Below, one piece after another: positions 1 through 64,000 of a DNA stretch of 64,000 nucleotides. The position numbers and the translations under genes were made by a program. The notes beneath the pieces are model-generated. The model was not told the DNA's origin. It saw nothing but the letters and a program-made list of their open reading frames with translations, and did no database searches. The stretch covers positions 20,483 through 84,482 of the forward strand of contig DULU01000052.1 in NCBI GenBank assembly GCA_012840225.1, given 5' to 3'. The DNA comes from Bacillota bacterium (GTDB lineage: Bacteria; Bacillota; Limnochordia; DTU080). The first letter of the stretch is position 1. Each line of letters starts with the position of its first letter.

Positions 1-1635
1 GTGCGCACCCTCGCCGGGGCCGGAGCCCGGGTGATCGCCCTGGATATCCTTTTCTCGGAGTCCGGGGAGGAGCCGGCCGACGATCTGGAGTTGGCTCTGG
101 CCATCAAGGAAGCCGGCCGGGTGGTGCTCGCCAATAAAGTGACGGAGATCGCCGGGATGGGCCTCAAGGCTGTGCAGGTGAGCCATCCGGTGGCTGTGCT
201 GGATGAGGCGGCGGCCAGAGTCGGCCTGGTCAATATGGAATATGATGACGACAACTTCATCCGCCGCTCCTTCCTGGGCCGGGAATATAACGGGGTGGTG
301 AGGAGTTCCTTCTCCCTGGCGGCCGCCGCTTTATACCACAATATGTCCAAGGCGGAAGAGGAGGCTTTGGCTGCCGCCGCCTGGGGCAGGGAAGCGGAGG
401 TGGCCGGGCGGAAAGTACGTCTCGCTCCTGATGGTACATATCAGATCAATTATGCCGGGGGAGCGGGCACTTATCCCATCTACTCTTATTACCAGGTGTT
501 ATATGGTCTGATCCCCCCCGAGCGCTTCAGAGACCGCATTGTGCTGGTGGGGGCTACGGATGAGACCATGCACGACACCTTCGCCACGCCCTTTTTTGCT
601 GCCGGCGGCGGGCCCATGCCGGGAGTGGAAGTGCACGCCAATGCCTTGGCCACCCTGCTGGCGGGAAATGAGCTCGCCGGAGCGCCGTGGTGGTTCGATG
701 TCTTCTATATTGTTCTCCTTGTCTGGATGGTGTCGGCATATATCGGCGGGGTGGGGCCCTGGCGGGGGCTGCTCTTCACCGCCGGGCTGATGGTGGTGCA
801 TGTGGCGGTGGCTGTGGCGGCTTTTCTTTTCCGGGATTTCCGCTACCCTCTCATAGCTCCGCTGGTGGCCATCTTCAGCTGCTATGCCACCGTGACCGCC
901 TACCGCTTTTATGTTGAGGAAAGCGAGCGCCGCCGGGTGCGCAGCCTTTTCGGCCGCTATGTGTCCGATGAGGTGGTGCGGGAGATCGTCGACAACCAGG
1001 AGGAGATCGTCCTGGGCGGCCGGCGCCAAGAGGTGACCGTGCTTTTTTCGGACATCAGGGGTTTCACCCAGATGTCGGAACGTATGCGGCCTGAAGATGT
1101 GGTAACCATGTTGAATGAGTATTTCGATGCCATGACCGAGGTGATCTTCAACTGCGGCGGTACGGTGGACAAATTTGTAGGCGACTGCATCATGGCCATT
1201 TGGGGAGCGCCTGTGCCGGTCACAGATGGTGCCGCCAGGGCAGTGAAGGCGGCGGTGCTGATGCGCCGGGCGCTCTCCCGGCTGCAGGAGAAATGGCAGA
1301 AAGAGGGAAAAGTGTCCTTTGATACCGGTATCGGCATCAATACGGCCGAAGTGGTGGCCGGGAATATCGGGTCGCAGCGGCGGATGGAATATACGGTGAT
1401 AGGCGCCGGTGTAAACCTGGCGGCCAGGTTGGAGAGCGCCACCAGGGATCTGGGGGTACCTATCCTGATCAGCGCCGCCACCTATAAAATGGCCGGCTCG
1501 GCAGTGTTGGCCAGGCCTCTGCCGCCGGTGATGGTGAAGGGCATTGAGCAGCCGGTGCCGGTGTGGGAAGTGCTGGGCTGGCGTGAAGCTGATGGAGAGG
1601 AAATCCTGGTTGCCGGAGGCACTGGCTACAATTAG
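1..1635 (+). CDS. Class III adenylate/guanylate cyclase with N-terminal CHASE2-type membrane sensor region; 5' partial (runs off window start)
   Basis: C-terminal catalytic motifs FSDIRGFTQMSE...VGDCIMAIWGAP...TVIGAGVNLAARLE are typical of the class III cyclase homology domain. The upstream hydrophobic segments (WWFDVFYIVLLVWMVSAYIGGV...) are consistent with a CHASE2 architecture. The ORF is open from base 1. Confidence 0.75.
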   Translation: MRTLAGAGARVIALDILFSESGEEPADDLELALAIKEAGRVVLANKVTEIAGMGLKAVQVSHPVAVLDEAAARVGLVNMEYDDDNFIRRSFLGREYNGVVRSSFSLAAAALYHNMSKAEEEALAAAAWGREAEVAGRKVRLAPDGTYQINYAGGAGTYPIYSYYQVLYGLIPPERFRDRIVLVGATDETMHDTFATPFFAAGGGPMPGVEVHANALATLLAGNELAGAPWWFDVFYIVLLVWMVSAYIGGVGPWRGLLFTAGLMVVHVAVAVAAFLFRDFRYPLIAPLVAIFSCYATVTAYRFYVEESERRRVRSLFGRYVSDEVVREIVDNQEEIVLGGRRQEVTVLFSDIRGFTQMSERMRPEDVVTMLNEYFDAMTEVIFNCGGTVDKFVGDCIMAIWGAPVPVTDGAARAVKAAVLMRRALSRLQEKWQKEGKVSFDTGIGINTAEVVAGNIGSQRRMEYTVIGAGVNLAARLESATRDLGVPILISAATYKMAGSAVLARPLPPVMVKGIEQPVPVWEVLGWREADGEEILVAGGTGYN

Positions 1636-1664
1636 GGATGAGGTGTACGGTTTTGGCCTTTATG

Positions 1665-2522
1665 CGCATCTTCGGGGCTAGGGGAACTCATCCGGCGCCA
1701 GGGGCGGAATTTGCCGGGTATGGAGGCGAGACGGCTTGCCTGGCCTTTTTTGCCGACGAGGCCGAGGAGGACGGCCGGCTTCTGGATGTGGGGCCGCTCG
1801 TGGTGCTGGACGGAGGGACCGGAGTGATCTCCCTCGGTGCGGCGCTGGCGAGAACACCAAAAGGGAGGGCGCCGGAAAGACGGCCGGAAATCAGCATCTT
1901 TCTCACCCACCTGCATTACGATCATATCAGCGGCCTGCCTTTTTTTGCCCCCATCTACCAGCCCAAACGGCGGATTAAGCTCTACCTGGCCGAGGACATG
2001 GTGCCCTATCTCCGTCAATACTGGCAAAGACCGTTTTTTCCGTTGAACATCGCCGAGGTGCCGGCCGATTTGCAGCTTGTCGGTCTGGCGGAGGCCGGAG
2101 AGGAGCAGCTGTTGCCGGAATTGACGGTAAAATACCGGCGTCTCCCTTCCCCGGCTCACCTGGACGGGGTGGTCATGTACCGGGTGACCGGTCCGAGGGG
2201 TGAGGTGGCCTATATTACCGACATCGAACTGGTGGCTCCCGAGATCATGGCGGAGGCGACGGCTTTTGCCAAGGGGGCAGAGGTACTGGTATGCGACGCC
2301 ACCTATATGTCGGGAGAAGAGTATGAGCAGCATCGGGGCTGGGGACACAATAATATCGATATGGCCCTGACTCTGGCGGCAGAAGCCGGGGTGCGGGATC
2401 TCTATCTTTTCCATCACGAGCCGACGCGCCGCGATGCGGAGCTGGAGCTGATATTGGCCCTGGCCAAAACCAGGAGGGAGCGGGTTTTCCTGGCTTCGCC
2501 GGCGGTCCAGGTCTACCTTTAG
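1665..2522 (+). CDS. MBL-fold metallo-hydrolase
   Basis: Metal-binding motif HLHYDHISGL (HxHxDH) and later D/H residues typical of the metallo-beta-lactamase fold. The start is uncertain; the ORF opens at 1638 and the ATG at 1665 was chosen. Confidence 0.55.
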   Translation, partial: RIFGARGTHPAPGAEFAGYGGETACLAFFADEAEEDGRLLDVGPLVVLDGGTGVISLGAALARTPKGRAPERRPEISIFLTHLHYDHISGLPFFAPIYQPKRRIKLYLAEDMVPYLRQYWQRPFFPLNIAEVPADLQLVGLAEAGEEQLLPELTVKYRRLPSPAHLDGVVMYRVTGPRGEVAYITDIELVAPEIMAEATAFAKGAEVLVCDATYMSGEEYEQHRGWGHNNIDMALTLAAEAGVRDLYLFHHEPTRRDAELELILALAKTRRERVFLASPAVQVYL

Positions 2523-2628
2523 CTTTGTCCGGTTTTCTATCCCGGGGAACAGGCGGCGCGGCGGCGATTGTGGTATCATTGGTTTTATCGAAAACAGGAT
2601 TTGATTATTAATAGCGAGGATCAGACAG

Positions 2629-3312
2629 ATGGCTGAACCGATATATGCCGAGTATTTTTTTGATTTAAGCGGATGGTCCCATGCTTCCATATTTAAAGAA
2701 GGCGAGCCGGTCTGGCAGGCGCTGGAGAGGCTCCCGGAATACCTGGCCGGCTTGGGGGAGCCGGTGCTGCTCGGGACGGTGGAGCCCGGCGCCTGGGTCG
2801 GCGAAAAGGTCTATCTGGCTGAAGGGGCGCTGGTGCAAGCCGGGGCTATGGTGTGCGGGCCGGCTTACATCGGTCCGGGCAGCGTCATCCGCCACGGCGC
2901 CTATGTCAGGGAAAACTGCCTCATCGGCGCCGATTGCGTGGTCGGGCACTGCAGCGAAACCAAGGGCTGCATCATGCTGGACGGAGCCCAGGCCCCTCAT
3001 TTCAACTATGTGGGCGACAGCATCCTGGGGAGGAAGGTGAACCTGGGCGCCGGGACCAAGCTTTCCAACCTGAAAAATGATCGCAGCGAAATCACCGTGA
3101 CGGTGGCCGGGACCACCTATGCCACCGGCCGGAAAAAGTTGGGAGCGATAATCGGCGACCGGGTGGCCGTCGGCTGCAATGCGGTGACGAGTCCCGGTAC
3201 GCTCATCGGGCCCAACTCGTCCATATATGCCAACGTGGTGGTGCGCGGCTTTGTCCCCGCCTTGTCCATCGTCAAATTGAGACAGACCCAAGAGATCATA
3301 CCCATGAGATAA
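2629..3312 (+). CDS. Left-handed beta-helix (hexapeptide-repeat) transferase, GlmU C-terminal-like
   Basis: Repeated [LIV]-G-x-x-x-x hexapeptide pattern (VIRHGAYVRENCLIGADCVVGHCSETKGCIMLDGA...VNLGAGTKL...IGDRVAVGCNAV). An RBS-like GAGGA lies upstream of the ATG. Confidence 0.5.
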   Translation: MAEPIYAEYFFDLSGWSHASIFKEGEPVWQALERLPEYLAGLGEPVLLGTVEPGAWVGEKVYLAEGALVQAGAMVCGPAYIGPGSVIRHGAYVRENCLIGADCVVGHCSETKGCIMLDGAQAPHFNYVGDSILGRKVNLGAGTKLSNLKNDRSEITVTVAGTTYATGRKKLGAIIGDRVAVGCNAVTSPGTLIGPNSSIYANVVVRGFVPALSIVKLRQTQEIIPMR

Positions 3313-3350
3313 GCCGGCCGGCAGGCGGGTGATGGTCCATCGGCTACCAT

Positions 3351-5369
3351 GTGTGGTTCATAGCTCAAGCCTGTGCTCCTGATTCCTATCCCGATGCCAA
3401 AGGCGCTCCCGCTCCCGGCGGGCCGGCGGCGCCCACGAAGCCATTAAAGCCTCTCGGAGCTTCGCGAGCGCATCTATGTTGTCGCTGGGGGGTGGCACCA
3501 AAAGGCGCCTTGCCGCCCGCACCCGGGGCAACGCTCGCCACCAAGGCGCTGCCGCTCTGGTTGGCGGAGTTGCTGGCGAGGCGGCTTTTCGGCAGCCTGG
3601 CGGGTGAGCGGGTGCTCAGCTCCACCTTTTTTCCTTTATATAAAGTCTACTGGCGCCTGCGGGGAGCAGGCCTCGCCGCGGCCTGGGGCTTTAAGGATAC
3701 CTTATGGCAAGATAACCCATGGCAGGATACTCTCCGGCAGCAGGGAGCGACGCAGGAGCAGGATGTGGAGGTGGAGGTGGGAGCAGACAAAGCGGCGGCT
3801 GCCCCTCCAGCTGGGGCTTTGGCGGAGACGGTGCTCCGGGTCACCAGCGGCCGGTATTTATCTGTGAGCGAGATCAAGGCGGAGTTGCCTCGTGAGGAGC
3901 GGGCCGCTTTTCGGCAGGAGTATTTGGACGACCTGGTCCGGCGGGGATCTTTGCGCTTCATGGCGGCCGTAGGTCCGGGGGAGAGCGGCGATATAGAGTG
4001 CAGGCGCTGCGGCAGCCGCAGGCGTATCGCATTTTCCTGGTGCGCCCGCTGTGCCATAGCTTGTCCAGAATGCCCCGAATGCCGGGACATGGGCCGCATG
4101 CGGGGCTGTGATGCCTTATATACCGCGGCAGAGCCTCCGGCCCCGCCGGCCTTCCGGCAGGACACCACCCTGGCCGCCACACCTGCCGCACCGTCCGGCG
4201 TTACACTTGTCACACCTCTCCAGCCGGAGCTGCCGTTTGCCTTGTCCAAAGCCCAGGCTCAGGCAGCCGGGGAGCTGGCGGCGGCCTCTGCCGCCAGGCA
4301 ATCGCCGGTGCTGGTGTGGGCGGCTTGCGGGGCGGGGAAGACGGAAGTGGCCTTTCATGCCGTAGCGCGGGAACTGGAGAGCGGCGGGCGGGTGCTCGTC
4401 ACCGCGCCGCGGCGGGATGTGGTGATCGACCTCTACCATCGCTTGGAGGCCGCCTTTCCGGGCTGCCGGATTGGCGGTCTGTGGGGGGGAGGGCGCTTCC
4501 TTCCGGCAGCAGGGCCGTCGCCGCAACTGATTGTCGCCACCACGCATCAAGCCATGCGGCTCAGCGCTTCGTTCAGCCTGGTGATTCTCGATGAATGCGA
4601 TGCTTTTCCATATAATGTCACCCCCATGCTGCAGCGCACCATCGCCCGCCTGAGCGAAGGCGGCGTCTTCATCCAGATGACCGCCACCCCGGCTCTCTCC
4701 ACCCGGCGGCAGGTAGCGGCTTCCGGGCGCATCATTTATATCCCGGCCCGCCATCATGGACATCCTTTGCCGGTGCCGAGCCTGCACCTGGACAGGTCTC
4801 TCGCCTCCTGGCCGGGAGGAGGGGTAGAGGCAGGAGCAGGGGGCGAGGTTGGAAGATGGGGGGGCAGAGGGGGAAGCAGCCGTGAGGGCGCGGCCGGCGA
4901 TACGGGCCAGGTGCCTAAAGTGCTCGCTGAGGTGATAGGGGAGACTCTGGCCGGCGGCGGGCGGCTTTTGGTGTTCGTGCCCACCAGGGCAATGGTGGCT
5001 CCGGTAGCCCGCTCCTTGCAACAAAATTTTAACATCGAGGTGGCCGGGGTGCATTCCGCCTCGCCGGAGCGGGATCTGGTGCGGGAAAAGCTGCGGAGCA
5101 GGGAATTAGCCCTGGTGGTATGCACCACCATCTTCGAGCGAGGCCTGACCTTTCCGGGCGTAGATGTGGCCGTGCTTTTCGCCGATAACGAAGCGGTTTT
5201 CGACCGGGCGACGCTGGTGCAGATCGCCGGGCGTCCGGGACGCACCACCGCTTTTCCCGAAGGCCGGGTTTACTTCATCGCTGCCCGCAAAAGCCGGTCC
5301 ATGCTGGGCGCCGTCGAAGATATTCGTTATTTGAACCGCCTCGCCGGGGAACGGAAATTGCTGTTATGA
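3351..5369 (+). CDS. comFA: ComFA-like competence helicase (DEAD/DEAH-box, with Zn-finger); long, possibly over-extended N-terminus
   Basis: Cys4 zinc finger CRRCGSRRRIAFSWCARCAIACPECPEC followed by Walker A VLVWAACGAGKTEVAF and DExD-like ILDECDAFPY. Similar in order and motifs to B. subtilis ComFA (WAVCGAGKTEM...IIDEVDAFPY). It is followed by comFC. The true start is probably internal (GTG near 3765-3777). Confidence 0.65.
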   Translation: MWFIAQACAPDSYPDAKGAPAPGGPAAPTKPLKPLGASRAHLCCRWGVAPKGALPPAPGATLATKALPLWLAELLARRLFGSLAGERVLSSTFFPLYKVYWRLRGAGLAAAWGFKDTLWQDNPWQDTLRQQGATQEQDVEVEVGADKAAAAPPAGALAETVLRVTSGRYLSVSEIKAELPREERAAFRQEYLDDLVRRGSLRFMAAVGPGESGDIECRRCGSRRRIAFSWCARCAIACPECPECRDMGRMRGCDALYTAAEPPAPPAFRQDTTLAATPAAPSGVTLVTPLQPELPFALSKAQAQAAGELAAASAARQSPVLVWAACGAGKTEVAFHAVARELESGGRVLVTAPRRDVVIDLYHRLEAAFPGCRIGGLWGGGRFLPAAGPSPQLIVATTHQAMRLSASFSLVILDECDAFPYNVTPMLQRTIARLSEGGVFIQMTATPALSTRRQVAASGRIIYIPARHHGHPLPVPSLHLDRSLASWPGGGVEAGAGGEVGRWGGRGGSSREGAAGDTGQVPKVLAEVIGETLAGGGRLLVFVPTRAMVAPVARSLQQNFNIEVAGVHSASPERDLVREKLRSRELALVVCTTIFERGLTFPGVDVAVLFADNEAVFDRATLVQIAGRPGRTTAFPEGRVYFIAARKSRSMLGAVEDIRYLNRLAGERKLLL

Positions 5370-5458
5370 TCCCCGGAGCTTTTTCTTTTTTATGGCTTTT
5401 GCTATGATATGTGTGTATGGGCCAAGCTCGTGACGGGAACGATCGAAGGAGTTCGATA

Positions 5459-6292
5459 ATGTTCCAGAAGGAGAAGGTGCGACACCGTCTCCAGATCTAT
5501 CGTCACTTGACCGGTGGCCTGGCTAGGGTGAGAGAAGACTTTGGCGATCTTTTGTTTCCCCCGCCGGCCGGCTGCGGTTATTGCGGAAGCGAGCTTATGC
5601 CGCCCCTGATGCCTTGGTGGACACCTGAGAATGCAGTGGACCAAACTTTGTGCCGGCGGTGCCTGGAACAGGTGGTATTTACCTCCGGACCGGGATGCGC
5701 CCGCTGCGGCCGACCCGAGCAGGAGGACAGGCTCTGTGTGTTCTGCCGCAACGACATATGCCGAGTGAGCGGCGGAAGCGCTACCGTCTATGAAGGGATC
5801 ATACCTGAGCTGACGCGGCGCTTGAAATTTAAAGGCGCCAGGCAACTGGCGGCTGCACTGGGCCGGATGGCCGCCATCACCGGCATGAAGGTTGCGGCCG
5901 GATGGCCGGTGACGGCTGTTGTCCCGGTGCCCCTGCATCAGGAGCGACTAGCTGAGAGAGGTTATAATCAGGCCCAGCTGATTGCCGGCGAGGTGGCGAG
6001 ATGGCTGGGGCGCCCGCTCTGGTCCGATATTTTGCTCCGCACGAGGAATACTAAACCTCAGAGCGGTTTGGATATTGCCGATAGAGCGAAGAACATTGAA
6101 GGAGCCTTTGTCGCCGTTGATGTTAAAAATTTAAGCAGACGATCAATTCTTTTGGTGGATGATGTGCTGACCACGGGAGCCACTCTGACGGCGGCGGCTG
6201 CTGCCCTCTTGGTGGCCGGTGCCGGCAGCGTCAGGTTTGTCACCGCCAGTGTGACGGTGGCCCCACCTCAGCACTGGAAGGGAGATTATTGA
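5459..6292 (+). CDS. comFC: ComF family protein ComFC (phosphoribosyltransferase-like)
   Basis: N-terminal Cys-rich region and C-terminal PRTase motif ILLVDDVLTTGATL. RBS GAAGGAG lies 8 nt upstream of the ATG at 5459. Position immediately after comFA. Confidence 0.75.
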   Translation: MFQKEKVRHRLQIYRHLTGGLARVREDFGDLLFPPPAGCGYCGSELMPPLMPWWTPENAVDQTLCRRCLEQVVFTSGPGCARCGRPEQEDRLCVFCRNDICRVSGGSATVYEGIIPELTRRLKFKGARQLAAALGRMAAITGMKVAAGWPVTAVVPVPLHQERLAERGYNQAQLIAGEVARWLGRPLWSDILLRTRNTKPQSGLDIADRAKNIEGAFVAVDVKNLSRRSILLVDDVLTTGATLTAAAAALLVAGAGSVRFVTASVTVAPPQHWKGDY

Positions 6293-6449
6293 CCAGAGGC
6301 AGTGTAGTGTAATGGGACGGTAATTAGACACCTTACCGACCGGGGGGAAAGAACAGCCGGAAAGATACCGGCCAAAAAACACAGGGCGGCCCATCAGCCC
6401 GGCAGCCGGCCACCGGTAGCCAGGGTTGTGTTCAGGGAGGGAGAGCAGC

Positions 6450-6674
6450 ATGCTAGTTCTCACACGCAAGCGTGACGAAAGCATCATCATTGGTGACGAT
6501 ATAAAAATCACGGTAGTGGAAGTGCGCGGCGATCAGGTCAAAATCGGGGTGGAAGCGCCGCGGGTGATTCCTGTGCACAGGGAGGAAGTGTATCGGGAAA
6601 TTCAGGAGGAAAAGGAAAGAGCAGCCCAAATGCAGGAAGTCGTCGCCGAGGGAGAAAGCCGGCCCGAGATGTAG
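6450..6674 (+). CDS. csrA: Carbon storage regulator CsrA
   Basis: [48 protein letters not shown] is essentially the CsrA consensus. RBS GGAGGGAG lies upstream. Confidence 0.85.
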
Positions 6675-6697
6675 CAAATAAAAGAGTTTTCAGTCGT

Positions 6698-6750
6698 CCG
6701 GGCGCACTGGAGGCGGCCGGTGCGCCCCTTCGCCATGGCATTTCTTCTTT
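6698..6750 (+). terminator. Putative intrinsic terminator after csrA (GC hairpin followed by delayed T-rich stretch)
   Basis: Stem CGGGCGCAC...GTGCGCCC followed by cttcgccatggcatttcttcttttcc. Confidence 0.35.
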
Positions 6751-6756
6751 TCCAGC

Positions 6757-6785
6757 TTGCACAAATACCGCAGGCGCAGTATAAT
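6757..6785 (+). promoter_or_regulatory. Consensus sigma-A type promoter (TTGCAC-N17-TATAAT)
   Basis: -35 TTGCAC (6757-6762), a 17-nt spacer, and a perfect -10 TATAAT (6780-6785). It drives a ~370-nt untranslated region upstream of the zinc-ribbon gene. Confidence 0.55.
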
Positions 6786-7154
6786 AGGGTAGCCGTATTG
6801 CTCAGGTCTGTGGTTGAAAGTCGAAGCCAGCCGCAGGCAAAGCGACCCACGTAAGGCGACGGATAATCAGTCGCCGAGCATGGTGCGGCTTAGTGTAAGT
6901 CCTGCCCACCACTTCCCTTAGGCCTTTCTCCGATCCCCTCAGATTATTGGGTGGTATTGGGTGCCTTGGAAACCGGCAGCGCAGTAGATCTATCTATGTC
7001 ACAACAACATGAAGATCAAGGAAGTGGTGGAGAGAAGCCCGCCGATTGGCGAGGATTCCCGCAGGTGAGTGTGGGGGCAAAGACCAGGTCAGCTGGGCAA
7101 TAACGGTTATTCTTTTGCCGGTCGTCCATGCCGGGGAAGTGGGGGATTGGAGAA

Positions 7155-7439
7155 ATGCCATTTACGGACAAGACCCTGAAATGTAAGGACTGCGGTCAGG
7201 AATTTGTGTTTACGGCAGGGGAGCAGTCGTTCTACCAGGAAAAGGGCTTCCAGAACGAGCCGAGCCGCTGTCGTGAATGCCGGGATTCCCGCAAAAGGGA
7301 ACGGGAGTCGGGAGCACCGCGCCAGCTTTATGATGTGACCTGTGCCGATTGCGGCGTCCAGACGCAGGTGCCGTTCCAGCCGCGCGGCGACCGTCCGGTT
7401 TATTGCCGGGAGTGCTTCGCCGCCAGGAAGTCTGTATAA
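7155..7439 (+). CDS. Zinc-ribbon domain protein (two CxxC...CxxC knuckles)
   Basis: CKDCGQEF...CRECRDSR and CADCGVQ...CRECF motifs. RBS GGGGGATTGGAGAA is immediately upstream of the ATG at 7155. Confidence 0.6.
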   Translation: MPFTDKTLKCKDCGQEFVFTAGEQSFYQEKGFQNEPSRCRECRDSRKRERESGAPRQLYDVTCADCGVQTQVPFQPRGDRPVYCRECFAARKSV

Positions 7440-7666
7440 CGAGCGACCTGACGACCTGCCGTTCCGGAGGTGCGCCGATTTTCGGTAATTGTGATCATAA
7501 CCGCATCAATAATTGTTCAAAATGAGAAGAGAAAAGGTGGCCTGGTGCAGGTCGCCTTTTCTTTACCGGTAGAGCGTTGTCACCAAGGATTTAGCGCCGA
7601 TCAGTCCAAGTATATATATAAGAATCCGCCATACGGACTAAGGTAATCGTGAAGGGAGCGGTGGTT

Positions 7667-8218
7667 ATGGCTCAGGATAAGAAGTTGCGGATATCCGTCA
7701 GGGGCAAGAATATCGAGGTTACCGAAGCCTTGCGCCTCCATGCGGAAAAGAAGGTGCAAAAGATCGGCAAATTTTTCCGCGGTGGGGGAGCCGTCGATGT
7801 CGAGGTGGAGCTAGGCGTGCAGCGGGAGTTGCACATCGCTGAGGTCACGGTGAAGGTGGATGGGCTGATGCTCCGGGGAGAAAGCCGGACCTCGGATATG
7901 TATGCCAGCATCGACGCTGCCGTGGACCGCATTGAACGCCAGTTCAATAAATATAAAACCAAAATTTTGCGCCGCCTGCAGGGGACGCCGCGCCTCAGCA
8001 CCGAGCGGCCGGCTGAACCTGAGGAAGAAGAAGAGAAGGCGCCGGTGGTGGTGCGCTCCAAGCGCTTCGGCGTCAAACCCATGGATGTGGAGGAAGCCAT
8101 CACCCAGATGGAGTTGCTCGGCCACGACTTCTTCGTATTCCACAATGCCGCCACCCAGCAGTTCAATGTGGTTTACAAAAGGCGGGACGGCAACTACGGT
8201 TTGATTGAGCCCGATTAA
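7667..8218 (+). CDS. hpf: Ribosome hibernation promoting factor (long HPF, RaiA/YvyD family)
   Basis: N-terminal RaiA domain (KLRISVRGKNIEVTEALRLHAEKKVQKIGKFF) plus C-terminal dimerisation domain (VKPMDVEEAITQMELLGHDFFVF.N). Located upstream of secA as in B. subtilis yvyD-secA-prfB. Confidence 0.85.
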   Translation: MAQDKKLRISVRGKNIEVTEALRLHAEKKVQKIGKFFRGGGAVDVEVELGVQRELHIAEVTVKVDGLMLRGESRTSDMYASIDAAVDRIERQFNKYKTKILRRLQGTPRLSTERPAEPEEEEEKAPVVVRSKRFGVKPMDVEEAITQMELLGHDFFVFHNAATQQFNVVYKRRDGNYGLIEPD

Positions 8219-8464
8219 GCGGTGCTTTTGTCTTTGTGATGCGGTGTCGCCGGCCAACCGGCGGCACCGGTCGACCGGGTAGATAGGCCTTCCCTTGCCG
8301 GGCACCGGCCGTTTGGCGTGACGCCCGGCTGTCTTTTAGCGGGATGAATATGATCGGTTCAGTGGAGAAAATGGAGGATAAGGCAACTACCTGGAGAAAT
8401 ATTCCATGTGTATGCCGGAGGTCGGCAGGACGCTATAGGGATATAAGGTGGGAGGACTCAACAT

Positions 8465-9088
8465 ATGCCGGAGACGATTCCCGCACCTGAACTGATTGAA
8501 GCGGAGCTGCGGCAGTTGCGGGGAGTTATCGCTGTCCGGGTGGTTGTGTCAATGCAAAAAATAGAAGAAGTGCATGTTCTTGCCGATCGTACCAGGCCGG
8601 CCAAACAGATTGTGCGCGACATTGAGGCGGCTTGTGCCGCCCGCTTCAATTTGGATATCGACCACCGGAAGATCAGTGTAGCTCAGATAGAAGCCTCGCC
8701 TTCACCAGCTTTTTTTCGCTTATGCCTGGAAAGCGTGACCGTGGAGACGGGGCGCGACAATGCCACCGCCGTGGTCTGCATCTCGGCTCAAGGGGAAAAA
8801 TTTACAGGGAAGGCCACCGGTTTGGCCGCGCTGGTTCCCCTGGGAAAACTAGCCGCCTTGGCGGCGATCAATGCCGTGGATAATTATATGGCCGGGCAGA
8901 TGAGGTTGGAGTTAACCGATTTTGTCCCTTTCAGGCTGGCCGGCTGGTCGGGTTTTGTGGCGGTGGTGTCGGTGCTGCAGGGAGCCAGGGAAGAAAAAAT
9001 GATCGGTTGTGCCCTGCTGCACCGCAACGAACCGGAAGCCGGGGTAAAAGCGGTGCTGGATGCCATAAACCAGTATCTCCCGTCTTGA
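8465..9088 (+). CDS. Conserved hypothetical protein (two-domain, no recognised motif)
   Basis: Good RBS GGTGGGAGGA 7 nt before the ATG. Coding-like composition. Sits between hpf and secA. Confidence 0.5.
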   Translation: MPETIPAPELIEAELRQLRGVIAVRVVVSMQKIEEVHVLADRTRPAKQIVRDIEAACAARFNLDIDHRKISVAQIEASPSPAFFRLCLESVTVETGRDNATAVVCISAQGEKFTGKATGLAALVPLGKLAALAAINAVDNYMAGQMRLELTDFVPFRLAGWSGFVAVVSVLQGAREEKMIGCALLHRNEPEAGVKAVLDAINQYLPS

Positions 9089-9095
9089 GCCGTTC

Positions 9096-9125
9096 TTGTC
9101 CGCATTTACCCGTCATGTTATAATC
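9096..9125 (+). promoter_or_regulatory. Putative secA promoter with extended -10 (TTGTCC-N18-TGtTATAAT)
   Basis: -35-like TTGTCC at 9096 and TGTTATAAT at 9117-9125, followed by a small GC hairpin plus T6 before the secA start. Confidence 0.4.
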
Positions 9126-9204
9126 AATTTGGTTTAAACTGCACGACTTAGCCGGGCGCGGTAACCAGCCCCGGTTTTTTAAATGCTTGCCGGGAGGGTG
9201 AGCG

Positions 9205-12030
9205 ATGCTTGGTTTTCTGAAAAGAATGGTTGATACCAATACAAAAGAAGTGCGCCGCCTGACGGAAAGAGCTCAAGCCATCACGGCTCTGGAACCTGAG
9301 ATCAAAAAGCTCACCGACGACGAGTTGCGGGCTAAGACCGGCCAGTTTAAGGAAAGGTTGGCCAGAGGTGCCGGTCTGGATGATATACTGGACGAGGCCT
9401 TTGCCGTGGTGAGGGAGGCGGCACAGCGCACCATCGGCCAGCGGCATTTCGATGTGCAGCTGATGGGCGGCATCGTCCTGCATGAAGGGCGCATCGCCGA
9501 GATGAAGACCGGCGAAGGGAAAACCTTGGTCTCCACCTTGCCGGTTTACCTCAATGCCTTGGCCGGCCGCGGGGTGCATGTGGTCACCGTCAACGACTAC
9601 CTGGCCCGCAGGGACTCCGAATGGATGGGGCATATCCACAAGTTCCTGGGTCTCTCGGTAGGTTGCATCCTTCATCACCTGGATTACGCCCAGCGGAAGC
9701 AAGCCTATGCCTGTGATATCACCTACGGCACCAACAATGAGTTCGGCTTCGACTACCTGCGGGACAATATGGTCCTCCACCCTGAGCAGCGGGTGCAGCG
9801 GGAGCTTTATTATGCCATCGTCGACGAGGTGGACTCCATCTTGATCGACGAAGCCCGCACCCCCCTGATCATTTCCGGGGCAGCGGAAGAGTCGACGGAG
9901 CATTACTACAAATTTGCCAAGCTGGTGCCCAGGCTGCAGAGGGATGTGGACTACACCGTCGATGAGAAGACCCGCCAGGTGGCCATCACCGAGGAAGGTG
10001 TGGAGAAGCTGGAGCGCTGGCTGGGTGTGAACATGTTTGACGAGACGCACTTTGAGCTGACGCATTACATGCAGCAGGCGCTCCGCGCTCACTGCCTTTA
10101 CCAGCGGGACCGGGATTATGTGGTGAAAGACGGCCAGGTGATCATCGTCGATGAGTTTACCGGCCGGCTGATGTTCGGCCGCCGCTATGGCGACGGGCTG
10201 CATCAGGCTATTGAAGCCAAGGAGAATGTGCGCATCGAGCGGGAGACCCAGACTCTGGCCTCCATCACTTTCCAGAACTATTTCCGCATGTATCGGAAGC
10301 TGGCGGGCATGACCGGTACGGCGGAGACTGAGGAGGCGGAATTCCGGAAGATCTACGGCATGGACGTGGTGGTGATCCCCACCAATATGCCTATGATCCG
10401 TGAGGATCTCCCCGATCTGGTCTATAAGACCGAGAAGGGCAAATTTGAGGCGGTGGTCGAGGAGATCAACAGGCTCTATGAGGAAGGCCGGCCGGTGCTG
10501 GTCGGTACCATCTCCATCGAGAAGTCGGAAAGGCTGTCGGAGATGCTGAAGCGGCGGGGCGTGCCGCACCGGGTGCTGAACGCCAAGCACCATGAGATGG
10601 AAGCGGAGATCATCGCCCAGGCCGGGAGGTATAAAGCGGTGACCATCGCCACCAACATGGCGGGCCGAGGCACGGACATCGTTCTGGGCGGCAACCCGGA
10701 ATACCTGGCCAAACAGCGCCTGCGCGCCGAGGGGGTGCCGCCGGAGATCCTGGCCGAGCTGACCGAGCACACCAGGTCGAACAATCCCGAGGTGCTCACC
10801 GCCAAGGAAAAATATATGAAATATTATAAGGAAATCAAGGCGGAGACCGACAAGGAACGGGAGAAGGTGCTCGCGCTCGGCGGCCTGATGATCATCGGCA
10901 CCGAGAGGCATGAGAGCCGGCGCATCGATAACCAGTTGCGCGGGCGCAGCGGCCGCCAGGGCGACCCGGGGGCTTCCCGCTTTTATGTTTCTCTCGAGGA
11001 TGATCTGATGCGCCTCTTCGGTTCCCAGCGCATCGCCGGGCTGATGGACCGCCTGGGCTGGCAGGACGACCAGCCGATAGAGCACAAGCGTATCACCAAG
11101 TCCATCGAGACCGCCCAGCGCAAAGTGGAATCCTATTATTTCGATATCCGCGAGCAGGTGCTCAAATATGACGATGTGCTGAACAAACAGCGGGAAGTAG
11201 TCTACGAGCTGCGGCGCAAAGTGCTGATGGGTGAGGATGTGCACCAGCGGGTCCTGGAAATGCTGGGGGATGTGGTGAAGAAGCTGGTGCAGAAGTTCTG
11301 TCCCGAAAAGGTCCATGCTGATGAGTGGGACTTAAGCGGCCTGGTGGAGAGCTTCCATGAGCTGATCGCCGCCGACACCGGCCTCACTGCGGCGGACCTG
11401 GCCGAAGCCGACCGGACGCAGGTGCAGGAGATTTTGACCGGTAAGGCACGCTCGGCCTATGAAGCCAGGGAGACCACCCTCGGCGCCGAGCATCTGCGGG
11501 AGCTGGAGCGGCTCGTCATATTGCACTTCATCGATCTCAGATGGATGGATCACCTGCGCAATATGGACGATCTGCGGGAAGGGATTGGGCTCAGGGCCTA
11601 TGCCCAGAAAGATCCGTTGCTGGAATACCAGTTTGAGGGCTTTCAGATGTTCCAGGCCATGATGGACTCGCTATATGAGGGAGTTTTACGCTACCTCTTC
11701 CGGGTGCAGATCACCCAGGACGGCAAGGACAAAAGCGCCGGCGGGCGACGGGCGGTGCTGGGCGGCAGCCGGGCCGGGCGCCATCCCCTGGCTGCTCAGA
11801 CCAATCGGAGCGGGGACGGCAGCGGCAGCGGGGGCGGTTTTGCGGCCGGCGGCATGGCCGGGACAGGCACCATGGCCGGGGCCGGTGGTATGGCCGGCAG
11901 CCCGGGCGGTGCCGGGAGCGGCGGAGGCGGCGTCAATCAGCCGCGGCGGGCTCCGGCAAAGGTGGGCCGGAATGATCCGTGCCCCTGCGGCTCGGGTAAG
12001 AAGTACAAAAAGTGTTGCGGGGCCAACTGA
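9205..12030 (+). CDS. secA: Preprotein translocase ATPase SecA
   Basis: Full-length SecA motifs (DEAD motor, MAGRGTDI, C-terminal zinc-binding [14 protein letters not shown]). Contains an unusual Gly-rich insertion just before the zinc motif. Confidence 0.95.
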
Positions 12031-12062
12031 AGATATCATGGCAGCACAGAGGGGGAATAGGC

Positions 12063-13170
12063 TTGGTTGAACTGAACGACATAAGAGACGGCCTGGACGA
12101 GTTGAATAAAAAGATCACCCAGATGGGTGATTATCTTTGACATAGAAGGCACGAAGAAACAACTGGCCGTCCTGGAAGAGAAGATGGGTGCCGGCGATTT
12201 CTGGCAAAATCCGGACGAGGCCAAGAAGGTAACCAAGGAAGCGAGCTTCCTGAAAGACAGGCTCACCTCCTGGACGGAGGTGAAGCAGCAGCATGACGAC
12301 CTGGCCGTCCTATTCGACCTGGCGGTTGAGGAAAACGACGAGAATTCGTTAAGCGAAGTGGCCACGGCGCTCGCCGACCTGCGGAACACAGTGGCCCGGC
12401 TGGAGCTTGCCACCTTGCTCAACGGCGAATTCGACAACGCCAACGCCATCATTTCCATTCATCCTGGGGCCGGGGGCACCGAATCCCAGGACTGGGCGGA
12501 GATGTTGCTGCGCATGTATACCCGCTGGGCCGAGGAGCACCGCTATGAGGTGGAGATGCTCGACTACCAGCCCGGTGATGAGGCGGGTATCAAGAGCGTC
12601 TCTTTCCTGGTGTCCGGTCCTTATGCTTATGGCTATCTCAAGGCCGAGAAAGGAGTGCACCGCCTGGTGCGCATATCGCCCTTCGATGCCTCGGGGCGGC
12701 GGCACACTTCCTTTGCCTCCATCGATTGCCTGCCGGAAATCGCCGACGATATAGAAATCGAGATCGACCCGGCAGACCTGAAGATCGATACCTACCGCTC
12801 CAGCGGGGCCGGCGGGCAGCATGTCAACAAGACCGAATCGGCTATCAGGATCCTGCATATTCCCACCGGCATCGTGGTCACCTGCCAGTCCGAGCGCTCG
12901 CAGCACTCCAACCGGGAGGCGGCCATGAAGATATTGCGGGCCAAACTTTATGAAAAGCAAAGGGAGGAACAGCGGCAAAAATTGGAGGATCTGCGCGGCG
13001 AACAGCGGGAGATCGCCTGGGGCAGCCAGATTCGCTCCTATGTCTTTTGCCCCTATACCATGGTGAAAGATCACCGCACCAATGCCGAAACCGGCAACGT
13101 GCAGGCGGTGATGGACGGTGATCTGGATATGTTCATCGAGGCCTATCTGCGTTGGCAGGCTTCCCAATAA
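12063..13170 (+). CDS. prfB: Peptide chain release factor 2 with programmed +1 ribosomal frameshift
   Basis: Frame 0 from TTG 12063 (RBS AGAGGGGGAA) encodes LVELNDIRDGLDELNKKITQMGDYL then TGA at 12138 within the classic CTT TGA C shift site. The +1 frame continues DIEGTKKQLAVLEEK... through the RF2 domains (SPF, GGQ-type NKTESAIRILH) to 13170. Mirrors the E. coli/B. subtilis prfB recoding site. Confidence 0.85.
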
Positions 13171-13205
13171 TTTCTATAAACGGCGGGAGGGAAGAGCACC
13201 GGTTT

Positions 13206-13973
13206 ATGGCCAAAATATGGAAACTGGTGAAAATAGCTTTGGTGCTGCTTTTGCTTGTGGCCGCCGTTTTGGCCGGGAGCCAGTATTATTTGCCTCTGGT
13301 GCTGGAGAGGAGCCTGGAGGAGAGCATTTTGGCAGCGGTGGATGAGGCGGAGTCGGTGCGGGTGGAGATCGAGGCTTTCCCGGCCCTGCTTCTTTTGACC
13401 GGGCGCATTCCCTCTCTTTCGCTGGATGTGCGACAGGCGGTGTTCAACGGCCTGAATGTCGAAGCTTTCCTGGTGGACGGCGAGAATATCGTCGTTGATC
13501 TGCCCAAGTTGCGCCAGGGTGAGGGACTGGAAATCAAGAAGGCCGATTCCATGCGGGTTTCGGCGGTGGTGGCCGAAGCCGATCTGAATGCCTATTTTGC
13601 CAAGGAATCCGGGGACAGCGGGGTGAACATCCAGCTCGGGCCGGAGACGAGCACGGTCAACGGTAATCTGAGCGTGCTCGGGCAGAAAATCCAGCTTTCC
13701 GTGAAAGGGCATTTCCAGGTGATCGCGCCGGCGAGCGTGGCCTTCGTCATCGACGACATATTGGTGGCGCAGGCCCGGCTGCCGAGATTCATTACCGACC
13801 CGCTGGCCGGCAAATTTGCCGTCACCATCGACTTGGCGGACTCACCTATACCGCTGGAGATCCGCGATATCCGCGTCGCCGATCAGCGCTTATATATCTA
13901 CGGCCAGAGGCCGGCTCATCTGGTAAACAGCAATAATGCGAAAGGTAGGTCCACGAGAGAGCCGGCCGATTAG
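13206..13973 (+). CDS. Membrane-anchored DUF2993 (LmeA-like) family protein
   Basis: N-terminal TM helix (IALVLLLLVAAVLAG) followed by a beta-rich repeated region. RBS GGGAGGGAAG lies upstream. Confidence 0.5.
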   Translation: MAKIWKLVKIALVLLLLVAAVLAGSQYYLPLVLERSLEESILAAVDEAESVRVEIEAFPALLLLTGRIPSLSLDVRQAVFNGLNVEAFLVDGENIVVDLPKLRQGEGLEIKKADSMRVSAVVAEADLNAYFAKESGDSGVNIQLGPETSTVNGNLSVLGQKIQLSVKGHFQVIAPASVAFVIDDILVAQARLPRFITDPLAGKFAVTIDLADSPIPLEIRDIRVADQRLYIYGQRPAHLVNSNNAKGRSTREPAD

Positions 13974-13984
13974 GGAGGTGGCCC

Positions 13985-16393
13985 TTGCTGCACCGGCTGA
14001 GCTTCCGTTATCTCTATCTTGTGCTCGCTTTGACCTTACTCGTCGCCCTGCAGCCGCTCGTGGCCAGATGGCAGAGGGAAACAGCAGCCAGGTCGGTGGC
14101 CATGGTGGTAGATTATTATGCCTTTGAGCAGTTGGCGACGATCTACGGTTTGGACCGGGCGGAGCTGTGGCCAGAGCTGCGGGGGGCCGGCGTGTGGGGA
14201 GCGGCGCTGGGTGAGTTGACCTTGAACAAAGCGGCGGCTAGGGGGTATCTGCAGCTTCTCCAGGGCGGGGAGGTGCAACCTGTCCTGCGGGCCGGCGGCT
14301 GTGCCGCTTGCCGGGTAAATGAGGCGGCCGTCTATGTGCTTTGGTGGGAAGGTGGGCCGACGCCGCCTTGGCTCGTGGATTCTCTGCGGCGGCATGTGGC
14401 TGCGGGGGTGAAGGAGATCTTTCCTTTACCTGCCGATGCCGCTGCCGCTGCCGGTGCCGCTGCCGCTGCCGGTGCCGGTGCTGCTACCGCTGCCGCTGCC
14501 GATGTCGGTGAAGAGGGACTGGTGATCAGGGAAGTATCGCCTGTGCCCGTTGGACTTGCGCTGTCTGCCACACCGTTGGCCCCGGCGGCTGATTTGCCGT
14601 CGGCCTCGCCGCTGGCCTCGCCGCCGGCTGCTCTACCGGAGGCGCCTCTCACCACTGCCTTGCTGGCCGGGCTGGGTTTGGGTCTGGCCCCGGAAGATGT
14701 GGCGGCCATCCGGGCGGCCGGACTGGTGGTGGTGCCGCGTTTTGCTCACCATCCGACCATCACGGCGGCACAGGTGGCCTTCCGCCTGAAGCAACTGGAT
14801 GAACTGGACTTGACGGGACCGCTCATCTTTGCCGGAGTGCAGCTCCCAGGTTACCCGGCGACCACCGCCCTCTGGACTGAAGGATTGGCCGGGCGCCCCA
14901 ATCCGGTCGGCTTGATCGAATTTGCCAGGCAGCCCGGCACCGCTGCCGTAGTCGAAGGTCATGACCTGTTGGCGGTCCGGGTTCATTCCATCACTCCCGC
15001 CGAGATGGCGACCATCGATATCGATACAGCCATAGCCCGCTTCTGGCGCGCCGTGCGGGAAAGAAACATCCGCCTGCTCTACATACATCCCATCCCTCCC
15101 GAGCATCCGCTGGTGGCGGCGCGGGCGGCGGCCATAGCAGCGGAAGCGGGGACGGATACGAGGCCGGAAACGAGGGTTGAATCGGAGGGGGAAACGGGAC
15201 CGGACCAGCCTCCGGTGATCATCTCTCCGGCGGCTTATGCGGCGGCGCTGGTGGAGATCAACACCGCCTATATTGCCCGGTTGGCTGCCGAACTCAAGGC
15301 GGCAGGTTTCCGGTTGGGTCCTCCCAGCACCTTCCAGCCATACAGCGTACCGCAGGTGGTTTTGCTCCTTTTGACCATCGGGGTGGGGCTGGCCGGAGCT
15401 GCTTTGGCAAAGTTATTGCGGGCGCCGCGGTGGGTTTATATACCGGTCGTGTTGCTCGCTGTAGCAGCCGCAGGCCTGGCTCCCCTCCTGGGCTACGATA
15501 TCTTCATTAAGCAAACTGTCGCTTTGGCCGCCGCCATCATCTTTCCCAGCCTGGCGGTGTTAAGCGTGGTTCCGGGAGAGGCCCGGAAAGCGGGAACCGG
15601 AGAGAAGAAGGTGGGAGGAAGCGGAGAGACGGATACCGGCGGGAAGGCGGGGAGATCCCTCTCAGGCCACTGGCTCTTTCTTTACTGCCGGGCGGCCCTA
15701 TTTTCGCTGGTCGGCGGTCTCATCGTGGCGGCGGTGCTGGCCGATACCCGTTTCCTCTTGCAGCTCTCCCAATTTTTAGGTGTCAAGCTGGCGCATATCG
15801 CTCCACCGCTCATCGTCCTTGTGGCCTTTTTCCTACATTGCTGTTCCTTCTCCGCGGCGGTGGACCGGAGGCGGCTTTTTCCCGGTATCAAGGACATGAG
15901 AGGCCGGGTGAAGGAGTGGCTTCTGCAGCCCATTCCCCTGTTTTATGCCCTCGGGTTGGGTGCCGTAGTCGTAGGCGGCTTCGTTTACATCCTGCGCACA
16001 GGGAATCAGGCGTTGCCGGTCGGCGGATGGGAGCAAGCTTTGCGGCAATGGCTGGAAGAGGTGCTTCTGGTGAGGCCCCGCACCAAAGAGATCCTCTTCG
16101 GTCACCCGCTTTTGGTAGCGGCTCTGGCGTCGCGTCCGGCAGTGCGGGCGATGGGGGAACGGGCATCTGCCGCCGGCTGGCTTTTAGCCGGTGCGGCAGT
16201 GGGCCAGCTATCCATGGTGAACAGCTTCTCCCATATTCACACGCCGCTTTTGATCAGCTTGTGGCGCACCTTTCTCGGACTGGCCGTAGGGTTGCTGGTG
16301 GGCTATCTGGTGGTGAGACCTATTATTACCTGGCTTTGGAGCCTGAGCTCAGGCGGAGACGGGAAAGTCGGGGATGGAAAACAGCATGTTTAA
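13985..16393 (+). CDS. Large polytopic membrane protein, DUF5693-like (csaB-associated)
   Basis: Multiple TM segments and an Ala/Gly low-complexity tract. Located directly upstream of, and overlapping, csaB, as DUF5693 proteins are in Firmicutes. TTG start with RBS AGGGAGGTG. Confidence 0.55.
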   Translation: MLHRLSFRYLYLVLALTLLVALQPLVARWQRETAARSVAMVVDYYAFEQLATIYGLDRAELWPELRGAGVWGAALGELTLNKAAARGYLQLLQGGEVQPVLRAGGCAACRVNEAAVYVLWWEGGPTPPWLVDSLRRHVAAGVKEIFPLPADAAAAAGAAAAAGAGAATAAAADVGEEGLVIREVSPVPVGLALSATPLAPAADLPSASPLASPPAALPEAPLTTALLAGLGLGLAPEDVAAIRAAGLVVVPRFAHHPTITAAQVAFRLKQLDELDLTGPLIFAGVQLPGYPATTALWTEGLAGRPNPVGLIEFARQPGTAAVVEGHDLLAVRVHSITPAEMATIDIDTAIARFWRAVRERNIRLLYIHPIPPEHPLVAARAAAIAAEAGTDTRPETRVESEGETGPDQPPVIISPAAYAAALVEINTAYIARLAAELKAAGFRLGPPSTFQPYSVPQVVLLLLTIGVGLAGAALAKLLRAPRWVYIPVVLLAVAAAGLAPLLGYDIFIKQTVALAAAIIFPSLAVLSVVPGEARKAGTGEKKVGGSGETDTGGKAGRSLSGHWLFLYCRAALFSLVGGLIVAAVLADTRFLLQLSQFLGVKLAHIAPPLIVLVAFFLHCCSFSAAVDRRRLFPGIKDMRGRVKEWLLQPIPLFYALGLGAVVVGGFVYILRTGNQALPVGGWEQALRQWLEEVLLVRPRTKEILFGHPLLVAALASRPAVRAMGERASAAGWLLAGAAVGQLSMVNSFSHIHTPLLISLWRTFLGLAVGLLVGYLVVRPIITWLWSLSSGGDGKVGDGKQHV

Positions 16394-17555
16394 CCTGGTG
16401 CTCGCCGGCTACTTCGGTTTCGGCAATGCTGGAGATGAAGCTCTGCTTGCCGGGTTGTTATCCGGTATCAATAAAGCGGTGGCAGCCGGTTCCCTGACCG
16501 GCTGCCGTATCCGACCGGTGGTGCTTTCAGCCAAGCCGGAAGAGACACGGAAACTGCATGGGGTGGCGGCCGTCGACCGCCACCATCCGGCTGCCATATG
16601 GCAGTCTCTGGCGAAGGCGGATGCCTTCTGGCTGGCGGGAGGCGGCCTTCTGCAGCAGGCCACCAGCCGGCGCAGCATTTACTACTATTTGGGCCTGTTG
16701 GCCTTGGCCCAAGCCCATGCCTTGCCTACCTGCCTTTTCGCCCAAGGCGTCGGTCCGCTGAAGACTTCCGGCGCCGCCGTTCTTCTGCGCATATTGCTCC
16801 CAAGATGCTGTGGCATTTGGGTGAGAGATGATCTATCCCGGAGGGTGTTGCTGGAGGTATTCGGCGAACGGCACCGGAGGGGGCCGCAGATCCAGGTGAC
16901 CGGCGATCCGGCCTTCCTTCTGCCGCCGGCCATGGAGGGCGGGGAAGAGGAGAGAGAAAAGGCGCCCGGAGAAAGAATAGCTGCCGGAGGGTCGCGCTGG
17001 GTGGTGGCCTGCCGTTCCTGGCGGGAGGAACAAGGGTGGAGCGGGCGCTTGGCTGCCGGCTTGGCTGAGGCGGCCAAAACCGGAGGGGCCGCGCTTCAGC
17101 TCCTCGCCATGCAGCCGGAGCAGGACCTGCCGTTTAACCGGCAGCTGGCGGCGGCGCTGCAGGATAGGGGCGCTCAAGTTCATCTCCTTCCCCCGCCGCC
17201 GGATTTCCGCCGGGTAATAATGCACATTGCCGGGGCGGATTTAGTGATAGCCATGCGCCTTCATGCGCTGATCATGGCGGCCGGAGCCGGGGTGCCGGCC
17301 GTGGCGGTGAGCTATGATCCCAAGGTGGATGCCCTGGCGAAAGATCTGGCTATTCCGCTCGTCTCTATTGGGGCACTTAAAGCCGCAGAGGGAGACCATT
17401 TGCTGAGTGCCGTGATCTGCCGGGCGGAAGCCGAAGAGCGTTCCGGGGGCGGGACGGCGACGGCAAGGAAGGAGATGGCCGCCAGGCTCCAAAAGCAGGT
17501 GGCGGCCGATTTGGTGGAGGCGCTCGCAGTATGCGGAGTGAGAAAGAAAGAATAA
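16374..17555 (+). CDS. csaB: Polysaccharide pyruvyl transferase CsaB
   Basis: N-terminal MFNLVLAGYFGFGNAGDEALLAGLL matches the CsaB/PvcB pyruvyl-transferase family. Confidence 0.8.
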   Translation: MENSMFNLVLAGYFGFGNAGDEALLAGLLSGINKAVAAGSLTGCRIRPVVLSAKPEETRKLHGVAAVDRHHPAAIWQSLAKADAFWLAGGGLLQQATSRRSIYYYLGLLALAQAHALPTCLFAQGVGPLKTSGAAVLLRILLPRCCGIWVRDDLSRRVLLEVFGERHRRGPQIQVTGDPAFLLPPAMEGGEEEREKAPGERIAAGGSRWVVACRSWREEQGWSGRLAAGLAEAAKTGGAALQLLAMQPEQDLPFNRQLAAALQDRGAQVHLLPPPPDFRRVIMHIAGADLVIAMRLHALIMAAGAGVPAVAVSYDPKVDALAKDLAIPLVSIGALKAAEGDHLLSAVICRAEAEERSGGGTATARKEMAARLQKQVAADLVEALAVCGVRKKE

Positions 17556-17617
17556 GCGGCGAAGCTGCCGCTCGGACGCCTCCAGGGGAGGATGTGGCCT
17601 GGGAACGGGATGCACCT

Positions 17618-18445
17618 ATGGGGCGGGAGAGAACTTTTGAGCGGGATGCGGCCCTGGTTCTGGGGGTGGCGGTCCATCGCGTCGATCAGGCAGGAGCAGG
17701 CGACTTTGTTGCGCGCCTCGTGGAACGCAGGCGGGAGGCACTCCGCCGGGATGGCGGGGAAGCGGGCTGCTCTGCCATACAAACGGCTCACATTGTCACC
17801 GCCAATAGCGAACTGGTGATGAAAGCCGCTGCCGACAGAGAGGTCGGGGAGATACTGGCAGCTGCCGATCTGGTTGTGGCCGACGGCATCGGGGTGGTGT
17901 GGGCTGCCGGTTTTCTCGGCACTCCTTTGCCGGGCCGGGTGGCCGGGATAGATCTGGCCTTTGCCCTGATCAGGCTCGCGGCGGCGAGAGGATGGCGGGT
18001 GTTTCTCCTCGGCGGGGAGCCGGGAGTGGCGGCAGAGGCGGCGGCTTTTTTGTGCCGCAGGTTCCCAGACCTCCTCGTATCAGGCACACATCATGGCTAT
18101 TTCTCCCCGGTGGAAGAGGAGCAGGTGCTGCGGCAGATTGCCGATAGCCGCTCCGACCTCTTGCTCGTGGCTATGGGAGCGCCGAGGCAGGAGCGCTGGA
18201 TCGCCGCTCACCGCCGGCAATTGGGGGCGGCGGTGGCTATTGGGGTGGGCGGCAGCTTCGATATCTGGGCCGGACGGAAGCGGCGGGCGCCGTTATGGCT
18301 GCAAAGATGCGGGCTGGAATGGGCTTATCGCCTCGCCCGCGAGCCGGCGAGGATTTGGCGCATGTCCGCTTTGCCCCGCTTTGTTCTTGCCGTGCTGCGG
18401 CAGAAATGGCAAATAGGCGGAGGTGGCCGGGGAAAGGATAAGTGA
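17618..18445 (+). CDS. tagA: WecB/TagA/CpsF family glycosyltransferase (N-acetylmannosaminyltransferase-like)
   Basis: LGVAVHRVDQAGA...IVTANSELV...LVVADGIGVVWAAGFLG...FLLGGEPGVA...LLLVAMGAPRQERWI is the TagA family pattern. Start chosen at an internal ATG. Confidence 0.7.
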   Translation: MGRERTFERDAALVLGVAVHRVDQAGAGDFVARLVERRREALRRDGGEAGCSAIQTAHIVTANSELVMKAAADREVGEILAAADLVVADGIGVVWAAGFLGTPLPGRVAGIDLAFALIRLAAARGWRVFLLGGEPGVAAEAAAFLCRRFPDLLVSGTHHGYFSPVEEEQVLRQIADSRSDLLLVAMGAPRQERWIAAHRRQLGAAVAIGVGGSFDIWAGRKRRAPLWLQRCGLEWAYRLAREPARIWRMSALPRFVLAVLRQKWQIGGGGRGKDK

Positions 18446-18472
18446 TAAGCAAAGATATCCGAAGGGCAGAAG

Positions 18473-19336
18473 ATGAGGCGGCAAAAGATGCACTGGCGGC
18501 GGCAAGCGATGGCATATGCAGGAGTGACGCTGGGCGCACTCCTCGTGGCGATCGGATTGGACTGGCTCCTCGTACCCAACAAAATAGCCGCCGGCGGAGT
18601 GAGCGGCCTCGCCACTGTGTTGCACCACCTCTTCCGCTGGCCGGTAGGCGTCACCATGCTGGCCATCAACATCCCGCTCTTTGCCGCCGCCCTCAAGGTC
18701 AAAGGTCTTGATTTCGGCATCAAGAGCCTTCTCGGCGCTGTTTTGACCAGCATATTCGTGGACCTTTTCGCCCCCTGGGCCGCTCCCGTCACCACCGATC
18801 CGGCCTTGGCCTCCTTTTACGGCGGGGTGATCATCGGCGTGGGCGCCGGCCTGACCATCAGAGCCGGCGGTTCCACCGGCGGCACCGATCTGGCCGCACA
18901 GCTCCTGCACCGCTATACCAACCTTTCGGTGGGGCGGGCTTTGCTTATTGTGGACGGAGTGGTGATCCTATGCGCCGGCCTGGTCTTCCATGCCGAACTC
19001 GCTCTCTGGGCGCTGATCGCCGTCTTTCTCACCACCAAAACCCTGGATCTGGTCCAGGAGGGGCGTAGCGTGGCCAAGATGGCTTTCATCATCTCCGATC
19101 ATGCCAAGGAGATCGCCGCAAAGGTGCTGCGGGAGATGGACCGGGGCGTCACCGCCTTGCAAGGGCGGGGCATGTATTCCGGTCAGGACCGCGAGGTGCT
19201 TTTGGTCATCGTGTCCGGTTCGGAGATCGACTTTTTGCGGCAAGTGGTGCAAATCTGCGATCCGCGGGCCTTTGTGGTGATCACCGACGCCTTTGATGTC
19301 TTGGGGGAAGGATTTCGCACTCATTCCGCCCGTTGA
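18473..19336 (+). CDS. YitT family membrane protein (DUF161/DUF2179)
   Basis: Conserved YitT N-terminal topology (GLDWLLVPNKIAAGGVSGLATVL) and C-terminal DUF2179-like region. Confidence 0.65.
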   Translation: MRRQKMHWRRQAMAYAGVTLGALLVAIGLDWLLVPNKIAAGGVSGLATVLHHLFRWPVGVTMLAINIPLFAAALKVKGLDFGIKSLLGAVLTSIFVDLFAPWAAPVTTDPALASFYGGVIIGVGAGLTIRAGGSTGGTDLAAQLLHRYTNLSVGRALLIVDGVVILCAGLVFHAELALWALIAVFLTTKTLDLVQEGRSVAKMAFIISDHAKEIAAKVLREMDRGVTALQGRGMYSGQDREVLLVIVSGSEIDFLRQVVQICDPRAFVVITDAFDVLGEGFRTHSAR

Positions 19337-19367
19337 TCTGCCGGCCCGGATAAAGTATAATAAAGCA

Positions 19368-20747
19368 ATGAACAACTTCACCAGGCAAAAGAAGATTATC
19401 AGCATAATCATCGTCGCCGCCTTAGTGGTCGGTGTTTCCTGCTTTTTGTCCAGGCGGACCGGCGCCGGCGCCAACGTCGTCGACAGCCCCTTTGAGGACC
19501 TGCGCACCGTCATGGACGTAATCGCCTTAATAAAAATGGAATATGTGGAGCCGGTTTCGGCAGCCGATCTGATGCGGGCCTATCTGGAGAAAGGGACCAT
19601 CAACGGTATGCTGCAGACCGTGTTGAACGACAGGTACACTCGCTATCTCGATCCGCCGGCATATAAGCAGATGCAAATCGATACCACCGGTACCTTTGCC
19701 GGCATCGGCATCACCGTGGGCATGTTGGACGGCCAGGTGACGGTGATCGCCCCCATCCCCAACACCCCCGGCCATCGCCAGGGCTTGCGCAGCGGCGACC
19801 GCATCGTGAAGATCGACGACCGTGATACCCAGTATATGGGCCTCGATGAGGCGGTAAGCCTGATGCGGGGGAAAGAGGGCACCTCCGTTACCCTGACCAT
19901 CGAGCGGGGCAAGAAAGAGAAGAAAGTTTTTGAGGTGACCATCGTCCGGGCGGTGATCGAAGTGCCCAGCATCACCTCGGCCAAGGTGTTGGCCGCCCCG
20001 GAGTGGCCCACGGCCTACCCGATCGGGTATATCCGCATGACCCAGTTCAGCGAGCGCACGGCTCAGGAGCTGGACCAGGCCATGAAAACCCTTGAGGAGC
20101 AGGGCATTCAGGGTTTGGTGCTCGATCTGCGCTACAACCCCGGCGGCCTTTTCACCACGGCTATCGAGGTGGCCGACAGATTCCTGACCGACGGCCCGAT
20201 TGTGCATAAGGTGGGGCGCGGCGGACAATCCAGAGAGACCTACAGCGCCAAGCAGCCCGGCACCTACAGGGCGATGCCCCTGGTGGTGCTGGTCAATGAA
20301 TGGAGCGCCAGCGCCTCCGAGATCGTCTCGGGCGCCTTGCAGGACCAGGGGGTCGCCGTGCTGGTCGGGACCCGCACCTTCGGCAAAGGGCTGGTGCAGT
20401 CCATCATCCCCATGCGGAACGGTTCGGCGCTTTCGCTCACCTCGGATCGCTATCAGACGGCAGGAGGCCGCGATATCGATCAGCAGGGCATTGAACCGGA
20501 TGTGGTAGTCGAGTGGCCCGAGCCCGAAGAAGGAGCTGTCCAGGAAGAGAGCCTGGCGGAAGATGAGGCCGGGGAAGAAGAGAGCGAAGAGATAGTGGAT
20601 GAGCTTCTCCCTCAGGAAGAAGAGGAGTGGCCTCTGCCCGACGATATCCAGCTTCTCAAAGCGCTAGAGGTGCTGCAGGATAAACAGCCCGCTCCGGCGG
20701 CGACACCCGCTGCGGCTTTTGGATGGGAATTGCCGCTCGCCGGATGA
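19368..20747 (+). CDS. ctpB: Carboxyl-terminal processing protease (S41, CtpB-like) with PDZ domain and acidic C-terminal tail
   Basis: N-terminal TM, PDZ (GDRIVKIDD), S41 catalytic region (LVLDLRYNPGG...NEWSASASEIVSGALQD...GKGLVQ). Confidence 0.8.
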   Translation: MNNFTRQKKIISIIIVAALVVGVSCFLSRRTGAGANVVDSPFEDLRTVMDVIALIKMEYVEPVSAADLMRAYLEKGTINGMLQTVLNDRYTRYLDPPAYKQMQIDTTGTFAGIGITVGMLDGQVTVIAPIPNTPGHRQGLRSGDRIVKIDDRDTQYMGLDEAVSLMRGKEGTSVTLTIERGKKEKKVFEVTIVRAVIEVPSITSAKVLAAPEWPTAYPIGYIRMTQFSERTAQELDQAMKTLEEQGIQGLVLDLRYNPGGLFTTAIEVADRFLTDGPIVHKVGRGGQSRETYSAKQPGTYRAMPLVVLVNEWSASASEIVSGALQDQGVAVLVGTRTFGKGLVQSIIPMRNGSALSLTSDRYQTAGGRDIDQQGIEPDVVVEWPEPEEGAVQEESLAEDEAGEEESEEIVDELLPQEEEEWPLPDDIQLLKALEVLQDKQPAPAATPAAAFGWELPLAG

Positions 20748-20795
20748 TGACGACCGCCTTTTCCCGCCTATTTTTGGCAATAGGATATAAGGACC

Positions 20796-22091
20796 ATGAC
20801 CTTGCTTGACTCCTATTGGCAGACAATCAGACTGCTGGTGCGCAGCTTACCTTATTACCTGCAGCGAGAGGATTTTCTGCTCATCATCGGAGTGGTTTTG
20901 TTGCTGGTATACGGGCAATACTCCCGTATTGCCGGCTACGAAAAGCGCCTTTTCGGAGCGGTTTTGCACCCGGCCTGGCCTCAGCTGTGGCGGTCTCTCG
21001 GCATGGGACTGATCGGCGGCCTCCTCGCCACGGCAATTTTCATCTTCACCGGCATTCCCTTAAGCGGGGCGGGGCTGTGGTATGTCTGGCTGGTGGCCAT
21101 ACTGCTCGCTCTCTGGCATCCCCGCTTTATCTGTTTTTCCTATGCCGGGGGATTCATTGCTTTAGCCGGCTTGATCTGGCCGCAGGCGGGCATCAACCCG
21201 CCGGCCATTATGGCGCTGGTGGCCGTGCTGCATCTGGTGGAAGCTTTGTTGATCAAAATCAACGGCGACTATGGCGCCATGCCGGTTTATGTCCGCTACC
21301 GCCCGGACATGCCCGACATGGTGGTCGGCGGCTTTGTCCTGCAGCGCTTTTGGCCGATTCCGCTTATCGCTCTGGTGGCGGTATGGGTAGCGGGGGATCT
21401 GCCGGCCGGCGAGCATGCCGTCATGCCCGACTGGTGGCCGCTGATCCGGCCGCAGGCCGTCTCCGCCGCCACCGACCTCAATCCGGTTTTCACCATGATT
21501 CCCGTGGTGGCGGCCTTGGGTTACAGCGATCTGGTGCTCACCTGCGAGCCGCGGCACAAAGCCGGGCATACGGCTTTCCTCCTCAGCCTCTTCAGTCTGG
21601 TGCTCCTGGGGCTGGCCTATCTCGCCCAGTTCCACCCGCTTTTTGTGGCCCTGGCGGCCCTCTTCTCCATCGCCGGCCATGAAGCGGTGATACACCTGGG
21701 ACGCCGCCGGGAACTCCTGGGCAAGCCGCTTTACCAGGCGGAGGCGGGAGCGATGGTCATGGATGTGCTGCCCGGATCGCCGGCGGCAGTCATGGGGCTG
21801 ACCAGGGGCGACATTATCCGCCGCATTAACGGCGAACCCATCCGCAGCAAGGCGGATGTGGCCAGGGCCATCGAGCCGTGGCTCATAGGTATGGAGATGG
21901 AAGTGACGGGGGCCTTCGACGGCCGCACCCGCACCCTCTACTATAAGGGTAAGGTACCCCCGCTGGGAGTGCTGCTCGTGCCTGAAGCCGGCGACCTTTA
22001 TTTTCTCGACCCCTATCAGGAAAGAGGGGGCTTGAGCCTGGTGAGGCGCTGGTGGCGGCGACTGACGGGAGGCTCCCGGCATGCCCGGTAA
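20796..22091 (+). CDS. minJ: Polytopic membrane protein with C-terminal PDZ domain (MinJ-like)
   Basis: Six or more predicted TM helices then a PDZ domain (VMDVLPGSPAAVMGLTRGDIIRRINGEPIRS). Sits adjacent to ctpB exactly as minJ in B. subtilis. No HExxH, so not a site-2 protease. Confidence 0.55.
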   Translation: MTLLDSYWQTIRLLVRSLPYYLQREDFLLIIGVVLLLVYGQYSRIAGYEKRLFGAVLHPAWPQLWRSLGMGLIGGLLATAIFIFTGIPLSGAGLWYVWLVAILLALWHPRFICFSYAGGFIALAGLIWPQAGINPPAIMALVAVLHLVEALLIKINGDYGAMPVYVRYRPDMPDMVVGGFVLQRFWPIPLIALVAVWVAGDLPAGEHAVMPDWWPLIRPQAVSAATDLNPVFTMIPVVAALGYSDLVLTCEPRHKAGHTAFLLSLFSLVLLGLAYLAQFHPLFVALAALFSIAGHEAVIHLGRRRELLGKPLYQAEAGAMVMDVLPGSPAAVMGLTRGDIIRRINGEPIRSKADVARAIEPWLIGMEMEVTGAFDGRTRTLYYKGKVPPLGVLLVPEAGDLYFLDPYQERGGLSLVRRWWRRLTGGSRHAR

Positions 22092-23127
22092 TAACTCGGA
22101 GAATCCGGGTGGGCGGCGACAGCTGGGCGGACAGCGGCGCCCGGACCGCTTATCCCTGGCCGGCCTGGCGGTGCTGCTGTTCCTGGCGCTTTTGGCGGGC
22201 TGCTACCTCCTGAAAGCCGTTTTTCCCTCCAGGAGTGTCCCTGTCACGGCTCCCCCTGCTGTTGTGCCGCCTTCCGAAACCGTGCCGCCCCTGCCCGAGG
22301 AGGAGGAAGAGGAGGCAGTCCTCAACGGGGCGGAGGCAGAGACCACCCCGGACCGGCGGGCGCTGCTGGAAATCATGGAAAGATCCTGGATCGCCCATCA
22401 GGAAGGCGACCGTCCCAAGCTGGCCTTGATCATCGACGACTGGGGCTATTACCGGCAAGCCGAAAATGATTTTCTGCAGATGGATCTGCCGCTTTCCATC
22501 GCCGTCCTCCCTTATCTCGGCCGCTCCCGCTCCGACGCCCTGGCGGCTCAGGAGGCGGGTTTCGATGTGCTGCTGCATTTGCCGATGGAGCCGGGGGGAG
22601 AGGATGAAACCCTGGTCAACGGGCAGAAAGGGATGATCACCACCTCCCAGAGCGATGAGGAGGTGAGAGCGGCCGTGGCCCAGGCTTTGGCCGAGGTGCC
22701 AGGGGCTATAGCCGTAAACAACCACATGGGCTCGAAGGCCACGGCCGATCTCCGGGTGATGCGGGCAGTTCTGGCTACCATAAAGGAGAACGGGCTCTTC
22801 TTTGTGGACAGCCGGACCACCGCTGCCACCAAAGGGCTGGTGGTAGGCGTGGAGCTGGACATGCCGGTGCTGGAGAGGGCCGTTTTCCTTGACGACCAGG
22901 ATGATGAGGAATATATCCGCTCCCAGCTGCTCAAGGCCGCCAGGATCGCCATGGCTGGGGGTTATGCCGTGGCCATCGGTCATGTCAGGGCGGCGACGGC
23001 CCGGGCCATTGCCGGAACGGTGGAGGAAATCAAGGATATGGGCGTTGCTCTGGTGCGCGTTTCGGAGTTGGTGTCTTCTGATAAAATAATTCTGCCGGAG
23101 TGGAAAAAGGAGCAGGAGATGGAATAG
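22081..23127 (+). CDS. Divergent polysaccharide deacetylase family protein (YibQ-like), probable lipoprotein
   Basis: Lipobox-like LLAGC after the signal region. ALIIDDWGY...VLPYLG...[11 protein letters not shown] motifs are typical of the YibQ family. Confidence 0.6.
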
Positions 23128-23216
23128 AGAAAGCGAATACCAAAGACGCTTCGGGAATAAGTGTTCGGCGCATTGGTGTTCGCCTGATGGTATTTCATGG
23201 AAGGTGTGGGCAAGGC

Positions 23217-25277
23217 ATGATGAGCAAAGCAGCCGGTGCCGCGTCCGGGCGGGCGCGCAAGCCGCCGGCTCAACCGTTCGAGGTGGTATCCGACTACCGA
23301 CCGGCAGGCGACCAGCCTCAAGCCATCGATGAACTGGTGGCGGCCGTGGAAGCCGGCGAGCGCTTCATCACCCTCCTAGGCGCCACCGGCACCGGGAAAA
23401 CCTATACCATGGCCAAGGTGATCGAACGGCTGCAGCGCCCCGCCTTGGTCATCGCGCACAACAAGATTCTCGCCGCCCAGCTCTGCAGCGAGTTCAGATC
23501 CTTTTTCCCCAAAAACGCCGTACATTATTTCGTCAGCTATTACGATTATTACCAGCCGGAGGCTTATGTGCCCCAGACCGATTTATATATCGAAAAAGAC
23601 GCCTCCATCAACGAAGAGATCGATCGCCTGCGTCACGCCGCCACCAGTTCTCTATTTGAGCGCCGGGACGTCCTGATCGTCGCCAGCGTTTCCTGCATCT
23701 ATGGGCTGGGCTCGCCGGCCGCCTACCTGGACATGACGGTCAGTCTGTCGGTGGGGGAGTGCCGGGACAGGGACGACATCCTGCGCCGGTTGGTGGCCAT
23801 GCAGTATAAACGCAACGACATCGGCTTCAAGCGGGGTACTTTCCGGGTGCGGGGCGATGTGATCGAGGTGATTCCCATCTACGAAGAGAACGTCATCCGC
23901 ATCGATCTCTTCGGCGATGAGGTGGAGCGTCTCCTCATGCTCGACCCGCTCACCGGCGAGGTGCTGGATGTTTTGGACAGCATCACCATCTATCCGGCTA
24001 CGCACTATATGACCCCGGAGGAGCAGATGACCAAAGCTTTGGCCAGCATCGAAGCCGAACTGGAGGAGCAGCTGGCCATCCTGCGCCGCCAGGGCAAGCT
24101 GCTGGAGGCGCAGCGGCTCGAGCAGCGCACCCGCTACGACCTGGAGATGATGCGGGAGGTGGGCTACTGCCAGGGTATCGAGAACTATTCCCGCCACCTC
24201 GACCAGCGCCAGGCGGGAGAGCCGCCGGCCACCCTGCTCGATTATTTCCCCCAGGACTACCTGATCATTGTGGACGAATCCCACCAGACCCTGCCGCAGG
24301 TGCGGGGGATGTATCACGGGGACCGCTCCCGCAAGGAGACGCTGGTGGAATATGGTTTCCGCCTGCCTTCGGCGCTCGACAACCGCCCCCTCACCTGGGA
24401 TGAATTCTATGAACGCATGCACCAGGCGGTATTCACCTCGGCCACCCCCGGCCCCTTTGAGCGGCAGGTCAGCTCCCGGGTGGTGGAGCAGATCATCAGG
24501 CCGACCGGCCTGGTCGATCCGGAGGTGGAAGTGCGGCCGGTAAGCGGGCAGATCGACGACCTGATAGCCGAGATCCGCCAGGTGGTTGCCAGGGGCGAGC
24601 GGGTGCTGATCACCACCCTCACCCGCAAGATGGCCGAAGACCTGACCGACTACCTGGCCGACGTGGGCATAAAGGTGCGCTACATGCACTATGAGATAGA
24701 AGCCCTGGAGCGAGTGGAGATCATCCGCAACCTGCGCCTGGGCAAGTTCGATGTGCTGGTGGGCATCAACCTCCTCCGGGAGGGTCTGGATCTGCCGGAG
24801 GTGTCCCTGGTGGCCATCCTCGATGCCGACAAGGAAGGCTTCCTGCGCTCGGAAACCTCGCTCATCCAGACCATCGGCCGGGCGGCCCGGAACGTGCACG
24901 GCAAGGTGATCATGTATGCCGACCAGATCACCGATTCCATGAGGCGGGCCATTGACGAGACGAACCGCCGGCGCGCCGTGCAGTTGGCTTTCAACCAAAA
25001 GCATGGCATCACGCCGGAAACGGTGCGCAAGGCCATACACGACTCCCTGCGGGTGGCCTCCGAGGAAGAAGCGGAAGCCAAGGCCAGGGACAAGAAGGCT
25101 CAGGCGAAAGCGGCGGCCGCCCGTCGGGTGGCGGCTTTGGATGCCAAGACGGTGGCCGCCCAGATCAAGAAACTGGAGGCCGCGATGATGGCGGCGGCGG
25201 AGAAGCTGGAGTTCGAGAAAGCCGCCGAGCTGCGGGATGAGATTGCCGAGCTGCGGGAACTGCTCGTGGAGTTATAA
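23217..25277 (+). CDS. uvrB: Excinuclease ABC subunit B UvrB
   Basis: [21 protein letters not shown]...[12 protein letters not shown]...[19 protein letters not shown]... C-terminal UVR domain ([15 protein letters not shown]). Confidence 0.95.
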
Positions 25278-25305
25278 TAATAATATTTATATTAAATTTA
25301 AAGGG

Positions 25306-28170
25306 ATGAAGCTCTTGAGCAACGGTGTCATCCGCGTGAAAGGGGCGCGGCAACACAACCTGAAAAATATCGATCTGGAGATCCCCCGCGGCAAACTGGT
25401 GGTCTTCACCGGCTTGTCGGGTTCGGGGAAATCGTCTCTGGCGTTTGATACCATCTATGCCGAAGGGCAGCGGCGTTACGTGGAATCCTTGTCCGCCTAT
25501 GCCCGGCAGTTTCTGGGCCAGATGGACAAGCCGGATGTGGACTTCATCGAAGGCCTCTCGCCGGCCATCTCCATCGACCAGAAGACCACCAGCCGCAATC
25601 CCCGCTCCACCGTGGGCACGGTGACCGAAATCTATGATTACCTCCGCCTGTTATATGCCCGCATCGGCCGGCCGCACTGCCCCACCTGCGGCAAGCCCAT
25701 CCGGCAGCAGTCGGTGGAGCAGATCGTCGACCAGGTGCTGGCCTTGGGCGAAGGGACCAGGATCCAGATCCTGGCGCCGGTGGTCAGAGGGCGGAAAGGG
25801 GAATACAAAAAGCTCCTGGAGGAGATCAGGAAGGACGGCTTCGCCCGCGTCAAGATTGACGGGGAGATCTATGAGGTGGGGGACACTCCCGAGCTCGACA
25901 AGAACAAAAAGCACGACATTGCGGTGGTGGTGGACCGCATCGTGGTGCGCTCCGAGATCGTCGCCCGCATCACCGACTCGATGGAGACCGCCCTGAAGCG
26001 GGGCGAAGGGGTGGTGATCATCGACGTGATCGGCCGGGAAGAGCTGATCTTTTCCGAAGCCTTTGCCTGTGTGGACTGCGGTTTCAGCTTTGAGGAGCTG
26101 ACGCCGCGCATGTTCTCCTTCAACAGCCCCTTCGGTGCCTGTCCCAAGTGCAGCGGCCTGGGAGAACGCCTGGAGATCGATCCGGAGCTGGTGCTGGACA
26201 AAAGCCTCTCCATCAGCGCAGGGGGCATCATCCCCTGGCGCAACAGTGCCAGCAAATGGCTGTCGAGCATGCTCAACGGCCTGTGCCGTGATTATAATAT
26301 CGACCCCAAGGCGCCGCTGGCCGAGTTGTCCGCCGAGCAGCTCAACGCCATCCTCTACGGCACCAAGGGACGGCAGATCAATTTCCCCTATACCAACAAA
26401 AGTGGCCGCACCCGCATCTTCACCTCCACCTTCCCCGGAGTGGTGAACCAGCTGCAGCGGCATTATCAGGAGACCTCGAGCGATTATATTAGAAACCAGA
26501 TCGAACAGTTTATGAGCACCCGCCCCTGCCCGGAGTGCCGGGGCAAGCGCCTCAAGCCGGAGAGCCTGGCCGTGACCGTCGGCGGCCTCAACATCATGCA
26601 GCTCACCGCCAAATCCGTGGACGAGGCCCGGAGTTTCTTCCAGGATCTGGCGCTCACCGAGCGGGAGGAACTCATCGCCCGCCAGCTCAAGAAGGAGATT
26701 CTGGCCCGGCTCGACTTCCTGACCAATGTCGGTTTGGGCTATCTTACCCTGGACCGGTCGGCCGGCAGCCTCTCGGGCGGCGAGGCGCAGCGCATCCGCC
26801 TGGCCACCCAGATCGGCTCCAGCCTGGTGGGGGTGCTATATATCCTCGACGAACCGAGCATCGGCCTGCACCAGAGGGACAATCACCGCCTCTTGGATAC
26901 GCTCAAGTCCCTGCGTGACCTGGGTAACACGGTGATCGTGGTAGAGCACGACGAGGAGACCATCAGAGCGGCGGACTTCCTGGTGGATATCGGTCCGGGG
27001 GCCGGGGTGCACGGCGGCGAGGTGGTGGCTGCCGGAACCATCGAGGATGTCATTGCCGCCCCGCGTTCTGTAACCGGCCAATTCCTGAGCGGCAAGCGCG
27101 CCATCCCCGTGCCGGCGGTGCGGCGGCCGACCAATGATAAATGGCTGACCATCAAAGGAGCCCGGGAACATAATCTGAAAAACATCGACGTGGCCATCCC
27201 CCTCGGGGTGTTCGTCTGTGTGACGGGCGTCTCCGGTTCGGGCAAGAGCACCCTGATCAACGAGATCCTCTACAAGCGGCTCGCCAGGGAGCTCAACCGG
27301 GCCAACACCCATGCCGGCGCTCACGACGCTATAGAGGGGCTGGAATATCTCTCCAAGGTGATCGATATCGACCAGTCGCCCATCGGCCGCACCCCCCGCT
27401 CCAACCCGGCCACCTATACCGGCGCCTTTGACGGCATCCGCCAGCTTTTTGCGGAGACGGTCGAAGCCAAGATGCGCGGTTATGGCCCGGGCCGCTTCAG
27501 CTTCAACATCAAGGGTGGCCGCTGCGAGGCCTGCCAGGGCGACGGCATCATCAAGATCGAGATGCATTTCCTGCCCGATGTCTATGTGCCCTGCGAGGTG
27601 TGCAAGGGGCGACGCTATAACCGCGAGACCCTCGAGGTGAAATATAAGGGCCACTCCATTGCCGATGTCCTGAATATGACGGTGGAGGAAGCCTGCGAGC
27701 TTTTCCGGCATATCCCGCGCATCAGCCGCAAACTCGAGACCCTTTTCGATGTGGGTTTGGGTTACATCACCCTCGGACAGTCGGCCACCACCCTCTCAGG
27801 CGGCGAAGCCCAGCGGGTGAAGCTCGCCACTGAACTGGCCAGGCGCAGCAACGGTAAAACCTTATATATCCTCGATGAGCCCACCACCGGCCTGCATATG
27901 GCCGATGTGGAGAAGCTCCTTTCCGTCCTGCACCGGCTGGTGGAGTCGGGCGACACGGTGGTGGTAATCGAGCATAACCTGGATGTGGTGAAGACGGCCG
28001 ACTATATCATCGACCTGGGGCCGGAGGGCGGCCATGAGGGCGGTCGGGTGGTGGCGACCGGTACACCCGAGGAAGTGGCCCAGGTGCCGGCGTCCTATAC
28101 AGGACAATTTCTCAGGCGCATCCTGGAAGCTGAAGCTCATCGGTCCAGGGAGGCGATAGCCGTCAAATGA
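25306..28170 (+). CDS. uvrA: Excinuclease ABC subunit A UvrA
   Basis: Two ABC ATPase modules ([35 protein letters not shown]; [11 protein letters not shown]) and Zn-finger CxxC motifs. Confidence 0.95.
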
Positions 28171-30251
28171 AGGCTCCGGACCAGCTCCCAGAGACCCTGC
28201 AGGAAAAACTGAAGCACATTCCCAACCGCCCCGGCGTCTACCTGATGAAAAACGAAGCCGGCGAAGTGATCTATGTCGGCAAAGCGGTCTCCCTGCGCCA
28301 GCGGGTGCGCAGCTATTTCCAGAAAAGCCGGGATGCCGGCGCCAAAGTGGCGGCGATGGTCAACCACGTCGCCGATTTTGATTACATCGTCACCGCCTCC
28401 GAGCTGGAAGCCCTGATCTTGGAGTGCAACCTGATCAAAGAGCACGAGCCCTGGTATAACATCCGCCTGAAAGACGACAAAAGTTATCCTTACATCATGC
28501 TGAGCAACGAACCCTTTCCCCGCCTGTCGGTGGTGCGCCGTCCCAAGGCGGAGGACCGGGTCTTCGGCCCATATACCGATGTGAAGGCGGTGCGCGGCAC
28601 CCTGGATCTCCTGCGCAAGTTGTTTCCCTTACGCACCTGCACCCTGGATCTCTCTAAAAATAGGCAGCATCGTCCCTGCCTGCTGTATCACATCGGGCGC
28701 TGCGGGGCGCCGTGCGCCGGCCTGCAGGATGAGGCAGATTACCAGGAGACGGTGGACCAGGTGGTGCTCTTCCTGCAAGGCCGGCAGTCGGAGATCATCT
28801 CCATGCTGCGGGCCCGCATGACCAAGGCCGCCGCCGCCCTGGAGTTCGAGAAAGCCGCCCGCCTGCGCGATCAGATCGCCGCCATCGAAAAGGTGATCGA
28901 ACGCCAGAAAATCGTCTCCGAAGCCAAAGTCGACCAGGATGTGCTGGGTTTGGCTGTCGCCGCCGATCTGGCCTGCATGCAGGTCCTTATGGTGCGGAGC
29001 GGCAAGATGGTGGGGAACGATCACTTTTTCCTGGATGTGGGCGAGGAGGACGACCAGGGCCGCATCATCGCCGCCTTTATCCAGCAATATTATGCGGAAG
29101 CCAGGATGATTCCGAAGGAGATACTGCTGCCCGGCGAGGTGGAGTCCCCGGCGGTGCTCGAGAAATGGCTCGGCCGGATCAAGGCGGGGCTGGAGCAGGG
29201 TGCCCGGCCGCCGGCGGTGGTCGGGGCTGCGCAGGGTGGGGCTGATGTGGGAGAAGTGAAAGATGAGGGAGATATGGGAGCTGAGAGAGATGTTGGAGCT
29301 GAGAGCGATGTAGGAGATGAGGGGGAGGAGAGCGGCGCCACAGGGAAGAGGCGCGACGGCCGCCGGGTGTATCTCCTGGTGCCTAAAAGAGGCTACAAGC
29401 GCCAGCTGGTGGAGATGGCCATAGAGAATGCCCGCCTGGTGTTGAAGGAGCGGGTGGAGCGGGAGAACCTGCGCCGCAGCCGGAACCAGGCCGGGCTGGT
29501 GGAATTGCAGGAACTGCTGGGCCTCCCGGCCCCGCCGGCGGTTATAGAAGCCTATGATATCTCCAACTTCCAGGGCGACGAAGTGGTGGCTTCCATGGTC
29601 ACCATGGTGGACGGGGAGCCGGACAGCTCGGGTTATCGCCGCTTCCGCATCCGCGGCTTTGCCGGCCAGGACGATTTTGCCGCCATGAAGGAAGTGGTGC
29701 GGCGCCGCTTTACCAGGGGCCTGAAGGAGCAGGCGGAACTGGCGGCCCTGCCGGAAGAGGAGCGGACGGCGGCGCTGCCCAATATGCGCTTTGCCCGCTT
29801 TCCCGATCTTATCTTGATCGACGGCGGTAAAGGGCAGCTTAACTCAGCGCTGGAGGCTTTGGCGGAAGTCGGCCGGCCGGATATCGCCGCCGTTGGGCTC
29901 GCCAAACGCCTGGAAGAGGTGGTGCTCCCCGGGCAGGACGAGACCCTGCGCCTGCCGGGCAATTCTCAAGCCCTGCAGCTCCTGATGCGCATTCGGGATG
30001 AAGCCCATCGCTTTGCCGTCACCTACCACCGCCAGCTGCGGGCCAAGAAGACCGCCGCTTCGGTGCTGGACGAAATTGAGGGAATAGGTCCCAAGCGCAA
30101 GCGCCTTTTGCTCAAGCATTTCGGCTCGCTGCGGGCGGTGCGCGCCGCCACCCTGGAAGAGCTGAAAGCTGTACCGGGTCTGCCGGCCGAGGTGGCGGAA
30201 CGTATAGCCAAACAGCTGGGGAATAAGGAAGGCGGATCTCCTTCACCTTAA
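28167..30251 (+). CDS. uvrC: Excinuclease ABC subunit C UvrC (with acidic low-complexity insertion)
   Basis: GIY-YIG N-terminus ([29 protein letters not shown]), UVR domain, RNaseH-like/(HhH)2 C-terminus. ATG overlaps the uvrA stop. Confidence 0.9.
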
Positions 30252-30481
30252 TATCCGTCAGCTCACTTTAAACTCTCTGATGATAGCCTTTCATTATTGC
30301 TGCCTGCCATTAAAAATATTAAGCTGTGACATTAATATTTATCATAAATCCCTTGACAAAGACGCGCCGGCGGCGCAAAATGTTGATGTCAATATATGCC
30401 GGCTCAGCCAGCGCATGGAGGGAGGCAAAGCCGGCACGGCCGCGGCTCGTTATTGAAGGACGGAAAGGAGTTGGGGGATGT

Positions 30482-30856
30482 ATGAGAAAACGACCTGCTC
30501 CGGGCACTTGTCCCGTATGCGGAGAGAGGATGCATTTGACCAGACTGGCTTGCGAAACCTGCGGCAGCAGCCTGGAAGGGCGGTTTGAACTATGCCGGTT
30601 TTGCCGCCTCACACCCGAACAACAGCAGTTTGTGGAAGTGTTCCTGGTGAACAGGGGGAACATCAGGGAGATGGAAAGGGTGCTGGGCATTTCCTATCCC
30701 ACCGTGCGCAGCCGGCTGGATGCCATCATCGAGACTCTGGGTTACACGGTGAACCGGGAAGATCAGGTCGACCAGGAGAAGCGCCGGGCGATCTTGGAGG
30801 CTTTGGAGAAGGGCGAGTTGAGTGTTTCGGAAGCGTTGCAGCGTCTGAAAAGCTGA
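30482..30856 (+). CDS. DUF2089-type protein (zinc ribbon + HTH)
   Basis: CPVCGERMHLTRLACETCG zinc ribbon followed by an HTH-like region (IREMERVLGISYPTVRSRLD). Strong RBS GGAGTTGGGGGATGT before the ATG. Confidence 0.6.
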   Translation: MRKRPAPGTCPVCGERMHLTRLACETCGSSLEGRFELCRFCRLTPEQQQFVEVFLVNRGNIREMERVLGISYPTVRSRLDAIIETLGYTVNREDQVDQEKRRAILEALEKGELSVSEALQRLKS

Positions 30857-30886
30857 AACTTGGTTTTTGGCATGGAGGTGCGAGGG

Positions 30887-32269
30887 ATGAAAGAAGAGCA
30901 GCTGATGATCTTACGGATGGTGGAGGAGGGCAAGATATCGGCTGAGGAGGCGGCCGCACTTCTTGATGCTCTGTTTCGGGAAGAAGACCAGCCGGGGGCG
31001 AAAGCGGTAGAGGCCACTGAAGCGGTGAAAGCGGCAGGAGCGACGAAGGTGGCGGAGCCCAAGGAAACCGTGGAGCCGGAGGAGCCCGGGGAACCCGGGG
31101 AGCCTGGAGAACCGGAGGAGCCTGTGGAGCCCGGGGAAGACGAAGCTGGCCGCATGTATGAAGAGATAGGCGAGCGGGCCGCTCAAATCGGCGTCACCTT
31201 CGGCGAACAGTTGGGGGCGCATATGGGCCGCCTGGGAGAACGCCTGAGCCGGGAGCTTTCCGCCCAGTTGGCTCACCTGGATAAGGCTTTGCGTCCTCTG
31301 GAAAAGTGGAAAGATATAACCTTCAGAATAGAAAAAATCAAAGATGTCGATCTGGGGAGCGGCGGGCTGCTGCGGCAGGAAGTGGTGGATGAATACACCG
31401 GCGAGTTTGCTCCCGGCGCGGAGTTGGTGAGAATCAACCTGCGCACCCGCAATGGACAATTGACGGCCAGATCGTGGGAGGAGCGCGGTTATAAAGTAAT
31501 CATCCGCAAAAAAGTGGTGGTGGAATCGGCGGGCGAGACGCCGGAGGAGTTGGCGGAGAAGGCCAAAAAGGCCGTCACTTATAGTTTCGGCGACAACTAC
31601 CTGGAGGTGCGGGCCAACGAAAGCAGAGTGGTGCCGATGGTGGCCGTTGAGGTCCTGGTGCCGGATAAACATAAATACCTCCTGGAGATGCACACCATCA
31701 ATGGAGGAATCATCTGCCGGGGATTGCGGCTCAGTCAGGCTTATATCAGCACCACCAACGGCGGCGTCAATACCGAGGAGCTGTCCGGTGCCGAGATGAG
31801 GGCGGAGTCCGTCAACGGCAGCGTCCAACTGGTCGATGCCGCTTTCAACACGGTGCGCATCACCACCACCAACGGTTCCATCCGCTGGAGCGGCAGCACC
31901 GGAAAGGCGACCTTGGCGACGACGAACGGCTCCATAACTGTGAATCTGACATCTCCACCTGTGAGCGGCGTCGGCAGTCGGCCCGGCGACGACCTGGATG
32001 CCGAAGCCAAGTATAACCTCACCACCACCAACGGCAGCATCAAAGTGGAAATCGATGCAGGTATGGAAAGCCTGCCGGTGCAGTTCGATGCCGCCACTTC
32101 CCATGGCAGCATTCGCCCCATCGGCGCCTGGCAGATCACCCATGAACATAAATCCATTGGTTCCAGAACGATGAGCGGTAGAGCCGGCACCGGTAAAGGT
32201 AATGGAGAAAAACCTTTGCTGTTGACGGCCCGGACCACCAACGGCTCAATCAAATTGATACGCCCCTGA
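30887..32269 (+). CDS. DUF4097/YvlB-like beta-helical 'putative adhesin' protein
   Basis: N-terminal EQLMILRMVEEGKISAEEAAALLDAL motif, acidic PEEPGEPGEPGEPEEPVEP linker, then repeated TTNGSI(R/T/K) beta-strand units characteristic of DUF4097. Confidence 0.6.
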   Translation: MKEEQLMILRMVEEGKISAEEAAALLDALFREEDQPGAKAVEATEAVKAAGATKVAEPKETVEPEEPGEPGEPGEPEEPVEPGEDEAGRMYEEIGERAAQIGVTFGEQLGAHMGRLGERLSRELSAQLAHLDKALRPLEKWKDITFRIEKIKDVDLGSGGLLRQEVVDEYTGEFAPGAELVRINLRTRNGQLTARSWEERGYKVIIRKKVVVESAGETPEELAEKAKKAVTYSFGDNYLEVRANESRVVPMVAVEVLVPDKHKYLLEMHTINGGIICRGLRLSQAYISTTNGGVNTEELSGAEMRAESVNGSVQLVDAAFNTVRITTTNGSIRWSGSTGKATLATTNGSITVNLTSPPVSGVGSRPGDDLDAEAKYNLTTTNGSIKVEIDAGMESLPVQFDAATSHGSIRPIGAWQITHEHKSIGSRTMSGRAGTGKGNGEKPLLLTARTTNGSIKLIRP

Positions 32270-32343
32270 TCTATAGACCTTATGAGAATGCCCTGTGAGG
32301 TAGCGGAAGAGCTACGCCAGAAAAATATGGGGAGGAATTTTAA

Positions 32344-32697
32344 ATGAAGGACGAAAAGCTCCAGATCCTGCGCATGCTGGAGGAAGGCAAAATCAATGCC
32401 GATGAGGCCTTCCAGCTCTTGTCCACCCTGGAGGAGAAAAAAGTGGTTCCGGCGCCGGCGAAAACGACGAAATTCCTGCGCATCGTGGTGAATGAAGGAG
32501 AAAGCGGGACCAAGGTGAATGTCAACATTCCCATATCTTTAATTAAAATAGCGCAACGGTTTATCCCCAAGAAGGTTTTGGAAGAACATCCGGAAATAAA
32601 CCTGGATGAGATCCTGATGGAGATCGAGAAAGGTGCCGAGGGCAAGCTGGTGGAAGTGAGAGATGGCCAAACCGAAGTGGATATTATCGTGGAATGA
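32344..32697 (+). CDS. Small protein sharing the YvlB-type N-terminal motif
   Basis: MKDEKLQILRMLEEGKINADEAFQLLSTL is near-identical to the N-terminus of the preceding gene. RBS GGGGAGGAA lies upstream. Confidence 0.5.
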   Translation: MKDEKLQILRMLEEGKINADEAFQLLSTLEEKKVVPAPAKTTKFLRIVVNEGESGTKVNVNIPISLIKIAQRFIPKKVLEEHPEINLDEILMEIEKGAEGKLVEVRDGQTEVDIIVE

Positions 32698-32849
32698 CGG
32701 GATAAGCGTGCGACCTGACGAGGGTGGAGAGCGGGCGGTATGATGGGATGGCCGGGATGGCCGCCGGTAGTCTTACTGGTCTTCCTTTTCGCTCTCCCTG
32801 CCTGCCGGAATTTATCATTAGGCATTATTTCGCCGGAGAGGTGCTTAGC

Positions 32850-33272
32850 ATGCCGCAGCCAATAATCAGACGCCGCTGGTGGCGGCCTGCCAATAGCAAA
32901 TTTTTCCTTGTTTACATAAAAGTGGAAGACATCCGCTTTCCCATCATCATCCCGTTCCCCCTGATCATCCTGGAAGAGCTCCTGACCGGACTGATGATCG
33001 TGACCTGGTTGGGAAAAGGCTTTTTGCGGCCGGGAGCGGTAAATTTTTTGGCCGGAGCCAAAGGTTGGGGTGGGCGCCATAAGGCTGCCGGCCGGGGGAA
33101 TAGGCCATACGGCTGGAGTGGGCTGAACGGGGTGAACATGCTGAATTATGTCGATCTTTGGCAGTGGCCGGCCGCCGCCCGCCAGGCTATAAGAACCTTG
33201 CGCCGCCAAGGTTCATATGATCTGGTGCATGTAAAGTCGGACGAAGCTGTGGTGCGCATCAGTTTAATCTAA
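32850..33272 (+). CDS. Hypothetical protein with one hydrophobic segment
   Basis: ORF with a good RBS (GGAGAGGTG 7 nt upstream). It fills an otherwise empty ~600-bp gap. No recognisable motif. Confidence 0.3.
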   Translation: MPQPIIRRRWWRPANSKFFLVYIKVEDIRFPIIIPFPLIILEELLTGLMIVTWLGKGFLRPGAVNFLAGAKGWGGRHKAAGRGNRPYGWSGLNGVNMLNYVDLWQWPAAARQAIRTLRRQGSYDLVHVKSDEAVVRISLI

Positions 33273-33295
33273 GGGAAAGGAAGAGGACGGAAGCG

Positions 33296-33637
33296 ATGTC
33301 GGGTATATTGACCAGATGGCTGATCAATACGGTGGCTTTGCTGATTGTGGCCTTTTTGATCGACGGCATCAAAGTGAGCGGTTTTGGAGCCGCCTTGATC
33401 GCCGCGGCGGTGCTGGGAGTGGTGAACGCCTTTATCCGGCCTGTGATCATGCTTTTTACCCTGCCGTTTAACGTTTTGACACTCGGTCTTTTGACCTTTG
33501 TGATCAACGGTTTTATGCTGCAGTTGACCTCGGCGGTGGTGAGCGGATTTGAAGTGAAAGGCTTGTGGGCTGCCATAATCGGCAGCCTGATCCTGAGCCT
33601 GGTCAGTTCTTTGCTCAGCTGGGTGATAGCCGTCTGA
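33296..33637 (+). CDS. YvlD-like / phage-holin-4 family membrane protein (DUF360)
   Basis: 113-aa protein with 3-4 TM helices (WLINTVALLIVAFLIDGIKVSGF...) as in B. subtilis YvlD. Confidence 0.65.
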   Translation: MSGILTRWLINTVALLIVAFLIDGIKVSGFGAALIAAAVLGVVNAFIRPVIMLFTLPFNVLTLGLLTFVINGFMLQLTSAVVSGFEVKGLWAAIIGSLILSLVSSLLSWVIAV

Positions 33638-33662
33638 TGGTAAGTCAATCGGGGAGAGACAA

Positions 33663-34463
33663 ATGATGCCTATACGACTGATAGCTATAGATATGGACGG
33701 TACCCTGCTCACCGATGACCTGCAGATTCCTTCTTCGGCCAAGGCGGCCATCGCCGCCGCCCGGGCCAGAGGGGTGCGGGTGGTGCCGGCGACGGGGCGC
33801 ATGTTCGTCTCCGCCTTGCCATATGCCAGGCAGATAGGGGCCGAAGGCCCGATCATCGCCTATAACGGCGCCAAGGTAGTCGATCTGGACGGTAGGGTGC
33901 GCAAACACCACCCGGTACCTCCGGAGGAAGCTTTGGCTTTGGTGGATCTGGCCGAGAAACATGATTTGTGCCTGCATCTTTATTTCGAGGACCAGACATA
34001 TGTACGCCGCTTCGATGAGGGAGCGCAGTATTATGCGTCCTTGGCCGGGGTGGAGCCGGTGGTCATGCCCGACCTGCGCCCGGTAGCCCGCCGGGGCACC
34101 ACGAAAGCCCTCATCGTGGACGATCCGGCGGCGGTGGAGCGGTGGTGCGGCGAATTATCCCGCCGGTTCGCCGGGCGGCTTTTGGTGACGCGCTCCCTTC
34201 CCCGCTTTGTGGAGTTCATGGCCGCAGGAGTCTGTAAAGGCGTCGCTTTGGCCGAACTGGCGGCCGAACTCGGCCTGGCTCCGGAAGAAGTGATGGCCAT
34301 CGGCGACAGTTATAACGATATAGACATGCTCACCTATGCCGGTGTCGGGGTAGCCCTCGGCAACGCCCAGCCGGCGGTGAAAGAGATGGCCGACTGGGTG
34401 AGCAGTGCCAATACCGATCACGGGGTAGCCAGAGCCATAGAAAAGTTTGTGTTGGCTTCATAG
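33663..34463 (+). CDS. Cof-type HAD-IIB family hydrolase
   Basis: IAIDMDGTLL (HAD motif I), ...ATGR..., ...GDSYNDIDML (motif IV). Confidence 0.75.
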   Translation: MMPIRLIAIDMDGTLLTDDLQIPSSAKAAIAAARARGVRVVPATGRMFVSALPYARQIGAEGPIIAYNGAKVVDLDGRVRKHHPVPPEEALALVDLAEKHDLCLHLYFEDQTYVRRFDEGAQYYASLAGVEPVVMPDLRPVARRGTTKALIVDDPAAVERWCGELSRRFAGRLLVTRSLPRFVEFMAAGVCKGVALAELAAELGLAPEEVMAIGDSYNDIDMLTYAGVGVALGNAQPAVKEMADWVSSANTDHGVARAIEKFVLAS

Positions 34464-34982
34464 ATGTGTTTAGGGCGCGGGAGTTTTATTATTTTGTTAC
34501 CGGATACCGTATACGGTATGCGCATATGGAACCATAAAAACTGGAGAAAAAGAGAGATAATGGAAGATATACAGTGTTTGGTAGAACTGGAATATAATAA
34601 ACCGCTTGATATAGCAGGACAGAGCCAAATATGCAAAGAAATAGGCAACCGGGACGACAGCAATGTCACATCCCTGTGGCATATGGCCTTGCTCTTCAGC
34701 AGTCGGGCCCGCGGCCGGGAAAGGAGGTGTTATCCCCCATCTGCCGGACGGAGGCCCTGAAGAGAAGAAGGTCGCCGGACGGAGCAAGCGACTAAGCCGG
34801 GGCGCATCAGGAAAAGGAATGAAAGGCGAGGAAACATGGACACTCCCTTTTATCGGCTGGTGCACCCCCACCTGGCAACAGATGCAGATGAAGCAAAAAA
34901 TGCCGCAGCCCCAAGGCGCAGCTGCGCCTGACGGGGCAAAGACACAGGAAAATGAACACCATCAAGGGGGATAACAAGCCAC

Positions 34983-36254
34983 ATGAAAAAATTGGTATCG
35001 CTTTTGACCGCAGTTTTGGCTCTGGCTCTGATCGGCACCATGCCTGCCGTCGCCGCCGGAGTCCTGAAGACGGACGGCAAACTTGCCGGGGAATACAAAA
35101 TACAGAACGGTAACCTGCCGGCTGCAGCCAACTTGACCACCGAGGTCAATCTGGCGGTGGAGGCTGAGGAGGAAGGCTGGCGGGCCGAGGCGGAGTTGGG
35201 TAACCTCATCGGCGGCGCGACCGCTTTGGGTGAGTATCAGATCGAGTTCCGCGATCCCAGGCTCAACCTCAGCTTCTGGGGTCTGGGCCGGGAATACCAG
35301 GAAGAGGATCTCACCGATCCATTTGAGTTCATAACCTCCGCACACAAATATATGGGCAATTTGAAGGCCCGGGCTATTGCCGGTCCGCTCACGGTGGATT
35401 TTGAGGACGACGGCGAGTTCTTCGTGTTCGGCGAGAAAGAGATCGCCGGGCAGACCCTCGGTATCGCCGCCCACCACAAATTGCCCTTGAGCAACGGCTT
35501 CACCGCTTTAGGCTACGACCGCATCAACCTGGCCGGTGTAGAGCTGACTGCCGGTGTGGGTGTCAACACCAAAGCCACCGCTCCCTCAGATCTGGCCTAT
35601 GCGGTGAAAGCCGAGGTGCCGGTACCTGTGGTGCCGGAACTGAAAGCTATCGCCCAGTTTAAGATCCAGCCGGCCGGCTTCAACGGCGCCGATGAAAAGG
35701 AAATCAAGCTGGAAGGCGTGCATGAGACGGACTTGCTGAAAGTGAACGGTTCATTCGCCAACGCCATGTCCAATACCACCGGAGCATTCAAACAGAATGT
35801 AGTGGAAGCCACAGCAGAGTGGCGTGGGGCCAAAGGCGAGCTGGACTGGGACGAGCAGTTTGAGAGCGATGAATACTTCAAGAACACGGCTCCTGCCGTC
35901 CGGGCGCAGCTCAACCGCACCACCACTCCGGGCGACGTGGTCGCTACCAAAATAGCCGTGACCGGCACCTCGCCCATCATTCCCGGACAGGTCTGGGTGC
36001 TCGGCAGCCTGGTTAATGAACCGGAAGCCAAGCGCACGGAGATCAAGGGCGACGGTTATATCAAGATGAGTGAAAAGATCATCCTGGAACCGGGTGTACG
36101 CTATGAGAAGGCTCCGGTCGAAACCATGGAGCTGATCGGCAAGGCCACCTATCAGATGAATGAAAACGGTAAAGTATGGGCCAAATATGCCCAGAAAAAC
36201 ACCGGAGGCACGAGGAACGACGAGATCAGCGCCGGATACGAAGTGCTGTTTTAA
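34983..36254 (+). CDS. Predicted outer-membrane beta-barrel protein (paralog A; signal peptide, C-terminal Y-x-V-L-F)
   Basis: Sec signal peptide MKKLVSLLTAVLALALIGTMPAVAAG. Beta-rich alternating composition. C-terminus ISAGYEVLF with terminal Phe and hydrophobics at -3/-5/-7. RBS AAGGGGGATAA is shared with the paralogs. Confidence 0.6.
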   Translation: MKKLVSLLTAVLALALIGTMPAVAAGVLKTDGKLAGEYKIQNGNLPAAANLTTEVNLAVEAEEEGWRAEAELGNLIGGATALGEYQIEFRDPRLNLSFWGLGREYQEEDLTDPFEFITSAHKYMGNLKARAIAGPLTVDFEDDGEFFVFGEKEIAGQTLGIAAHHKLPLSNGFTALGYDRINLAGVELTAGVGVNTKATAPSDLAYAVKAEVPVPVVPELKAIAQFKIQPAGFNGADEKEIKLEGVHETDLLKVNGSFANAMSNTTGAFKQNVVEATAEWRGAKGELDWDEQFESDEYFKNTAPAVRAQLNRTTTPGDVVATKIAVTGTSPIIPGQVWVLGSLVNEPEAKRTEIKGDGYIKMSEKIILEPGVRYEKAPVETMELIGKATYQMNENGKVWAKYAQKNTGGTRNDEISAGYEVLF

Positions 36255-36332
36255 TCGGACAGCGGTTTTCAGCCGGCGTTTGCTCCGGACCCAATAATAA
36301 AATAAATATAGAAAATAACAGAAATAGTGGTG

Positions 36333-36374
36333 AGAGCACCTGCACCGGTCGGCGCAGGTGCTCTTTCTTCTTTT
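36333..36374 (+). terminator. Rho-independent terminator
   Basis: AGAGCACCTGC-accggtcggc-GCAGGTGCTCT followed by TTCTTCTTTT. Confidence 0.65.
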
Positions 36375-36893
36375 CAGCTTTCAGCTTCCCTCAGCCGTCA
36401 GTTTCCCTCCGCTTATCTTTAATCTATGTTTTTATTGGTTTTATAGTTAAAAATTGCAATTGGCCGGAAGGAATTGGCGTTATCATGATGAAATATCGTA
36501 TAACTTCTGCAGCCGGATATGGGTACGAGGGGAATAAAAATAAAGTATGTAAGGTAATCCTTACATCCCTTGACGGGAAGCGATAAATTTACCAAAAAAG
36601 GCAGCGAACCAGCAGGAAAACGAGGATATTAGTAAAAACATACAAGGTGCATAGAGGGCGAAGGCTATAAGTCCGGATTAACTGGCGGTAGGGAAAGGAG
36701 GTGCACCCCGAGGTTTACCGCGAGTGCAGTGAATCACCGGACATAGCGGGGGGCTGGATGCCGGTAACGAAAGCGTCTGCTGTTCACTAATGGTAACAAG
36801 GTCACTTTAGTGAAGATATGGCGCTGTGTCCGGCCGGCAGTAAACATACGCATGCTCCTCTTAATAAATGAAAAAACTAAGGGGGTTCTATAA

Positions 36894-38240
36894 ATGAAGA
36901 AGCTAGTATTAGCTCTATGTCTAGTGCTGACATTGAGTGTGGCGGCATATGCCGACACCACAGTTGAGGTGGGTATTACCGGACAGGTCAAGTGGGATGC
37001 CAACGTAGCTCAGAAAGACGATCCCGGCTATGGGAGCCAACCGGTCCTCAAGGTAACAAGCAAGGGAACCGGCTGGACGGCCTCTTTTGATACCTTCTAC
37101 AACCGCTTCAAGCTCCAGGGCAGCGAAGGCCCGTTGAGCGTAGCGGTATGGGGAGGCTTTGGTCCCAGCGGTTTGGGCGTGGCGAGCTATGAGCGTGTAT
37201 CGCCCGTAGTCCGTCCGGACAGCACGTTCAACTGGATCCAGGGCGCTCAGGATTCCAATGCGAGCAACTGGAGATTCCGCACCGTATATAACCATAGCCT
37301 GGCCAAGTTGACCCTGGACTACGATAATCAAAGCGACCAAGCCATCCTGGCGGCTGAGAAGACCATCTCCGGCTTCGCTTCCGGTATTGGTGTCCAGCGT
37401 TCTACCAACCCGACCAAGGACGAGTCCGTCTTCGCCGCTTGGACCAGCGGCAAGATCGCCGGTGCGACGGTGGTCGGCGTAGGTGCCATCCAGGCGGTCA
37501 ACGGCGACACCAAGGATCGTACCAGCGTCGGTGTCAAAGCCACCTATACCATTCAGCCGATCAACGTCACGGCCATGGGTTACTTCATGGTGCGCGGCAA
37601 GAGCTTCGGCAATGTCACCACCGGTTATATCGAAGGTTCCAAGAACATCATCAACAACCTTGGCAACCTCTATGGTTACTTCAAGTATGATAAAAATGCT
37701 ACCACTGATGTCGTCACCACCAACATCTATGGTCGTCTGCGCCTGCGCGGCGATACCGGATCCGCGTTCAACTGGAACCTGGTAGACGGTTACACCAGGG
37801 ATCGCAGCTGGCTCAAGGTGAAGACCTACTCCAGCCAGTTCTACGTCCAGAGAACCCAGGCGGGTGATAAAGTCAGCCTGTTCAGGTTCTATGGCTTAGG
37901 CGTGGTTAAGTTGGATGTGGCCAAAGGTCTGTGGGTCCGTCCCGAGATCTACATCGAGCCCATCGCCAATGCTAACAAGGACAAGAGAACACTCGTCAAT
38001 GGCAATGCTTATCTGCAGCTGACCGACCGGGTCTTTGCCGAGGCGACCGGACAGTATCAGAATAGGAGCCAGGATGACAATCCTTCCAATAACTTCAGCG
38101 TTTCCATCGGCTTCTCCGCCGATCCGGTAACCGTGCATCTGGAGCCCACCAAGCGGGTAACGTTGAAGGTCGAGTCTTCGACCAGCACCGCCAATGTGAC
38201 CACCAATTCGGCTACGCTGAACTACCTCCTGGTCTTCTAA
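36894..38240 (+). CDS. Predicted outer-membrane beta-barrel protein (paralog B)
   Basis: Signal peptide MKKLVLALCLVLTLSVAAYA. ~55% identical to paralog C over its length (shared blocks QRSTNPTKDESV..WTSGKI, GRLRLRGD.GS...W.LVD.YTR, GLWVRPE.YIEP, LVNGNAYL.LTDRV). C-terminus ATLNYLLVF. Confidence 0.65.
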   Translation: MKKLVLALCLVLTLSVAAYADTTVEVGITGQVKWDANVAQKDDPGYGSQPVLKVTSKGTGWTASFDTFYNRFKLQGSEGPLSVAVWGGFGPSGLGVASYERVSPVVRPDSTFNWIQGAQDSNASNWRFRTVYNHSLAKLTLDYDNQSDQAILAAEKTISGFASGIGVQRSTNPTKDESVFAAWTSGKIAGATVVGVGAIQAVNGDTKDRTSVGVKATYTIQPINVTAMGYFMVRGKSFGNVTTGYIEGSKNIINNLGNLYGYFKYDKNATTDVVTTNIYGRLRLRGDTGSAFNWNLVDGYTRDRSWLKVKTYSSQFYVQRTQAGDKVSLFRFYGLGVVKLDVAKGLWVRPEIYIEPIANANKDKRTLVNGNAYLQLTDRVFAEATGQYQNRSQDDNPSNNFSVSIGFSADPVTVHLEPTKRVTLKVESSTSTANVTTNSATLNYLLVF

Positions 38241-38279
38241 TCGTCAAGATTTAGAAACAGAGGATAGAAACTTCAAAAT

Positions 38280-38390
38280 AGAACCGCTGTAGCCTGTGCT
38301 GCAGCGGTTCTATTTGTTTAGCGCTCTTCGACCATAACTACTTATCCTTGTAGCAGCACCGGTGCTCATAGCCGGTGCTTTTCTTTTTTT
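38280..38390 (+). terminator. Two tandem intrinsic terminator hairpins
   Basis: GAACCGCTG...CAGCGGTTC + TATTTGTTT (38281-38320), and GCACCGG-tgctcatag-CCGGTGC + TTTTCTTTTTTT (38355-38390). Confidence 0.6.
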
Positions 38391-38748
38391 AGCCCTTGGC
38401 AGCAGTTGGGATAGTTAATAGTAATATCCAGGCACAGCATGCGCAGAAAAGAAGGAAAACAGGGAAATGCAAAGAAACAATGATATACAAGAATGCATTA
38501 CAGGCGGAAAGCTTGGCTGTACTGGCGGTGGAGAAAGGAGGTGTTCCCCACAAGTTGGCCGCAAGGGCAGTGATCGCCAAGCTGAAGCGGGGAGCACGGT
38601 ATTAAGGAAAATGAAGGTTGGGGCAGCAGTCGGTGTGGTCTGGAAGGAAACTTGGACACTTTCAGCGGCAGCCGGTGCCGCCACAGCCGACCATAAGACA
38701 TTTACCTGCTCCTCCTATAGATGAAGCAACAACTTAGGGGGTTTATTG

Positions 38749-40086
38749 ATGAAGAAGTTAGCATTAGCATTATGCTTGGTGTTGACCTGCAGTTTCCTGG
38801 CGTATGCCGAGACTGAGGTGAAAGTCGGGGTAGCCGGCGAGACCACCTGGACACCGGGCGCCATCGTGAAGACCGACGGACAAGGTTTAGTGCTGAAAGT
38901 GAACAGCAAGGGAGAAGGATGGACGGCAACGTATGACTCCATGACCCAGCGCTATAAGATCCGGGCCGGTGAAGGTCCCTTGCGCGTTGATCTCTGGGGT
39001 GCGGACAATGGGAATAAAATCCCGGAGCGTTTGTCCTATTTGCGGTCGGATTCCAACCTGAACTATATTCAGGGTAGTCAGGATTCCGCCGACAACAACT
39101 GGAAGATGCGCGTGAGCTACGACCATGACCTGGCCGACCTGGTCCTGGATTACGACAATGCCACCAACCAGGCTATCTTGGCGGCGCAGAAGAAAATCGC
39201 CGGCTTTGATTCCGCAGTGGCTATCCAGCGTTCCACCGATCCGACCAAAGATGAATCCATCATCGGCGGTTGGACAAGCGGTAAAATCGGTCCGGTGGGC
39301 GTAGTCGGCGTGGCCGCCGTGAAAGCCAACAACGGCGATACCACCGACGCCATGAGCATCGGTGCCAAAGCGACGTACACCATCAAGCCGCTAGATATCA
39401 ACACCATGGCTTATGTCTCCAAGCGCGGCAAGAATTTCGGCGATGTCACCACCCTTTACGCCGAAGCTTCGAAGAACATCATCAACGGTCTGGGTAATCT
39501 CTATGCTAAGGTGCAAAACGACACCAAAGCTTCCGACGGTACCGTCACCAACACCGTATATGGACGCGTCCGCCTGCGTGGCGACAGCGGCAGCAGCTAT
39601 GACTGGGATCTGGTCGACACCTACACCAGGCAGCTCGACTGGTTGAAGACCAAGACTTATGCCGGTCAGGTTTATGCCCAGAACACCACGACCAACGGGC
39701 AGACCACTCTGCAGCGGCTGTATGGTATTGCCACCGTCAAGATGGATGTCGGCAACGGCCTGTGGGTCAGACCCGAAGTCTATATTGAGCCGGTAAACTC
39801 CATCGACAAGAATACCGGTAAAGCGGTGACCAGAACGCTCGTCAACGGCAATGCTTACCTGAAGCTCACCGACCGGGTCTCCTTGGAGTCCAATGTCTCC
39901 TTTGAAAACAGGAACACCTTCACCAAGGGTCCGAGGACTGCGTATGGCGCCGCCGTCGGTTTCCAGATGGATCCCACGGATGCCCACATCCAGTCCGACA
40001 AGCAGGTTAAGCTGGCCTATAACTCCAGCACCGTGGACGAAGTGACCAACAACACCGCCACTTTGAGCTATATGCTGGTCTTCTGA
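38749..40086 (+). CDS. Predicted outer-membrane beta-barrel protein (paralog C)
   Basis: Signal peptide MKKLALALCLVLTCSFLAYA. C-terminus ATLSYMLVF. RBS TAGGGGGT 6 nt upstream of the ATG. Confidence 0.65.
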   Translation: MKKLALALCLVLTCSFLAYAETEVKVGVAGETTWTPGAIVKTDGQGLVLKVNSKGEGWTATYDSMTQRYKIRAGEGPLRVDLWGADNGNKIPERLSYLRSDSNLNYIQGSQDSADNNWKMRVSYDHDLADLVLDYDNATNQAILAAQKKIAGFDSAVAIQRSTDPTKDESIIGGWTSGKIGPVGVVGVAAVKANNGDTTDAMSIGAKATYTIKPLDINTMAYVSKRGKNFGDVTTLYAEASKNIINGLGNLYAKVQNDTKASDGTVTNTVYGRVRLRGDSGSSYDWDLVDTYTRQLDWLKTKTYAGQVYAQNTTTNGQTTLQRLYGIATVKMDVGNGLWVRPEVYIEPVNSIDKNTGKAVTRTLVNGNAYLKLTDRVSLESNVSFENRNTFTKGPRTAYGAAVGFQMDPTDAHIQSDKQVKLAYNSSTVDEVTNNTATLSYMLVF

Positions 40087-40167
40087 TAAGAAGATATTGC
40101 AGTTAGCCAAACAGATGGCCAAAGGGATTGCGAGGCTCTGGCCATAAGGCCATAGTCCTCCTGAAGT

Positions 40168-40212
40168 AAACCGCCGCCGCCGCAGCTGCTGCTGCGGCGG
40201 TTGGCGTTTGGG
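40168..40212 (+). terminator. Intrinsic terminator-like GC hairpin
   Basis: AACCGCCGCCGCCGCAGC-TGCT-GCTGCGGCGGTT followed by GGCGTTTGGG. Confidence 0.5.
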
Positions 40213-40289
40213 TGGATAGGCATAGCCGGCTGAGTTGTGTGGCGGCCGATTTGGGTCAAATGGAAATGGGGTGGGTGCTCATTTGCCTG

Positions 40290-40319
40290 TTGACGGGGGA
40301 ATAGGAGTAGTGGTATAGT
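40290..40319 (+). promoter_or_regulatory. Sigma-A-like promoter (TTGACG-N18-TATAGT) upstream of the 40453 gene
   Basis: -35 TTGACG (40290-40295), 18-nt spacer, -10 TATAGT (40314-40319), followed by an AT-rich ~130-nt leader. Confidence 0.45.
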
Positions 40320-40452
40320 AAAACTAACGTACTGATTGTCTTTGGGGAACAGATACAAAGATATTAAAAATAAATATAACCAAATAACTAACCTACATAA
40401 GCGGGGCGAAAGAGTGAGCGGAGCAAACCGGTCAGGCTGTCGGCAGCTTCTC

Positions 40453-42039
40453 ATGCTCATAAAGATCTTTTGGGTAGTGCTTGTTATGTCCGCTGTCGTG
40501 GTGTGGCGGGCGAAAGCGGCAGAGGTGCATGGCACGCTGGCACTGGAGGGCAGCTACAATCGCTTTACCGGGTGGCGATTTGCGGAAAGCGAAGCGAAGG
40601 TGACTTATAAGCCGGCTTGGTGGCGGAATGCCGAGTTGGCCATAACCTTCAAAGACAGCCGGGCAGCTCTGGGCTATAAGTGGCTCCTGGAAGATAAGGT
40701 TTGGCGCATCGCCACCTGGCAGGGGGTCTGTCGGGAGAGCGGTTGGCGGGATCCTTTTTCTTTGGTGTCGCTCAGCGGCGTTCCGGTGGCCCCTTGGCGC
40801 CTGCGCCTGGAGCACAAAACTTGGGGTCTTGGGAGCGATCTGGCCCCCTCGCATCATGCTCTGCACTGGCGGAAGAGTATGGGAAAAATGCGTATCGGCC
40901 TGCTTTTTACAGGTAGCGGTGCTGCGGCGGCGTCCTTACCTGACGACGATGAAGATGATGATGGGGAAAGTGATGAGCAAATCGGCGGCGATGGCGATGA
41001 TGAAGATGCCGATGATAACGGCAGTGTTGCCGCCGGAAGCTTATTCGGCGTAATATATGCCCGCTATGATAACGGCGGTTGGTATGGTGCTTTTTCGCTC
41101 GCCGGGAGCCGGGCGGGCGGGAGAGAAGCCGGGAGCGACGGCCAAACGCGGGGCGCTTATGCTTTTGAGCTCAGGCATAGAAGTGATCGCTTCTATATTT
41201 CCCTGGCGGATAAATATAAAGAAGCCGGCTTCAAAAATCCTGATAAACCCCTCAGCCGGGTAAGCAAATTCCGGGTAGGCTGGAGGATTGGAAATTTCAC
41301 CCTCTTCCTGGAGGAGAGGATAGAGGAGGAAGGTAAGCGGAAAAGATGGCAGGAACTGGCTTTGGGTGTGCGTCCCAAGGCCAGGGCCGGCCCCCTGTCT
41401 ACCTTGATCACGGAGCGCCTGGTGGCCGCCGGGGGACCACTCTCCTGGTTGGTGCGCTGGGAAAGGTTGGTAGCGCCATCTTCCCGGTGGACCATGCAGG
41501 TGGAAGTGCGCGGCCCCTGGCGATCCGGCAGCCAGGGTGATAGCCAAGGCGGCAGCCAGGGTGGCAGCCAAGGTGGTAGCCAAGGTGGTAGCCAAGGCGG
41601 CAGCCAAGGTGGTAGTCAGGGTGGCAGTCTGGGCGGCAGTCTGGGCGGCGGCTGGGGCTGGCGGCTGGTTTTGGCCGAAAACAGGGATACCTGGCTCAAC
41701 TGGTATGTCACCTTGCCGGGCGGGAAGAGGGTGCTCACCAAATATTCGGTAATGGCCTGGAAGACGGCCATTCTCTACCAGTTGGTGCTCCCCGGAGGCC
41801 GGCAAGTGGGAGGTGAGTTGGCCGGCGGCGCCGAATACCGGGACCGTGACCCACCGGCAGTCCCACCTGCTCTTATGATCAGCGGTACCTGGTGGTCATG
41901 GAAGGTGAAGGCCGCCAAAAAACTGAATGACCGGATAACGCTCGCTTGGGAATATGAGCACCTATATGCCGATGATCTGCCGGCCGGGGCGGTCTGGCGC
42001 GAAAGTGGGCAAAAATGGCATTTGCTGTGGCAGTTTTAA
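40453..42039 (+). CDS. Secreted beta-rich protein with (GGSQG)n and acidic tracts, C-terminal beta-signal-like ...LLWQF (putative OM protein)
   Basis: Signal-like MLIKIFWVVLVMSAVVVWRAKAAEV. Poly-acidic DDDEDDDGESDEQIGGDGDDEDADDNG. Ten-plus GGSQG repeats. Terminal Phe with W at -3 and L at -5. The start is uncertain (ORF opens at 40336). Confidence 0.5.
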   Translation: MLIKIFWVVLVMSAVVVWRAKAAEVHGTLALEGSYNRFTGWRFAESEAKVTYKPAWWRNAELAITFKDSRAALGYKWLLEDKVWRIATWQGVCRESGWRDPFSLVSLSGVPVAPWRLRLEHKTWGLGSDLAPSHHALHWRKSMGKMRIGLLFTGSGAAAASLPDDDEDDDGESDEQIGGDGDDEDADDNGSVAAGSLFGVIYARYDNGGWYGAFSLAGSRAGGREAGSDGQTRGAYAFELRHRSDRFYISLADKYKEAGFKNPDKPLSRVSKFRVGWRIGNFTLFLEERIEEEGKRKRWQELALGVRPKARAGPLSTLITERLVAAGGPLSWLVRWERLVAPSSRWTMQVEVRGPWRSGSQGDSQGGSQGGSQGGSQGGSQGGSQGGSQGGSLGGSLGGGWGWRLVLAENRDTWLNWYVTLPGGKRVLTKYSVMAWKTAILYQLVLPGGRQVGGELAGGAEYRDRDPPAVPPALMISGTWWSWKVKAAKKLNDRITLAWEYEHLYADDLPAGAVWRESGQKWHLLWQF

Positions 42040-42304
42040 TCTCCGGACAGCGAATGGATTTTTTCGTCAGAAGCAGGGATTAAACCGATTTTCACCAAAT
42101 CATCCATTAAAGCAGGAAGGCGGCGGGTGATGGCGAAATATCGGTATGTGCCCCGGTGTGTGCGTTGCACCGAGCACCGGGCGGATTGCCGGCCTGCCGT
42201 TTTAGAGACGGAGATCAAGGCAGTAGAGCCCTGAACAGGACTCAGGTTCAGGGGTGCCAAGAATGAGTCTCGGCTGTAAGGCCGAAAGGAGGAGGAGCCA
42301 CGCT

Positions 42305-43414
42305 GTGGCACAAGTAATTCTTCAACATGTTACCAAGAGATTTGGTAACGTCATCGCTGTCAACGACGCTACTCTTGAAGTCAGGGACCGGGAATTTATG
42401 GTTTTGGTAGGTCCGTCAGGTTGCGGTAAGTCTACCACCTTGCGCATGGTAGCCGGGTTGGAGGATGTCACCGAAGGGAATATTTATATCGGTGAGACTC
42501 TGGTAAACAACATCCCGCCCAAAGACCGGGACATTGCCATGGTGTTCCAGAACTATGCTCTATACCCGCATATGGACGTATACAACAACATGGCTTTCGG
42601 TCTGAAGCTGCGCAAGTTCCCCAGAGCGGAAATCGATCGCCGGGTGCGTGAGCATGCCCGCCTGTTGGGCATCGAAAACTTGCTCGACCGCAAGCCGACC
42701 CAGCTCTCCGGCGGCCAGAAGCAGCGCGTGGCCGTAGGTCGGGCTATTGTGCGTGAGCCCAAGGTGTTCTTGATGGACGAGCCTCTGTCCAACCTGGACG
42801 CTTTGCTCCGGGTGCAGATGCGCGCCGAGCTTTCCAAGATTCATGCCCGCTTGCAGACCACTGCTATTTACGTGACCCACGACCAGACAGAAGCCATGAC
42901 CATGGGCGACAGGATCTGCGTGCTGAAAGACGGCGTCATTCAGCAGGTGGGACCGCCGCTGGAGATCTATGATCATCCGGTTAATGTCTTCGTCGCCGGC
43001 TTCATCGGCAACCCGCCCATGAACTTCGTCAACGGCTTCCTGAAGAAGGAAGGCGACAACTACATCTTCGATGCCAACGGCGCCTTCAGGGTGACCATCC
43101 ATCCGGACCGGGCGCGGCAGATCAAGAATATCGGCGCCTATGTCGACAAGGAAGTGATCCTGGGCATCAGGCCTGAGGATATCGACGATGCCAAAATTCA
43201 TCCCGGCGACGAGAGCAATACGGTAATTGCCATGGTCGACGTGGTCGAGCCGATGGGTGCCGAAAGCCTGATCTACCTGTCGAAAGGCGAAGCCCAGCTG
43301 GTGGCCAAAGTCGACCCGCACAGTGATGCCGAGGACGGAGTGGAGCATCCGGTGCGCCTGAACATGAAGAAGGTCCATATCTTCGACAAGGATACCGAGC
43401 AAGTCGTGGTGTGA
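42305..43414 (+). CDS. msmX: Sugar ABC transporter ATP-binding protein (MsmX/UgpC/MalK type)
   Basis: Near-identical core to B. subtilis MsmX (FMVLVGPSGCGKSTTLRMVAGLE...AMVFQNYALYPHM.VY.N.AFGLKLRK...LSGGQKQRVAVGRAIVREP). Solitary ATPase, as msmX often is. GTG start with AGGAGG upstream. Confidence 0.85.
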   Translation: MAQVILQHVTKRFGNVIAVNDATLEVRDREFMVLVGPSGCGKSTTLRMVAGLEDVTEGNIYIGETLVNNIPPKDRDIAMVFQNYALYPHMDVYNNMAFGLKLRKFPRAEIDRRVREHARLLGIENLLDRKPTQLSGGQKQRVAVGRAIVREPKVFLMDEPLSNLDALLRVQMRAELSKIHARLQTTAIYVTHDQTEAMTMGDRICVLKDGVIQQVGPPLEIYDHPVNVFVAGFIGNPPMNFVNGFLKKEGDNYIFDANGAFRVTIHPDRARQIKNIGAYVDKEVILGIRPEDIDDAKIHPGDESNTVIAMVDVVEPMGAESLIYLSKGEAQLVAKVDPHSDAEDGVEHPVRLNMKKVHIFDKDTEQVVV

Positions 43415-43475
43415 GTGTGAGGCCGCCCGGGTGAGTCTACCGGCCGCTTGAGCGACCAATTTGCGACAGTTCACC

Positions 43476-43510
43476 AAAAGGAGCTGGGTTGTGGCCCGGC
43501 TCCTTTTAGC
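43476..43510 (+). terminator. Rho-independent terminator after msmX
   Basis: AAAGGAGC-tgggttgtggcccg-GCTCCTTT followed by TAGC. Confidence 0.55.
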
Positions 43511-43588
43511 AAAGGGCACACCGTGAAATAATAGTGGAATACTATTGGTAGTGTTGATGACGATGATGATGAAGGGGTCGATAGGAAA

Positions 43589-44689
43589 ATGACGGGCAAG
43601 GCTGACAAGGCTAATCTCGACAACCTGGAATGGCTGGCGGAGCGGGATCCGAGCGGTATGCTCTCCCTGGTGGAGGGTCTGCCTGCCCAATGCCGGGAAG
43701 CCGAGCGCATTGCCCGCAGCCACCCTCTTCCTGACTGGCCCCGGCCGGAACATGTGGTGGTGCTCGGTATGGGCGGATCAGCTATCGGGGGGGATCTGAT
43801 CCGGGCTCTCGCCGAGTCTGAAGCCGGTGTGCCGGTGCTGGTGAACAGAGATTACAGCCTGCCCCGCTTTGTGGGGCCGGGCAGTCTGGTGATTGCTTCC
43901 AGCTATTCGGGGAACACCGAGGAGACCCTAAGCGCCTATAGGCAAGCCAGGGAGCGGGGTGCCAAAATAGTGGCCATATGTACCGGTGGCGAGCTGGCCA
44001 GGTTGGCGGCGGCTGACGGCTTTCCCATGATCCGCATTCCCGGCGGGTTGATGCCCAGGGCGGCCATCGGCTATTCCTTTGTGCCTCTGCTGGTCCTCTT
44101 TGAAAGGCTGGGCTTCCTGCCCGGTCAGAGAGAAGCTCTGGCCGAGATGTATCAGGTGCTGGAGGAGCAGGCCGGACAATTCGGACGCTCGAGCCCCGTG
44201 TCCGCCAACCCCGTATCCGCCAATCCGGTCAAGGAGTTGGCCTGGAAGCTCGTCGGGTGCATACCTTTGGTGATCGGCTCGCAGGGCTGGAAAGGCACGG
44301 TGGCCTACAGATGGAAATGCCAGATCAACGAGAATGCCAAAGCGCCGGCCTTTTGGAATGTATTTCCCGAAATGAACCATAACGAAACAGTCGGCTTTGA
44401 AGCCCCGGAAGAGCTGGTCCGCAGGATACATGTAATATTATTGCGTGATGAGGAGGATCCGCCGCAGATCGCCAGGCGGGTTGATGTGACGAAGGAACTC
44501 CTGTCCGGGCGGGTGGCCGGAATCACGGAGTTTTACACCCGGGGGAAATCGGCGGTGGCCAAGCTGTTTTCGCTGGTATATCCCGGTGATTTCACCAGCG
44601 TCTATTTAGCCTGCCTGCATGGAGTGGATCCCACACCGATCAAAGCCATCGATCGGCTGAAAGCAGAGCTGTCCAAAGTGAAGGGGTAA
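43589..44689 (+). CDS. Bifunctional phosphoglucose/phosphomannose isomerase (SIS-domain PGI/PMI family)
   Basis: VVLGMGGSAIGGDL and ASSYSGNTEETL SIS motifs. ~365 aa, the typical length for this family. Confidence 0.7.
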   Translation: MTGKADKANLDNLEWLAERDPSGMLSLVEGLPAQCREAERIARSHPLPDWPRPEHVVVLGMGGSAIGGDLIRALAESEAGVPVLVNRDYSLPRFVGPGSLVIASSYSGNTEETLSAYRQARERGAKIVAICTGGELARLAAADGFPMIRIPGGLMPRAAIGYSFVPLLVLFERLGFLPGQREALAEMYQVLEEQAGQFGRSSPVSANPVSANPVKELAWKLVGCIPLVIGSQGWKGTVAYRWKCQINENAKAPAFWNVFPEMNHNETVGFEAPEELVRRIHVILLRDEEDPPQIARRVDVTKELLSGRVAGITEFYTRGKSAVAKLFSLVYPGDFTSVYLACLHGVDPTPIKAIDRLKAELSKVKG

Positions 44690-44721
44690 TCTGTATGCCG
44701 TACAGAAACGGGGGGTAGCTC

Positions 44722-45009
44722 TTGAGGAAACGGCGACGTATCACGATTTATCTGCCTGAGAGTTTGCTGTATGAGATCGGACTGGTGATGCGCCAGACCA
44801 AGACCTGTCGCTGCCGCAGCGAGTTCATTCGCATGGGAATGGAACATTATGTGCAGGAGCAAAAAGAGGTGCACCGCCGGCTCGTCCTCCAGAATCGCCT
44901 GGCGGTGGGATATCAGATGATGGGGGCTCTCAATCTGGAATTGGCTGCGGAAGCAGACGACGATGCCGGCTGGCAGGATTACGAACAGGCTTTAGCGGAG
45001 GTAGAGTGA
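44722..45009 (+). CDS. ndoAI: Antitoxin EndoAI/MazE-like (ribbon-helix-helix)
   Basis: RITIYLPESLLYEI RHH N-terminus. Immediately precedes the MazF/EndoA toxin with a 4-nt gap. TTG start with GGGGGG RBS. Confidence 0.65.
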   Translation: MRKRRRITIYLPESLLYEIGLVMRQTKTCRCRSEFIRMGMEHYVQEQKEVHRRLVLQNRLAVGYQMMGALNLELAAEADDDAGWQDYEQALAEVE

Positions 45010-45012
45010 TAT

Positions 45013-45366
45013 TTGTTGGAGGTGCGCAGAGGCGATATCGTTTACGCAAATTTAAACCCGGTGATCGGTTCCGAGCAGGGAGGGACCAGGCCGGTGCTGG
45101 TGTTGCAAAACGACATCGGCAATCGCTTTAGCCCTACCACGATTGTGGCGGCCATCACATCCAAAATCAGGAAGGCGAAGCTACCCACCCACGTTGAGCT
45201 GAAGGCGGGGCACTATGGGCTGGAAAAGGACTCGGTGGTCCTTCTGGAGCAGCTCAGGACGATTGACAAGCGGCGGCTGAAGGAAAGCATCGCCCATTTG
45301 GATGAGAAAACCATGGAAAAGGTGAATCATGGTCTGGCTATAAGCGTGGGGCTGATCGAAATTTAA
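45013..45366 (+). CDS. ndoA: mRNA interferase toxin EndoA (MazF/PemK family)
   Basis: [58 protein letters not shown]...[16 protein letters not shown] is highly similar to B. subtilis EndoA (YdcE). Confidence 0.85.
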
Positions 45367-45511
45367 GATAAATAAGTATAGTCATTCCCAGGCCAGGGCC
45401 GCCGGCACAGCGATGTGCCGGCACTGCAGTTATTATTAGTAATTTATGGTAAGGTATTATTGTGTCCGAAGGCAGAGTGAAAATGAAAGTGGAAGGGGAA
45501 GGGGCGACGCC

Positions 45512-46288
45512 TTGCATCCAGTAGTATTATTGTCTGCCGGGGTAGACAGCGACGGGCAGAGATATGGTGGGCCGTTGATATATATTGAAGCGATAGTCAG
45601 AGCCGGAGGGGCGGCTTTGGTGGTACCGCCGGGGCAAAAAAGAGAAGTGATCGCCGACCTGTGCGAGCTGGCCGACGCCGTTTTGCTTCCGGGCGGTGTC
45701 GATGTGGATCCGAATTTATATAATGAAGAGCCCCTGAAGGTCAACGGGCGGATAGATCCTTATGCGGATGAAGTGGACATGCTGCTGGCCCGGCATGCCT
45801 TGACCACGGGAAAGCCGCTTTTGGCCATCTGCCGCGGCTGTCAGGTGATGAATGTAGCTGCCGGCGGCAGCCTGATCCAGGATATATATGCACAGAAATA
45901 TACCGAAAAGCAGCATACGCAAAATGCCCCTCGTTGGTACGCCACCCATCTGATTGATATTGTGAAGGGAAGTCTGTTACATAATGTGCTTGGGGTGGAG
46001 CGCCTGCCGGTAAACAGTTTCCATCATCAGGCGGTGCGTAGCCCCGGGAAAGGGTTGGTGGTGGCGGCCCGGGCTGAAGATGGGATAATTGAGGCGATTG
46101 AGTGCCCGGAGCACCCCTTTGCCATTGGGGTGCAATGGCACCCTGAAGCGATGGCGGGGAGGAACGCCGTGCAGCAGCAGCTTTTCGACCGGTTTGTGGC
46201 GGCGGCGACGGCGGAGAAGGAGAAGAGGATGAGGGAGAGGGAGAGAGTGCTGGGGAAGGCGAGCGATAGGGGGGAGGCGGCCATATGA
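45512..46288 (+). CDS. Gamma-glutamyl-gamma-aminobutyrate hydrolase family protein (class I glutamine amidotransferase, peptidase C26)
   Basis: LLAICRGCQVMNVAAGGSL (catalytic Cys) ... VQWHPE (His/Glu). TTG start with GGAAGGGG RBS. Confidence 0.65.
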   Translation: MHPVVLLSAGVDSDGQRYGGPLIYIEAIVRAGGAALVVPPGQKREVIADLCELADAVLLPGGVDVDPNLYNEEPLKVNGRIDPYADEVDMLLARHALTTGKPLLAICRGCQVMNVAAGGSLIQDIYAQKYTEKQHTQNAPRWYATHLIDIVKGSLLHNVLGVERLPVNSFHHQAVRSPGKGLVVAARAEDGIIEAIECPEHPFAIGVQWHPEAMAGRNAVQQQLFDRFVAAATAEKEKRMRERERVLGKASDRGEAAI

Positions 46289-47328
46289 GCGAAGTGGCGG
46301 TTCATGTCGTCCGGGGCGGCCTGGTGGAAAGCCGCCATCATCTCTCCCTGGCGATCTGCACGCCGTCCGGAGAGTTGCTGGCTTCCTGCGGCAATCCTGA
46401 ACGCCTCACCTTCTGGCGGTCGGCAGCCAAACCGGTACAGCTATTGCCGCTCGTGGCGGCGGGAGGAGCAGAGCACTTCGGCTTTACCGCCCATGAGCTC
46501 GCCGTGATGGCCGGGTCGCATAGCGGTGAGAAACCTCATGTGGAGGCTGTCCAGTCCATACTGCGCAAGATCGGTTTGGATCAGGAACATCTGCGCTGCG
46601 GCATTCATACGCCCAGCAGCCGGGCGGCGGCGGAAGAGCTGGCGAGAAGCGGCCGGGCGCCAAGCCAGCTGCATTGCAATTGCTCCGGCAAACATGCCGC
46701 CATGCTGGCGCTGGCTGTTTTGAAAGGCTGGCCGACGGCCGGTTACATAGAGATGAATCACCCGGTGCAACAGGAAATGTTGGCGGTGGTGGCGGCGGTG
46801 ACCGGGGTGCCGGCCGAGGTCATACCTGTGGCGGTGGACGGCTGCGGCGTGGTCACCTTTATGATCAGCCTGAGGGCTATGGCCCAGGCCTATGCCAGGC
46901 TCGCCACAGGGGAGGAACTGCCAAGAGCTCCAGGGTGGCGGGAGGCGGCGGCGCGGGTCTCGGAGGCCATGCGGACGCACCCCCATATGGTGGCGGGTAC
47001 GGGGCAGTTGGTTACCTCCCTGATGGCGGCTACCGGCGGGCGGCTCGTGGTAAAAAGCGGGGCGGAAGGTTTGATATGCGTGGGACTTCCCGAGCGAGCC
47101 TGGGGGTTGGCGCTGAGGATCGAGGACGGCAGCAGCCGGGCGGTGGGTCCGGCGGTGATTGAATTGCTGCGCCGCCTGGGAGCGGTGAGCGATGAGGAGG
47201 CCGGCTCACTGGCAGATTGGCATCGGCCGGAGATCCGCAATTTTTCCGGCAGGGTGGTAGGCTTGATCGAGGCGGTGTTTCCCGAACCGCTGGCCGCTGC
47301 TTTGGCCAGGCTGCGGGCCGGGTTGTAA
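46285..47328 (+). CDS. Asparaginase II family protein (PF06089-like)
   Basis: VHVVRGGLVESRHH...TFWRSAAKPVQ...GSHSGE..H...CSGKHAAMLA pattern typical of the L-asparaginase II family. Confidence 0.6.
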   Translation: MSEVAVHVVRGGLVESRHHLSLAICTPSGELLASCGNPERLTFWRSAAKPVQLLPLVAAGGAEHFGFTAHELAVMAGSHSGEKPHVEAVQSILRKIGLDQEHLRCGIHTPSSRAAAEELARSGRAPSQLHCNCSGKHAAMLALAVLKGWPTAGYIEMNHPVQQEMLAVVAAVTGVPAEVIPVAVDGCGVVTFMISLRAMAQAYARLATGEELPRAPGWREAAARVSEAMRTHPHMVAGTGQLVTSLMAATGGRLVVKSGAEGLICVGLPERAWGLALRIEDGSSRAVGPAVIELLRRLGAVSDEEAGSLADWHRPEIRNFSGRVVGLIEAVFPEPLAAALARLRAGL

Positions 47329-47338
47329 GGAGGCAGGC

Positions 47339-47713
47339 GTGATGCCGACGTTGATGCTGGTAGACGATGACGTGTCGGTGCGGGAGGTTTTGCGGGATTA
47401 TATACAGCTCTACTGCCCACAGTTTATAATAACTGCCGAGGCCGGCGATGGAGAGGAAGCAGTTCTCCTGGCGGAGCGCCACAAACCGGACGTGATATTG
47501 ATGGATGTGCGCATGCCGGTCCTGGATGGTATCGAAGCCACCCGCCGCATCAAGCAGGAGTTGGGCCTCGCCAGTTCGGTCATCACCTTTACCAGCTATG
47601 CCTACCCGGAGCTTGAGAGCGAGGCAAAAAAGGTGGGCGCTTTGCATCACCTGCGTAAGCCGTTCACCCTCGATGAGTTACAGAATGTGTTGACGTCAGT
47701 GGTGAAAGTATAA
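47339..47713 (+). CDS. Stand-alone response-regulator receiver (REC) domain protein
   Basis: LMLVDDDVSVREVL...PDVILMDVRMPVLDGIEATRRIK...K(P)F. Only 124 aa, with no output domain. Confidence 0.7.
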   Translation: MMPTLMLVDDDVSVREVLRDYIQLYCPQFIITAEAGDGEEAVLLAERHKPDVILMDVRMPVLDGIEATRRIKQELGLASSVITFTSYAYPELESEAKKVGALHHLRKPFTLDELQNVLTSVVKV

Positions 47714-48231
47714 TGGATAATTGTTCCGGCACCTCTAGCTGCTCTCGGTATCGCAGCGAAAATGCTGAGATGACTGCCGCTATCGGCCGGAGGCTGGGGG
47801 AAGCAGCCGGAAGCGGCGATATTTTTGTCCTGCAAGGTGATTTGGGAGCAGGGAAGACCCAGTTTATCAAGGGATTGGCGGAAGGATTGGGTCTGGACGG
47901 CCGCCTGGTGAGCAGTCCTACCTTTACCATCATGCAGCGTTACTCGGGAGGCCGCCTGCCGCTGCAGCACTTCGACCTCTACCGCCTGGAATCCGTCGCC
48001 GAACTTGAAGGCCTGGGCTTTGCCGAACTGGTGGATGATTGGCCGGGCGTGACGGCCATCGAATGGGGAGACCGCTTCCGCGAAGCCATGCCGCCTTGGG
48101 CAATTTGGGTCAACATTGAGCATGTCCGCCGGCCTGGCCAGGAAGATGCCGGGAGCATTCGTGTTATTTCTATTTGCCGGCCTGTGGAGGGACAAGCTCA
48201 GGAAGAGCGGGATGATGATGATGATAAGTGA
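47713..48231 (+). CDS. tsaE: tRNA t6A37 biosynthesis ATPase TsaE (YjeE)
   Basis: Walker A GDLGAGKTQFIKGLAEGLG, SPTFT motif. ATG overlaps the preceding stop. Confidence 0.8.
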   Translation: MDNCSGTSSCSRYRSENAEMTAAIGRRLGEAAGSGDIFVLQGDLGAGKTQFIKGLAEGLGLDGRLVSSPTFTIMQRYSGGRLPLQHFDLYRLESVAELEGLGFAELVDDWPGVTAIEWGDRFREAMPPWAIWVNIEHVRRPGQEDAGSIRVISICRPVEGQAQEERDDDDDK

Positions 48232-48279
48232 GGAGAGGAGAGGACCTGTGCAGTTGGGTTTCAGGAGAGGCGACGGCGC

Positions 48280-49035
48280 TTGAGGCTATTGGCACTGGAC
48301 ACCTCGACTTCTACCGGCGGGGCGGCACTTTGGGAAAATGGCCATATCCAGGATGAAATCCTCTTGGAAGTGGCGGCCACCCATTCCGAGCGGCTCCTGC
48401 CGGCGGTGGCATCGTTGATGAGCGCCGCCGGCTGGGAGGGAAGTTCATTGGCGGCTATTGCCGTTGCCGTCGGCCCAGGTTCCTTTACCGGATTGCGCAT
48501 CGGGGTGACGACGGCGAAAGCTTTAGCCTACGGCTGGAGTCTGCCTTTGATCGGGGTAAGCACCCTCGAGGCCATGGCCTGGCAGATCGCCGGGCGGAGC
48601 GGCATTGTGGCGCCGATCATCAATGCCCGGAGGGAGCGGGTATATGCCGCTGCCTATGATGTGAGCGCCTGCCCCGCTGCCCTGCCGAAAACGCTCCTGG
48701 CACCTATAAACCAGCGTGCCGACCGCTTCTTTCAGTCTCTAATCGACTTGGCCCTGGCCTCCCGGCAATCGGATGGGGCGCCGGCCGGCCAGCCGATAAT
48801 AATCATCGGTGAAGATATATCGTTATTTAAGGAGCAGATAGACAAGGTGTTGCGGGAGCGGTGGCAGCCGTTGCCCGCCCCGTTGCATGTGCTCAGGCCG
48901 GGGAGCGTGGCTTCCCTGGGCGCCAAGAGGTTCGCACAAGGCGAGCAGCATGATCTATTCTCCCTGACACCGCACTATGTCAGGAAAGCGGAGGCCGAGA
49001 TAAAGTGGGAGAGAGCGCACCAGCCATCACCATAG
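48280..49035 (+). CDS. tsaB: tRNA t6A37 biosynthesis protein TsaB (YeaZ)
   Basis: MRLLALDTSTSTGGAALWENG...AVGPGSFTGLRIGVTTAKALAYGW. Confidence 0.8.
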   Translation: MRLLALDTSTSTGGAALWENGHIQDEILLEVAATHSERLLPAVASLMSAAGWEGSSLAAIAVAVGPGSFTGLRIGVTTAKALAYGWSLPLIGVSTLEAMAWQIAGRSGIVAPIINARRERVYAAAYDVSACPAALPKTLLAPINQRADRFFQSLIDLALASRQSDGAPAGQPIIIIGEDISLFKEQIDKVLRERWQPLPAPLHVLRPGSVASLGAKRFAQGEQHDLFSLTPHYVRKAEAEIKWERAHQPSP

Positions 49036-49040
49036 ATCCC

Positions 49041-49496
49041 ATGCGGCTGAAAGATATCGCTGGTGTATTAAAAATAGAGAAAGCCTCATTCACCATACCC
49101 TGGTCGAAGCAGGCCTTCTATTCCGAGTTGCTGGAGAACGACAGAGCCTATTATTTGGTGGCCAAGGCGGGGGACCAGGTGTTAGGCTACATCGGTATCT
49201 GGTTGGTAGCCGACGAGGGGCACATTACCAACGTGGCCGTACATCCTGACTATAGGCATAGAGGTATCGGGCGCCGGTTGATGCTGGCCATCGAAGAGCT
49301 GGCCAGAGCCCGCCGGGTGAAGCGGCTGACGCTGGAGGTGCGGGTGTCCAACACCATCGCCCAGAATCTATATAAACAGCTCAATTTTGTCAGCGCCGGC
49401 ATCAGGCCCAGGTATTACCGGGATAATGATGAGGATGCCGTCATCATGTGGAAAGACCTGACAATAGATAATGAGTTTAGTTACCCGGGGAAATGA
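49041..49496 (+). CDS. rimI: Ribosomal-protein-alanine N-acetyltransferase RimI (GNAT)
   Basis: GNAT motif (HITNVAVHPDYRHRGIGRRLM). Located between tsaB and tsaD as in the canonical tsaEB-rimI-tsaD operon. Confidence 0.8.
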   Translation: MRLKDIAGVLKIEKASFTIPWSKQAFYSELLENDRAYYLVAKAGDQVLGYIGIWLVADEGHITNVAVHPDYRHRGIGRRLMLAIEELARARRVKRLTLEVRVSNTIAQNLYKQLNFVSAGIRPRYYRDNDEDAVIMWKDLTIDNEFSYPGK

Positions 49497-49567
49497 ACGG
49501 GTGGAGAGAAGAGCAACCTGAGGCGCGGCGTGCAACCTGGTGCGCAATCTGCTGAGTAGTGTTGAGT

Positions 49568-49624
49568 GGTGGGCAATCTGATGAGCGGTGGGCAATATGA
49601 TGAGCGGTGGGCAATATGATGAGC
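49568..49624 (+). repeat. 3 x 19-bp tandem repeat (GGTGGGCAAT[A/C]TGATGAGC) spanning the tsaD translation start
   Basis: Three tandem copies directly visible. The last copy contains the tsaD ATG codons. Confidence 0.8.
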
Positions 49625-50626
49625 GGCGAGTTATTGCTGGGAATTGAAACAAGCTGTGATGAGACAGCGGCAGCGGTGGTGGCGGAGGGGCGCACCATAC
49701 TTTCCAATGTAGTGGCCTCGCAAATTGACCTGCACCAGAAATGGGGCGGGGTGGTGCCTGAAGTGGCGAGCAGGCAGCATGTGGAAGCCATCATGCCGGT
49801 GATCGACAAAGCACTGAAAGATGCCGGAACGACGCCGGACAAGCTGGCCGCGATAGCGGTCACCTGCGGTCCCGGTCTGGTGGGAAGCCTGCTGGTCGGA
49901 TTGTCGGCGGCCAAAGCCCTGGCGTTTAGCGCCGGGAAGCCGCTGATCGGTGTCAACCATATTGAAGGCCACATTTACGCCAATTTTCTGGCGCACCGGG
50001 AAGTGACGGCGCCTTTGGTCTGCCTGACCGTGTCGGGCGGGCATACCAATCTGCTATATATGCCGGAGCCGGGTGTATATAAGGTGATGGGGCGGACCCG
50101 TGACGATGCGGCCGGAGAAGCATTAGATAAAGTCGGGCGGGTGATGGGGCTCCCATATCCGGCCGGAGCGCATATCGACCGGCTGGCCAGGGAGGGGAAG
50201 CCGGGAGCGGTGCAGCTGCCGCGAGGGCTGCTCGAGGGTCTGGATTTCAGCTTCAGCGGGCTGAAGACCGCCGCCATCAATTACCTGCATAATGCCGCCC
50301 AGCGGCATGAGGAAGTGAATATGGCCGATTTTGCCGCCGGCCTGCAGGAGGCGGTGGTCGATGTGCTGGTGGCGAAGACCATGCATGCCGCCGAACAGGT
50401 CGGGGTGGATATCATCATCATGTCGGGCGGGGTGGCCGCCAATACCCGCCTGCGCCGGCGTTTGCGTGAGGAAGCTGAAAGCGCCGGCAAACGCCTTTTT
50501 TACCCCCCGGTGGAGCTTTGCACCGACAACGCCGCCATGATCGCCAGCGCCGGCTATTTTCGCTACCGGCGCGGGGAATACGCTGATCTAACCTTAAACG
50601 CCGAACCCTCCCTGCGGCTGGAATAA
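49616..50626 (+). CDS. tsaD: tRNA N6-adenosine threonylcarbamoyltransferase TsaD (Kae1/YgjD)
   Basis: LLLGIETSCDETAAAVV...HIEGH...SGGVAAN motifs. The start lies within a tandem repeat, so the exact initiation codon is ambiguous (GTG 49607 / ATG 49616 / ATG 49619). Confidence 0.9.
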   Translation: MMSGELLLGIETSCDETAAAVVAEGRTILSNVVASQIDLHQKWGGVVPEVASRQHVEAIMPVIDKALKDAGTTPDKLAAIAVTCGPGLVGSLLVGLSAAKALAFSAGKPLIGVNHIEGHIYANFLAHREVTAPLVCLTVSGGHTNLLYMPEPGVYKVMGRTRDDAAGEALDKVGRVMGLPYPAGAHIDRLAREGKPGAVQLPRGLLEGLDFSFSGLKTAAINYLHNAAQRHEEVNMADFAAGLQEAVVDVLVAKTMHAAEQVGVDIIIMSGGVAANTRLRRRLREEAESAGKRLFYPPVELCTDNAAMIASAGYFRYRRGEYADLTLNAEPSLRLE

Positions 50627-50635
50627 TCCGGAAAT

Positions 50636-50700
50636 CCCTCCTAACCTCCTAATCTCCTAATCTCCTGACCTCCTAACCTCCTGACCTCCTGACTTCCTGT
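50636..50700 (+). repeat. Tandem heptamer array (CCTCCTRA / TCTCCTAA, ~9 units) downstream of tsaD
   Basis: cctcctaacctcctaatctcctaatctcctgacctcctaacctcctgacctcctgacttcct. The complement is an array of AGGAG(G) Shine-Dalgarno-like units. Confidence 0.7.
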
Positions 50701-50955
50701 CCCCCTACCCTTCTGCCCTCCAGCCCTGCCCTACCCACCTCCCCGGAGCTGAGAATATATAAATTATTCTAACCGTCTTCTTCCTTAAAGAAGGAATAGG
50801 CTACCGTCTGTGGAAAAACCAACAAAGTCCACCCAAACGGTCAGTGATCAGAGTCGAAGGCTGTCTCATCGGGAAACATGGGGCCTTTTATCTGGACTGG
50901 GCTTGAGAATATAGGGAATAACGCAAGTTTCAATATTTTATGAGGGGGAACGGAG

Positions 50956-52146
50956 ATGCCGTCTCGCGCTGAACGTATGTCTCTCTTGGGAACGGAAAAT
51001 GCCTTCGAGGTGTTGGCCGAGGTGAAGAAGCTTGAGGCCGCCGGGCGCCATATCATCAGTTTCGCCATCGGCGAGCCTGATTTCGATACGCCGGTCAATA
51101 TTAAGGAGGCGGGCATAAAGGCCATCCGGGAGGGATACACCCATTACAACCCGTCGGCCGGGATTATGGAGCTGCGGCAAGCTATTGCCCGTTATATAGC
51201 CAAGACCCGCCATATCCATGTCGATCCGGAAGAAGTGGTGGTGACCCCGGGGGCTAAGCCGATCATATTTCATGGGATCCTGGCGACTGTAAATCCGGGC
51301 GAAGAGGTAATCTATCCCAATCCGGGTTTCCCCATCTATGAATCGGTGATCAGGTTTGTGGGAGCCAAGCCGGTGCCCCTCGCTTTGCGGGAGGACCGCG
51401 AGTTCTCCTTCGATGTGGATGAGCTGCGCAGCAAGATCAATCCCAATACCAAGTTGATCATCCTCAACTCGCCGCAAAACCCGACGGGAGGCTGCCTGTC
51501 GCAGAGCGATCTGGAAGCGGTGGCGGAGATGGCCCTGCGCTATGATTGCTGGGTGCTCTCCGATGAGGTATACTCCCGGATGGTGTTTGACGGGGAATTC
51601 TACAGCATCGCCACCATTCCGGACATGAAGGAGCGGACCATCATCCTCGACGGCTTCTCCAAGACCTACGCCATGACCGGATGGCGCATCGGCTTCGGGG
51701 TGATGCCCAAGTCGTTGGCTATCGATGTAGCTCGCCTCGAGACCAACTGTGAGTCGTGTACGGCCACTTTCACCCAGATAGCCGGAATTGAAGCTTTGGA
51801 AGGCCCCCAGGACGCTTCGGCCGCCATGGTCGCCGAATTCAAAGAGCGGCGGCGCCTGATTGTGGACGGTCTGAACGATATCCCCGGCTTCAAATGCCTG
51901 ATGCCTAAGGGAGCGTTTTATGTATTTCCCAATGTCTCCGAGGCCTGTCGGCGTTTGGGGTTGAGGGGAGCGAAACAGTTACAAGAAAAGCTTCTTTATG
52001 AAGGCAATGTAGCTGTGCTACCGCGCTCCTCCTTCGGTTCCAGAAACGAGGGCGAGACCGAGGAATATCTGCGGTTTTCTTACGCCACCTCCAGGGAAGC
52101 CATCGTCGAGGGCTTGCAGCGGATTAAAGAAGTGGTAGCGAAGTAG
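50956..52146 (+). CDS. Pyridoxal-phosphate-dependent aminotransferase, class I/II (AspAT-like)
   Basis: Class I fold motifs including GFSKTYAMTGWRIG (PLP-Lys) and N-terminal LGTENAFEVL. RBS GAGGGGGAA lies upstream. Confidence 0.8.
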   Translation: MPSRAERMSLLGTENAFEVLAEVKKLEAAGRHIISFAIGEPDFDTPVNIKEAGIKAIREGYTHYNPSAGIMELRQAIARYIAKTRHIHVDPEEVVVTPGAKPIIFHGILATVNPGEEVIYPNPGFPIYESVIRFVGAKPVPLALREDREFSFDVDELRSKINPNTKLIILNSPQNPTGGCLSQSDLEAVAEMALRYDCWVLSDEVYSRMVFDGEFYSIATIPDMKERTIILDGFSKTYAMTGWRIGFGVMPKSLAIDVARLETNCESCTATFTQIAGIEALEGPQDASAAMVAEFKERRRLIVDGLNDIPGFKCLMPKGAFYVFPNVSEACRRLGLRGAKQLQEKLLYEGNVAVLPRSSFGSRNEGETEEYLRFSYATSREAIVEGLQRIKEVVAK

Positions 52147-52204
52147 AGCTGGGTATGGTATAGATTGGTAAAGTAAGGGGTCATACGGGGAAGGAGTAGT
52201 TTAT

Positions 52205-54241
52205 ATGGCGCTAGAGAAGAATCCTATCAGCCTTGTGCATTTTATGGCTTATCCTGGTCCGGGTAATACCCGCTCCGTGCAGAGAGGGGAAGCCAGGGCT
52301 GAGTACCTATTGCACACTTTGGAAGAGGTGCTGAATGATCCATATTTCCAGGGTGTGGAAATAACCTATATAAAGAATGATCAAATACGGGCCAAAGTGG
52401 CCGATCTGCTGAAAGCGTCGGGCAAAAGGGTGATATTCGGTGCCCAGCCCGTGCAGCTGATCAATGAGGACGGCCTCATTCCGCCCGGCGATATCTCTTG
52501 TCCCGACGAGGTCGGCCGGCGTCAAGCCGTGCAGCGGCTGAAAAAATGCCTGGAGCAGGCATATGAGTTAGGCGCGGTGGATTTCGGTTTGATAAGTGGC
52601 GCCGATCCTGGGGCGGCATCGGGTTTGGACAGGCGGGAAGCAGCCAAAACCCAACTTCTCAGATCTCTGCACGAATTGTGTGTGTATGCCGGAGAGCTGG
52701 CCCAAAAGCAGGGACGTACGCCCATCCGCATCACCTTGGAGCTTTTCGACCGCTCTACCGAACCGGGGCACAAGAACCAGCTGATCGGTCCGGCCAGGGA
52801 AGCGGTGGAGCTGGCTCGGATTATGCAGGATGCCTACGGCCATCGCAATTTCGGCTTGCTATATGATCTGAGTCATATGCCTCTCATCAAGGGGCGGAGC
52901 TTCAATGCCGAGACGCCTGAAGTGCTGCGGGAGTTGGCTCCCTTCCTCAATCATGTGCATATCGGTACCTGTGTTACCAATCCGGAGGACAAGCTATACG
53001 GCGACTCCCATCCTCGCCTGGACTATCCCGGCAGCGCCGTTACCCAGGAAATGCTGGCCGACTTCCTCAAAATGCTGGTGGATATCGGTTATGAGGGCGG
53101 CATCGGCTTTGAAGTGGTGCCATATGGGGACGAGCTTTCTTCGGCCGTGGTGCGCAGCACGCAAACCATCTTCGACATCGCCCGCAACCGGATCGATGTC
53201 AACTATTGCCTGGGAACCTTTTATTTCCAGCCTCGCCGCTTCTTCAACGAGACGTGGTTCGACATGCTGAACGAGTTGCGGGTTAGCCGGCCGAATGCCG
53301 TCGCCGAGGCTGCCGCCGCCCGCCGTCGCCGTTCCACCCTCACCGAGGACGGCAAACTGGTGATTGTGGCCGCCGACCATCCGGCCCGGCGGGTGACCCG
53401 CGTGGGGAGCGATCCCACCGCCATGGGCGACCGGATGAGTTATCTCGGGCGCATCGTCCGCACTCTCCTCGGTAAAGGCGTGGACGGGGTGATGGCCACA
53501 CCCGATATTATTGAAGAACTCCTGCTGATCGATGTCCTGCTCAAGGAGAAAGGCCGCAAGGAAGGCATTCTTGACGGCAAGCTGGTGATCGGTTCCATGA
53601 ACCGCAGCGGTCTGGCCGGCGTGGAATATGAGATGGACGACCGCCTCACCGCCATGACTGTGGAGCATTTGAAGCAGCTTAATTGCGACGGCGGCAAACT
53701 CTTGCTGCGCATTGATCCGGGGCGTCATTCCCGCTATTCTATCGCCACCATGGCCTATTGCGCCCAGGCGGTGAGCGACTGCCGCAAAGCCGGCTTGCCG
53801 GTATTTGTGGAGCCTTTGCCGGTGGAAGAGACGCCTGAGGGGTATAAAGTGGTGATGACGCCGGATGCCTTGATCCAGACCATCGGTGTGGCCACCTCGC
53901 TGGGCGGTTCAGCTCATCACATGTGGATCAAGGTACCGTATGTAAATGACTACCACCGGGTGGTAAAAGCGACCACCTTGCCCATTTTGATGTTGGGCGG
54001 GGCGTCCAAAGAAAATCCCTTGCCCACCATCAGGGAGTTTGAGCAAGGTATGGGCGAAGGTGCCAATGTGCGGGGCGTGATGGTCGGCCGGAATGTCCTC
54101 TACTGCGGCAAGGACGATCCCTTGGCCGTGGTGGAAGCGATCGCCATGATCGTGCACCAGGGCGCCGGCATGGATGAAGCTGTCCGCCATCTCGCCGCAG
54201 CCCGGGGCCGTTCCTACGACTGGTTTGAGACCCTCATTTAG
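52205..54241 (+). CDS. Two-domain fusion: N-terminal xylose-isomerase-like TIM-barrel (sugar phosphate isomerase/epimerase) + C-terminal class-I-aldolase-like (DeoC/LacD/Cgl0159-type) barrel
   Basis: N-terminal half (~1-330) has the sugar-phosphate isomerase/epimerase pattern (metal-binding E/D/H positions, GFEVVPYGDE). C-terminal half (~340-678) resembles DhnA/LacD-type class I aldolase-like barrels (KLVIVAADHP...GVDGVMATPD...KLLLRID...FVEPLP). Single uninterrupted 678-aa ORF. Confidence 0.55.
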   Translation: MALEKNPISLVHFMAYPGPGNTRSVQRGEARAEYLLHTLEEVLNDPYFQGVEITYIKNDQIRAKVADLLKASGKRVIFGAQPVQLINEDGLIPPGDISCPDEVGRRQAVQRLKKCLEQAYELGAVDFGLISGADPGAASGLDRREAAKTQLLRSLHELCVYAGELAQKQGRTPIRITLELFDRSTEPGHKNQLIGPAREAVELARIMQDAYGHRNFGLLYDLSHMPLIKGRSFNAETPEVLRELAPFLNHVHIGTCVTNPEDKLYGDSHPRLDYPGSAVTQEMLADFLKMLVDIGYEGGIGFEVVPYGDELSSAVVRSTQTIFDIARNRIDVNYCLGTFYFQPRRFFNETWFDMLNELRVSRPNAVAEAAAARRRRSTLTEDGKLVIVAADHPARRVTRVGSDPTAMGDRMSYLGRIVRTLLGKGVDGVMATPDIIEELLLIDVLLKEKGRKEGILDGKLVIGSMNRSGLAGVEYEMDDRLTAMTVEHLKQLNCDGGKLLLRIDPGRHSRYSIATMAYCAQAVSDCRKAGLPVFVEPLPVEETPEGYKVVMTPDALIQTIGVATSLGGSAHHMWIKVPYVNDYHRVVKATTLPILMLGGASKENPLPTIREFEQGMGEGANVRGVMVGRNVLYCGKDDPLAVVEAIAMIVHQGAGMDEAVRHLAAARGRSYDWFETLI

Positions 54242-54309
54242 TCGCTTCTCAGGAAGGTCACTTCTCAGGAAGGTCGCTTCTTAGGCAGGTTACTTCAGGA
54301 GGTTAGATT
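54242..54309 (+). repeat. ~4 x 16-17-bp tandem repeat (GTCRCTTCTCAGGAAG) ending in the deoR-family gene RBS/start
   Basis: tcgcttctcaggaag gtcacttctcaggaag gtcgcttcttaggcag gttacttcaggagg. Each unit ends in an SD-like AGGAAG/AGGAGG. The last unit supplies the RBS for the TTG start at 54310. Confidence 0.65.
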
Positions 54310-55071
54310 TTGTTTGCTGAAGAGCGCCGGAGAATGATAGCCGCTGATCTGCAGGTGCGGGGTCGGGTGCTGGCCGGCGAGCTGGCCAAGCGGTATGGTG
54401 TGACGGAAGAGACCATCCGGCGTGACCTTAAGTGGCTGGAAGCAGCGGGAAAAGCTGTCAGAACCCATGGGGGAGCGCTTTGGCGCGGCGAAGCCGGGCT
54501 GCTCCCCCCGCTCGCCATCCGGCAAGGCAAATCATACGCAGCCAAACGGGCCATCGGTGCTTACGCCGCCGGTTTAGTTAACGACGGCCAGGCGATATTT
54601 ATCGATTCGGGCAGCACGGCCCTGGAATTGGCCCGGTCCTTGCGCCAGAAGAAGAACCTGCATGTGGTGACCAATTCCCTGCTGGTGGCCAATGAGCTGG
54701 CCACCGGCGAGGGGATAGAGGTACATATGCCCGGGGGCACACTCCGGGCCGATGAGATGTGCCTGGTAGGCCCGGAAGCGGTGGCCGGACTGGCTCATTA
54801 TCGGGCCGATTTGGCCTTCATCAGCTGCGCCGGGGTAGATCCCAAAAGTGGTGTGGCCGTGTACAACTCCTTTCAGGCCGAAGTCAAGCGGGCGATGTTG
54901 CGCCATGCGGCCAGGCGGGTGCTGCTGGTGGATTCTACCAAGCTCGGACAGGTCGCCTTAGTACAAGTGGCGAAATGCGATGAATTCGACCTCATGATAA
55001 CCGACTCAGGAGCCGGAGAGGACAAAACGATTCTCTTCCGCCAGGCAGGCGTGGAAGTAGCGATCGCCTAA
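54310..55071 (+). CDS. DeoR/GlpR family transcriptional regulator
   Basis: N-terminal HTH (RRRMIAADLQVRGRVLAGELAKRYGVTEETIRRDLKWLE) and C-terminal DeoR sugar-phosphate-binding domain (IFIDSGSTALELA...VVTNSL). Confidence 0.8.
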   Translation: MFAEERRRMIAADLQVRGRVLAGELAKRYGVTEETIRRDLKWLEAAGKAVRTHGGALWRGEAGLLPPLAIRQGKSYAAKRAIGAYAAGLVNDGQAIFIDSGSTALELARSLRQKKNLHVVTNSLLVANELATGEGIEVHMPGGTLRADEMCLVGPEAVAGLAHYRADLAFISCAGVDPKSGVAVYNSFQAEVKRAMLRHAARRVLLVDSTKLGQVALVQVAKCDEFDLMITDSGAGEDKTILFRQAGVEVAIA

Positions 55072-55115
55072 CCGGCAGGCTTCGCTTTCGCTTTCGCTTC
55101 ACCTTTTATCTTGGT

Positions 55116-56537
55116 TTATTCGTTCTTCGCCTTCAGTATCTTCTCACGGTAATTCGTCATCTGCTTCTCCAGATAATTAACAAGCAAATTGTAGCCGGTG
55201 AGATCCCGCAAAGGCGCCCATGGAATAGCCTGCTTTATCTTCTCCGTTATTCTGGCCAGGCTCAAGTCCTCCCACCTGAAGATAAGGAGCGTTATATTTC
55301 TTTCATTGCAGATCTTCTGCTTGGTCTTATCCAGCCTCTTCTGCTTGGCTACTGCCGATTGATTATATAGATCGGTCGCCCGATAATGCTGCTCTCCGTT
55401 GAACTCGCAGGCCACATTCTGCTTTTCATAATAGCGGTCGAAGTGCATCTGCTCATGAGTATATGGATTCTTTAAAAAATCGGGTGTGGCATTGTCGACG
55501 CCGTTATCCCACTCCAGGATCAGATTTAGGGCCTCCCGCATCAGAGCTTCGCCACGGAATTTGGCCCGGTAGAGATTGTGCTCTGCCTTCAGCATCTTGA
55601 TCCTTACCGGGTTGCTGATATAAAACAGCTTATCTTTCGTCTTTTTCATGGTGCGGATGTCGATCCACTCTTCATCGCGCAGTTTGAACAAAGCTCGGCG
55701 TACCGTCTTAACATTCAAGTAGAGCATCTTGGCAATACTGGTATATGTATAGGTGGCTTCACGGGAGCTGCGCTTATATTTCGGCAAGGTTTGCAAGGTG
55801 CCATATATCAATCTGGCCTGCGCACCTAGACGCGTATCATTGACCAAATCAACCGGTATATAAACCTTCTTGCAATAATTGTAACGCGGCGTGAAAATCG
55901 TGGCGGCTAAAGCCTGGCGGCGCTCCCGAGCCTGAGCCTGGATTTGGGCCTGGATCTGAGCTAACTGTGCCTGGAACTGCTCCTCGTTCAGTACCTGAGC
56001 CTGATTTATTTCCTGAGCTTGAGCCTGTGTTTGGAGGCCTTGATTGCCGACCTGTGGTGGGAATGGCGGGAGCTGCGTCTGTGCTTGATGCCAGGCATTG
56101 ACCTGACCTTGGATGGGAGGTTGGCTTTTCATTTGGGGATCATTTTGTATCGGGTAGAATGCTTGAGGGGGAGTGGGATGAGAAGGAGTATGGATTGACT
56201 GCGTATGGGTTGACTGCACCGGCGGTTTGATCCAGATCTCCGGCTGCACCAACCACTTGTGGATATAGAGCTGGGAAAGAGCACAGCATACAGTAGGCTT
56301 GGACAACCCGATTCGCTCAGCTATCCTTGCCGGGCAATAGAGCTGATCAGGATCAATGCGGGCATCGTTGACATCCAAGGCTAAAGCCATCCAAACCAAT
56401 TTGGCCGAATTGGACAAATCTGGCTCCAGCAGGAGGTCTTTTGGCACCCACACCACTTTATTAATATTGATGATTTTGCTTGCCATAAAGCAACCACGCT
56501 CCGATTCCCCGGCATGGCTGCGCGCAAGCGTTCTCAT
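55116..56537 (-). CDS. Foreign-looking protein: two tandem winged-HTH domains, Gln-rich linker, C-terminal DUF559/Vsr-like (restriction-endonuclease-fold) domain
   Basis: Two homologous HTH modules (residues ~20-95 and ~215-300). Q/A-rich coiled linker QAQAQEINQAQVLNEEQFQAQLAQIQAQIQAQARE. C-terminal CEFNGEQHY...D...K...L...G..LLIFRWEDL resembles the E-x-D-G-x-Q-H...R(F/I) pattern of DUF559/Vsr-like nucleases. Local GC is ~45-50% versus ~62% in the flanks. Confidence 0.6.
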   Translation of the reverse strand: MRTLARSHAGESERGCFMASKIININKVVWVPKDLLLEPDLSNSAKLVWMALALDVNDARIDPDQLYCPARIAERIGLSKPTVCCALSQLYIHKWLVQPEIWIKPPVQSTHTQSIHTPSHPTPPQAFYPIQNDPQMKSQPPIQGQVNAWHQAQTQLPPFPPQVGNQGLQTQAQAQEINQAQVLNEEQFQAQLAQIQAQIQAQARERRQALAATIFTPRYNYCKKVYIPVDLVNDTRLGAQARLIYGTLQTLPKYKRSSREATYTYTSIAKMLYLNVKTVRRALFKLRDEEWIDIRTMKKTKDKLFYISNPVRIKMLKAEHNLYRAKFRGEALMREALNLILEWDNGVDNATPDFLKNPYTHEQMHFDRYYEKQNVACEFNGEQHYRATDLYNQSAVAKQKRLDKTKQKICNERNITLLIFRWEDLSLARITEKIKQAIPWAPLRDLTGYNLLVNYLEKQMTNYREKILKAKNE

Positions 56538-56810
56538 TCTGCTTCTCCACTCTGGCTGTGAATCCTGCCGGCGTGAAATAAAAATTATAAAGGTCGTATA
56601 TAAAACAGATGCAATATTAATTGGAATATAATTACAGCACGTAATGTAATAATTACATGATGTAACAGGCTGTCGATGATGGCCACTATATAAAAACCTC
56701 CAGTTCAGACCGTATCAGTCCACGGATATGACCATCGTTTCCCTGCTCTCTGTATAAAAGTATGAATCGGTTTGGGCGTACCGATGAGAGGTTAGAGTTA
56801 AACTGGATAA

Positions 56811-57320
56811 CGATTCGGAATAGTGGCATTACGAGGTGGGAAATAACAATAGGCCGGATCTGGCAAAAGGCCAGCTCAGAAAATCCGGGCTTCGGGGTGA
56901 AGGTATTTGTTTTCTCCCCCTCAGAAGTCAGACTAATCCGGATGGTTCGGATGAGTGCCGGACGACAAATACGGCCGGGGATTGGGAATAGTGGCATTAC
57001 GAGGCGGGAAAAAACAATAGGCCGGATCTGGCGAAAGGCCAGCTCAGGAAATCCGGGTTTCGGGGAGAGGGTATTTGTTTTCTCCCCCTCAGAAGTCAGG
57101 CAAATCAGGAAGGTGTGGATGAGTGCCAGGTGGCAAAAATGGCAGACGATTGGGAATAGAGGCATTGCGGGGCGAAAAAAAACAATGGGCCGGATCTGGC
57201 AAAAGGCCAGCTCAGGAAGACCGGGTCTGTGGGTGAGGGTATTTGTTTTCTTCTCTTTGGATGTCAGGCAAATCAGAAAATGGTGCATAAATGATGGGGA
57301 GCGGGAGGCACAAGTGGATA
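56811..57320 (+). repeat. Three tandem copies of a ~169-bp non-coding repeat, each containing the hairpin CTGGCAAAAGGCCAG
   Basis: Units begin at ~56811, ~56981 and ~57149 (GATTGGGAATAGTGGCATTACGAGG...GGCCGGATCTGGCAAAAGGCCAGCTCAG...GGTATTTGTTTTCTCCCCCTCAGAAGTCAG) with ~85-90% identity between copies. ORFs on both strands across it are repeat artefacts. Confidence 0.85.
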
Positions 57321-57478
57321 TAGACCAAGCGAGAATTCGGGTATGTATTTTCTAGCATGGGTTTTATGGTGGGAAAGAATGCTAAACTGTTAGAAAGAAT
57401 GCACAGCTGCGGACCGGCTAAAGGTTCCGGTCAGAGGTTAAGGCGGAAAGTGGAGTAGATGCAGCTCTGGCTGTGGTT

Positions 57479-58288
57479 TCAGTTTTCGGCATCCTGGCTG
57501 GATGGACGGCGCCATTCATAGCGGTAACTGGGCAAGAGATCCTTCACGAAGGAATCTACCGCTTGCTCCAGGACGCCGGCTCTCACCTGGGGAACGGCAG
57601 TCCGTCTTAATTTGGGTAGGAGAGATTCCGGAGGTGGGGAGTCGTAGTGCCAGGTCAGTACTTCCAATTCGCTTTCTTCGTTGCTTTCGCTAACCTTTTT
57701 GGACCAGATTATTTCTCCCGTACCGGCATTGATGATTCTGACCTGGACCGTCAAGTGGATGTTGGTATTCAGGCTTGAATACCAGTTGGGAGATCTTCCT
57801 TCAGAAGTGGACCCGATGCGGTAGGGAACCTGTACATATATATCTTCCATATAATAGGTCACTTCGCCGGTGATCAAAACATCGCAGGAGAGAGCTTTAC
57901 CTAATCTAACCGCTGTTTCGGGACTGGTAGCCTCAACTGGGGTGATACCTAATTTAGCTAGGACGGCGGCGGTTGAAGCTCTGTCCTGGACGGTAAAATA
58001 CCCTGAGGAGGCGGCTACCTGGCCGAGCAAATCAGCGAATTCTATAGCAATCCCCGGATCATTGGTGGCGTTCACAAAATCGAGGATGGCGATGTTATTT
58101 ATGTCGCCTATGGGAGCTAACGGAGGGACGAGTACTCTGACTCGCTCTCCCATACATCCGGAGAGAAGCACCGCTAAACCACCTATTAAGCATAAGTAGA
58201 GGAAAAGCTGCCGGCGGTGTCCTGTAGAATTAAATGATCCGAAATACTCGGCCCAAAAATGCTCGGCCATGCGTTTTGCTTTATGCAT
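57479..58288 (-). CDS. Lipoprotein with TolB-N/LpoB/CsgG-like fold
   Basis: Lipobox LLSGC after a hydrophobic h-region. GDINNIAILDFVN...LITGEV pattern is reminiscent of LpoB/CsgG-type periplasmic lipoproteins. Confidence 0.5.
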   Translation of the reverse strand: MHKAKRMAEHFWAEYFGSFNSTGHRRQLFLYLCLIGGLAVLLSGCMGERVRVLVPPLAPIGDINNIAILDFVNATNDPGIAIEFADLLGQVAASSGYFTVQDRASTAAVLAKLGITPVEATSPETAVRLGKALSCDVLITGEVTYYMEDIYVQVPYRIGSTSEGRSPNWYSSLNTNIHLTVQVRIINAGTGEIIWSKKVSESNEESELEVLTWHYDSPPPESLLPKLRRTAVPQVRAGVLEQAVDSFVKDLLPSYRYEWRRPSSQDAEN

Positions 58289-58530
58289 GATTGCCTGCTG
58301 CCTCCGGATATTTATTACCCAGCAAACCTGCGCATATTACGATCCAACGATCCGGCAATCGGTAAAGTAAGTTCGAAGTGAAGTTCGGCGGATAGCTTCG
58401 GCGGGGAAACGGCGATATCCTGCTTTTTATGGGCATTTGTGCTTATTGTTGTGAAGGCGGAGGCTACCAAAAACAGGGAAAAGAAAAAAGAGAACGAATA
58501 ATATATGGCTTGTTGGTGGTCTGCATTGAC

Positions 58531-58563
58531 ATTGGCATTGGCATTGCCAACGCCAATGCCAAT
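58531..58563 (+). repeat. Hexamer (GCATTG)n array forming a 12-bp perfect inverted repeat (ATTGGCATTGGC-N9-GCCAATGCCAAT)
   Basis: The inverted repeat is directly visible. It is flanked by further (CGCAAC/GCAATC) hexamers up to ~58585. Confidence 0.5.
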
Positions 58564-58645
58564 CGCAACCGCAATCGCAACAACAAGCTGCCTAAATACC
58601 ACTTAAACTACTCATTTAGTAAAACATGTCTGGGGGGAAGTGTGT

Positions 58646-59029
58646 ATGTCTAAAGAGCGCAAGATCATCATTAAGGCTGACCAGGTGGTAAAAGAGGCTG
58701 TTCTCAACAACTCCAAAACGGCCGATGCTATCTGGGAAAAGCTGCCCATCACCGGTCGGGCTAACCGCTGGGGTGATGAAATTTACTTTTCCATACCTGT
58801 GCGCATAGGTCCGGAAAACGGGAAAGAAGTTGTTGAGGTGGGCGATCTGGGATATTGGCCTCCTGGTAATGCCTTCTGTATATTCTGGGGACCCACACCG
58901 GCCAGTGTAGGCAACGAAATCCGTCCTGCCAGTCCGGTGAATGTATTCGGCCGCATCGTAAAGGGAGCCACTGATTTCAAGGCGGTACGTTCGGGCTGCC
59001 AGATCGAAATAAGAAAGGCTGAGGAATAG
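58646..59029 (+). CDS. Cyclophilin-like superfamily protein (PF04126-like)
   Basis: GDLGYWPPGNAFCIFWGPTP and ~125-aa length fit the cyclophilin-like (TM1367-type) family. RBS GGGGGGAAG lies upstream. Confidence 0.5.
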   Translation: MSKERKIIIKADQVVKEAVLNNSKTADAIWEKLPITGRANRWGDEIYFSIPVRIGPENGKEVVEVGDLGYWPPGNAFCIFWGPTPASVGNEIRPASPVNVFGRIVKGATDFKAVRSGCQIEIRKAEE

Positions 59030-59033
59030 AACT

Positions 59034-59900
59034 TTGATCGATGTAGCCTTAGTCCCTGGTGAAATTGTGGAGAAGAAGGTTTCGGCATCACAGGTGGTGG
59101 TGGTAATCGATGTGTTGCGCGCCAGCACTACCATCATCACCGCCCTTGAGGCTGGAGCGAGCAGTGTAATACCGGTGGTGGAAACGGAAGAGGCTATAAG
59201 TTTGAGCGCCTCTTTGGGAGAACAAACTGTATTGGGGGGCGAGCGGCAAGGCCGGCGCCTCTTGGGTTTTCATTTGGGTAATTCACCGCTGGAATATACG
59301 CCGGAGATTGTGCGGGGGCGGGTGGTGGTCATGACCACCACCAATGGTACCTTTGCTTTAAAGAAGGTGAAAGGGGCGCACGCTATTGCCGTAGCTGCTT
59401 TCCGCAATGCGGCGGCGGTGGCGGCGATGCTGAGAGCGCATCTATCCCAAGGCCGGCAGGTGTTATTGGTATGCGCCGGTACAGAACGCCGGTTTACGCT
59501 TGAAGATGCCTGCTTAGCCGGATTGCTGGTTGAATTGGTTACCGGTGGCAGTGAGCCCGGGGCGAGTGCATTGGTGAGTGGAAAGGAGTGCGAGAGGGCG
59601 GACGAAAAGGAGAGCGAGTGTGAGACGGAGAGCGAGTGTGAGATGGAGAGCGGAATAAGAGAAATATCCACCAGAGAAATATCCGCCTCGACGACCGGCC
59701 TCACCGACAGCGCCTGGGCGGCCTTGTCCTTATGGCGGGCGGTGGAGCGTAATCCCTATAATGCCGTCACCAGATCCAGGCATGGGCAACGCCTCATCGA
59801 GATGGGATTTGGGGCCGATGTGGAGTTTTGTGCTCGCTTGTCGGATTGCGACGTGATACCCATACTGCAGGACGGCCGCCTGATCAAATTAGGTGGATAG
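59034..59900 (+). CDS. comB: 2-phosphosulfolactate phosphatase family protein (ComB-like) with Cys/Glu-rich low-complexity insertion
   Basis: VVVIDVLRASTTIITAL...MTTTNGT...LVCAG motifs of the ComB family. Insertion ECERADEKESECETESECEMESGIREISTREIS near the C-terminus. TTG start. Confidence 0.6.
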   Translation: MIDVALVPGEIVEKKVSASQVVVVIDVLRASTTIITALEAGASSVIPVVETEEAISLSASLGEQTVLGGERQGRRLLGFHLGNSPLEYTPEIVRGRVVVMTTTNGTFALKKVKGAHAIAVAAFRNAAAVAAMLRAHLSQGRQVLLVCAGTERRFTLEDACLAGLLVELVTGGSEPGASALVSGKECERADEKESECETESECEMESGIREISTREISASTTGLTDSAWAALSLWRAVERNPYNAVTRSRHGQRLIEMGFGADVEFCARLSDCDVIPILQDGRLIKLGG

Positions 59901-59988
59901 GATGGATGTATAAGCTGATCAATATGGCGGAAAACTTGTCCAGAACCTCTTGCATTTGGCAATTAGGTTTACTATGATAGTGGTTGAG

Positions 59989-60015
59989 TTAGCACTCACC
60001 TGAGAGGAGTGCTAA
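59989..60015 (+). promoter_or_regulatory. CIRCE operator (HrcA binding site) upstream of groES
   Basis: TTAGCACTC-acctgagag-GAGTGCTAA is a perfect match to the CIRCE consensus TTAGCACTC-N9-GAGTGCTAA. Confidence 0.85.
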
Positions 60016-60239
60016 CAGCAAGGGACAACAGCAAGGGACAACAGCAAATGAGGGGCATACAGGCCGGTAGCTAAGTCAGGTCAGGTCAGGCGTCCGCTGG
60101 GGACGTTCGCTCATGAAGGCCTGGATAGCCCTCACTGGTTGCTGCTAAGCTAATAAGACAAAAAAGTTTAAACATAAACCAGTGCAAATACAAACAATTC
60201 TGTTATTATCATGATTCATTGCTGAAGGAGGATGCTCAA

Positions 60240-60527
60240 GTGAATCTGAAGCCGCTGGCCGATCGGATTGTAGTTGAACCAATTGAGGGTGATGAAAAGA
60301 CGGCAGGAGGTATCATTCTGCCCGATAATGCCAAAGAGAAACCGCAGCAAGGAAAGGTCTTGGCTACCGGTAAAGGCAGATTGGCTAAGAACGGTGAGAT
60401 TATGCCTTTGTCGGTGAAAGTTGAAGACAGGGTTCTTTTCCCGAGCTATTGCGGCACCGAAGTGAAGATCGGTGGCAAAAAGTATTTGATAATGTCGGAA
60501 AGCGACATCCTGGCCATTATCCAGTGA
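60240..60527 (+). CDS. groES: Co-chaperonin GroES
   Basis: [27 protein letters not shown]...GKVLATGKG is the Cpn10 consensus. GTG start with GGAGGA 8 nt upstream. Confidence 0.9.
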
Positions 60528-60619
60528 CAATGACCGGGCGCCCTCGACCTCATGGTGAATGGCGGATGTAATGGCCTTATTACCTATGCCAATTACCTCA
60601 ACAGGAAAGGTGATGATAG

Positions 60620-62275
<1,656 letters not shown>

Positions 62276-62299
62276 CCGGAGCCGGCCTAATCGAAGAAT

Positions 62300-62346
62300 C
62301 GGGAAAGAAAAAGCGGCGGGTGTGCGGTGAAGAACCGTCATCCGCC
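62300..62346 (+). terminator. Weak intrinsic terminator after groEL
   Basis: GCGGCGG...CCGCCG followed by TTTTCT. Confidence 0.4.
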
Positions 62347-62430
62347 GTTTTCTGCTTATCTGCTTATCTGCTTATCTGCGTACCTGCTTATCTGTGTACC
62401 TGCTCATCAGCGCATCTACTCATCACTCAT
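62347..62430 (+). repeat. Degenerate tandem octamer array (CTGCTTAT-like, ~10 units) between convergent groEL and the minus-strand OM-like gene
   Basis: ctgcttatctgcttatctgcttatctgcgtacctgcttatctgtgtacctgctcatcagcgcatctactcatcactcatctacttat. Confidence 0.6.
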
Positions 62431-63761
62431 CTACTTATAGGCATATGGTACTTTATATCCACGAAGCCGATGGCGGTCACTTTGTTGTATCCTTTTCTGT
62501 TCTTGGCATTCTGCACCGGACCCACCCCGAAGCGGGCCGAGAGCTCGACATTGGGGAGGAGTTGGTAGGTGGCGGAGGTATAGATCAGCTGTGCCGATTC
62601 CACCACCCCGGTCAGGAAGGAATTGTCTTTGGTCTTTTCGTAGCCGTCTTTTTCCCAGGTGTCGCCTATGCGGCCCTCGCCATGGCGCCGGATGATCAAA
62701 CCGACATCGGTAAAGCCAAAGATGGGGCGGGCAAATTGGTAGTTTAGATGCAGTTCGTCGCCGTCCGGGCCATATGGAAAGCCGAGGAGAAAGTCATGAT
62801 GCACATAATGACCGATGTCTTTTTGAAATGAATAGGTGTAATTATTCACCCGGACATATTGCAGGTTCAGTTTTCCAAAACGCCAAAGCGGCAGTTCCGC
62901 CCGGGCCAGGCCGGCTACCTGAAATATTTGATATGTACCGAACCAATGCGGCATGTCGTCCACCATCAGCTCGGCACCGATCAGCGCTCCGCCTTTGGTG
63001 CGGTACATGCCTTGCACGAAAGCGTAGACATTTACATCATTATTATTTATAAACCCGGCGTCCAGTCCCACCCATTGGGTCCAGTAATAAGGCCAGGGCA
63101 GAAAGGAGACCAGGTTTACGGCAAATTTGCGATTACATACCGCCGTTTCGCCGATGGCGGCGGTGGCTCCGCCGACGGTCAAGGTCAGGCGATGGGCCAA
63201 TAGATAACGATCATCTCCTGAAAGCCGGCCGATGATCTTGTCGACGGTGGCCGGACCACGCCTGAAGGAGTATTGCAGTTGGTCGTAGCCGGGGGCGTGT
63301 GGCGACAAAACGACGGTATCTCCCTGCCAGAGACTCCAGTTGTTGGCCAAGCGTCCGACTGAGACTTTTAACTTGGCGTTGTAGGCCAATTCGGTGGCTG
63401 TGGAAAGGTAGGCGGCCGAGATGCCGTTATATTCGTTAAGCTTGGCAAAGCGGCGGCTGACCTTCAGCGCCAGGCGCCAGGGAGGATCAGGGAGGGAGGT
63501 GGAGAGGGTGGAGGAGGCTGAGCCCGGTGACGGAGCGATCTGGAAGGTTACATCCTGGCGCATGGAGTCCATGAAGGTGTCGGGCGAGAGCACCTTGATG
63601 GAAACCTCGCTCTCGATGCCGCCGGCCTCACTTGCACCGCCGGCACTGGCTAAGGCGCAGGGCTTGGCGGCCATGGGGATGGGCATAATCATATGTAAAT
63701 GCGATAGGAGTATGGGGGTGCAGATGATGCAGATCAGGTACTTTACATATGGGCGTTTCAC
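62427..63761 (-). CDS. Secreted beta-rich protein, putative outer-membrane protein (Wzi/capsule-assembly-like?)
   Basis: 444-aa minus-strand ORF with N-terminal hydrophobic signal region, abundant alternating aromatic/hydrophobic beta-strand-like segments (GTYQIFQVAGLARAEL, ELHLNYQFARPIFGFTDVGLII). GTG start with AGGAGG upstream on the minus strand. Family assignment is tentative. Confidence 0.4.
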   Translation of the reverse strand: MKRPYVKYLICIICTPILLSHLHMIMPIPMAAKPCALASAGGASEAGGIESEVSIKVLSPDTFMDSMRQDVTFQIAPSPGSASSTLSTSLPDPPWRLALKVSRRFAKLNEYNGISAAYLSTATELAYNAKLKVSVGRLANNWSLWQGDTVVLSPHAPGYDQLQYSFRRGPATVDKIIGRLSGDDRYLLAHRLTLTVGGATAAIGETAVCNRKFAVNLVSFLPWPYYWTQWVGLDAGFINNNDVNVYAFVQGMYRTKGGALIGAELMVDDMPHWFGTYQIFQVAGLARAELPLWRFGKLNLQYVRVNNYTYSFQKDIGHYVHHDFLLGFPYGPDGDELHLNYQFARPIFGFTDVGLIIRRHGEGRIGDTWEKDGYEKTKDNSFLTGVVESAQLIYTSATYQLLPNVELSARFGVGPVQNAKNRKGYNKVTAIGFVDIKYHMPISR

Positions 63762-63819
63762 GTTGGGCTGAGCCTCCTGCGTCGGCGGATTGTGGATCGT
63801 AAATAATAGATCGGATCAG

Positions 63820-63955
63820 ATAAGTATTCGGTATGGAGATATGAGATCCTGTAGCCAGTAGCCTGTAGCAGGTAGCCAGAAGCCAGTAGCCGGTAGCGTT
63901 GGGGGAGGTGGCATGGGAGTTGGCATGGGAGTTGGCATGTGAGGTGCATGGGAGG
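63820..63955 (+). repeat. Two adjacent short tandem repeat arrays (GTAGCC[A/T/G] heptamers; GGCATGGGAGKT 12-mers) upstream of the minus-strand gene start
   Basis: gtagccagtagcctgtagcaggtagccagaagccagtagccggtagcg followed by ggcatgggagttggcatgggagttggcatgtgaggtgcatgggaggggacatgtgaggtggcatgggaggg. Confidence 0.6.
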
Positions 63956-64000
63956 GGACATGTGAGGTGGCATGGGAGGGCGACAAGTTTCGGTTAAGCT

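What the first reader, a model, noticed from the sequence alone, without database searches (positions are those of the whole stretch)
40453..42039. Fourth putative OM/secreted protein with (GGSQG)n tandem repeat, poly-acidic tract and C-terminal ...LLWQF
Downstream of the porin-like trio is a 560-aa protein with an N-terminal hydrophobic signal. It has Trp-rich beta-like segments and a long poly-Asp/Glu stretch (DDDEDDDGESDEQIGGDGDDEDADDNG, a possible cation-binding region). It also has 10+ perfect GGSQG repeats encoded by a 15-bp DNA tandem repeat (41530-41650), and ends in a beta-signal-like C-terminus with terminal Phe. The 15-bp DNA repeat is a likely site of length variation. A sigma-A-like promoter (TTGACG-N18-TATAGT) with a long AT-rich leader precedes it.
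Basis: seen in the sequence. Interest (0 to 1): 0.5.

Follow-up and report, generated by a model that had tools for sequence, protein, structure and literature searches.

The report
Orphan outer-membrane-like protein, variable repeat
This is a real but rare gene from an uncultured biogas-reactor bacterium that most likely encodes an outer-membrane beta-barrel protein carrying a strongly acidic insert and a glycine/serine/glutamine repeat whose length differs between strains. It is a modest curiosity rather than a new kind of system.

Summary
The ORF is real. It is intact in three near-identical strain assemblies, and two lineages carry positional orthologues at about 25% identity, each followed by the same MalK/UgpC-like ATPase gene.

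Three details were wrong. The repeat has a 12-bp, 4-residue unit (7 GSQG, 1 DSQG, 2 GSLG; 41527-41652), not 15 bp or GGSQG. The given coordinates encode 528 aa, not 560. The likelier start is GTG 40414 (541 aa).

One prediction held: a strain lacks exactly two repeat units (41554-41577). The orthologues lack the repeat but keep an acidic insert at the same site.

An outer-membrane barrel is therefore the best reading (about 0.55) but is not shown, and the host's outer membrane was not demonstrated. Function is unknown. I infer a low-abundance channel or receptor with a charged insert and a variable surface loop. Interest is modest.

The parts
40163..40200 (+). G+C-rich hairpin (CCGCCGCCGCAGC-TGC-TGCTGCGGCGG) followed by TTGGCGTTT, just after the third porin-like gene. 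It is a probable terminator that separates the target from the trio.
   Evidence: Read from the sequence. The terminator scan flags the same hairpin on the minus strand only, at 40186-40173.
40290..40319 (+). Sigma-70/SigA-type promoter-like site: -35 TTGACG (40290-40295), 18-nt spacer, TG, -10 TATAGT (40314-40319).
   Evidence: 10 of 12 matches with an extended -10 TG, the best site in 34400-42400. Promoter-like sites are no more frequent there than in shuffles, and no equivalent site is found upstream of the orthologues.
40320..40413 (+). AT-rich untranslated leader (32% G+C) with no significant structure and no Rfam match.
   Evidence: G+C; fold z-score -0.16; no Rfam family.
40414..42039 (+). 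Coding sequence from the preferred GTG start (541 aa). The ORF opens at TTG 40336.
   Evidence: SD-like GGGG lies 7 nt before the GTG and none lies before the ATG. Among all six frames, the annotated frame has the best codon score. The ORF is intact in L005 and L006. Orthologues P0002 and P0004 have clear GGAGG sites.
40453..40518 (+). Signal-peptide core: MLIK, hydrophobic stretch IFWVVLVMSAVVVW, then RAKA before a predicted cleavage in front of AEV.
   Evidence: Read from the sequence. Both orthologues have an equivalent hydrophobic N-terminus ending A|E. No signal-peptide predictor was available.
40702..40812 (+). Best-conserved N-terminal block: WRIATWQGVCRESGWRDPFSLVSLSGVPVAPWRLRLE. The family consensus is LWGGxxSEKGWxDPxxLVxLSG...RLRLE.
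   Evidence: Alignment A1: invariant W89 G91 E95 W98 D100 L104 L107 G109 R116 L117 R118.
40942..41022 (+). Poly-acidic insert DDDEDDDGESDEQIGGDGDDEDADDNG (17 of 27 residues are D/E). It lies in a 40-residue segment that AF2 leaves unstructured.
   Evidence: Both orthologues have an acidic insert at the same alignment site, containing 2 and 4 Cys respectively.
41527..41652 (+). In-frame tandem repeat of ten 12-bp units encoding GSQG, DSQG, GSQG x6, GSLG x2, then GG.
   Evidence: The orthologues have no tandem repeat. At this site they have 4 and 7 residues against 41 here.
41554..41577 (+). 24 bp (two repeat units) that are present in the window and L006 but absent from strain assembly L005.
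   Evidence: three-way DNA alignment. One search reports gene products of 520 and 565 aa.
41677..41748 (+). Conserved block directly after the repeat: ENRDTWLNWYVTLPGGKRVLTKYS. The family consensus is ESRNGRLNWWYTRPxGxRALTSxS.
   Evidence: Alignment A1. This block supplied the peptide pattern used by the locus scans.
42007..42036 (+). C-terminal amphipathic strand GQKWHLLWQF with terminal Phe, resembling a beta-signal.
   Evidence: All three upstream genes end in ...LVF or ...VLF. The orthologues end in alternating hydrophobic residues with a terminal Leu.

Best explanation
The region holds a genuine, independently transcribed gene, most likely 40414-42039. It belongs to a very small, fast-evolving protein family known only from a few uncultured Bacillota lineages from anaerobic digesters.

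The product is exported by a Sec-type signal peptide. It is built almost entirely of long antiparallel beta hairpins and most likely inserts into an outer membrane as a beta-barrel. It would be a low-abundance companion of the three strongly expressed porin-like proteins encoded just upstream.

Two low-complexity inserts interrupt the beta meander:
- A poly-acidic segment is ancestral to the family. I infer that it acts either as a charged plug or constriction against the very basic rest of the protein (net +22 without it), or as a periplasmic linker between an N-terminal module of about 130 residues and a 16-strand C-terminal barrel.
- A (Gly-Ser-Gln-Gly)n segment is unique to this species. 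It arose by expansion of a 12-bp unit inside an originally tight Gly-rich turn. It gains and loses whole units in frame by slippage or recombination, so it changes loop length and never switches the gene off.

Shown: gene reality, conservation of position, the anatomy of the inserts, and the copy-number polymorphism.
Inferred: barrel fold, membrane location, topology, and any channel, receptor or cation-binding role.
For: Gene reality:
- The ORF is intact in the window, L005 and L006, and the only indel is in frame.
- The annotated frame scores best of the six frames for codon usage.
- An exhaustive phmmer search of 1.84 billion representatives finds two full-length relatives: P0002 (E 1e-10) and P0004 (E 1.5e-5).
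- In both loci the relative sits after a no-Pfam gene and before the same MalK/UgpC-like ATPase gene. In L001 that upstream gene is a trio homologue, and the downstream order (PGI, MazEF, GATase, asparaginase II) matches the window, apart from an extra ROK gene.
- Both relatives have GGAGG ribosome-binding sites.

Export:
- All three family members have a hydrophobic N-terminus ending A|E.
- The orthologues have paired Cys in the inserts, which fits an extracytoplasmic location.

Beta-barrel:
- AF2 predicts 28 strands and almost no helix.
- Hydrophobicity alternates within those strands: 0.41 against 0.27 +/- 0.04 in 500 shuffles, none of which reached the observed value.
- The top 47 of the 50 listed Foldseek PDB hits are membrane beta-barrels, mostly bacterial outer-membrane porins and transporters.
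- The C-terminus has an alternating hydrophobic pattern ending in Phe, like the three upstream genes.
- A model of the neighbouring gene g3 (pLDDT 52.8) also matches mainly barrels.

Surface exposure:
- All SNPs and indels among five strain assemblies over 13.3 kb fall in the four-gene cluster and intergenic spacers (all but one of these between the cluster genes). None fall in the flanking housekeeping genes.
- Four of the five substitutions in the target are non-synonymous.
- Target and trio orthologues are 23-26% identical, while flanking orthologues are 50-82% identical.

Repeat:
-.

Low expression relative to the trio:
- The trio have AGGGGG ribosome-binding sites and codon scores of 0.25-0.46. 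The target scores 0.02 and has only a weak SD.

Hint of an outer membrane in the host:
- A CsgG-family lipoprotein lies at 57479-58288 on the minus strand (PF03783, E 7e-8, above the gathering score).
- Diderm Limnochordia are abundant in digesters (PMC11456536). The host's class was not determined.
Against: - The AF2 model is poor: mean pLDDT 43, pTM 0.37, and the N-terminal 200 residues are below 50. Foldseek TM-scores are only 0.17-0.29 on the query.
- The alignment behind the model has three sequences.
- No outer-membrane biogenesis gene (BamA, Lpx, Lpt, OmpM) was seen in the 64-kb window or in the ~7.4 kb examined upstream of it.
- The host is known only as 'Firmicutes/Bacillota bacterium'.
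- The terminal aromatic residue is not conserved in the orthologues.
- There is no sequence match to any porin or OMP family in Pfam, NCBIfam or PDB.
- The strand count of the model (27-28) is ambiguous, so which side of the membrane each insert faces cannot be fixed.
- The alternating-hydrophobicity test used strands predicted from the same sequence, and any beta-sheet protein would pass it.
Confidence: 0.55

Rival explanations
1. It is an exported but soluble or cell-wall-associated beta-rich protein (periplasmic, S-layer-associated or secreted). It is not a membrane-embedded barrel, and the low-complexity tracts are flexible linkers between beta domains.
For: - The structure model has low confidence.
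- The host's outer membrane is not demonstrated.
- The protein is unusually charged for a barrel: 64 K/R and 59 D/E in 506 mature residues.
- The N-terminal strands are short, at 4-11 residues.
- The window encodes CsaB, TagA and DUF5693, which make cell-wall polymer for anchoring surface proteins.
Against: - There is no SLH, LPXTG, LysM or other wall-anchoring domain.
- C-terminal strands of 10-15 residues joined by 2-4-residue turns are typical of transmembrane barrels.
- The fold hits are almost all membrane barrels.
- The last strand is amphipathic and ends in Phe, as in the neighbouring porin-like genes.
Confidence: 0.2
2. It is a highly diverged fourth paralogue of the upstream porin-like genes. 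On this reading it is the same family and the same general diffusion function, simply decorated with inserts.
For: - It has the same orientation and lies immediately downstream.
- All four genes carry a signal peptide and end in Phe.
- A motif recurs at a similar distance from the N-terminus: (L/V)WG ... DPF/DSxF ... W(K/R)xR.
- hhalign of the two family alignments gives 60% probability and E 8.5e-5 over residues 8-152.
- The tandem arrangement of trio-like gene then target is conserved in L001, and L002 has the same layout with a no-Pfam upstream gene.
Against: - With the signal peptides removed, the hhalign probability falls to 4%.
- BLASTP between the target and each trio member gives E above 1.
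- Composition differs sharply: W is 5.9% against 1.4-2.0%, and R is 7.8% against 2.8-4.5%.
- The orthologues P0002 and P0004 form their own family, distinct from the trio-like gene in the same locus.
Confidence: 0.15
3. It is a decaying or non-functional ORF. On this reading it is a spurious long ORF in G+C-rich DNA, or a gene drifting under relaxed selection, and the repeat is a neutral microsatellite.
For: - The ATG has no clear SD.
- GC3 is 0.64, against 0.71-0.81 for the neighbours, and codon adaptation is the weakest in the cluster.
- Four of five strain substitutions are non-synonymous.
- The word-index search found no full-length copy. Exact look-ups of the 520-aa call and an M-start version of the 565-aa call also failed.
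Against: - A 541-567-codon ORF is kept open in three strain assemblies with only an in-frame indel.
- Gene callers did call it in L005 and L006.
- Full-length orthologues of the same size, position and domain order exist at 25% identity, with strong ribosome-binding sites.
- About 70 invariant columns, including 10 Trp, are spread along the whole alignment.
- The annotated frame scores best of the six frames.
Confidence: 0.07

Closest known systems
General and specific outer-membrane porins of Gram-negative bacteria (OmpF/Omp32/PorB, OccD/K, LamB/ScrY)
   Same: - It has a signal peptide, an all-beta meander of long antiparallel strands, and an alternating hydrophobic last strand ending in Phe.
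- An acidic internal loop set against a basic barrel wall is how the constriction of classical porins is built (established knowledge of OmpF loop L3).
- It lies next to a MalK-type ATPase gene, as lamB lies next to malK in E. coli (my own knowledge, analogy only).
   Different: - There is no sequence match to any porin family.
- At 506 mature residues it is larger than a 16-18-strand porin.
- It has 5.9% Trp.
- The acidic segment is a 27-residue low-complexity tract rather than a structured L3.
- The host is a Bacillota lineage.
- Trimer formation and channel activity are unknown.
OmpM of diderm Firmicutes and SlpA of Deinococcus (outer-membrane tether-porins; PMC10628300, PMC9388160)
   Same: - It comes from a candidate diderm member of the Terrabacteria.
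- Its possible architecture is an N-terminal periplasmic module, then a linker, then a C-terminal barrel. Counting the strands after the acidic tract gives 16, the number in the OmpM barrel.
   Different: - There is no SLH domain and no coiled-coil stalk (Pfam).
- The N-terminal module is beta-rich and matches no known domain.
- The two-domain reading rests on a model with pLDDT 43.
In-frame tandem-repeat (VNTR-type) surface proteins of bacteria, whose repeat copy number varies between strains
   Same: The short coding repeat has a unit length divisible by three. Copy number differs between closely related strains (10 units against 8) while the flanks are identical.
   Different: - This is not a phase-variable contingency locus, because changes stay in frame and cannot switch expression off.
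- The repeat encodes a featureless Gly/Ser/Gln segment rather than a folded repeat domain.
- Only two alleles have been observed.

Membership tests
Outer-membrane beta-barrel protein (generic OMP class) | N-terminal Sec signal peptide | tested here: met
   The N-terminus has a hydrophobic stretch of 14 residues followed by RAKA|AE. The two orthologues show an equivalent feature. This was judged by eye because no predictor was available.
Outer-membrane beta-barrel protein (generic OMP class) | Closed barrel formed by an even number of amphipathic antiparallel strands | tested here: inconclusive
   AF2 predicts an all-beta meander of 27-28 strands, but at pLDDT 43 and pTM 0.37. The fold hits are almost all membrane barrels, but weak. 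Hydrophobic alternation exceeds all 500 shuffles.
Outer-membrane beta-barrel protein (generic OMP class) | C-terminal beta-signal: alternating hydrophobic residues with a terminal aromatic | tested here: inconclusive
   The target meets it (W-x-L-x-W-x-F). The orthologues keep the alternation but end in Leu. The trio-like gene of L001 also ends in Leu.
Outer-membrane beta-barrel protein (generic OMP class) | Host has an outer membrane and a BAM machinery | not testable with these tools
   Only about 71 kb of the source contig was seen, and it holds no BamA, Lpx, Lpt or OmpM genes. The host is named only Firmicutes/Bacillota bacterium. The one hint is a CsgG-family lipoprotein.
Classical porin families (Pfam Porin_1, Porin_4, OprD, LamB, OprB and others) | Significant match to the family HMM | tested here: not met
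   There is no Pfam hit at E <= 1 for the target, P0004 or the trio. P0002 has only a sub-threshold DUF5632 hit (E 0.07). NCBIfam gives nothing, and the family profile gives no PDB sequence hit at E <= 10.
OmpM / SlpA tether-porins | N-terminal SLH domain followed by a coiled-coil stalk and a C-terminal barrel | tested here: not met
   Pfam finds no SLH domain. AF2 predicts no long helix.
The upstream porin-like trio (g1 34983-36254, g2 36894-38240, g3 38749-40086) | Detectable sequence homology outside the signal peptide | tested here: not met
   BLASTP gives E above 1. hhalign gives 60% probability with the signal peptide and 4% without it.
Phase-variable contingency locus (simple-sequence-repeat switch) | Repeat changes shift the reading frame or alter promoter spacing, switching expression on and off | tested here: not met
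   The unit is 12 bp and lies inside the coding sequence. The observed variant differs by 24 bp and stays in frame.
Length-variable in-frame coding tandem repeat (VNTR type) | Copy number differs between otherwise near-identical strains | tested here: met
   L005 is 99.5% identical over 13.3 kb and lacks exactly 41554-41577. The window and L006 have it. Read-level confirmation was not possible.
Calcium-binding acidic repeats (thrombospondin type 3 / DxDxDG type) | Match to the repeat HMM or a regularly spaced DxDxDGxxDxxD motif | tested here: not met
   Pfam gives no hit. DEDDDGESD fits DxDxDGxxD once, which is expected in a tract that is 63% acidic. Cation binding remains an untested inference.

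The most novel reading that the evidence does not exclude
The gene may found a previously undescribed family of outer-membrane proteins restricted to an uncultured, digester-dwelling branch of diderm Bacillota. Its architecture would be new: an N-terminal periplasmic beta module, a poly-acidic (in relatives Cys-bridged) linker or plug, and a 16-strand barrel. The linker or plug might bind divalent cations or polyamine-modified cell wall, which would make the protein an SLH-independent tether or gated channel. The hypervariable Gly-Ser-Gln surface loop would be under selection from phages.
Probability: 0.12. Interest if true: 0.55.

Novelty: new variant of a known kind. Interest (0 to 1): 0.3.

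Why it matters
If the barrel reading holds, this gene and the three upstream genes sample the almost unexplored outer-membrane proteome of uncultured diderm Bacillota, which are abundant in biogas reactors. None of the four matches any curated protein family. The cluster is also the only place in 13 kb where co-occurring strains differ. That marks it as a likely interface with phages or other selective agents, and as a practical strain marker through the 12-bp repeat. It does not reveal a new type of system or mechanism, and its function remains inferred.

Tried and rejected
- The word-index homology search with the whole protein found nothing. Low-complexity words probably filled the 8000-candidate list. 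Repeating it with a low-complexity-free alignment recovered only P0002.
- Genome-collection and metagenome-collection scans with the family alignment returned only the P0002 lineage again (L003, L009). The family could not be deepened beyond three lineages.
- Exact look-ups of the 520-aa gene call and of an M-start version of the 565-aa call found them absent from the protein collection. Repeat number could therefore not be surveyed in more strains.
- Relationship to the upstream trio: the first hhalign result (60%) looked promising, but it collapsed to 4% once the signal peptides were trimmed. I do not claim homology.
- Pfam, NCBIfam, PHROGs, PADLOC and PDB sequence searches gave nothing for the target.
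- Rfam searches at gathering and E-value thresholds gave nothing credible in the leader, and the leader fold is no better than shuffles. I rejected a riboswitch or structured leader.
- The second AF2 job went to the neighbour g3 to test whether the cluster encodes barrels. It reached only pLDDT 52.8, so it adds little.
- Attempts to see more of the source contig for outer-membrane markers: three look-ups failed on start-codon choice. One succeeded but showed only housekeeping genes.
- Taxonomy: the Campanaro et al. supplement lists the P0002 MAG only as 'Firmicutes sp.'. An accession search in the literature found nothing.
- Topology of the two inserts: counting strands from the C-terminus gives opposite answers depending on whether 426-429 and 432-446 are one strand or two. 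I report this as undetermined.
- Regional conservation is flat at about 25-30% everywhere, so it does not discriminate one-domain from two-domain architectures.
Full report
**1. What is in the sequence**

A single long + strand ORF runs from 40336 to 42039. That ATG has no Shine-Dalgarno sequence. The in-frame GTG at 40414 has GGGG seven nucleotides upstream. The N-termini of the two orthologues also align upstream of the ATG (CRQLLMLIK against RRLLAQIR). I therefore prefer 40414 as the start, giving 541 aa.

The following observations hold:
- The hydrophobic N-terminus reads MLIKIFWVVLVMSAVVVWRAKA|AEV.
- Trp is 5.9% of residues, against 1.4-2.0% in the three upstream genes and 0.4-0.5% in SecA and UvrA.
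- The acidic tract DDDEDDDGESDEQIGGDGDDEDADDNG lies at 40942-41022, with 17 of 27 residues acidic.
- The C-terminus is ...GQKWHLLWQF.
- The promoter-like TTGACG-N18-TG-TATAGT site lies at 40290-40319.
- A 94-nt leader of 32% G+C follows it.
- A G+C-rich hairpin at 40163-40200 follows the previous gene, so the target looks like its own transcription unit.

The promoter is the best match in 8 kb. Promoter-like sites are no more common there than in shuffled sequence, and the orthologous loci have no equivalent. It is plausible but not proven. The leader has no significant fold and no Rfam match.

**2. The repeat was mis-described**

Tandem Repeats Finder reports a period of 12 with 10.3 copies at 41526-41649. 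In codon register the tract reads GSQG DSQG GSQG x6 GSLG GSLG GG at 41527-41652. The unit is four residues and 12 bp, with seven perfect copies. The DNA copies differ at synonymous third positions.

**3. Is it a real gene?**

Yes, on four grounds:
- The locus was recovered from several biogas-fermenter and JGI metagenome assemblies (L005-L008). L006 differs from the window at 15 positions in 13.3 kb, and L005 is 99.5% identical. In both, the ORF is intact and was called as a gene.
- The annotated frame has the best codon-usage score of all six frames. The score (0.02) is well below that of the upstream trio (0.25-0.46).
- An exhaustive phmmer search of 1.84 billion representative proteins found two full-length relatives, P0002 (523 aa, E 1e-10) and P0004 (564 aa, E 1.5e-5). 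It also found an 85-residue fragment identical to the C-terminus. The remaining hits matched only the repeat.
- Both relatives are positional orthologues. In L001 (MAG DUQB01000087, 'Bacillota bacterium AS08sgBPME_369') the order is: trio-like gene(s), P0002, MalK/UgpC-like ATPase, ROK kinase, PGI, MazE/MazF, GATase, asparaginase II, TsaE/B, RimI, TsaD. That matches the window downstream of 42254, apart from the ROK gene. L002 shows an upstream no-Pfam gene, then P0004, then the same ATPase. Both orthologues have GGAGG ribosome-binding sites.

The three sequences share about 70 invariant columns along their whole length, including ten tryptophans.

**4. The inserts in evolutionary context**

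All three family members carry an acidic insert at the same alignment position. In P0002 it holds two cysteines and in P0004 four (C..DDPL..C). In the target it holds none.

The Gly-Ser-Gln repeat is different:
- The orthologues have no tandem repeat.
- At that site they have 4 and 7 residues against 41 in the target.
- The repeat is therefore a recent, species-specific expansion of what was a short Gly-rich turn.

A three-way DNA alignment shows that L005 lacks exactly 41554-41577, which is two units. Because the unit is divisible by three, variation changes loop length only. It is not an on/off switch.

**5. Fast evolution of the whole four-gene cluster**

- Across five strain assemblies, every SNP and indel in 13.3 kb lies in g1, g2, g3, the target or intergenic spacers, all but one of which lie between the cluster genes. 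The flanking Cof phosphatase, ATPase, PGI, MazEF and GATase genes have none.
- In the target, four of five substitutions are non-synonymous.
- Between the window and L001, flanking orthologues are 50-82% identical. The target and the trio-like proteins are 23-26% identical.

This is the pattern expected of exposed envelope proteins, although relaxed constraint would also produce it.

**6. Fold**

No curated family or solved structure matches by sequence:
- Pfam, NCBIfam, PHROGs and PADLOC give nothing.
- The family profile gives no PDB hit.

AlphaFold2 on the three-sequence alignment gives a low-confidence model (mean pLDDT 43, pTM 0.37; the C-terminal third reaches 60-72). It is made almost entirely of antiparallel hairpins. 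Strands after the acidic tract are mostly 10-15 residues long and joined by 2-4-residue turns. Both low-complexity tracts lie in unstructured connections.

Evidence bearing on a barrel:
- Hydrophobicity alternates within the predicted strands more than in any of 500 shuffles (0.41 against 0.27 +/- 0.04). This test is not independent of the prediction, and any beta-sheet protein would pass it.
- The top 47 of the 50 listed Foldseek PDB matches are membrane beta-barrels, mostly bacterial outer-membrane porins and transporters, at query TM-scores of 0.17-0.29.
- A model of the neighbour g3 (pLDDT 52.8) behaves the same way.

The barrel reading is therefore consistent and is the best available, but it is not established.

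Counting strands after the acidic tract gives 16 if 426-429 and 432-446 are one bulged strand. That topology puts the long connections, including the repeat, outside the cell. It puts the short turns in the periplasm, and leaves residues 23-155 plus the acidic tract as a periplasmic module and linker. If those segments are counted as two strands, the sides swap. Regional conservation is flat and does not decide. I report the topology as open.

**7. Relationship to the upstream trio**

- g2 and g3 are 51% identical.
- g1 and the L001 416-aa protein link to them weakly (E 2e-10 to 3e-6).
- The target family shares a (L/V)WG ... DPF ... W(R/K)xR motif at a similar position. hhalign gave 60% probability over residues 8-152.
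- With signal peptides trimmed, the probability is 4%.

I do not file the target with the trio.

**8. Host**

The sources are anaerobic-digester metagenomes. The NCBI names are only 'Firmicutes/Bacillota bacterium', and Campanaro et al. list the L001 MAG as 'Firmicutes sp.' (PMC7038595).

The window carries typical Bacillota housekeeping genes and a raiA RNA. No outer-membrane biogenesis gene is seen in about 71 kb. A CsgG-family lipoprotein at 57479-58288 on the minus strand passes the Pfam threshold. Limnochordia, a diderm Bacillota class, dominate many digesters (PMC11456536). That makes a diderm host plausible, but I could not place this lineage.

**9. Mechanism proposed**

The steps below are marked as shown or inferred:
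- Export by Sec: the signal peptide is shown by sequence.
- Insertion as a barrel: inferred.
- Low expression relative to the trio: inferred from the weak SD and poor codon adaptation.
- The mature protein is very basic without the acidic tract (64 K/R against 42 D/E), and the tract adds 17 negative charges. By analogy with the acidic loop and basic wall constriction of classical porins, the tract may fold back as a charged plug or constriction, possibly bridged by cations. Alternatively it may be a periplasmic linker. Both are inferred.
- The Gly-Ser-Gln loop is a flexible segment that varies in length by unit slippage. The variation is shown. Its location and any role in evading phages are inferred.

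**10. Verdict**

The feature is an orphan, fast-evolving, probably outer-membrane protein. It is a new sequence family of a familiar kind, carries a confirmed in-frame repeat polymorphism, and is of modest interest.

Noticed in passing
window 34711-34735, 36685-36709, 38525-38549 (plus a second box near 34830, 36790, 38640): Each of the three porin-like genes has a long upstream spacer (about 500-640 nt) carrying a shared conserved element. The core is GCGG-N3-GGAAAGGAGGTG-N2-4-CCCC, and a second invariant box reads GGAAAC..GG.CACT. The element is absent upstream of the target and matches no Rfam family. It may be a common leader RNA or a leader peptide.
   Followed up: partly
window 34983-42039 compared with L005-L008: All strain differences over 13.3 kb fall in the four envelope-protein genes and in intergenic spacers, nearly all of them between those genes. 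g2 in L005 carries 15 non-synonymous changes, 7 synonymous changes and a 3-bp deletion, with a cluster of changes around 37012-37023. The flanking housekeeping genes are identical.
   Followed up: partly
window 57479-58288 (-): A lipoprotein with an LLSGC lipobox matches Pfam CsgG (PF03783, E 7e-8, 32 bits, above the gathering score). CsgG is normally an outer-membrane lipoprotein family, so this is a hint that the host is diderm.
   Followed up: no
window 62427-63761 (-): A 444-aa protein with a hydrophobic N-terminus has no match in Pfam, PHROGs or PADLOC. Its sequence is rich in aromatic and alternating beta-like segments, so it may be another envelope protein.
   Followed up: partly
window 56810-57276: A 168-nt unit is repeated 2.8 times in tandem (85% matches, TRF score 647). 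It overlaps a doubtful 200-codon minus-strand ORF. Its nature is unknown.
   Followed up: no
window 49563-49626; 50637-50721; 62351-62417; 63903-63979; 14430-14510: There are several other short tandem repeats: a 19-nt unit x3.4 across the tsaD start region, CCTCCTAA x7.8 after tsaD, a 16-nt unit x4.2, a 12-nt unit x6.5, and CTGCCG x12 inside the DUF5693 gene.
   Followed up: no
window 6797-7101 (+): A raiA RNA (RF03072, 143 bits) lies between the comF-like genes and the hpf/secA region.
   Followed up: no
window 13152-18445 (+): This cluster encodes an LmeA-like lipid-binding protein, DUF5693, a CsaB-type polysaccharide pyruvyl transferase and a TagA/WecG glycosyltransferase. These are the enzymes that make pyruvylated cell-wall polymer for anchoring SLH-domain proteins.
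   Followed up: no
window 30860-32269 (+), repeat at 31050-31137: A LiaX/LiaG-like envelope-stress protein carries a Pro-Glu-Gly-rich 9/18/27-bp coding repeat near its N-terminus. This is another low-complexity coding repeat in an envelope-related gene.
   Followed up: no
window 55116-56537 (-): A 473-aa protein has two weak winged-helix HTH matches and a long Gln/Pro-rich low-complexity middle section. No family was assigned.
   Followed up: no

What the first reader, a model, noticed from the sequence alone, without database searches (positions are those of the whole stretch)
52205..55071. Large fusion enzyme (sugar-phosphate isomerase-type TIM barrel + class-I-aldolase-like barrel) with adjacent DeoR regulator and aminotransferase
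A 678-aa single ORF joins an N-terminal xylose-isomerase-like TIM barrel (sugar phosphate isomerase/epimerase family) to a C-terminal DhnA/LacD/Cgl0159-type class-I aldolase-like barrel. These are usually separate genes. It is followed by a DeoR/GlpR sugar-phosphate-responsive repressor and preceded by a class I aminotransferase. This points to a compact, possibly uncharacterised sugar-phosphate or cyclitol/sulfosugar-type catabolic module. The same window also encodes a ComB-like 2-phosphosulfolactate phosphatase and a PGI/PMI, but linkage to those is speculative. The isomerase+aldolase fusion would channel an isomerisation directly into C-C cleavage.
Basis: inference. Interest (0 to 1): 0.5.

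Follow-up and report, generated by a model that had tools for sequence, protein, structure and literature searches.

The report
Two-barrel aldolase–isomerase fusion with aminotransferase partner
A real, widely conserved but uncharacterised enzyme joins a metal-dependent sugar epimerase/isomerase barrel to a Schiff-base (class I) aldolase barrel, and its gene neighbours suggest an undescribed route that splits phosphorylated acid sugars into DHAP plus a three-carbon acid that ends up as serine or glycerate.

Summary
A 678-aa ORF (52205-54241, +) encodes an N-terminal AP_endonuc_2 barrel and a C-terminal Cgl0159-type class I aldolase barrel. It is flanked by a class I aminotransferase and a DeoR repressor. 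It is not an assembly artefact: more than 120 full-length protein clusters carry both domains, in Bacillota/Limnochordia, Thermotogota, Planctomycetota and Asgard/Bathyarchaeota archaea.

The Schiff-base lysine (K576) and an epimerase-type E-D-H-E site (E179/D221/H252/E303) are present. The only cross-phylum gene partner is the aminotransferase, found in about half of 47 non-redundant loci. DeoR occurs in a subset.

The N-barrel also exists as a stand-alone gene. There it is tightly paired with a glyoxylate/hydroxypyruvate reductase and often with a transketolase-like enzyme. Full operons add TRAP carboxylate transporters, KduI/IolB isomerases and assorted kinases.

Best reading (inferred, about 0.4): a keto-acid-sugar phosphate is cleaved to DHAP plus tartronate semialdehyde. 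The N-barrel isomerises this to hydroxypyruvate, and the aminotransferase converts that to serine.

Links to ComB and sulfosugars reflect lineage-specific synteny. No experimental characterisation of this family was found.

The parts
50809..50833 (+). Candidate operator (imperfect inverted repeat tGTGGAAAAACCAACAAAGTCCACc) about 125-150 nt upstream of the aminotransferase start
   Evidence: Found at the same relative place as TGTGGAATTATTACTGAAAGCCACA (L003/L096) and TGTGGAAAAACCATATAAGCCCACA (L012/L092), and partly in L097. It lies in a conserved block AAGGAATA..TGTGGAA..CCACAC. It is a candidate only: binding is not shown.
50956..52146 (+). Class I (subgroup Ibeta-like) PLP aminotransferase, 396 aa; the conserved functional partner of the fusion
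   Evidence: Pfam Aminotran_1_2 E 2e-71. Closest solved structures are the P. horikoshii aromatic/Asp aminotransferases 1DJU/1GD9 (E 2e-84), followed by AspAT and prephenate aminotransferases. No NCBIfam equivalog cut-off is reached (best 335 bits against 550). It is adjacent, on the same strand, in 11/20 genome loci and 12/27 metagenome loci, and it is the top family in the neighbour census (18 of 129 neighbours).
52205..54241 (+). 678-aa two-barrel fusion protein (whole ORF)
52205..53239 (+). N-terminal AP_endonuc_2 (xylose-isomerase-like) barrel, residues 1-345. The putative metal/catalytic residues and their codons are E179 (52739-52741), D221 (52865-52867), H224, H252 (52958-52960) and E303 (53111-53113), plus the family-specific G-D267-x-H269 loop.
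53255..54241 (+). C-terminal Cgl0159-type class I aldolase barrel, residues 351-678. The Schiff-base lysine K576 has codon 53930-53932. Other family-wide invariant residues are D391, H392, R395, R410, R416, D427, D434, N466, R467, E476, D479, D495, K498, R502, E536, W574 and G628-R629-N630.
54241..54296 (+). 3.5 copies of a 16-nt unit (GTCACTTCTCAGGAAG, each holding CTTC-N4-GAAG), filling the gap between the fusion stop and the DeoR start. The last, degenerate unit carries the AGGAGG ribosome-binding site of the DeoR gene.
   Evidence: Tandem Repeats Finder score 77, sequence, two exact CTTCTCAGGAAG copies against 0.29 expected. The array is absent from relatives, where the two genes abut or overlap. 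Its function is unknown and it is strain-specific.
54310..55071 (+). DeoR/GlpR-family repressor, 253 aa, TTG start; the probable sugar-phosphate-responsive regulator of the three-gene unit
   Evidence: HTH_DeoR plus DeoRC. The best NCBIfam match is AgaR at 190 bits against a 260 cut-off, so no equivalog is assigned. DeoR is present next to the fusion in about 12 of 47 loci: Limnochordia relatives, the CW345-type Bacillota and Thermotogota.

Best explanation
The gene encodes a bifunctional enzyme of an uncharacterised family, working in a catabolic branch for phosphorylated keto acid-sugars. Proposed mechanism: the C-terminal barrel is a DHAP-type class I aldolase. K576 forms the Schiff base with the 2-keto group of a ketose-1-phosphate-like end. 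The substrate would be a 5-keto-hexonate 6-phosphate (equivalently a 1-phospho-keto-uronate), and cleavage gives DHAP plus tartronate semialdehyde. This is the 2-hydroxy analogue of the reaction inferred for iol-cluster Cgl0159 proteins, in which DKGP gives DHAP plus malonate semialdehyde. The N-terminal metal-dependent barrel would then convert the reactive aldehyde, tartronate semialdehyde, into hydroxypyruvate by enediolate chemistry using E179 and E303. The co-transcribed class I aminotransferase would convert hydroxypyruvate to L-serine. In other lineages a glyoxylate/hydroxypyruvate reductase (to D-glycerate) or a transketolase-like ThDP enzyme takes this role. The DeoR protein would repress the unit until a sugar-phosphate intermediate accumulates. 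What is shown: the architecture, the intact catalytic residues, the conservation of the fusion and the partner statistics. What is inferred: the substrate identity, the order of the two reactions and the roles of the partners.
For: (1) The aldolase half is intact. K576 aligns with MJ0400 K184, and about 20 catalytic-core residues are invariant across all Cgl0159 context groups. (2) The family acts on ketose-1-P-like substrates. Stand-alone members sit either in iol clusters next to PfkB kinase, IolB, IolD, IolE, IolG and IolA (24 loci), or directly beside a PFK-family kinase (21 loci). The fusion clade is sister to the PFK-linked group, which includes the split loci L027, L146 and L032. (3) The stand-alone N-like barrel (53 loci) is followed or preceded, at a median gap of 24 nt, by a D-2-hydroxyacid dehydrogenase in 26 loci, and only 33 loci have enough flank to test this. 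That dehydrogenase is best matched by glyoxylate reductase (391-451 bits against a 455 cut-off). GhrB glyoxylate/hydroxypyruvate reductase ranks second or third, close to phosphoglycerate dehydrogenase. A 760-790-aa transketolase-like protein follows in 13 loci, and also follows the fusion in L119 and L175. (4) The three alternative partners are the aminotransferase (about half of the fusion loci), the reductase (L008, L014/L173, L097, L098, L027, L032) and the transketolase-like enzyme. From established enzymology, all three share one possible substrate, hydroxypyruvate. The aminotransferase and reductase co-occur in L008 and L097. (5) The context points to acid sugars. The Thermotogota operon is DeoR-fusion-PCC-DctPQM (TRAP)-ADP-dependent kinase-GFO/IDH/MocA-TK-like. 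L034 reads DctM-aldolase-PFK. The Bacillota operon KduI/IolB-fusion-DeoR-reductase-FGGY kinase mirrors IolB-IolC-IolJ. (6) Hydroxypyruvate isomerase is itself an AP_endonuc_2 enzyme. It is the best, though weak, NCBIfam hit of the N-domain and aligns over 221 columns by hhalign. The arrangement of ThDP enzyme, AP_endonuc_2 barrel and reductase parallels E. coli gcl-hyi-glxR.
Confidence: 0.4

Rival explanations
1. The order proposed by the first reader: the N-barrel is a ketose or keto-acid 3-epimerase (IolO/UlaE/DTE-like) that adjusts the stereochemistry of the sugar (phosphate) before the C-terminal aldolase cleaves it. The aminotransferase or reductase then acts on the three- or two-carbon acid product directly, for example converting glyoxylate from a C5 acid sugar to glycine or glycolate.
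For: Foldseek and profile hits are best to ketose 3-epimerases and IolO, and the His motif is epimerase-like. Both catalytic Glu residues typical of 3-epimerases are present in the window protein. The reductase partner's best model is 'glyoxylate reductase'.
Against: It does not explain why the stand-alone N-barrel is coupled to the reductase in about 26 of 33 testable loci that have no aldolase. It also does not explain why E179 can be lost in archaeal orthologues.
Confidence: 0.25
2. A central-metabolism enzyme: the C-domain is a novel class I fructose-1,6-bisphosphate (or other neutral ketose-bisphosphate) aldolase. The aminotransferase adjacency is housekeeping synteny spread by co-transfer, and the N-barrel has an accessory or structural role.
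For: The closest stand-alone relatives are paired with PFK, sometimes in housekeeping surroundings such as adenylosuccinate synthetase in L028-L030. In Limnochordia the unit sits between tsaD and groESL. Glycolytic-type genes (ROK kinase, class II aldolase, PGI) follow it in Caldanaerobius, and ADP-PFK/GK kinases follow it in Thermotogota. The N-domain is degenerate in Gemmatales. Some sources already name the protein a DhnA-family FBP aldolase.
Against: The score against the archaeal class I FBP aldolase equivalog is only 52 bits against a 430 cut-off. TRAP transporter, KduI/IolB and reductase contexts are hard to reconcile with plain glycolysis. The presence of a DeoR repressor argues for an inducible catabolic unit. 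The N-barrel's catalytic residues are strongly conserved in most lineages.
Confidence: 0.15
3. A biosynthetic module related to archaeal ADH synthase. The C-domain condenses a ketone donor with an amino- or hydroxy-acid semialdehyde. The aminotransferase (or 2-hydroxyacid dehydrogenase) generates the 2-oxo acid. The N-barrel cyclises or dehydrates it, as an alternative entry to dehydroquinate or another amino-acid-derived product.
For: After Cgl0159, MJ0400 ADH synthase is the next-best structural and sequence match. The aminotransferase is closest to aromatic and prephenate aminotransferases. AP_endonuc_2 enzymes include dehydroshikimate and inosose dehydratases. The alternation between aminotransferase and 2-hydroxyacid dehydrogenase fits any 2-oxo-acid intermediate.
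Against: The ADH synthase equivalog score is 43 bits against a 299 cut-off. The DeoR repressor, kinases, transporters and glycosidases in the operons indicate catabolism. The reductase partner resembles small-substrate glyoxylate/hydroxypyruvate reductases.
Confidence: 0.05
4. The fusion is an artefact: a frameshift or assembly error joined two separate genes.
For: None was found.
Against: The identical protein lies on independent contigs. More than 120 full-length clusters from several phyla share the architecture, and 47 independent genomic loci carry it. The model has a confident inter-domain arrangement, pTM 0.86.
Confidence: 0.01

Closest known systems
Cgl0159 (PDB 3FOK; Pfam PF22649), a structural-genomics protein from Corynebacterium glutamicum. 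From my own recollection of locus-tag mapping it is probably cg0198 in the iol cluster. One paper calls cg0198 a 'conserved hypothetical protein' (PMC4609165).
   Different: Cgl0159 is a 307-aa single-barrel protein. Its relatives sit in iol operons with the PfkB kinase IolC, IolB, IolD, IolE and IolA, and they form clades distant from the fusion clade. The window protein carries an extra N-terminal barrel and has no iol genes nearby.
DhnA-type archaeal class I aldolases: MJ0400 ADH synthase (2QJG), Thermoproteus tenax FBP aldolase (1OJX), E. coli LsrF, LacD and YihT
   Different: Identity is only 17-23%. All NCBIfam equivalog scores are far below their cut-offs. The position of the catalytic Tyr146 of the T. 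tenax enzyme, recalled from the literature, could not be mapped here. E536 is an invariant candidate general acid/base (inference).
Ketose 3-epimerases and relatives in AP_endonuc_2: D-tagatose/D-psicose 3-epimerase, L-ribulose 3-epimerase, UlaE, and TM0416/IolO 5-keto-L-gluconate epimerase
   Different: Identity is 15-20%. Equivalog scores are 20-49 bits against cut-offs of about 300. There is an extra conserved G-D-x-H loop and an N-terminal 'MA(Y/F)PGP' motif. The barrel is fused to an aldolase, and as a stand-alone gene it is paired with a glyoxylate/hydroxypyruvate reductase.
Hydroxypyruvate isomerase Hyi (E. coli b0508, in the gcl-hyi-glxR operon) and the Hyi-family protein YgbM (1K77)
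   Same: It belongs to the same superfamily. It is the best NCBIfam hit of the fusion's N-domain. hhalign covers 221 columns including three catalytic motifs. The operon logic is analogous: ThDP enzyme, barrel, reductase.
   Different: TIGR03234 scores 32 bits against a 353 cut-off. hhalign probability is 60%. Hyi has G-H-x-Q where the N-domain has x-x-H. So the N-domain is not a member of the Hyi family, and the similarity of function is inferred from context.
The terminal steps of myo-inositol catabolism: IolB isomerase, IolC kinase, IolJ aldolase, IolA
   Same: The proposed logic is the same: a uronate-type isomerase, a kinase, a DHAP-releasing aldolase, and processing of a three-carbon acid aldehyde. 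KduI/IolB and a kinase flank the fusion in L014, L098 and L173.
   Different: Canonical B. subtilis IolJ is a class II aldolase. No IolD, IolE or IolG genes are present. The product would carry a 2-hydroxyl (tartronate semialdehyde, not malonate semialdehyde) and would be handled by the fused barrel plus an aminotransferase or reductase, not by IolA.

Membership tests
Cgl0159-like family (Pfam PF22649), within the DhnA/DeoC class I aldolase superfamily | Sequence match above the curated Pfam gathering score | tested here: met
   246.5 bits against a cut-off of 27, residues 383-645.
Cgl0159-like family (Pfam PF22649), within the DhnA/DeoC class I aldolase superfamily | (beta/alpha)8 barrel superimposable on 3FOK | tested here: met
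Cgl0159-like family (Pfam PF22649), within the DhnA/DeoC class I aldolase superfamily | Schiff-base-forming lysine at the position of MJ0400 K184 | tested here: met
   K576 aligns with K184. It is invariant in 19/19 fusions and in 76 of the 78 grouped family members.
Cgl0159-like family (Pfam PF22649), within the DhnA/DeoC class I aldolase superfamily | Aldolase activity with covalent DHAP intermediate | not testable with these tools
   This needs borohydride trapping or enzyme assays. No family member has been characterised in the literature searched.
iol-type DKGP aldolase role of Cgl0159 proteins | Location in an iol operon (iolB, iolC, iolD, iolE, iolG, iolA) | tested here: not met
   The window has none of these genes. 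The fusion clade is separate from the iol-type clades.
AP_endonuc_2 (xylose isomerase-like TIM barrel, PF01261) | Sequence match above the gathering score, and the fold | tested here: met
AP_endonuc_2 (xylose isomerase-like TIM barrel, PF01261) | Glu-Asp-His-Glu metal/catalytic set at the barrel's C-terminal face | tested here: met
   E179, D221 and H252 align to DTE and TM0416, and E303 aligns to Hyi. Caveat: E179 is Cys or Val in 3 of 19 orthologues, and the set is lost in Gemmatales.
Hydroxypyruvate isomerase (TIGR03234) | Equivalog score at or above 353 bits, and the Hyi motif pattern | tested here: not met
   32.1 bits. hhalign probability is 60%, with a different His motif. The proposed Hyi-like function therefore rests on context, not on membership.
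Ketose 3-epimerases and IolO (NF041099, NF051856, NF007360) | Equivalog score at or above about 300 bits | tested here: not met
   23 bits for the fusion and 35-49 bits for the stand-alone N-like proteins.
Archaeal class I FBP aldolase (NF040816) and ADH synthase (TIGR01949) | Equivalog score at or above 430 and 299 bits respectively | tested here: not met
   52.5 and 43.1 bits, and only partial C-terminal matches.
DeoR/GlpR transcriptional repressors | N-terminal HTH_DeoR plus C-terminal DeoRC sensor domain | tested here: met
   E 2.8e-12 and 2.5e-51. No equivalog is reached: AgaR scores 190 against 260. The effector and operator were not tested.
Class I (AspAT-like) aminotransferases | Aminotran_1_2 domain over the full length | tested here: met
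   241 bits over residues 32-390. The closest structures are 1DJU and 1GD9. Substrate specificity cannot be tested here.

The most novel reading that the evidence does not exclude
The fusion defines an undescribed catabolic route for acid sugars, a 'phospho-keto-uronate / 5-keto-aldonate-6-P aldolase' route. It would yield DHAP plus tartronate semialdehyde, and the toxic aldehyde would be isomerised on the same polypeptide to hydroxypyruvate. That product would then be funnelled directly into serine, D-glycerate, or a decarboxylating ketol transfer. The aminotransferase-fusion cassette would have been exchanged between Bacillota, Thermotogota and Asgard archaea.
Probability: 0.3. Interest if true: 0.7.

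Novelty: new variant of a known kind. Interest (0 to 1): 0.5.

Why it matters
Both barrels belong to well-known superfamilies. However, neither the Cgl0159 family nor this N-barrel subfamily has an experimentally defined reaction, and the fusion is widespread in anaerobic digesters, sediments and Asgard archaea. If the proposed chemistry holds, it would add a new way of degrading uronic or keto-aldonic acids, alongside the isomerase, oxidative and reductive routes. It would assign function to PF22649. It would explain a recurrent pair of barrel and glyoxylate/hydroxypyruvate reductase. It would also give a direct sugar-acid-to-serine link in organisms whose carbon metabolism is mostly inferred from MAGs. 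A cultured carrier exists (Caldanaerobius fijiensis DSM 17918), so the idea can be tested directly.

Tried and rejected
(1) Literature. 'Cgl0159' gave no papers. 'cg0198' appeared only as a conserved hypothetical protein. The iolJ and C. glutamicum papers, two anaerobic inositol papers, the tartronate semialdehyde/hydroxypyruvate isomerase search and the 5-ketogluconate/class I aldolase search all gave nothing on this family.

(2) AFDB50 fold search: the library was not available.

(3) Single-sequence PDB search with the N-domain was nearly empty. The profile search was needed.

(5) The promoter and terminator scan found no more than chance.

(6) No inverted repeat of 8 nt or longer lies in the intergenic regions. 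The repeated TGAGAATATA motif upstream of the aminotransferase is not conserved in relatives.

(7) The sulfosugar/ComB link was rejected. ComB plus the cyclophilin-like gene is Limnochordia-only synteny.

(8) An amino-sugar (GalNAc) idea, prompted by GH123 neighbours and the AgaR-like DeoR, was not pursued. GH123 occurs in one Asgard lineage only, and the aminotransferase is of the alpha-amino-acid type.

(9) A search for C-domain residues that distinguish carboxylate-bearing from neutral substrates found nothing clear-cut.

(10) My first greedy ORF filter lost genes in high-GC loci and was replaced by unfiltered clustering.


Full report
1. What is in the sequence.

The window contains three co-directional genes. 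A class I/II aminotransferase lies at 50956-52146 (396 aa). A 678-aa ORF lies at 52205-54241. A DeoR-family regulator lies at 54310-55071 (253 aa, TTG start). The gaps between them are 58 nt and 68 nt.

Pfam places AP_endonuc_2 on residues 48-305 of the large ORF (E 1.2e-13). It places the Cgl0159-like family PF22649 on residues 383-645 (E 3.2e-73), and DeoC/LacD sits exactly at threshold. No NCBIfam equivalog is approached. The best scores are class I FBP aldolase at 52 bits against a 430 cut-off, ADH synthase at 43 against 299, hydroxypyruvate isomerase at 32 against 353, and IolO at 23 against 300.

The only close solved structure is the uncharacterised Cgl0159 protein (3FOK, E 9e-56, query residues 351-652).

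2. The fusion is real and old.

The identical protein lies on independent ENA and JGI contigs from a biogas-fermenter metagenome. The 120 best 90%-identity clusters all carry both domains at full length, with 45-100% identity. They come from Limnochordia and other Bacillota MAGs, the cultured Caldanaerobius fijiensis, Promethearchaeota/Lokiarchaeota, Sigynarchaeota and Bathyarchaeota. Scans of species-representative genomes and of metagenomes added Thermotogota (Mesoaciditoga, Athalassotoga), Gemmatales and further uncultured bacterial MAGs (the apparent Anaerolineae full-length match, L026, resolved into a stand-alone C-domain gene). In all they gave 47 non-redundant fusion loci. Conservation is continuous through the linker.

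3. Catalytic residues.

In the phmmer alignment K576, in the motif W-I-K-V-P-Y, pairs with K184 of MJ0400. From my recollection of the literature, K184 is the Schiff-base lysine in that enzyme. K576 is invariant in all fusions.

A core of about 20 residues is conserved in every context group of the Cgl0159 family. It comprises D391, H392, R395, R410, R416, D427, D434, N466, R467, E476, D479, D495, K498, R502, E536, W574, K576 and G628-R629-N630.

In the N-barrel, a profile search aligns 'ITLE179LFDR', 'LLYD221LSH224M' and 'LNHVH252IG' with three motifs of D-tagatose 3-epimerase and TM0416: the catalytic Glu, the metal Asp with the substrate His, and the metal His. E303 aligns with the last Glu of E. 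coli Hyi.

The window protein therefore has a complete epimerase/isomerase-type site. There are exceptions elsewhere. E179 is Cys or Val in three archaeal orthologues. The Gemmatales fusions have lost E179, H224, D267, H269 and E303.

4. Gene neighbourhoods of the fusion.

De novo clustering of all ORFs around the fusions found one partner that crosses phyla: the aminotransferase. In nearly every case it lies within 3 kb, and always on the same strand. It is present in 11 of 20 genome loci and 12 of 27 metagenome loci, of which about 20 have enough upstream flank to show it. These loci include Limnochordia, Caldanaerobius, two unclassified bacterial MAGs, Sigynarchaeota and Promethearchaeota.

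An unbiased Pfam census covered 129 same-strand neighbours within 2.6 kb in 43 loci. It ranks Aminotran_1_2 first (18), followed by DeoR (8) and 2-Hacid_dh (4). Next come ComB (4, Limnochordia only) and tRNA-Thr_ED (4, Asgard only). KduI/IolB (3), TAL/FSA (3), PCC (3) and DctP (2) follow.

The aminotransferase is an Ibeta-type enzyme closest to the P. horikoshii aromatic/Asp aminotransferases and to prephenate aminotransferases. It is not an amino-sugar aminotransferase.

5. The two halves as separate genes.

Stand-alone Cgl0159-like genes (66 loci) fall into two main types. The first is iol operons with the PfkB kinase, IolB, IolD, IolE-like, IolG-like and IolA-like genes (24 loci). The second is genes directly adjacent to a PFK-family kinase (21 loci). 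Some of the second type carry a FucI/AraA-like isomerase and a mutarotase (Bacteroidota). Others carry FGGY kinases, SDRs, ABC transporters, or a TRAP DctM gene (L034).

A neighbour-joining tree makes the fusion C-domains one clade, with a single Hodarchaeota stand-alone gene nested inside. This clade is sister to the PFK-linked group, and the iol-type clades are distant.

Stand-alone N-like barrels (about 305 aa, 34-39% identity, 53 loci) retain all catalytic residues. They are paired, at a median gap of 24 nt, with a D-2-hydroxyacid dehydrogenase in 26 loci, and only 33 loci have enough flank to judge. In four lineages that dehydrogenase is best matched by archaeal-type glyoxylate reductase (391-451 bits against a 455 cut-off). 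GhrB glyoxylate/hydroxypyruvate reductase ranks second or third, with phosphoglycerate dehydrogenase close behind. A 760-790-aa transketolase-like protein follows in 13 loci, and an aldehyde dehydrogenase occurs in 4.

Split versions of the fusion exist. L027 reads AP_endonuc_2, N-like, reductase, aldolase, PFK. L146 reads N-like, aldolase, PFK. The Asgard locus L032 reads reductase, aldolase, PFK.

6. Complete operons.

L097 reads aminotransferase, fusion, DeoR, reductase. L173, L014 and L098 read KduI/IolB, fusion, DeoR, reductase, FGGY kinase, with an ILVD/EDD-family dehydratase and a sugar ABC system nearby.

L175 and L176 read a 415-aa gene of unknown function, then DeoR, fusion, PCC and DctP-DctQ-DctM. 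An ADP-PFK/GK kinase, a GFO/IDH/MocA oxidoreductase and a transketolase-like gene follow. Their intergenic gaps are short.

TRAP systems characteristically import carboxylates (established knowledge), so at least that lineage feeds the enzyme with an acid sugar.

7. Inference.

The Cgl0159 family looks like a set of DHAP-releasing class I aldolases for ketose-1-phosphate-like substrates made by assorted kinases.

The N-barrel's partners are the key clue. A reductase of the glyoxylate/hydroxypyruvate type, an alpha-amino-acid aminotransferase and a transketolase-like ThDP enzyme are interchangeable or co-occurring. From general enzymology, all three can use hydroxypyruvate.

An AP_endonuc_2 enzyme that supplies hydroxypyruvate is known: Hyi, which interconverts tartronate semialdehyde and hydroxypyruvate. 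The arrangement of ThDP enzyme, barrel and reductase mirrors E. coli gcl-hyi-glxR.

For an aldolase product to become a 2-oxo acid in a single isomerisation, the aldehyde must be tartronate semialdehyde. That implies a 5-keto-hexonate-6-P (1-phospho-keto-uronate) substrate. This is the 2-hydroxy analogue of the DKGP cleavage inferred for iol-type family members. It also fits the KduI/IolB, kinase and TRAP contexts.

I therefore propose the sequence: aldolase (C-barrel), then isomerase (N-barrel), then aminotransferase to serine, under DeoR control. Confidence is about 0.4 for this specific chemistry. It is about 0.8 for the general statement that this is a bifunctional class I aldolase plus metal-dependent isomerase/epimerase in an inducible sugar or acid-sugar phosphate pathway.

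8. Caveats and rivals.

Sequence and fold do not favour Hyi over 3-epimerases.

PFK pairing, housekeeping surroundings and glycolytic neighbours keep a neutral ketose-bisphosphate or FBP aldolase role alive (0.15).

An ADH-synthase-like biosynthetic role is weakly possible (0.05).

The window itself encodes no kinase, isomerase, reductase or transporter of the recurrent kinds. About half of all fusion loci show none of the three partners.

9. Regulation.

No promoter or terminator signal exceeds chance. An element TGTGGAA-N11-13-CCAC(A/C)C, inside a conserved block, lies upstream of the aminotransferase gene in the window (50809-50833), L003/L096, L012/L092 and partly L097. Wherever the contig extends far enough to tell, these lineages carry the DeoR gene. 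This is a candidate operator only.

The gap between the fusion and the DeoR gene in this strain is filled by 3.5 copies of a 16-nt unit. This array is absent from relatives, where the two genes abut or overlap.

10. Novelty.

Public annotations call these proteins 'TIM barrel protein', 'Cgl0159 family (beta/alpha)8-fold protein' or 'DhnA family FBP aldolase/sugar phosphate isomerase'. No experimental work on the family was found.

The finding is a new variant built from known kinds of barrels. It has a testable but unproven pathway hypothesis and is of moderate interest.

Noticed in passing
window 50637-50721: A tandem array of an 8-nt unit (CCTCCTAA / CCTCCTGA, about 10.6 copies) lies in the tsaD-aminotransferase intergenic region, immediately after the tsaD stop. 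Its function is unknown.
   Followed up: no
window 54241-54296: There are 3.5 copies of a 16-nt unit GTCACTTCTCAGGAAG between the fusion stop and the DeoR start. Each unit holds a CTTC-N4-GAAG mini-palindrome, and the last unit overlaps the DeoR ribosome-binding site. The array is strain-specific: relatives have abutting or overlapping genes.
   Followed up: partly
window 55116-58300: A block of about 3.2 kb with lower GC (0.48-0.51, against 0.58-0.60 in the flanks) is inserted between DeoR and the cyclophilin-like/ComB pair, which are adjacent in relatives L003 and L008. It holds a 473-aa Gln-rich protein with a weak HTH match (minus strand). It also holds 2.8 copies of a 168-nt tandem repeat (56810-57276) that produces mirror ORFs on both strands, and a CsgG-family lipoprotein gene.
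   Followed up: no
window 34983-42039: Four consecutive same-strand ORFs (423, 448, 446 and 567 aa) have no Pfam match at E<=1e-4. They lie upstream of a MalK-type ABC ATPase and the PGI/PMI gene.
   Followed up: no
window 59034-59900: The ComB-like 2-phosphosulfolactate phosphatase is 288 aa here, against 244 aa in relatives. It carries an acidic Glu/Cys/Ser-rich low-complexity insertion (…ECERADEKESECETESECEMES…).
   Followed up: no
L023 and L025 (Gemmatales), match 10001-12031 / 10001-12043: These are fusion orthologues whose N-barrel has lost the catalytic set (E179S, H224V, D267T, H269Y, E303A), while the aldolase half stays intact. This suggests a purely structural N-domain in that lineage.
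   Followed up: partly
L129, L144, L156, L166, L171 (metagenome contigs), around 8001-8885: A conserved operon reads aldehyde dehydrogenase, glyoxylate/hydroxypyruvate-type reductase, stand-alone N-like barrel, 790-aa transketolase-like protein, XdhC. It is preceded by CobT/VWA-type genes. This is an uncharacterised module in its own right.
   Followed up: partly
L028-L030 (Chloroflexota), around 9940-12300: A stand-alone Cgl0159-like aldolase plus a PFK pair sits next to DsbB and adenylosuccinate synthetase, which is a housekeeping context. The Cgl0159 family may supply the glycolytic aldolase in some Chloroflexota.
   Followed up: no
L044 (Hodarchaeota), 10025-11080: A stand-alone C-domain gene nests inside the Asgard part of the fusion clade, next to a sulfatase. 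This suggests secondary fission or loss of the N-barrel.
   Followed up: no
L006, L106, L107, L121 (Promethearchaeota): In this Asgard lineage the fusion is always followed by a free-standing tRNA-Thr_ED (threonyl-tRNA editing domain) gene. In L006 it is preceded by two GH123 genes. The significance is unknown.
   Followed up: no

What the first reader, a model, noticed from the sequence alone, without database searches (positions are those of the whole stretch)
55080..57450. Low-GC ~2.3-kb insertion: 2xHTH + DUF559/Vsr-like nuclease-fold protein adjacent to three ~169-bp tandem repeats
Between the DeoR regulator gene (end 55071) and the lipoprotein gene (57479) the composition drops to ~45-50% GC and the strand/codon style changes. 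The single gene (55116-56537, minus) encodes an unusual architecture. It has two homologous winged-HTH modules resembling phage/plasmid replication-initiator or DnaD-like DNA-binding domains, a Gln/Ala-rich coiled linker, and a C-terminal domain with the E-F-N-G-E-Q-H-Y...D...K...L...G..LLIFRW pattern of DUF559/Vsr-like restriction-endonuclease-fold nucleases. Next to it lie three tandem ~169-bp repeats, each with a perfect small hairpin (CTGGC-AAAAG-GCCAG). Together this looks like a horizontally acquired element: a mobile-element remnant with an iteron-like origin or repeat RNA, or a small defence/addiction-type nuclease locus. The domain combination is not a standard annotated family to my knowledge.
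Basis: partly seen in the sequence, partly recalled or inferred. Interest (0 to 1): 0.65.

Follow-up and report, generated by a model that had tools for sequence, protein, structure and literature searches.

The report
Selfish nuclease gene with repeat array
A low-GC insertion carries one gene for a DNA-binding protein fused to a DNA-cutting domain, next to an array of its probable binding sites; relatives of this gene-plus-repeat unit have copied themselves around another bacterial genome, so it looks like an undescribed kind of small mobile element.

Summary

The family contains about 230 50%-identity clusters. It is found in uncultured Bacillota (Limnochordia, Symbiobacteriaceae, Thermaerobacter), has several copies per genome, and is absent from the plasmid collection.

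In one long-read Limnochordia MAG, at least 7 loci carry the same 1.9-kb unit (core, gene, 94-bp array, core) at 90-97% identity with unrelated flanks. This shows recent amplification.

A syntenic relative lacks the gene, the array and also the neighbouring CsgG-like gene. The insertion is therefore about 55072-58640, not 55080-57450.

Best reading: a single-gene selfish element whose nuclease is targeted to its own direct repeats. How it moves is inferred, not shown. I found no support for a repeat RNA or a defence locus.

The parts
55116..56537 (-). ORF for the family protein (473 aa as listed). The probable true start is ATG 56486 (MASKIININ..., 456 aa).
   Evidence: The ORF is listed. ATG 56537 is ACG/AAG in paralogues L001/L002, whereas ATG 56486 is conserved. 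Residues 1-25 are disordered in the model.
56253..56456 (-). Winged-helix domain 1 (aa 28-95).
   Evidence: The AF2 full-length model has pLDDT 89-97 in this region. It is homologous to domain 2, E 6e-7. P32 and K46 are invariant.
55896..56237 (-). Q/P/A-rich linker: a disordered stretch (aa 101-167) followed by a long helix (aa 170-214). Its length is hypervariable among relatives.
   Evidence: Structure. Linker length ranges from 0 to about 330 aa in the family, and the L001 protein is 665 aa.
55617..55868 (-). Winged-helix domain 2 (aa 224-307), resembling replication initiators and DnaD.
55218..55556 (-). Vsr-like (EDxHD-type) PD-(D/E)XK nuclease domain (aa 328-440), with E330, D367, E378, N380, H384 and D403.
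56584..56589 (-). Conserved TATAAT, the probable -10 of the gene's promoter.
   Evidence: CCTTTATAAT is conserved in the window, L001 and L002. The consensus scan proposes a different -35/-10 pair at 56676-56649. Both are predictions.
56628..56668 (.). Operator-like palindromes: a perfect TTACATGATGTAA at 56653-56665 plus an imperfect second copy.
   Evidence: 1 match; expected 0.04. The same TTACATNATGTAA pair sits at the same place upstream of paralogues L001, L002 and L003.
56766..56785 (-). Terminator-like hairpin between the array and the promoter.
   Evidence: I read a comparable hairpin plus T-run at the same position in L001 from its sequence; this is inference, not a tool result.
56812..57315 (.). 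Array of three 168-bp direct repeats: the probable cognate binding/cleavage sites and the end of the element.
   Evidence: The roughly 105-nt core of each unit is homologous to the 265-bp units upstream of the L001 paralogue, in the same orientation relative to the gene.
56860..56874 (.). Palindrome CTGGCAAAAGGCCAG in unit 1. The same palindrome occurs at 57028-57042 and 57196-57210.
   Evidence: Read from the sequence. The stem is intact in all three units, with one loop change in unit 2.
57355..57356 (.). Outer edge of the element: the point where another strain's contig departs from the window.
   Evidence: L172 (JGI 3300021045) is 99.6% identical up to here. Its last 120 bp are absent from the window.
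55072..58640 (.). Low-GC island (49.0% against 58.7%) that is absent from a syntenic relative.
   Evidence: Composition. L174 has 678aa-DeoR followed directly by cyclophilin-like, 2-phosphosulfolactate phosphatase, groES and groEL; compare the window order.
57479..58288 (-). CsgG-like lipoprotein gene. It lies inside the island but is not a regular partner of the family gene.
   Evidence: Pfam CsgG. GC 50.6%. Missing in L174. Not present at the other family loci.

Best explanation
The locus is one copy of a small, single-gene selfish DNA element. The element is made of three parts:
- a gene for a bipartite site-specific endonuclease: two replication-initiator-like winged-helix domains on a flexible linker, fused to a Vsr/EDxHD-type nuclease domain;
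- a palindromic operator next to or over the two candidate promoters of the gene;
- an array of long direct repeats, each carrying a conserved core.

**Proposed working.** The winged-helix pair binds the operator, giving autorepression, and binds the core in each repeat. The tethered nuclease nicks or cuts next to bound cores. Host recombination or repair between the direct repeats then copies, excises or re-inserts the gene-plus-repeat cassette and changes the repeat number.

**Shown**
- The fold and the conserved active-site residues.
- Gene, operator and repeat are inherited together.
- The family has several copies per genome.
- A relative amplified recently as a discrete 1.9-kb unit bounded by direct copies of the core.
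- The locus is absent from a syntenic relative.

**Inferred**
- That the protein binds the repeats.
- That it cuts there.
- That this cutting is what moves the element.

The window copy is an old, diverged but apparently intact member. It sits in a 3.6-kb low-GC island together with a CsgG-like gene.

For: **Repeats travel with the gene.**
- L001 has a homologous 265-bp x2.4 array and the same operator upstream.
- L002 and L003 each have a single unit plus the operator.
- 31 of 129 family loci have arrays of period 40 bp or more within 1.5 kb.
- Direct repeats of 30 bp or more occur in 22 of 58 gene-centred windows against 15 of 116 control windows.
- Some genes are flanked by direct repeats: L121 (300 bp), L016 (59 bp) and L168 (arrays on both sides).
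- L035 has a 35-bp-period array of GGAAT-N3-ATTCC palindromes.

**Mobility.**
- Seven loci of Limnochordia MAG SBF912LR0HQ0069, plus contig L015, share about 1.9 kb at 90-97% identity with unrelated flanks.
- Both ends of that unit are the same core in direct orientation.
- There are 3 to 7 copies per genome in other MAGs.
- Four diverged paralogues (L001, L002, L003, L006) come from the same metagenomes as the window organism, on contigs whose tetranucleotide signature correlates 0.91-0.93 with the window.
- Contigs repeatedly end at the array.
- Strain or assembly breakpoints fall at the element edge.

**Insertion.** L174 lacks the locus, and the locus is low-GC.
Against: - The window holds only one copy, and I found no empty site in a close relative. 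L174 is distant (DeoR 55% identical), so a deletion in that lineage is not excluded.
- Many family loci are orthologous and syntenic between related genomes. These copies are long-resident, which also fits a domesticated host gene.
- No recombinase, ligase or transposase domain is present, so there is no known route from cutting to insertion.
- Intact cores persist beside an apparently active nuclease gene.
- No solo cores were found in about 60 kb of flanks. No target-site duplication could be defined.
- Only 24-38% of loci show detectable arrays, and control DNA in these genomes is also fairly repeat-rich (13%).
- Array position relative to the gene differs between lineages: upstream in the window, downstream in the Limnochordia MAG.
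- The repeat sequences of distant members are unrelated.
- The active-site mapping rests on residue order and spacing, not on a structural superposition.
Confidence: 0.55

Rival explanations
1. A domesticated or host paralogue family. The protein is an autoregulated winged-helix DNA-binding factor. Its nuclease-fold domain serves a chromosomal function, for example local DNA processing at repeat arrays, or acts as a dimerisation module. The repeats are ordinary arrays of regulatory binding sites, not the ends of a mobile element.
For: - Many loci are conserved in synteny between related genomes.
- The paralogues in the window organism are old (28-75% aa identity) and all intact.
- A palindromic operator lies next to or over the two candidate promoters.
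- The family is confined to a few related Bacillota lineages.
- There is no plasmid hit, and no full-length relative on viral contigs.
Against: - A 1.9-kb unit at 90-97% identity occurs at 7 or more unrelated sites of one genome.
- The locus is low-GC relative to its flanks in the window organism.
- It is absent from a syntenic relative.
- The catalytic residues are invariant, so the domain is unlikely to be a mere scaffold.
- Rearrangement or assembly breaks fall at element edges.
Confidence: 0.2
2. An integrated iteron-type mini-replicon: the ori-rep module of a plasmid, satellite or integrative element. The two-winged-helix protein would be a replication initiator, the direct repeats its iterons, the palindrome its autorepression operator, and the nuclease an accessory nickase.
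For: - PHROG replication-initiator families match at 7e-6 to 3e-4.
- The layout of direct repeats, inverted-repeat operator and gene for two tandem winged helices is the layout of iteron plasmids (established knowledge of RepA/RepE/pi; the sequence anatomy is).
Against: - There is no match in 72,556 plasmids, and no full-length match on viral contigs.
- All contexts are chromosomal housekeeping genes.
- There is no Pfam Rep family hit.
- The units are 35-450 bp rather than about 20-bp iterons.
- No partition, mobilisation or integrase genes are present.
- The nuclease domain is the best-conserved part of the protein.
Confidence: 0.12
3. The tandem repeats encode small RNAs, either regulatory or guides for the nuclease, rather than protein-binding DNA.
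For: - Units 1 and 2 fold better than shuffles on the gene-sense strand (z -2.8 and -3.3).
- A terminator-like hairpin follows the array on that strand.
- GC skew across the array is strong.
Against: - There is no Rfam match at E up to 1.
- Unit 3, the L001 units and the Limnochordia units fold no better than shuffles (z +1.7 to -0.9).
- No promoter-like site lies inside the units.
- The stable fold in the window is a DNA-level inverted repeat whose sequence is not kept in L001.
- Unit lengths and sequences are unrelated across the family.
Confidence: 0.05
4. A small defence or addiction locus: a nuclease toxin with repeats as decoys or an antidote.
For: - The gene is a standalone nuclease in a low-GC island.
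- Vsr/DUF2726-like nuclease domains are common in conflict systems and viruses.
Against: - There is no PADLOC match.
- There is no conserved partner gene at any of the loci inspected.
- The neighbourhoods are housekeeping genes, not defence islands.
- The several near-identical copies in one genome are not typical of defence genes.
Confidence: 0.05

Closest known systems
EDxHD homing endonucleases (I-Bth0305I; PDB 3r3p) and Vsr endonuclease (PDB 1cw0)
   Same: - The catalytic residues follow the same order.
- The logic is bipartite: an N-terminal sequence-reading DNA-binding region tethered to a C-terminal Vsr-like cutter (PMC3239194).
- The phage family matches are to 'homing / intron-encoded endonuclease' families.
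   Different: - There is no intron or intein host, and the gene is not in a phage.
- The DNA-binding part is two Rep/DnaD-like winged helices instead of NUMOD/HTH motifs.
- The gene sits in a bacterial chromosome next to long direct-repeat arrays and can be multi-copy within one genome.
- Sequence similarity is below detection in PDB sequence searches.
Iteron-plasmid initiators (RepA_N RepA of pSK41/pTZ2162, PDB 4pta; RepA/RepE/pi type WH1-WH2 proteins)
   Same: - Two tandem winged-helix domains joined by a flexible linker.
- Direct repeats beside the gene.
- An inverted-repeat operator at the gene's own promoter.
   Different: - Chromosomal rather than plasmid-borne.
- An extra nuclease domain.
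- Repeat units of 35-450 bp rather than about 20 bp.
- No Pfam Rep family membership.
DUF559 (PF04480) / DUF2726 (PF10881) / RAP-domain Vsr-like PD-(D/E)XK domains
   Same: - Some family members give weak Pfam matches.
   Different: - The window protein itself matches neither Pfam model at E up to 1.
- The domain partners differ.
Insertion sequences and free-standing homing endonuclease genes of phages
   Same: - A single-gene unit of 1.9-2.3 kb with defined ends.
- Several near-identical copies in one genome for the Limnochordia relative.
- An intergenic location between unrelated genes.
   Different: - No DDE, HUH, serine or tyrosine transposase.
- The ends are direct repeats, not inverted repeats.
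- No target-site duplication could be defined.
- Free-standing homing genes spread between genomes at one locus, not to many loci of one genome.

Membership tests
Vsr-like / EDxHD endonucleases | Vsr-type variant of the PD-(D/E)XK fold | tested here: met
   [not shown]
Vsr-like / EDxHD endonucleases | Conserved catalytic set E...D...(acid)-x-N/H...H...D | tested here: met
   E330, D367, E378, H384 and D403 are invariant and N380 is N/Q in 20-23 sequences. Their order and spacing agree with I-Bth0305I E170/D196/N208/H213/D222. The mapping is by sequence order only; no structural superposition was available.
Vsr-like / EDxHD endonucleases | Gene resides in a group I intron or intein, or is free-standing in a phage genome | tested here: not met
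   The gene is chromosomal and intergenic. No intron family matched in Rfam. Viral contigs hold only the nuclease core, never the full architecture.
Vsr-like / EDxHD endonucleases | Site-specific DNA cleavage that promotes the gene's own inheritance | not testable with these tools
   This needs enzyme assays and mobility assays.
DUF559 / DUF2726 (Pfam) | Score above the Pfam gathering threshold | tested here: not met
   The window protein has no hit at E up to 1. Among 16 members, 8 give weak DUF2726 hits (best 6.4e-4) and 1 gives a DUF559 hit (5.7e-3).
Iteron-type replication initiators | Two winged-helix domains, adjacent direct repeats, and an inverted-repeat operator at the promoter | tested here: met
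   for the domains. for the repeats. for the operator and promoter.
Iteron-type replication initiators | Carried on a plasmid, phage or other replicon; matches a Rep protein family | tested here: not met
   No plasmid match. No Pfam Rep family, only weak PHROG initiator hits. All loci are chromosomal.
Iteron-type replication initiators | Supports autonomous replication from the repeats | not testable with these tools
   This needs a replication assay.
Insertion sequences / transposons | Encodes a DDE, HUH, serine or tyrosine transposase | tested here: not met
   Pfam, NCBIfam and PHROGs give no transposase match. The fold search gives only winged-helix and Vsr-like hits.
Insertion sequences / transposons | Terminal inverted repeats and target-site duplications | tested here: not met
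   The ends of the amplified Limnochordia unit are direct copies of a core of about 45 bp. No inverted repeats were found in the window array region. Target-site duplications could not be determined.
Insertion sequences / transposons | Several near-identical copies with unrelated flanks in one genome | tested here: met
   This is met for relatives: 7 loci at 90-97% identity in one long-read MAG. It is not met for the window, which has a single copy.
Known anti-phage defence systems | Match to a PADLOC model, or a defence-island context | tested here: not met
   No PADLOC hit. The neighbours are housekeeping genes.
Known structured RNA families | Rfam covariance-model match in the repeats | tested here: not met
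   Nothing in 54000-59000 apart from one chance-level snoRNA hit inside deoR (E 0.66).

The most novel reading that the evidence does not exclude
This family is a new class of prokaryotic mobile element that moves without any canonical transposase or recombinase. It would be a cassette bounded by direct repeats. Its only protein is a Rep-like winged-helix pair fused to a Vsr/EDxHD nuclease. That protein recognises the repeat cores and, by nicking or cutting them, recruits host recombination to copy the cassette into other core-bearing sites and to expand or contract the arrays. In effect this would be homing into the element's own repeats.
Probability: 0.3. Interest if true: 0.8.

Novelty: new variant of a known kind. 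Interest (0 to 1): 0.62.

Why it matters
If the model is right, it adds a transposition-like route that uses only a targeted nuclease plus direct repeats, which would widen the catalogue of bacterial mobile DNA. It would also explain the long-period tandem arrays and assembly breaks seen in Limnochordia- and Symbiobacteriaceae-type genomes from digesters and hot environments. It would provide a compact, modular, sequence-specific nuclease: two winged helices, each with a readable cognate site, joined to a Vsr-type cutter. The I-Bth0305I authors already suggested that this kind of scaffold could be useful for engineered nucleases (PMC3239194). At the least, the work defines an unannotated protein family (about 230 clusters at 50% identity) with a clear domain assignment and testable DNA sites.

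Tried and rejected
- **Pfam, NCBIfam and PADLOC on the protein.** These gave only weak HTH hits, no DUF559, and no defence model.
- **PDB sequence searches, single sequence and profile.** Nothing significant; only fold comparison worked.
- **Rfam on 54-59 kb.** Nothing.
- **RNA folding of units on both strands.** The result was inconsistent, so I dropped the RNA reading.
- **A universal core motif across the family.** The TTGCC...GGTGAyGTAA core is limited to the Limnochordia clade and L003/L004. The window array has no similarity to the arrays of L137, L139, L160, L028 or L005, despite the shared 168-bp period in L137/L139.
- **A second core downstream of the gene in window-type elements.** None found. 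Homology between paralogues stops at the stop codon.
- **Solo cores or empty sites near the Limnochordia copies.** None in the flanks held. The sequence after the arrays of L097 and L119 is not a second element.
- **Coding potential of the array.** Long ORFs cross it on both strands only because 168 is a multiple of 3. The 265-bp and 94-bp units of relatives are not multiples of 3, so I rejected it.
- **Synteny with the closer DeoR relative L173.** It breaks at deoR and is uninformative.
- **AlphaFold database fold search.** The afdb50 library was unavailable.
- **Literature searches.** Searches on DUF2726, Vsr-like, winged helix, EDxHD and tandem repeats found no description of this architecture.
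Full report
**1. What is in the window**

ORF 55116-56537 (-) lies between a DeoR gene (54310-55071, +) and a CsgG-like lipoprotein gene (57479-58288, -). GC falls from 58.7% in the rest of the window to 49.8% in the gene and 51.6% in the repeats, with a 41.7% trough at 56450-56749. The low-GC stretch continues through the lipoprotein gene (50.6%) to about 58.6-59 kb.

Tandem Repeats Finder gives a 168-bp period with 2.8 copies and 85% matches at 56810-57276. In register, the units are 56812-56979, 56980-57147 and 57148-57315, at 100/86/68% identity. Each unit keeps the palindrome CTGGC-N5-GCCAG. A degenerate 35-nt core pattern matches only these three places in 64 kb, against 0 expected. Three corrections apply: the period is 168, the inserted segment is larger than stated, and the start codon is probably ATG 56486.

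**2. The protein**

Pfam sees only weak winged-helix matches at aa 236-292 (HTH_24 at 1.8e-5, HTH_36 at 9e-5). It gives no DUF559 hit. NCBIfam and PADLOC give nothing. PHROGs matches aa 353-439 to 'HNH / homing / intron-encoded endonuclease' families (3e-10 to 2e-9) and aa 225-310 to 'replication initiation protein' families (7e-6 to 3e-4).

The BFVD viral library returns giant-virus 'restriction endonuclease', phage 'homing endonuclease', 'VSR endonuclease', and DUF2726 and DUF559 proteins.

The full-length model (pLDDT 81) shows these regions:

| Residues | Region |
|---|---|
| 1-25 | disordered |
| 28-95 | winged helix 1 |
| 101-167 | disordered linker |
| 170-214 | 45-residue helix |
| 224-307 | winged helix 2 |
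| 328-440 | nuclease |
| 450-472 | terminal helix |

The two winged helices are homologous to each other (29% identity, E 6e-7). Across the family E330, D367, E378, G381, H384, T388, Q399, D403 and K406 are invariant, and position 380 is N or Q. The I-Bth0305I paper lists the Vsr-type active site as E170/E25, D196/D51, an acid at the Vsr F62 position, N208/H64, H213/H69 and D222/D97 (PMC3239194). The invariant residues found here follow the same order and similar spacing. I infer an active nuclease. This mapping is by sequence order, not by superposition.

**3. The family**

A word-indexed search found only 20 relatives. An exhaustive profile search with the C-terminal domain found 231 cluster representatives at E up to 1e-30 and 3,687 at E up to 1e-10. 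These are mostly 300-450 aa with the domain at the C-terminus, which is the same architecture.

In species-representative genomes, almost all of the best 80 loci come from uncultured Bacillota: Limnochordia, Symbiobacteriaceae, Thermaerobacter, Fermentithermobacillaceae and unclassified Clostridia. There are 3 to 7 loci per MAG. Two record titles outside Bacillota are probably binning errors.

There is no match in 72,556 plasmids. In phages and IMG/VR, only the nuclease core matches, never the winged-helix-plus-nuclease protein.

**4. The repeats belong to the gene**

The closest paralogue locus, L001, has a C-terminal half 75% identical to the window protein. Its true ORF is 665 aa with a very large Q/P linker. 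It carries a 265-bp x2.4 array 370 bp upstream of the gene. The first 105 nt or so of its unit align with the window unit, in the same orientation relative to the gene. L002 and L003 each have a single such unit.

Between the array and the gene, all four loci share a TTACATNATGTAA palindrome pair and a conserved CCTTTATAAT. In the window these are at 56628-56668 and 56584-56589. A consensus scan places an alternative promoter across the palindromes.

Across the family:
- 31 of 129 loci have arrays of period 40 bp or more within 1.5 kb of the gene. They lie upstream or downstream, with periods of 42-265 bp and up to 9.6 copies.
- Direct repeats of 30 bp or more occur in 22 of 58 gene-centred windows, against 15 of 116 control windows from the same loci.
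- Some genes are bracketed by direct repeats: L121 (300 bp, 94% identical, 1,811 bp apart), L016 (59 bp) and L168 (arrays on both sides plus 29-30-bp iterons).
- L035 has a 35-bp-period array of GGAAT-N3-ATTCC palindromes.

Repeat sequences are lineage-specific. That is expected if they co-evolve with the DNA-reading domains.

**5. Evidence for mobility**

*Recent amplification in a relative.* In the long-read Limnochordia MAG SBF912LR0HQ0069, seven loci on six contigs of 107-678 kb share about 1.9 kb at 90-97% nucleotide identity. Metagenome contig L015 carries the same unit. The flanks align only at background level (53%). The shared unit has this order:
- a core of about 45 bp (…GAGCATCGGCCGyyTCTTGCCGAATTGGGTGATGTAAC);
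- about 160 bp of spacer;
- the gene (368 aa);
- about 285 bp of spacer;
- three to 4.6 units of 94 bp, each made of the core plus a GC-rich hairpin;
- a final core.

The unit is therefore discrete, recently amplified and bounded by direct repeats of the core. No known transposase is present.

*Source of the window.* The window comes from a biogas-fermenter metagenome. A JGI contig from the same organism (99.6% identity) carries the same gene and array, and departs from the window exactly at 57355/57356. Two other contigs end in or just beyond the array.

*Paralogues in the same organism.* Four diverged paralogues (L001, L002, L003, L006) come from the same two JGI metagenomes. Their contigs have tetranucleotide signatures that correlate 0.91-0.93 with the window, against 0.3-0.6 for unrelated loci. 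Each is lower in GC than its flanks. The same organism therefore probably holds five or more old copies. This is suggestive, not proven.

*Synteny.* A distant syntenic relative, L174, has 678aa-DeoR followed directly by cyclophilin-like, 2-phosphosulfolactate phosphatase, groES and groEL. The window has the family gene, the array and the CsgG-like gene between DeoR and the cyclophilin-like gene. The indel is thus about 55072-58640 and coincides with the low-GC stretch.

**6. Mechanism**

*Shown:*
- a bipartite protein with two Rep-like winged helices and a Vsr/EDxHD-type nuclease with a conserved active site;
- co-inheritance of gene, operator and direct repeats;
- several copies per genome;
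- one recent burst of a unit bounded by direct repeats;
- absence of the locus from a syntenic relative.

*Inferred:* the winged helices bind the palindrome, giving autorepression, and bind the repeat cores. The nuclease nicks or cuts beside bound cores. Host recombination between direct repeats then excises, copies or inserts the cassette and changes repeat number.

*Open:* which of three routes operates, namely homing into core-bearing sites, cut-and-ligate cassette movement, or break-induced copying. I put 0.55 on the selfish-element reading as a whole.

**7. Rivals**

- A domesticated host regulator or DNA-processing factor (0.20). It is supported by the many syntenic, long-resident copies.
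- An integrated iteron mini-replicon (0.12). It is supported by the RepA-like fold and the iteron-plus-operator layout, but there is no plasmid or viral occurrence.
- Repeat-encoded RNA (0.05). There is no Rfam hit and folding is inconsistent.
- A defence or addiction locus (0.05). There is no PADLOC hit and no partner gene.

**8. Comparison with known systems and novelty**

In fold and logic the protein is closest to EDxHD homing endonucleases, but it fails their context criteria: it is not in an intron, an intein or a phage. It resembles iteron initiators in layout, but it is not on a replicon and matches no Rep family. It is not a Pfam DUF559 or DUF2726 member by score. It lacks every hallmark of an insertion sequence except multi-copy spread.

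Literature searches found no description of this architecture. I rate it a new variant of a known kind, namely a selfish site-specific endonuclease element. I put roughly 0.3 on its being a new class of mobile element.

**9. Caveats**

- All evidence is computational.
- The window holds a single old copy.
- The syntenic comparator is distant.
- The same-genome assignment of the paralogues rests on composition and co-occurrence.
- Arrays are detectable at only a quarter to a third of family loci.

Noticed in passing
window 57479-58288 (and the island 55072-58640): The CsgG-like lipoprotein gene is itself low-GC (50.6%). Together with the family gene and array, it is absent from the syntenic relative L174. 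It is not found next to other family members, so it may be separate cargo or an independent insertion.
   Followed up: partly
window 57355/57356; L172 10047-10166: A contig from the same organism in another metagenome (99.6% identity) diverges from the window exactly at the outer edge of the array. Its last 120 bp occur nowhere in the 64-kb window. This is a strain-level rearrangement or insertion at the element boundary.
   Followed up: partly
window 54241-54296: A 16-bp tandem repeat, GTCACTTCTCAGGAAG x3.5, lies between the 678-aa AP_endonuc_2/Cgl0159 gene and the deoR start. It may be a DeoR operator array.
   Followed up: no
window 55081-55099: A hexamer repeat, TTCGCT x3.2, lies in the 44-bp spacer between the convergent stop codons of deoR and the family gene.
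   Followed up: no
window 34983-38240: A second low-GC stretch (47% at 36-37 kb) is the spacer between two paralogous signal-peptide-bearing, beta-rich proteins of 423 and 448 aa.
   Followed up: no
L003 155-1639 (and L004): I read a 494-aa minus-strand ORF, with no Pfam hit on record, as IS21-like from its translated sequence. It is inserted immediately upstream of the single repeat unit of paralogue P0005, and the contig ends just beyond it.
   Followed up: no
L160 5837-8155; L168 3264-4122 and 6020-6984; L121 664-963 and 2475-2774; L035 2995-3299: Other family loci have extreme repeat architectures: a 241-bp x9.6 array (2.3 kb); arrays on both sides of the gene; 300-bp direct repeats bracketing the gene; and a 35-bp-period array of GGAAT-N3-ATTCC palindromes.
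   Followed up: partly
L001 6789-8786; L002 618-2372: The linker between the two winged helices is hypervariable (0 to about 330 aa). In L001 and L002 it is a long Q/P-rich tract encoded by 18-bp DNA tandem repeats, and gene callers split the gene there.
   Followed up: partly
L106 1113-1173 and 3178; L107 4375 and 6381: Two MAG contigs share the left flank and a 2.0-kb gene-containing segment at 98% identity, but differ completely to the right of it. This is another breakpoint at an element edge, and L106 also has a 61-bp indel at the left edge.
   Followed up: partly
window 56812-56925 and 56980-57093, minus strand: Units 1 and 2 contain a 17-nt inverted repeat, GAGGGGGAGAAAACAA / TTGTTTTTTCCCGCCTC, that encloses the small palindrome (RNA z-scores -2.8 and -3.3). 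In L001 and L003 only an A-run / T-run pair is kept at these positions.
   Followed up: partly
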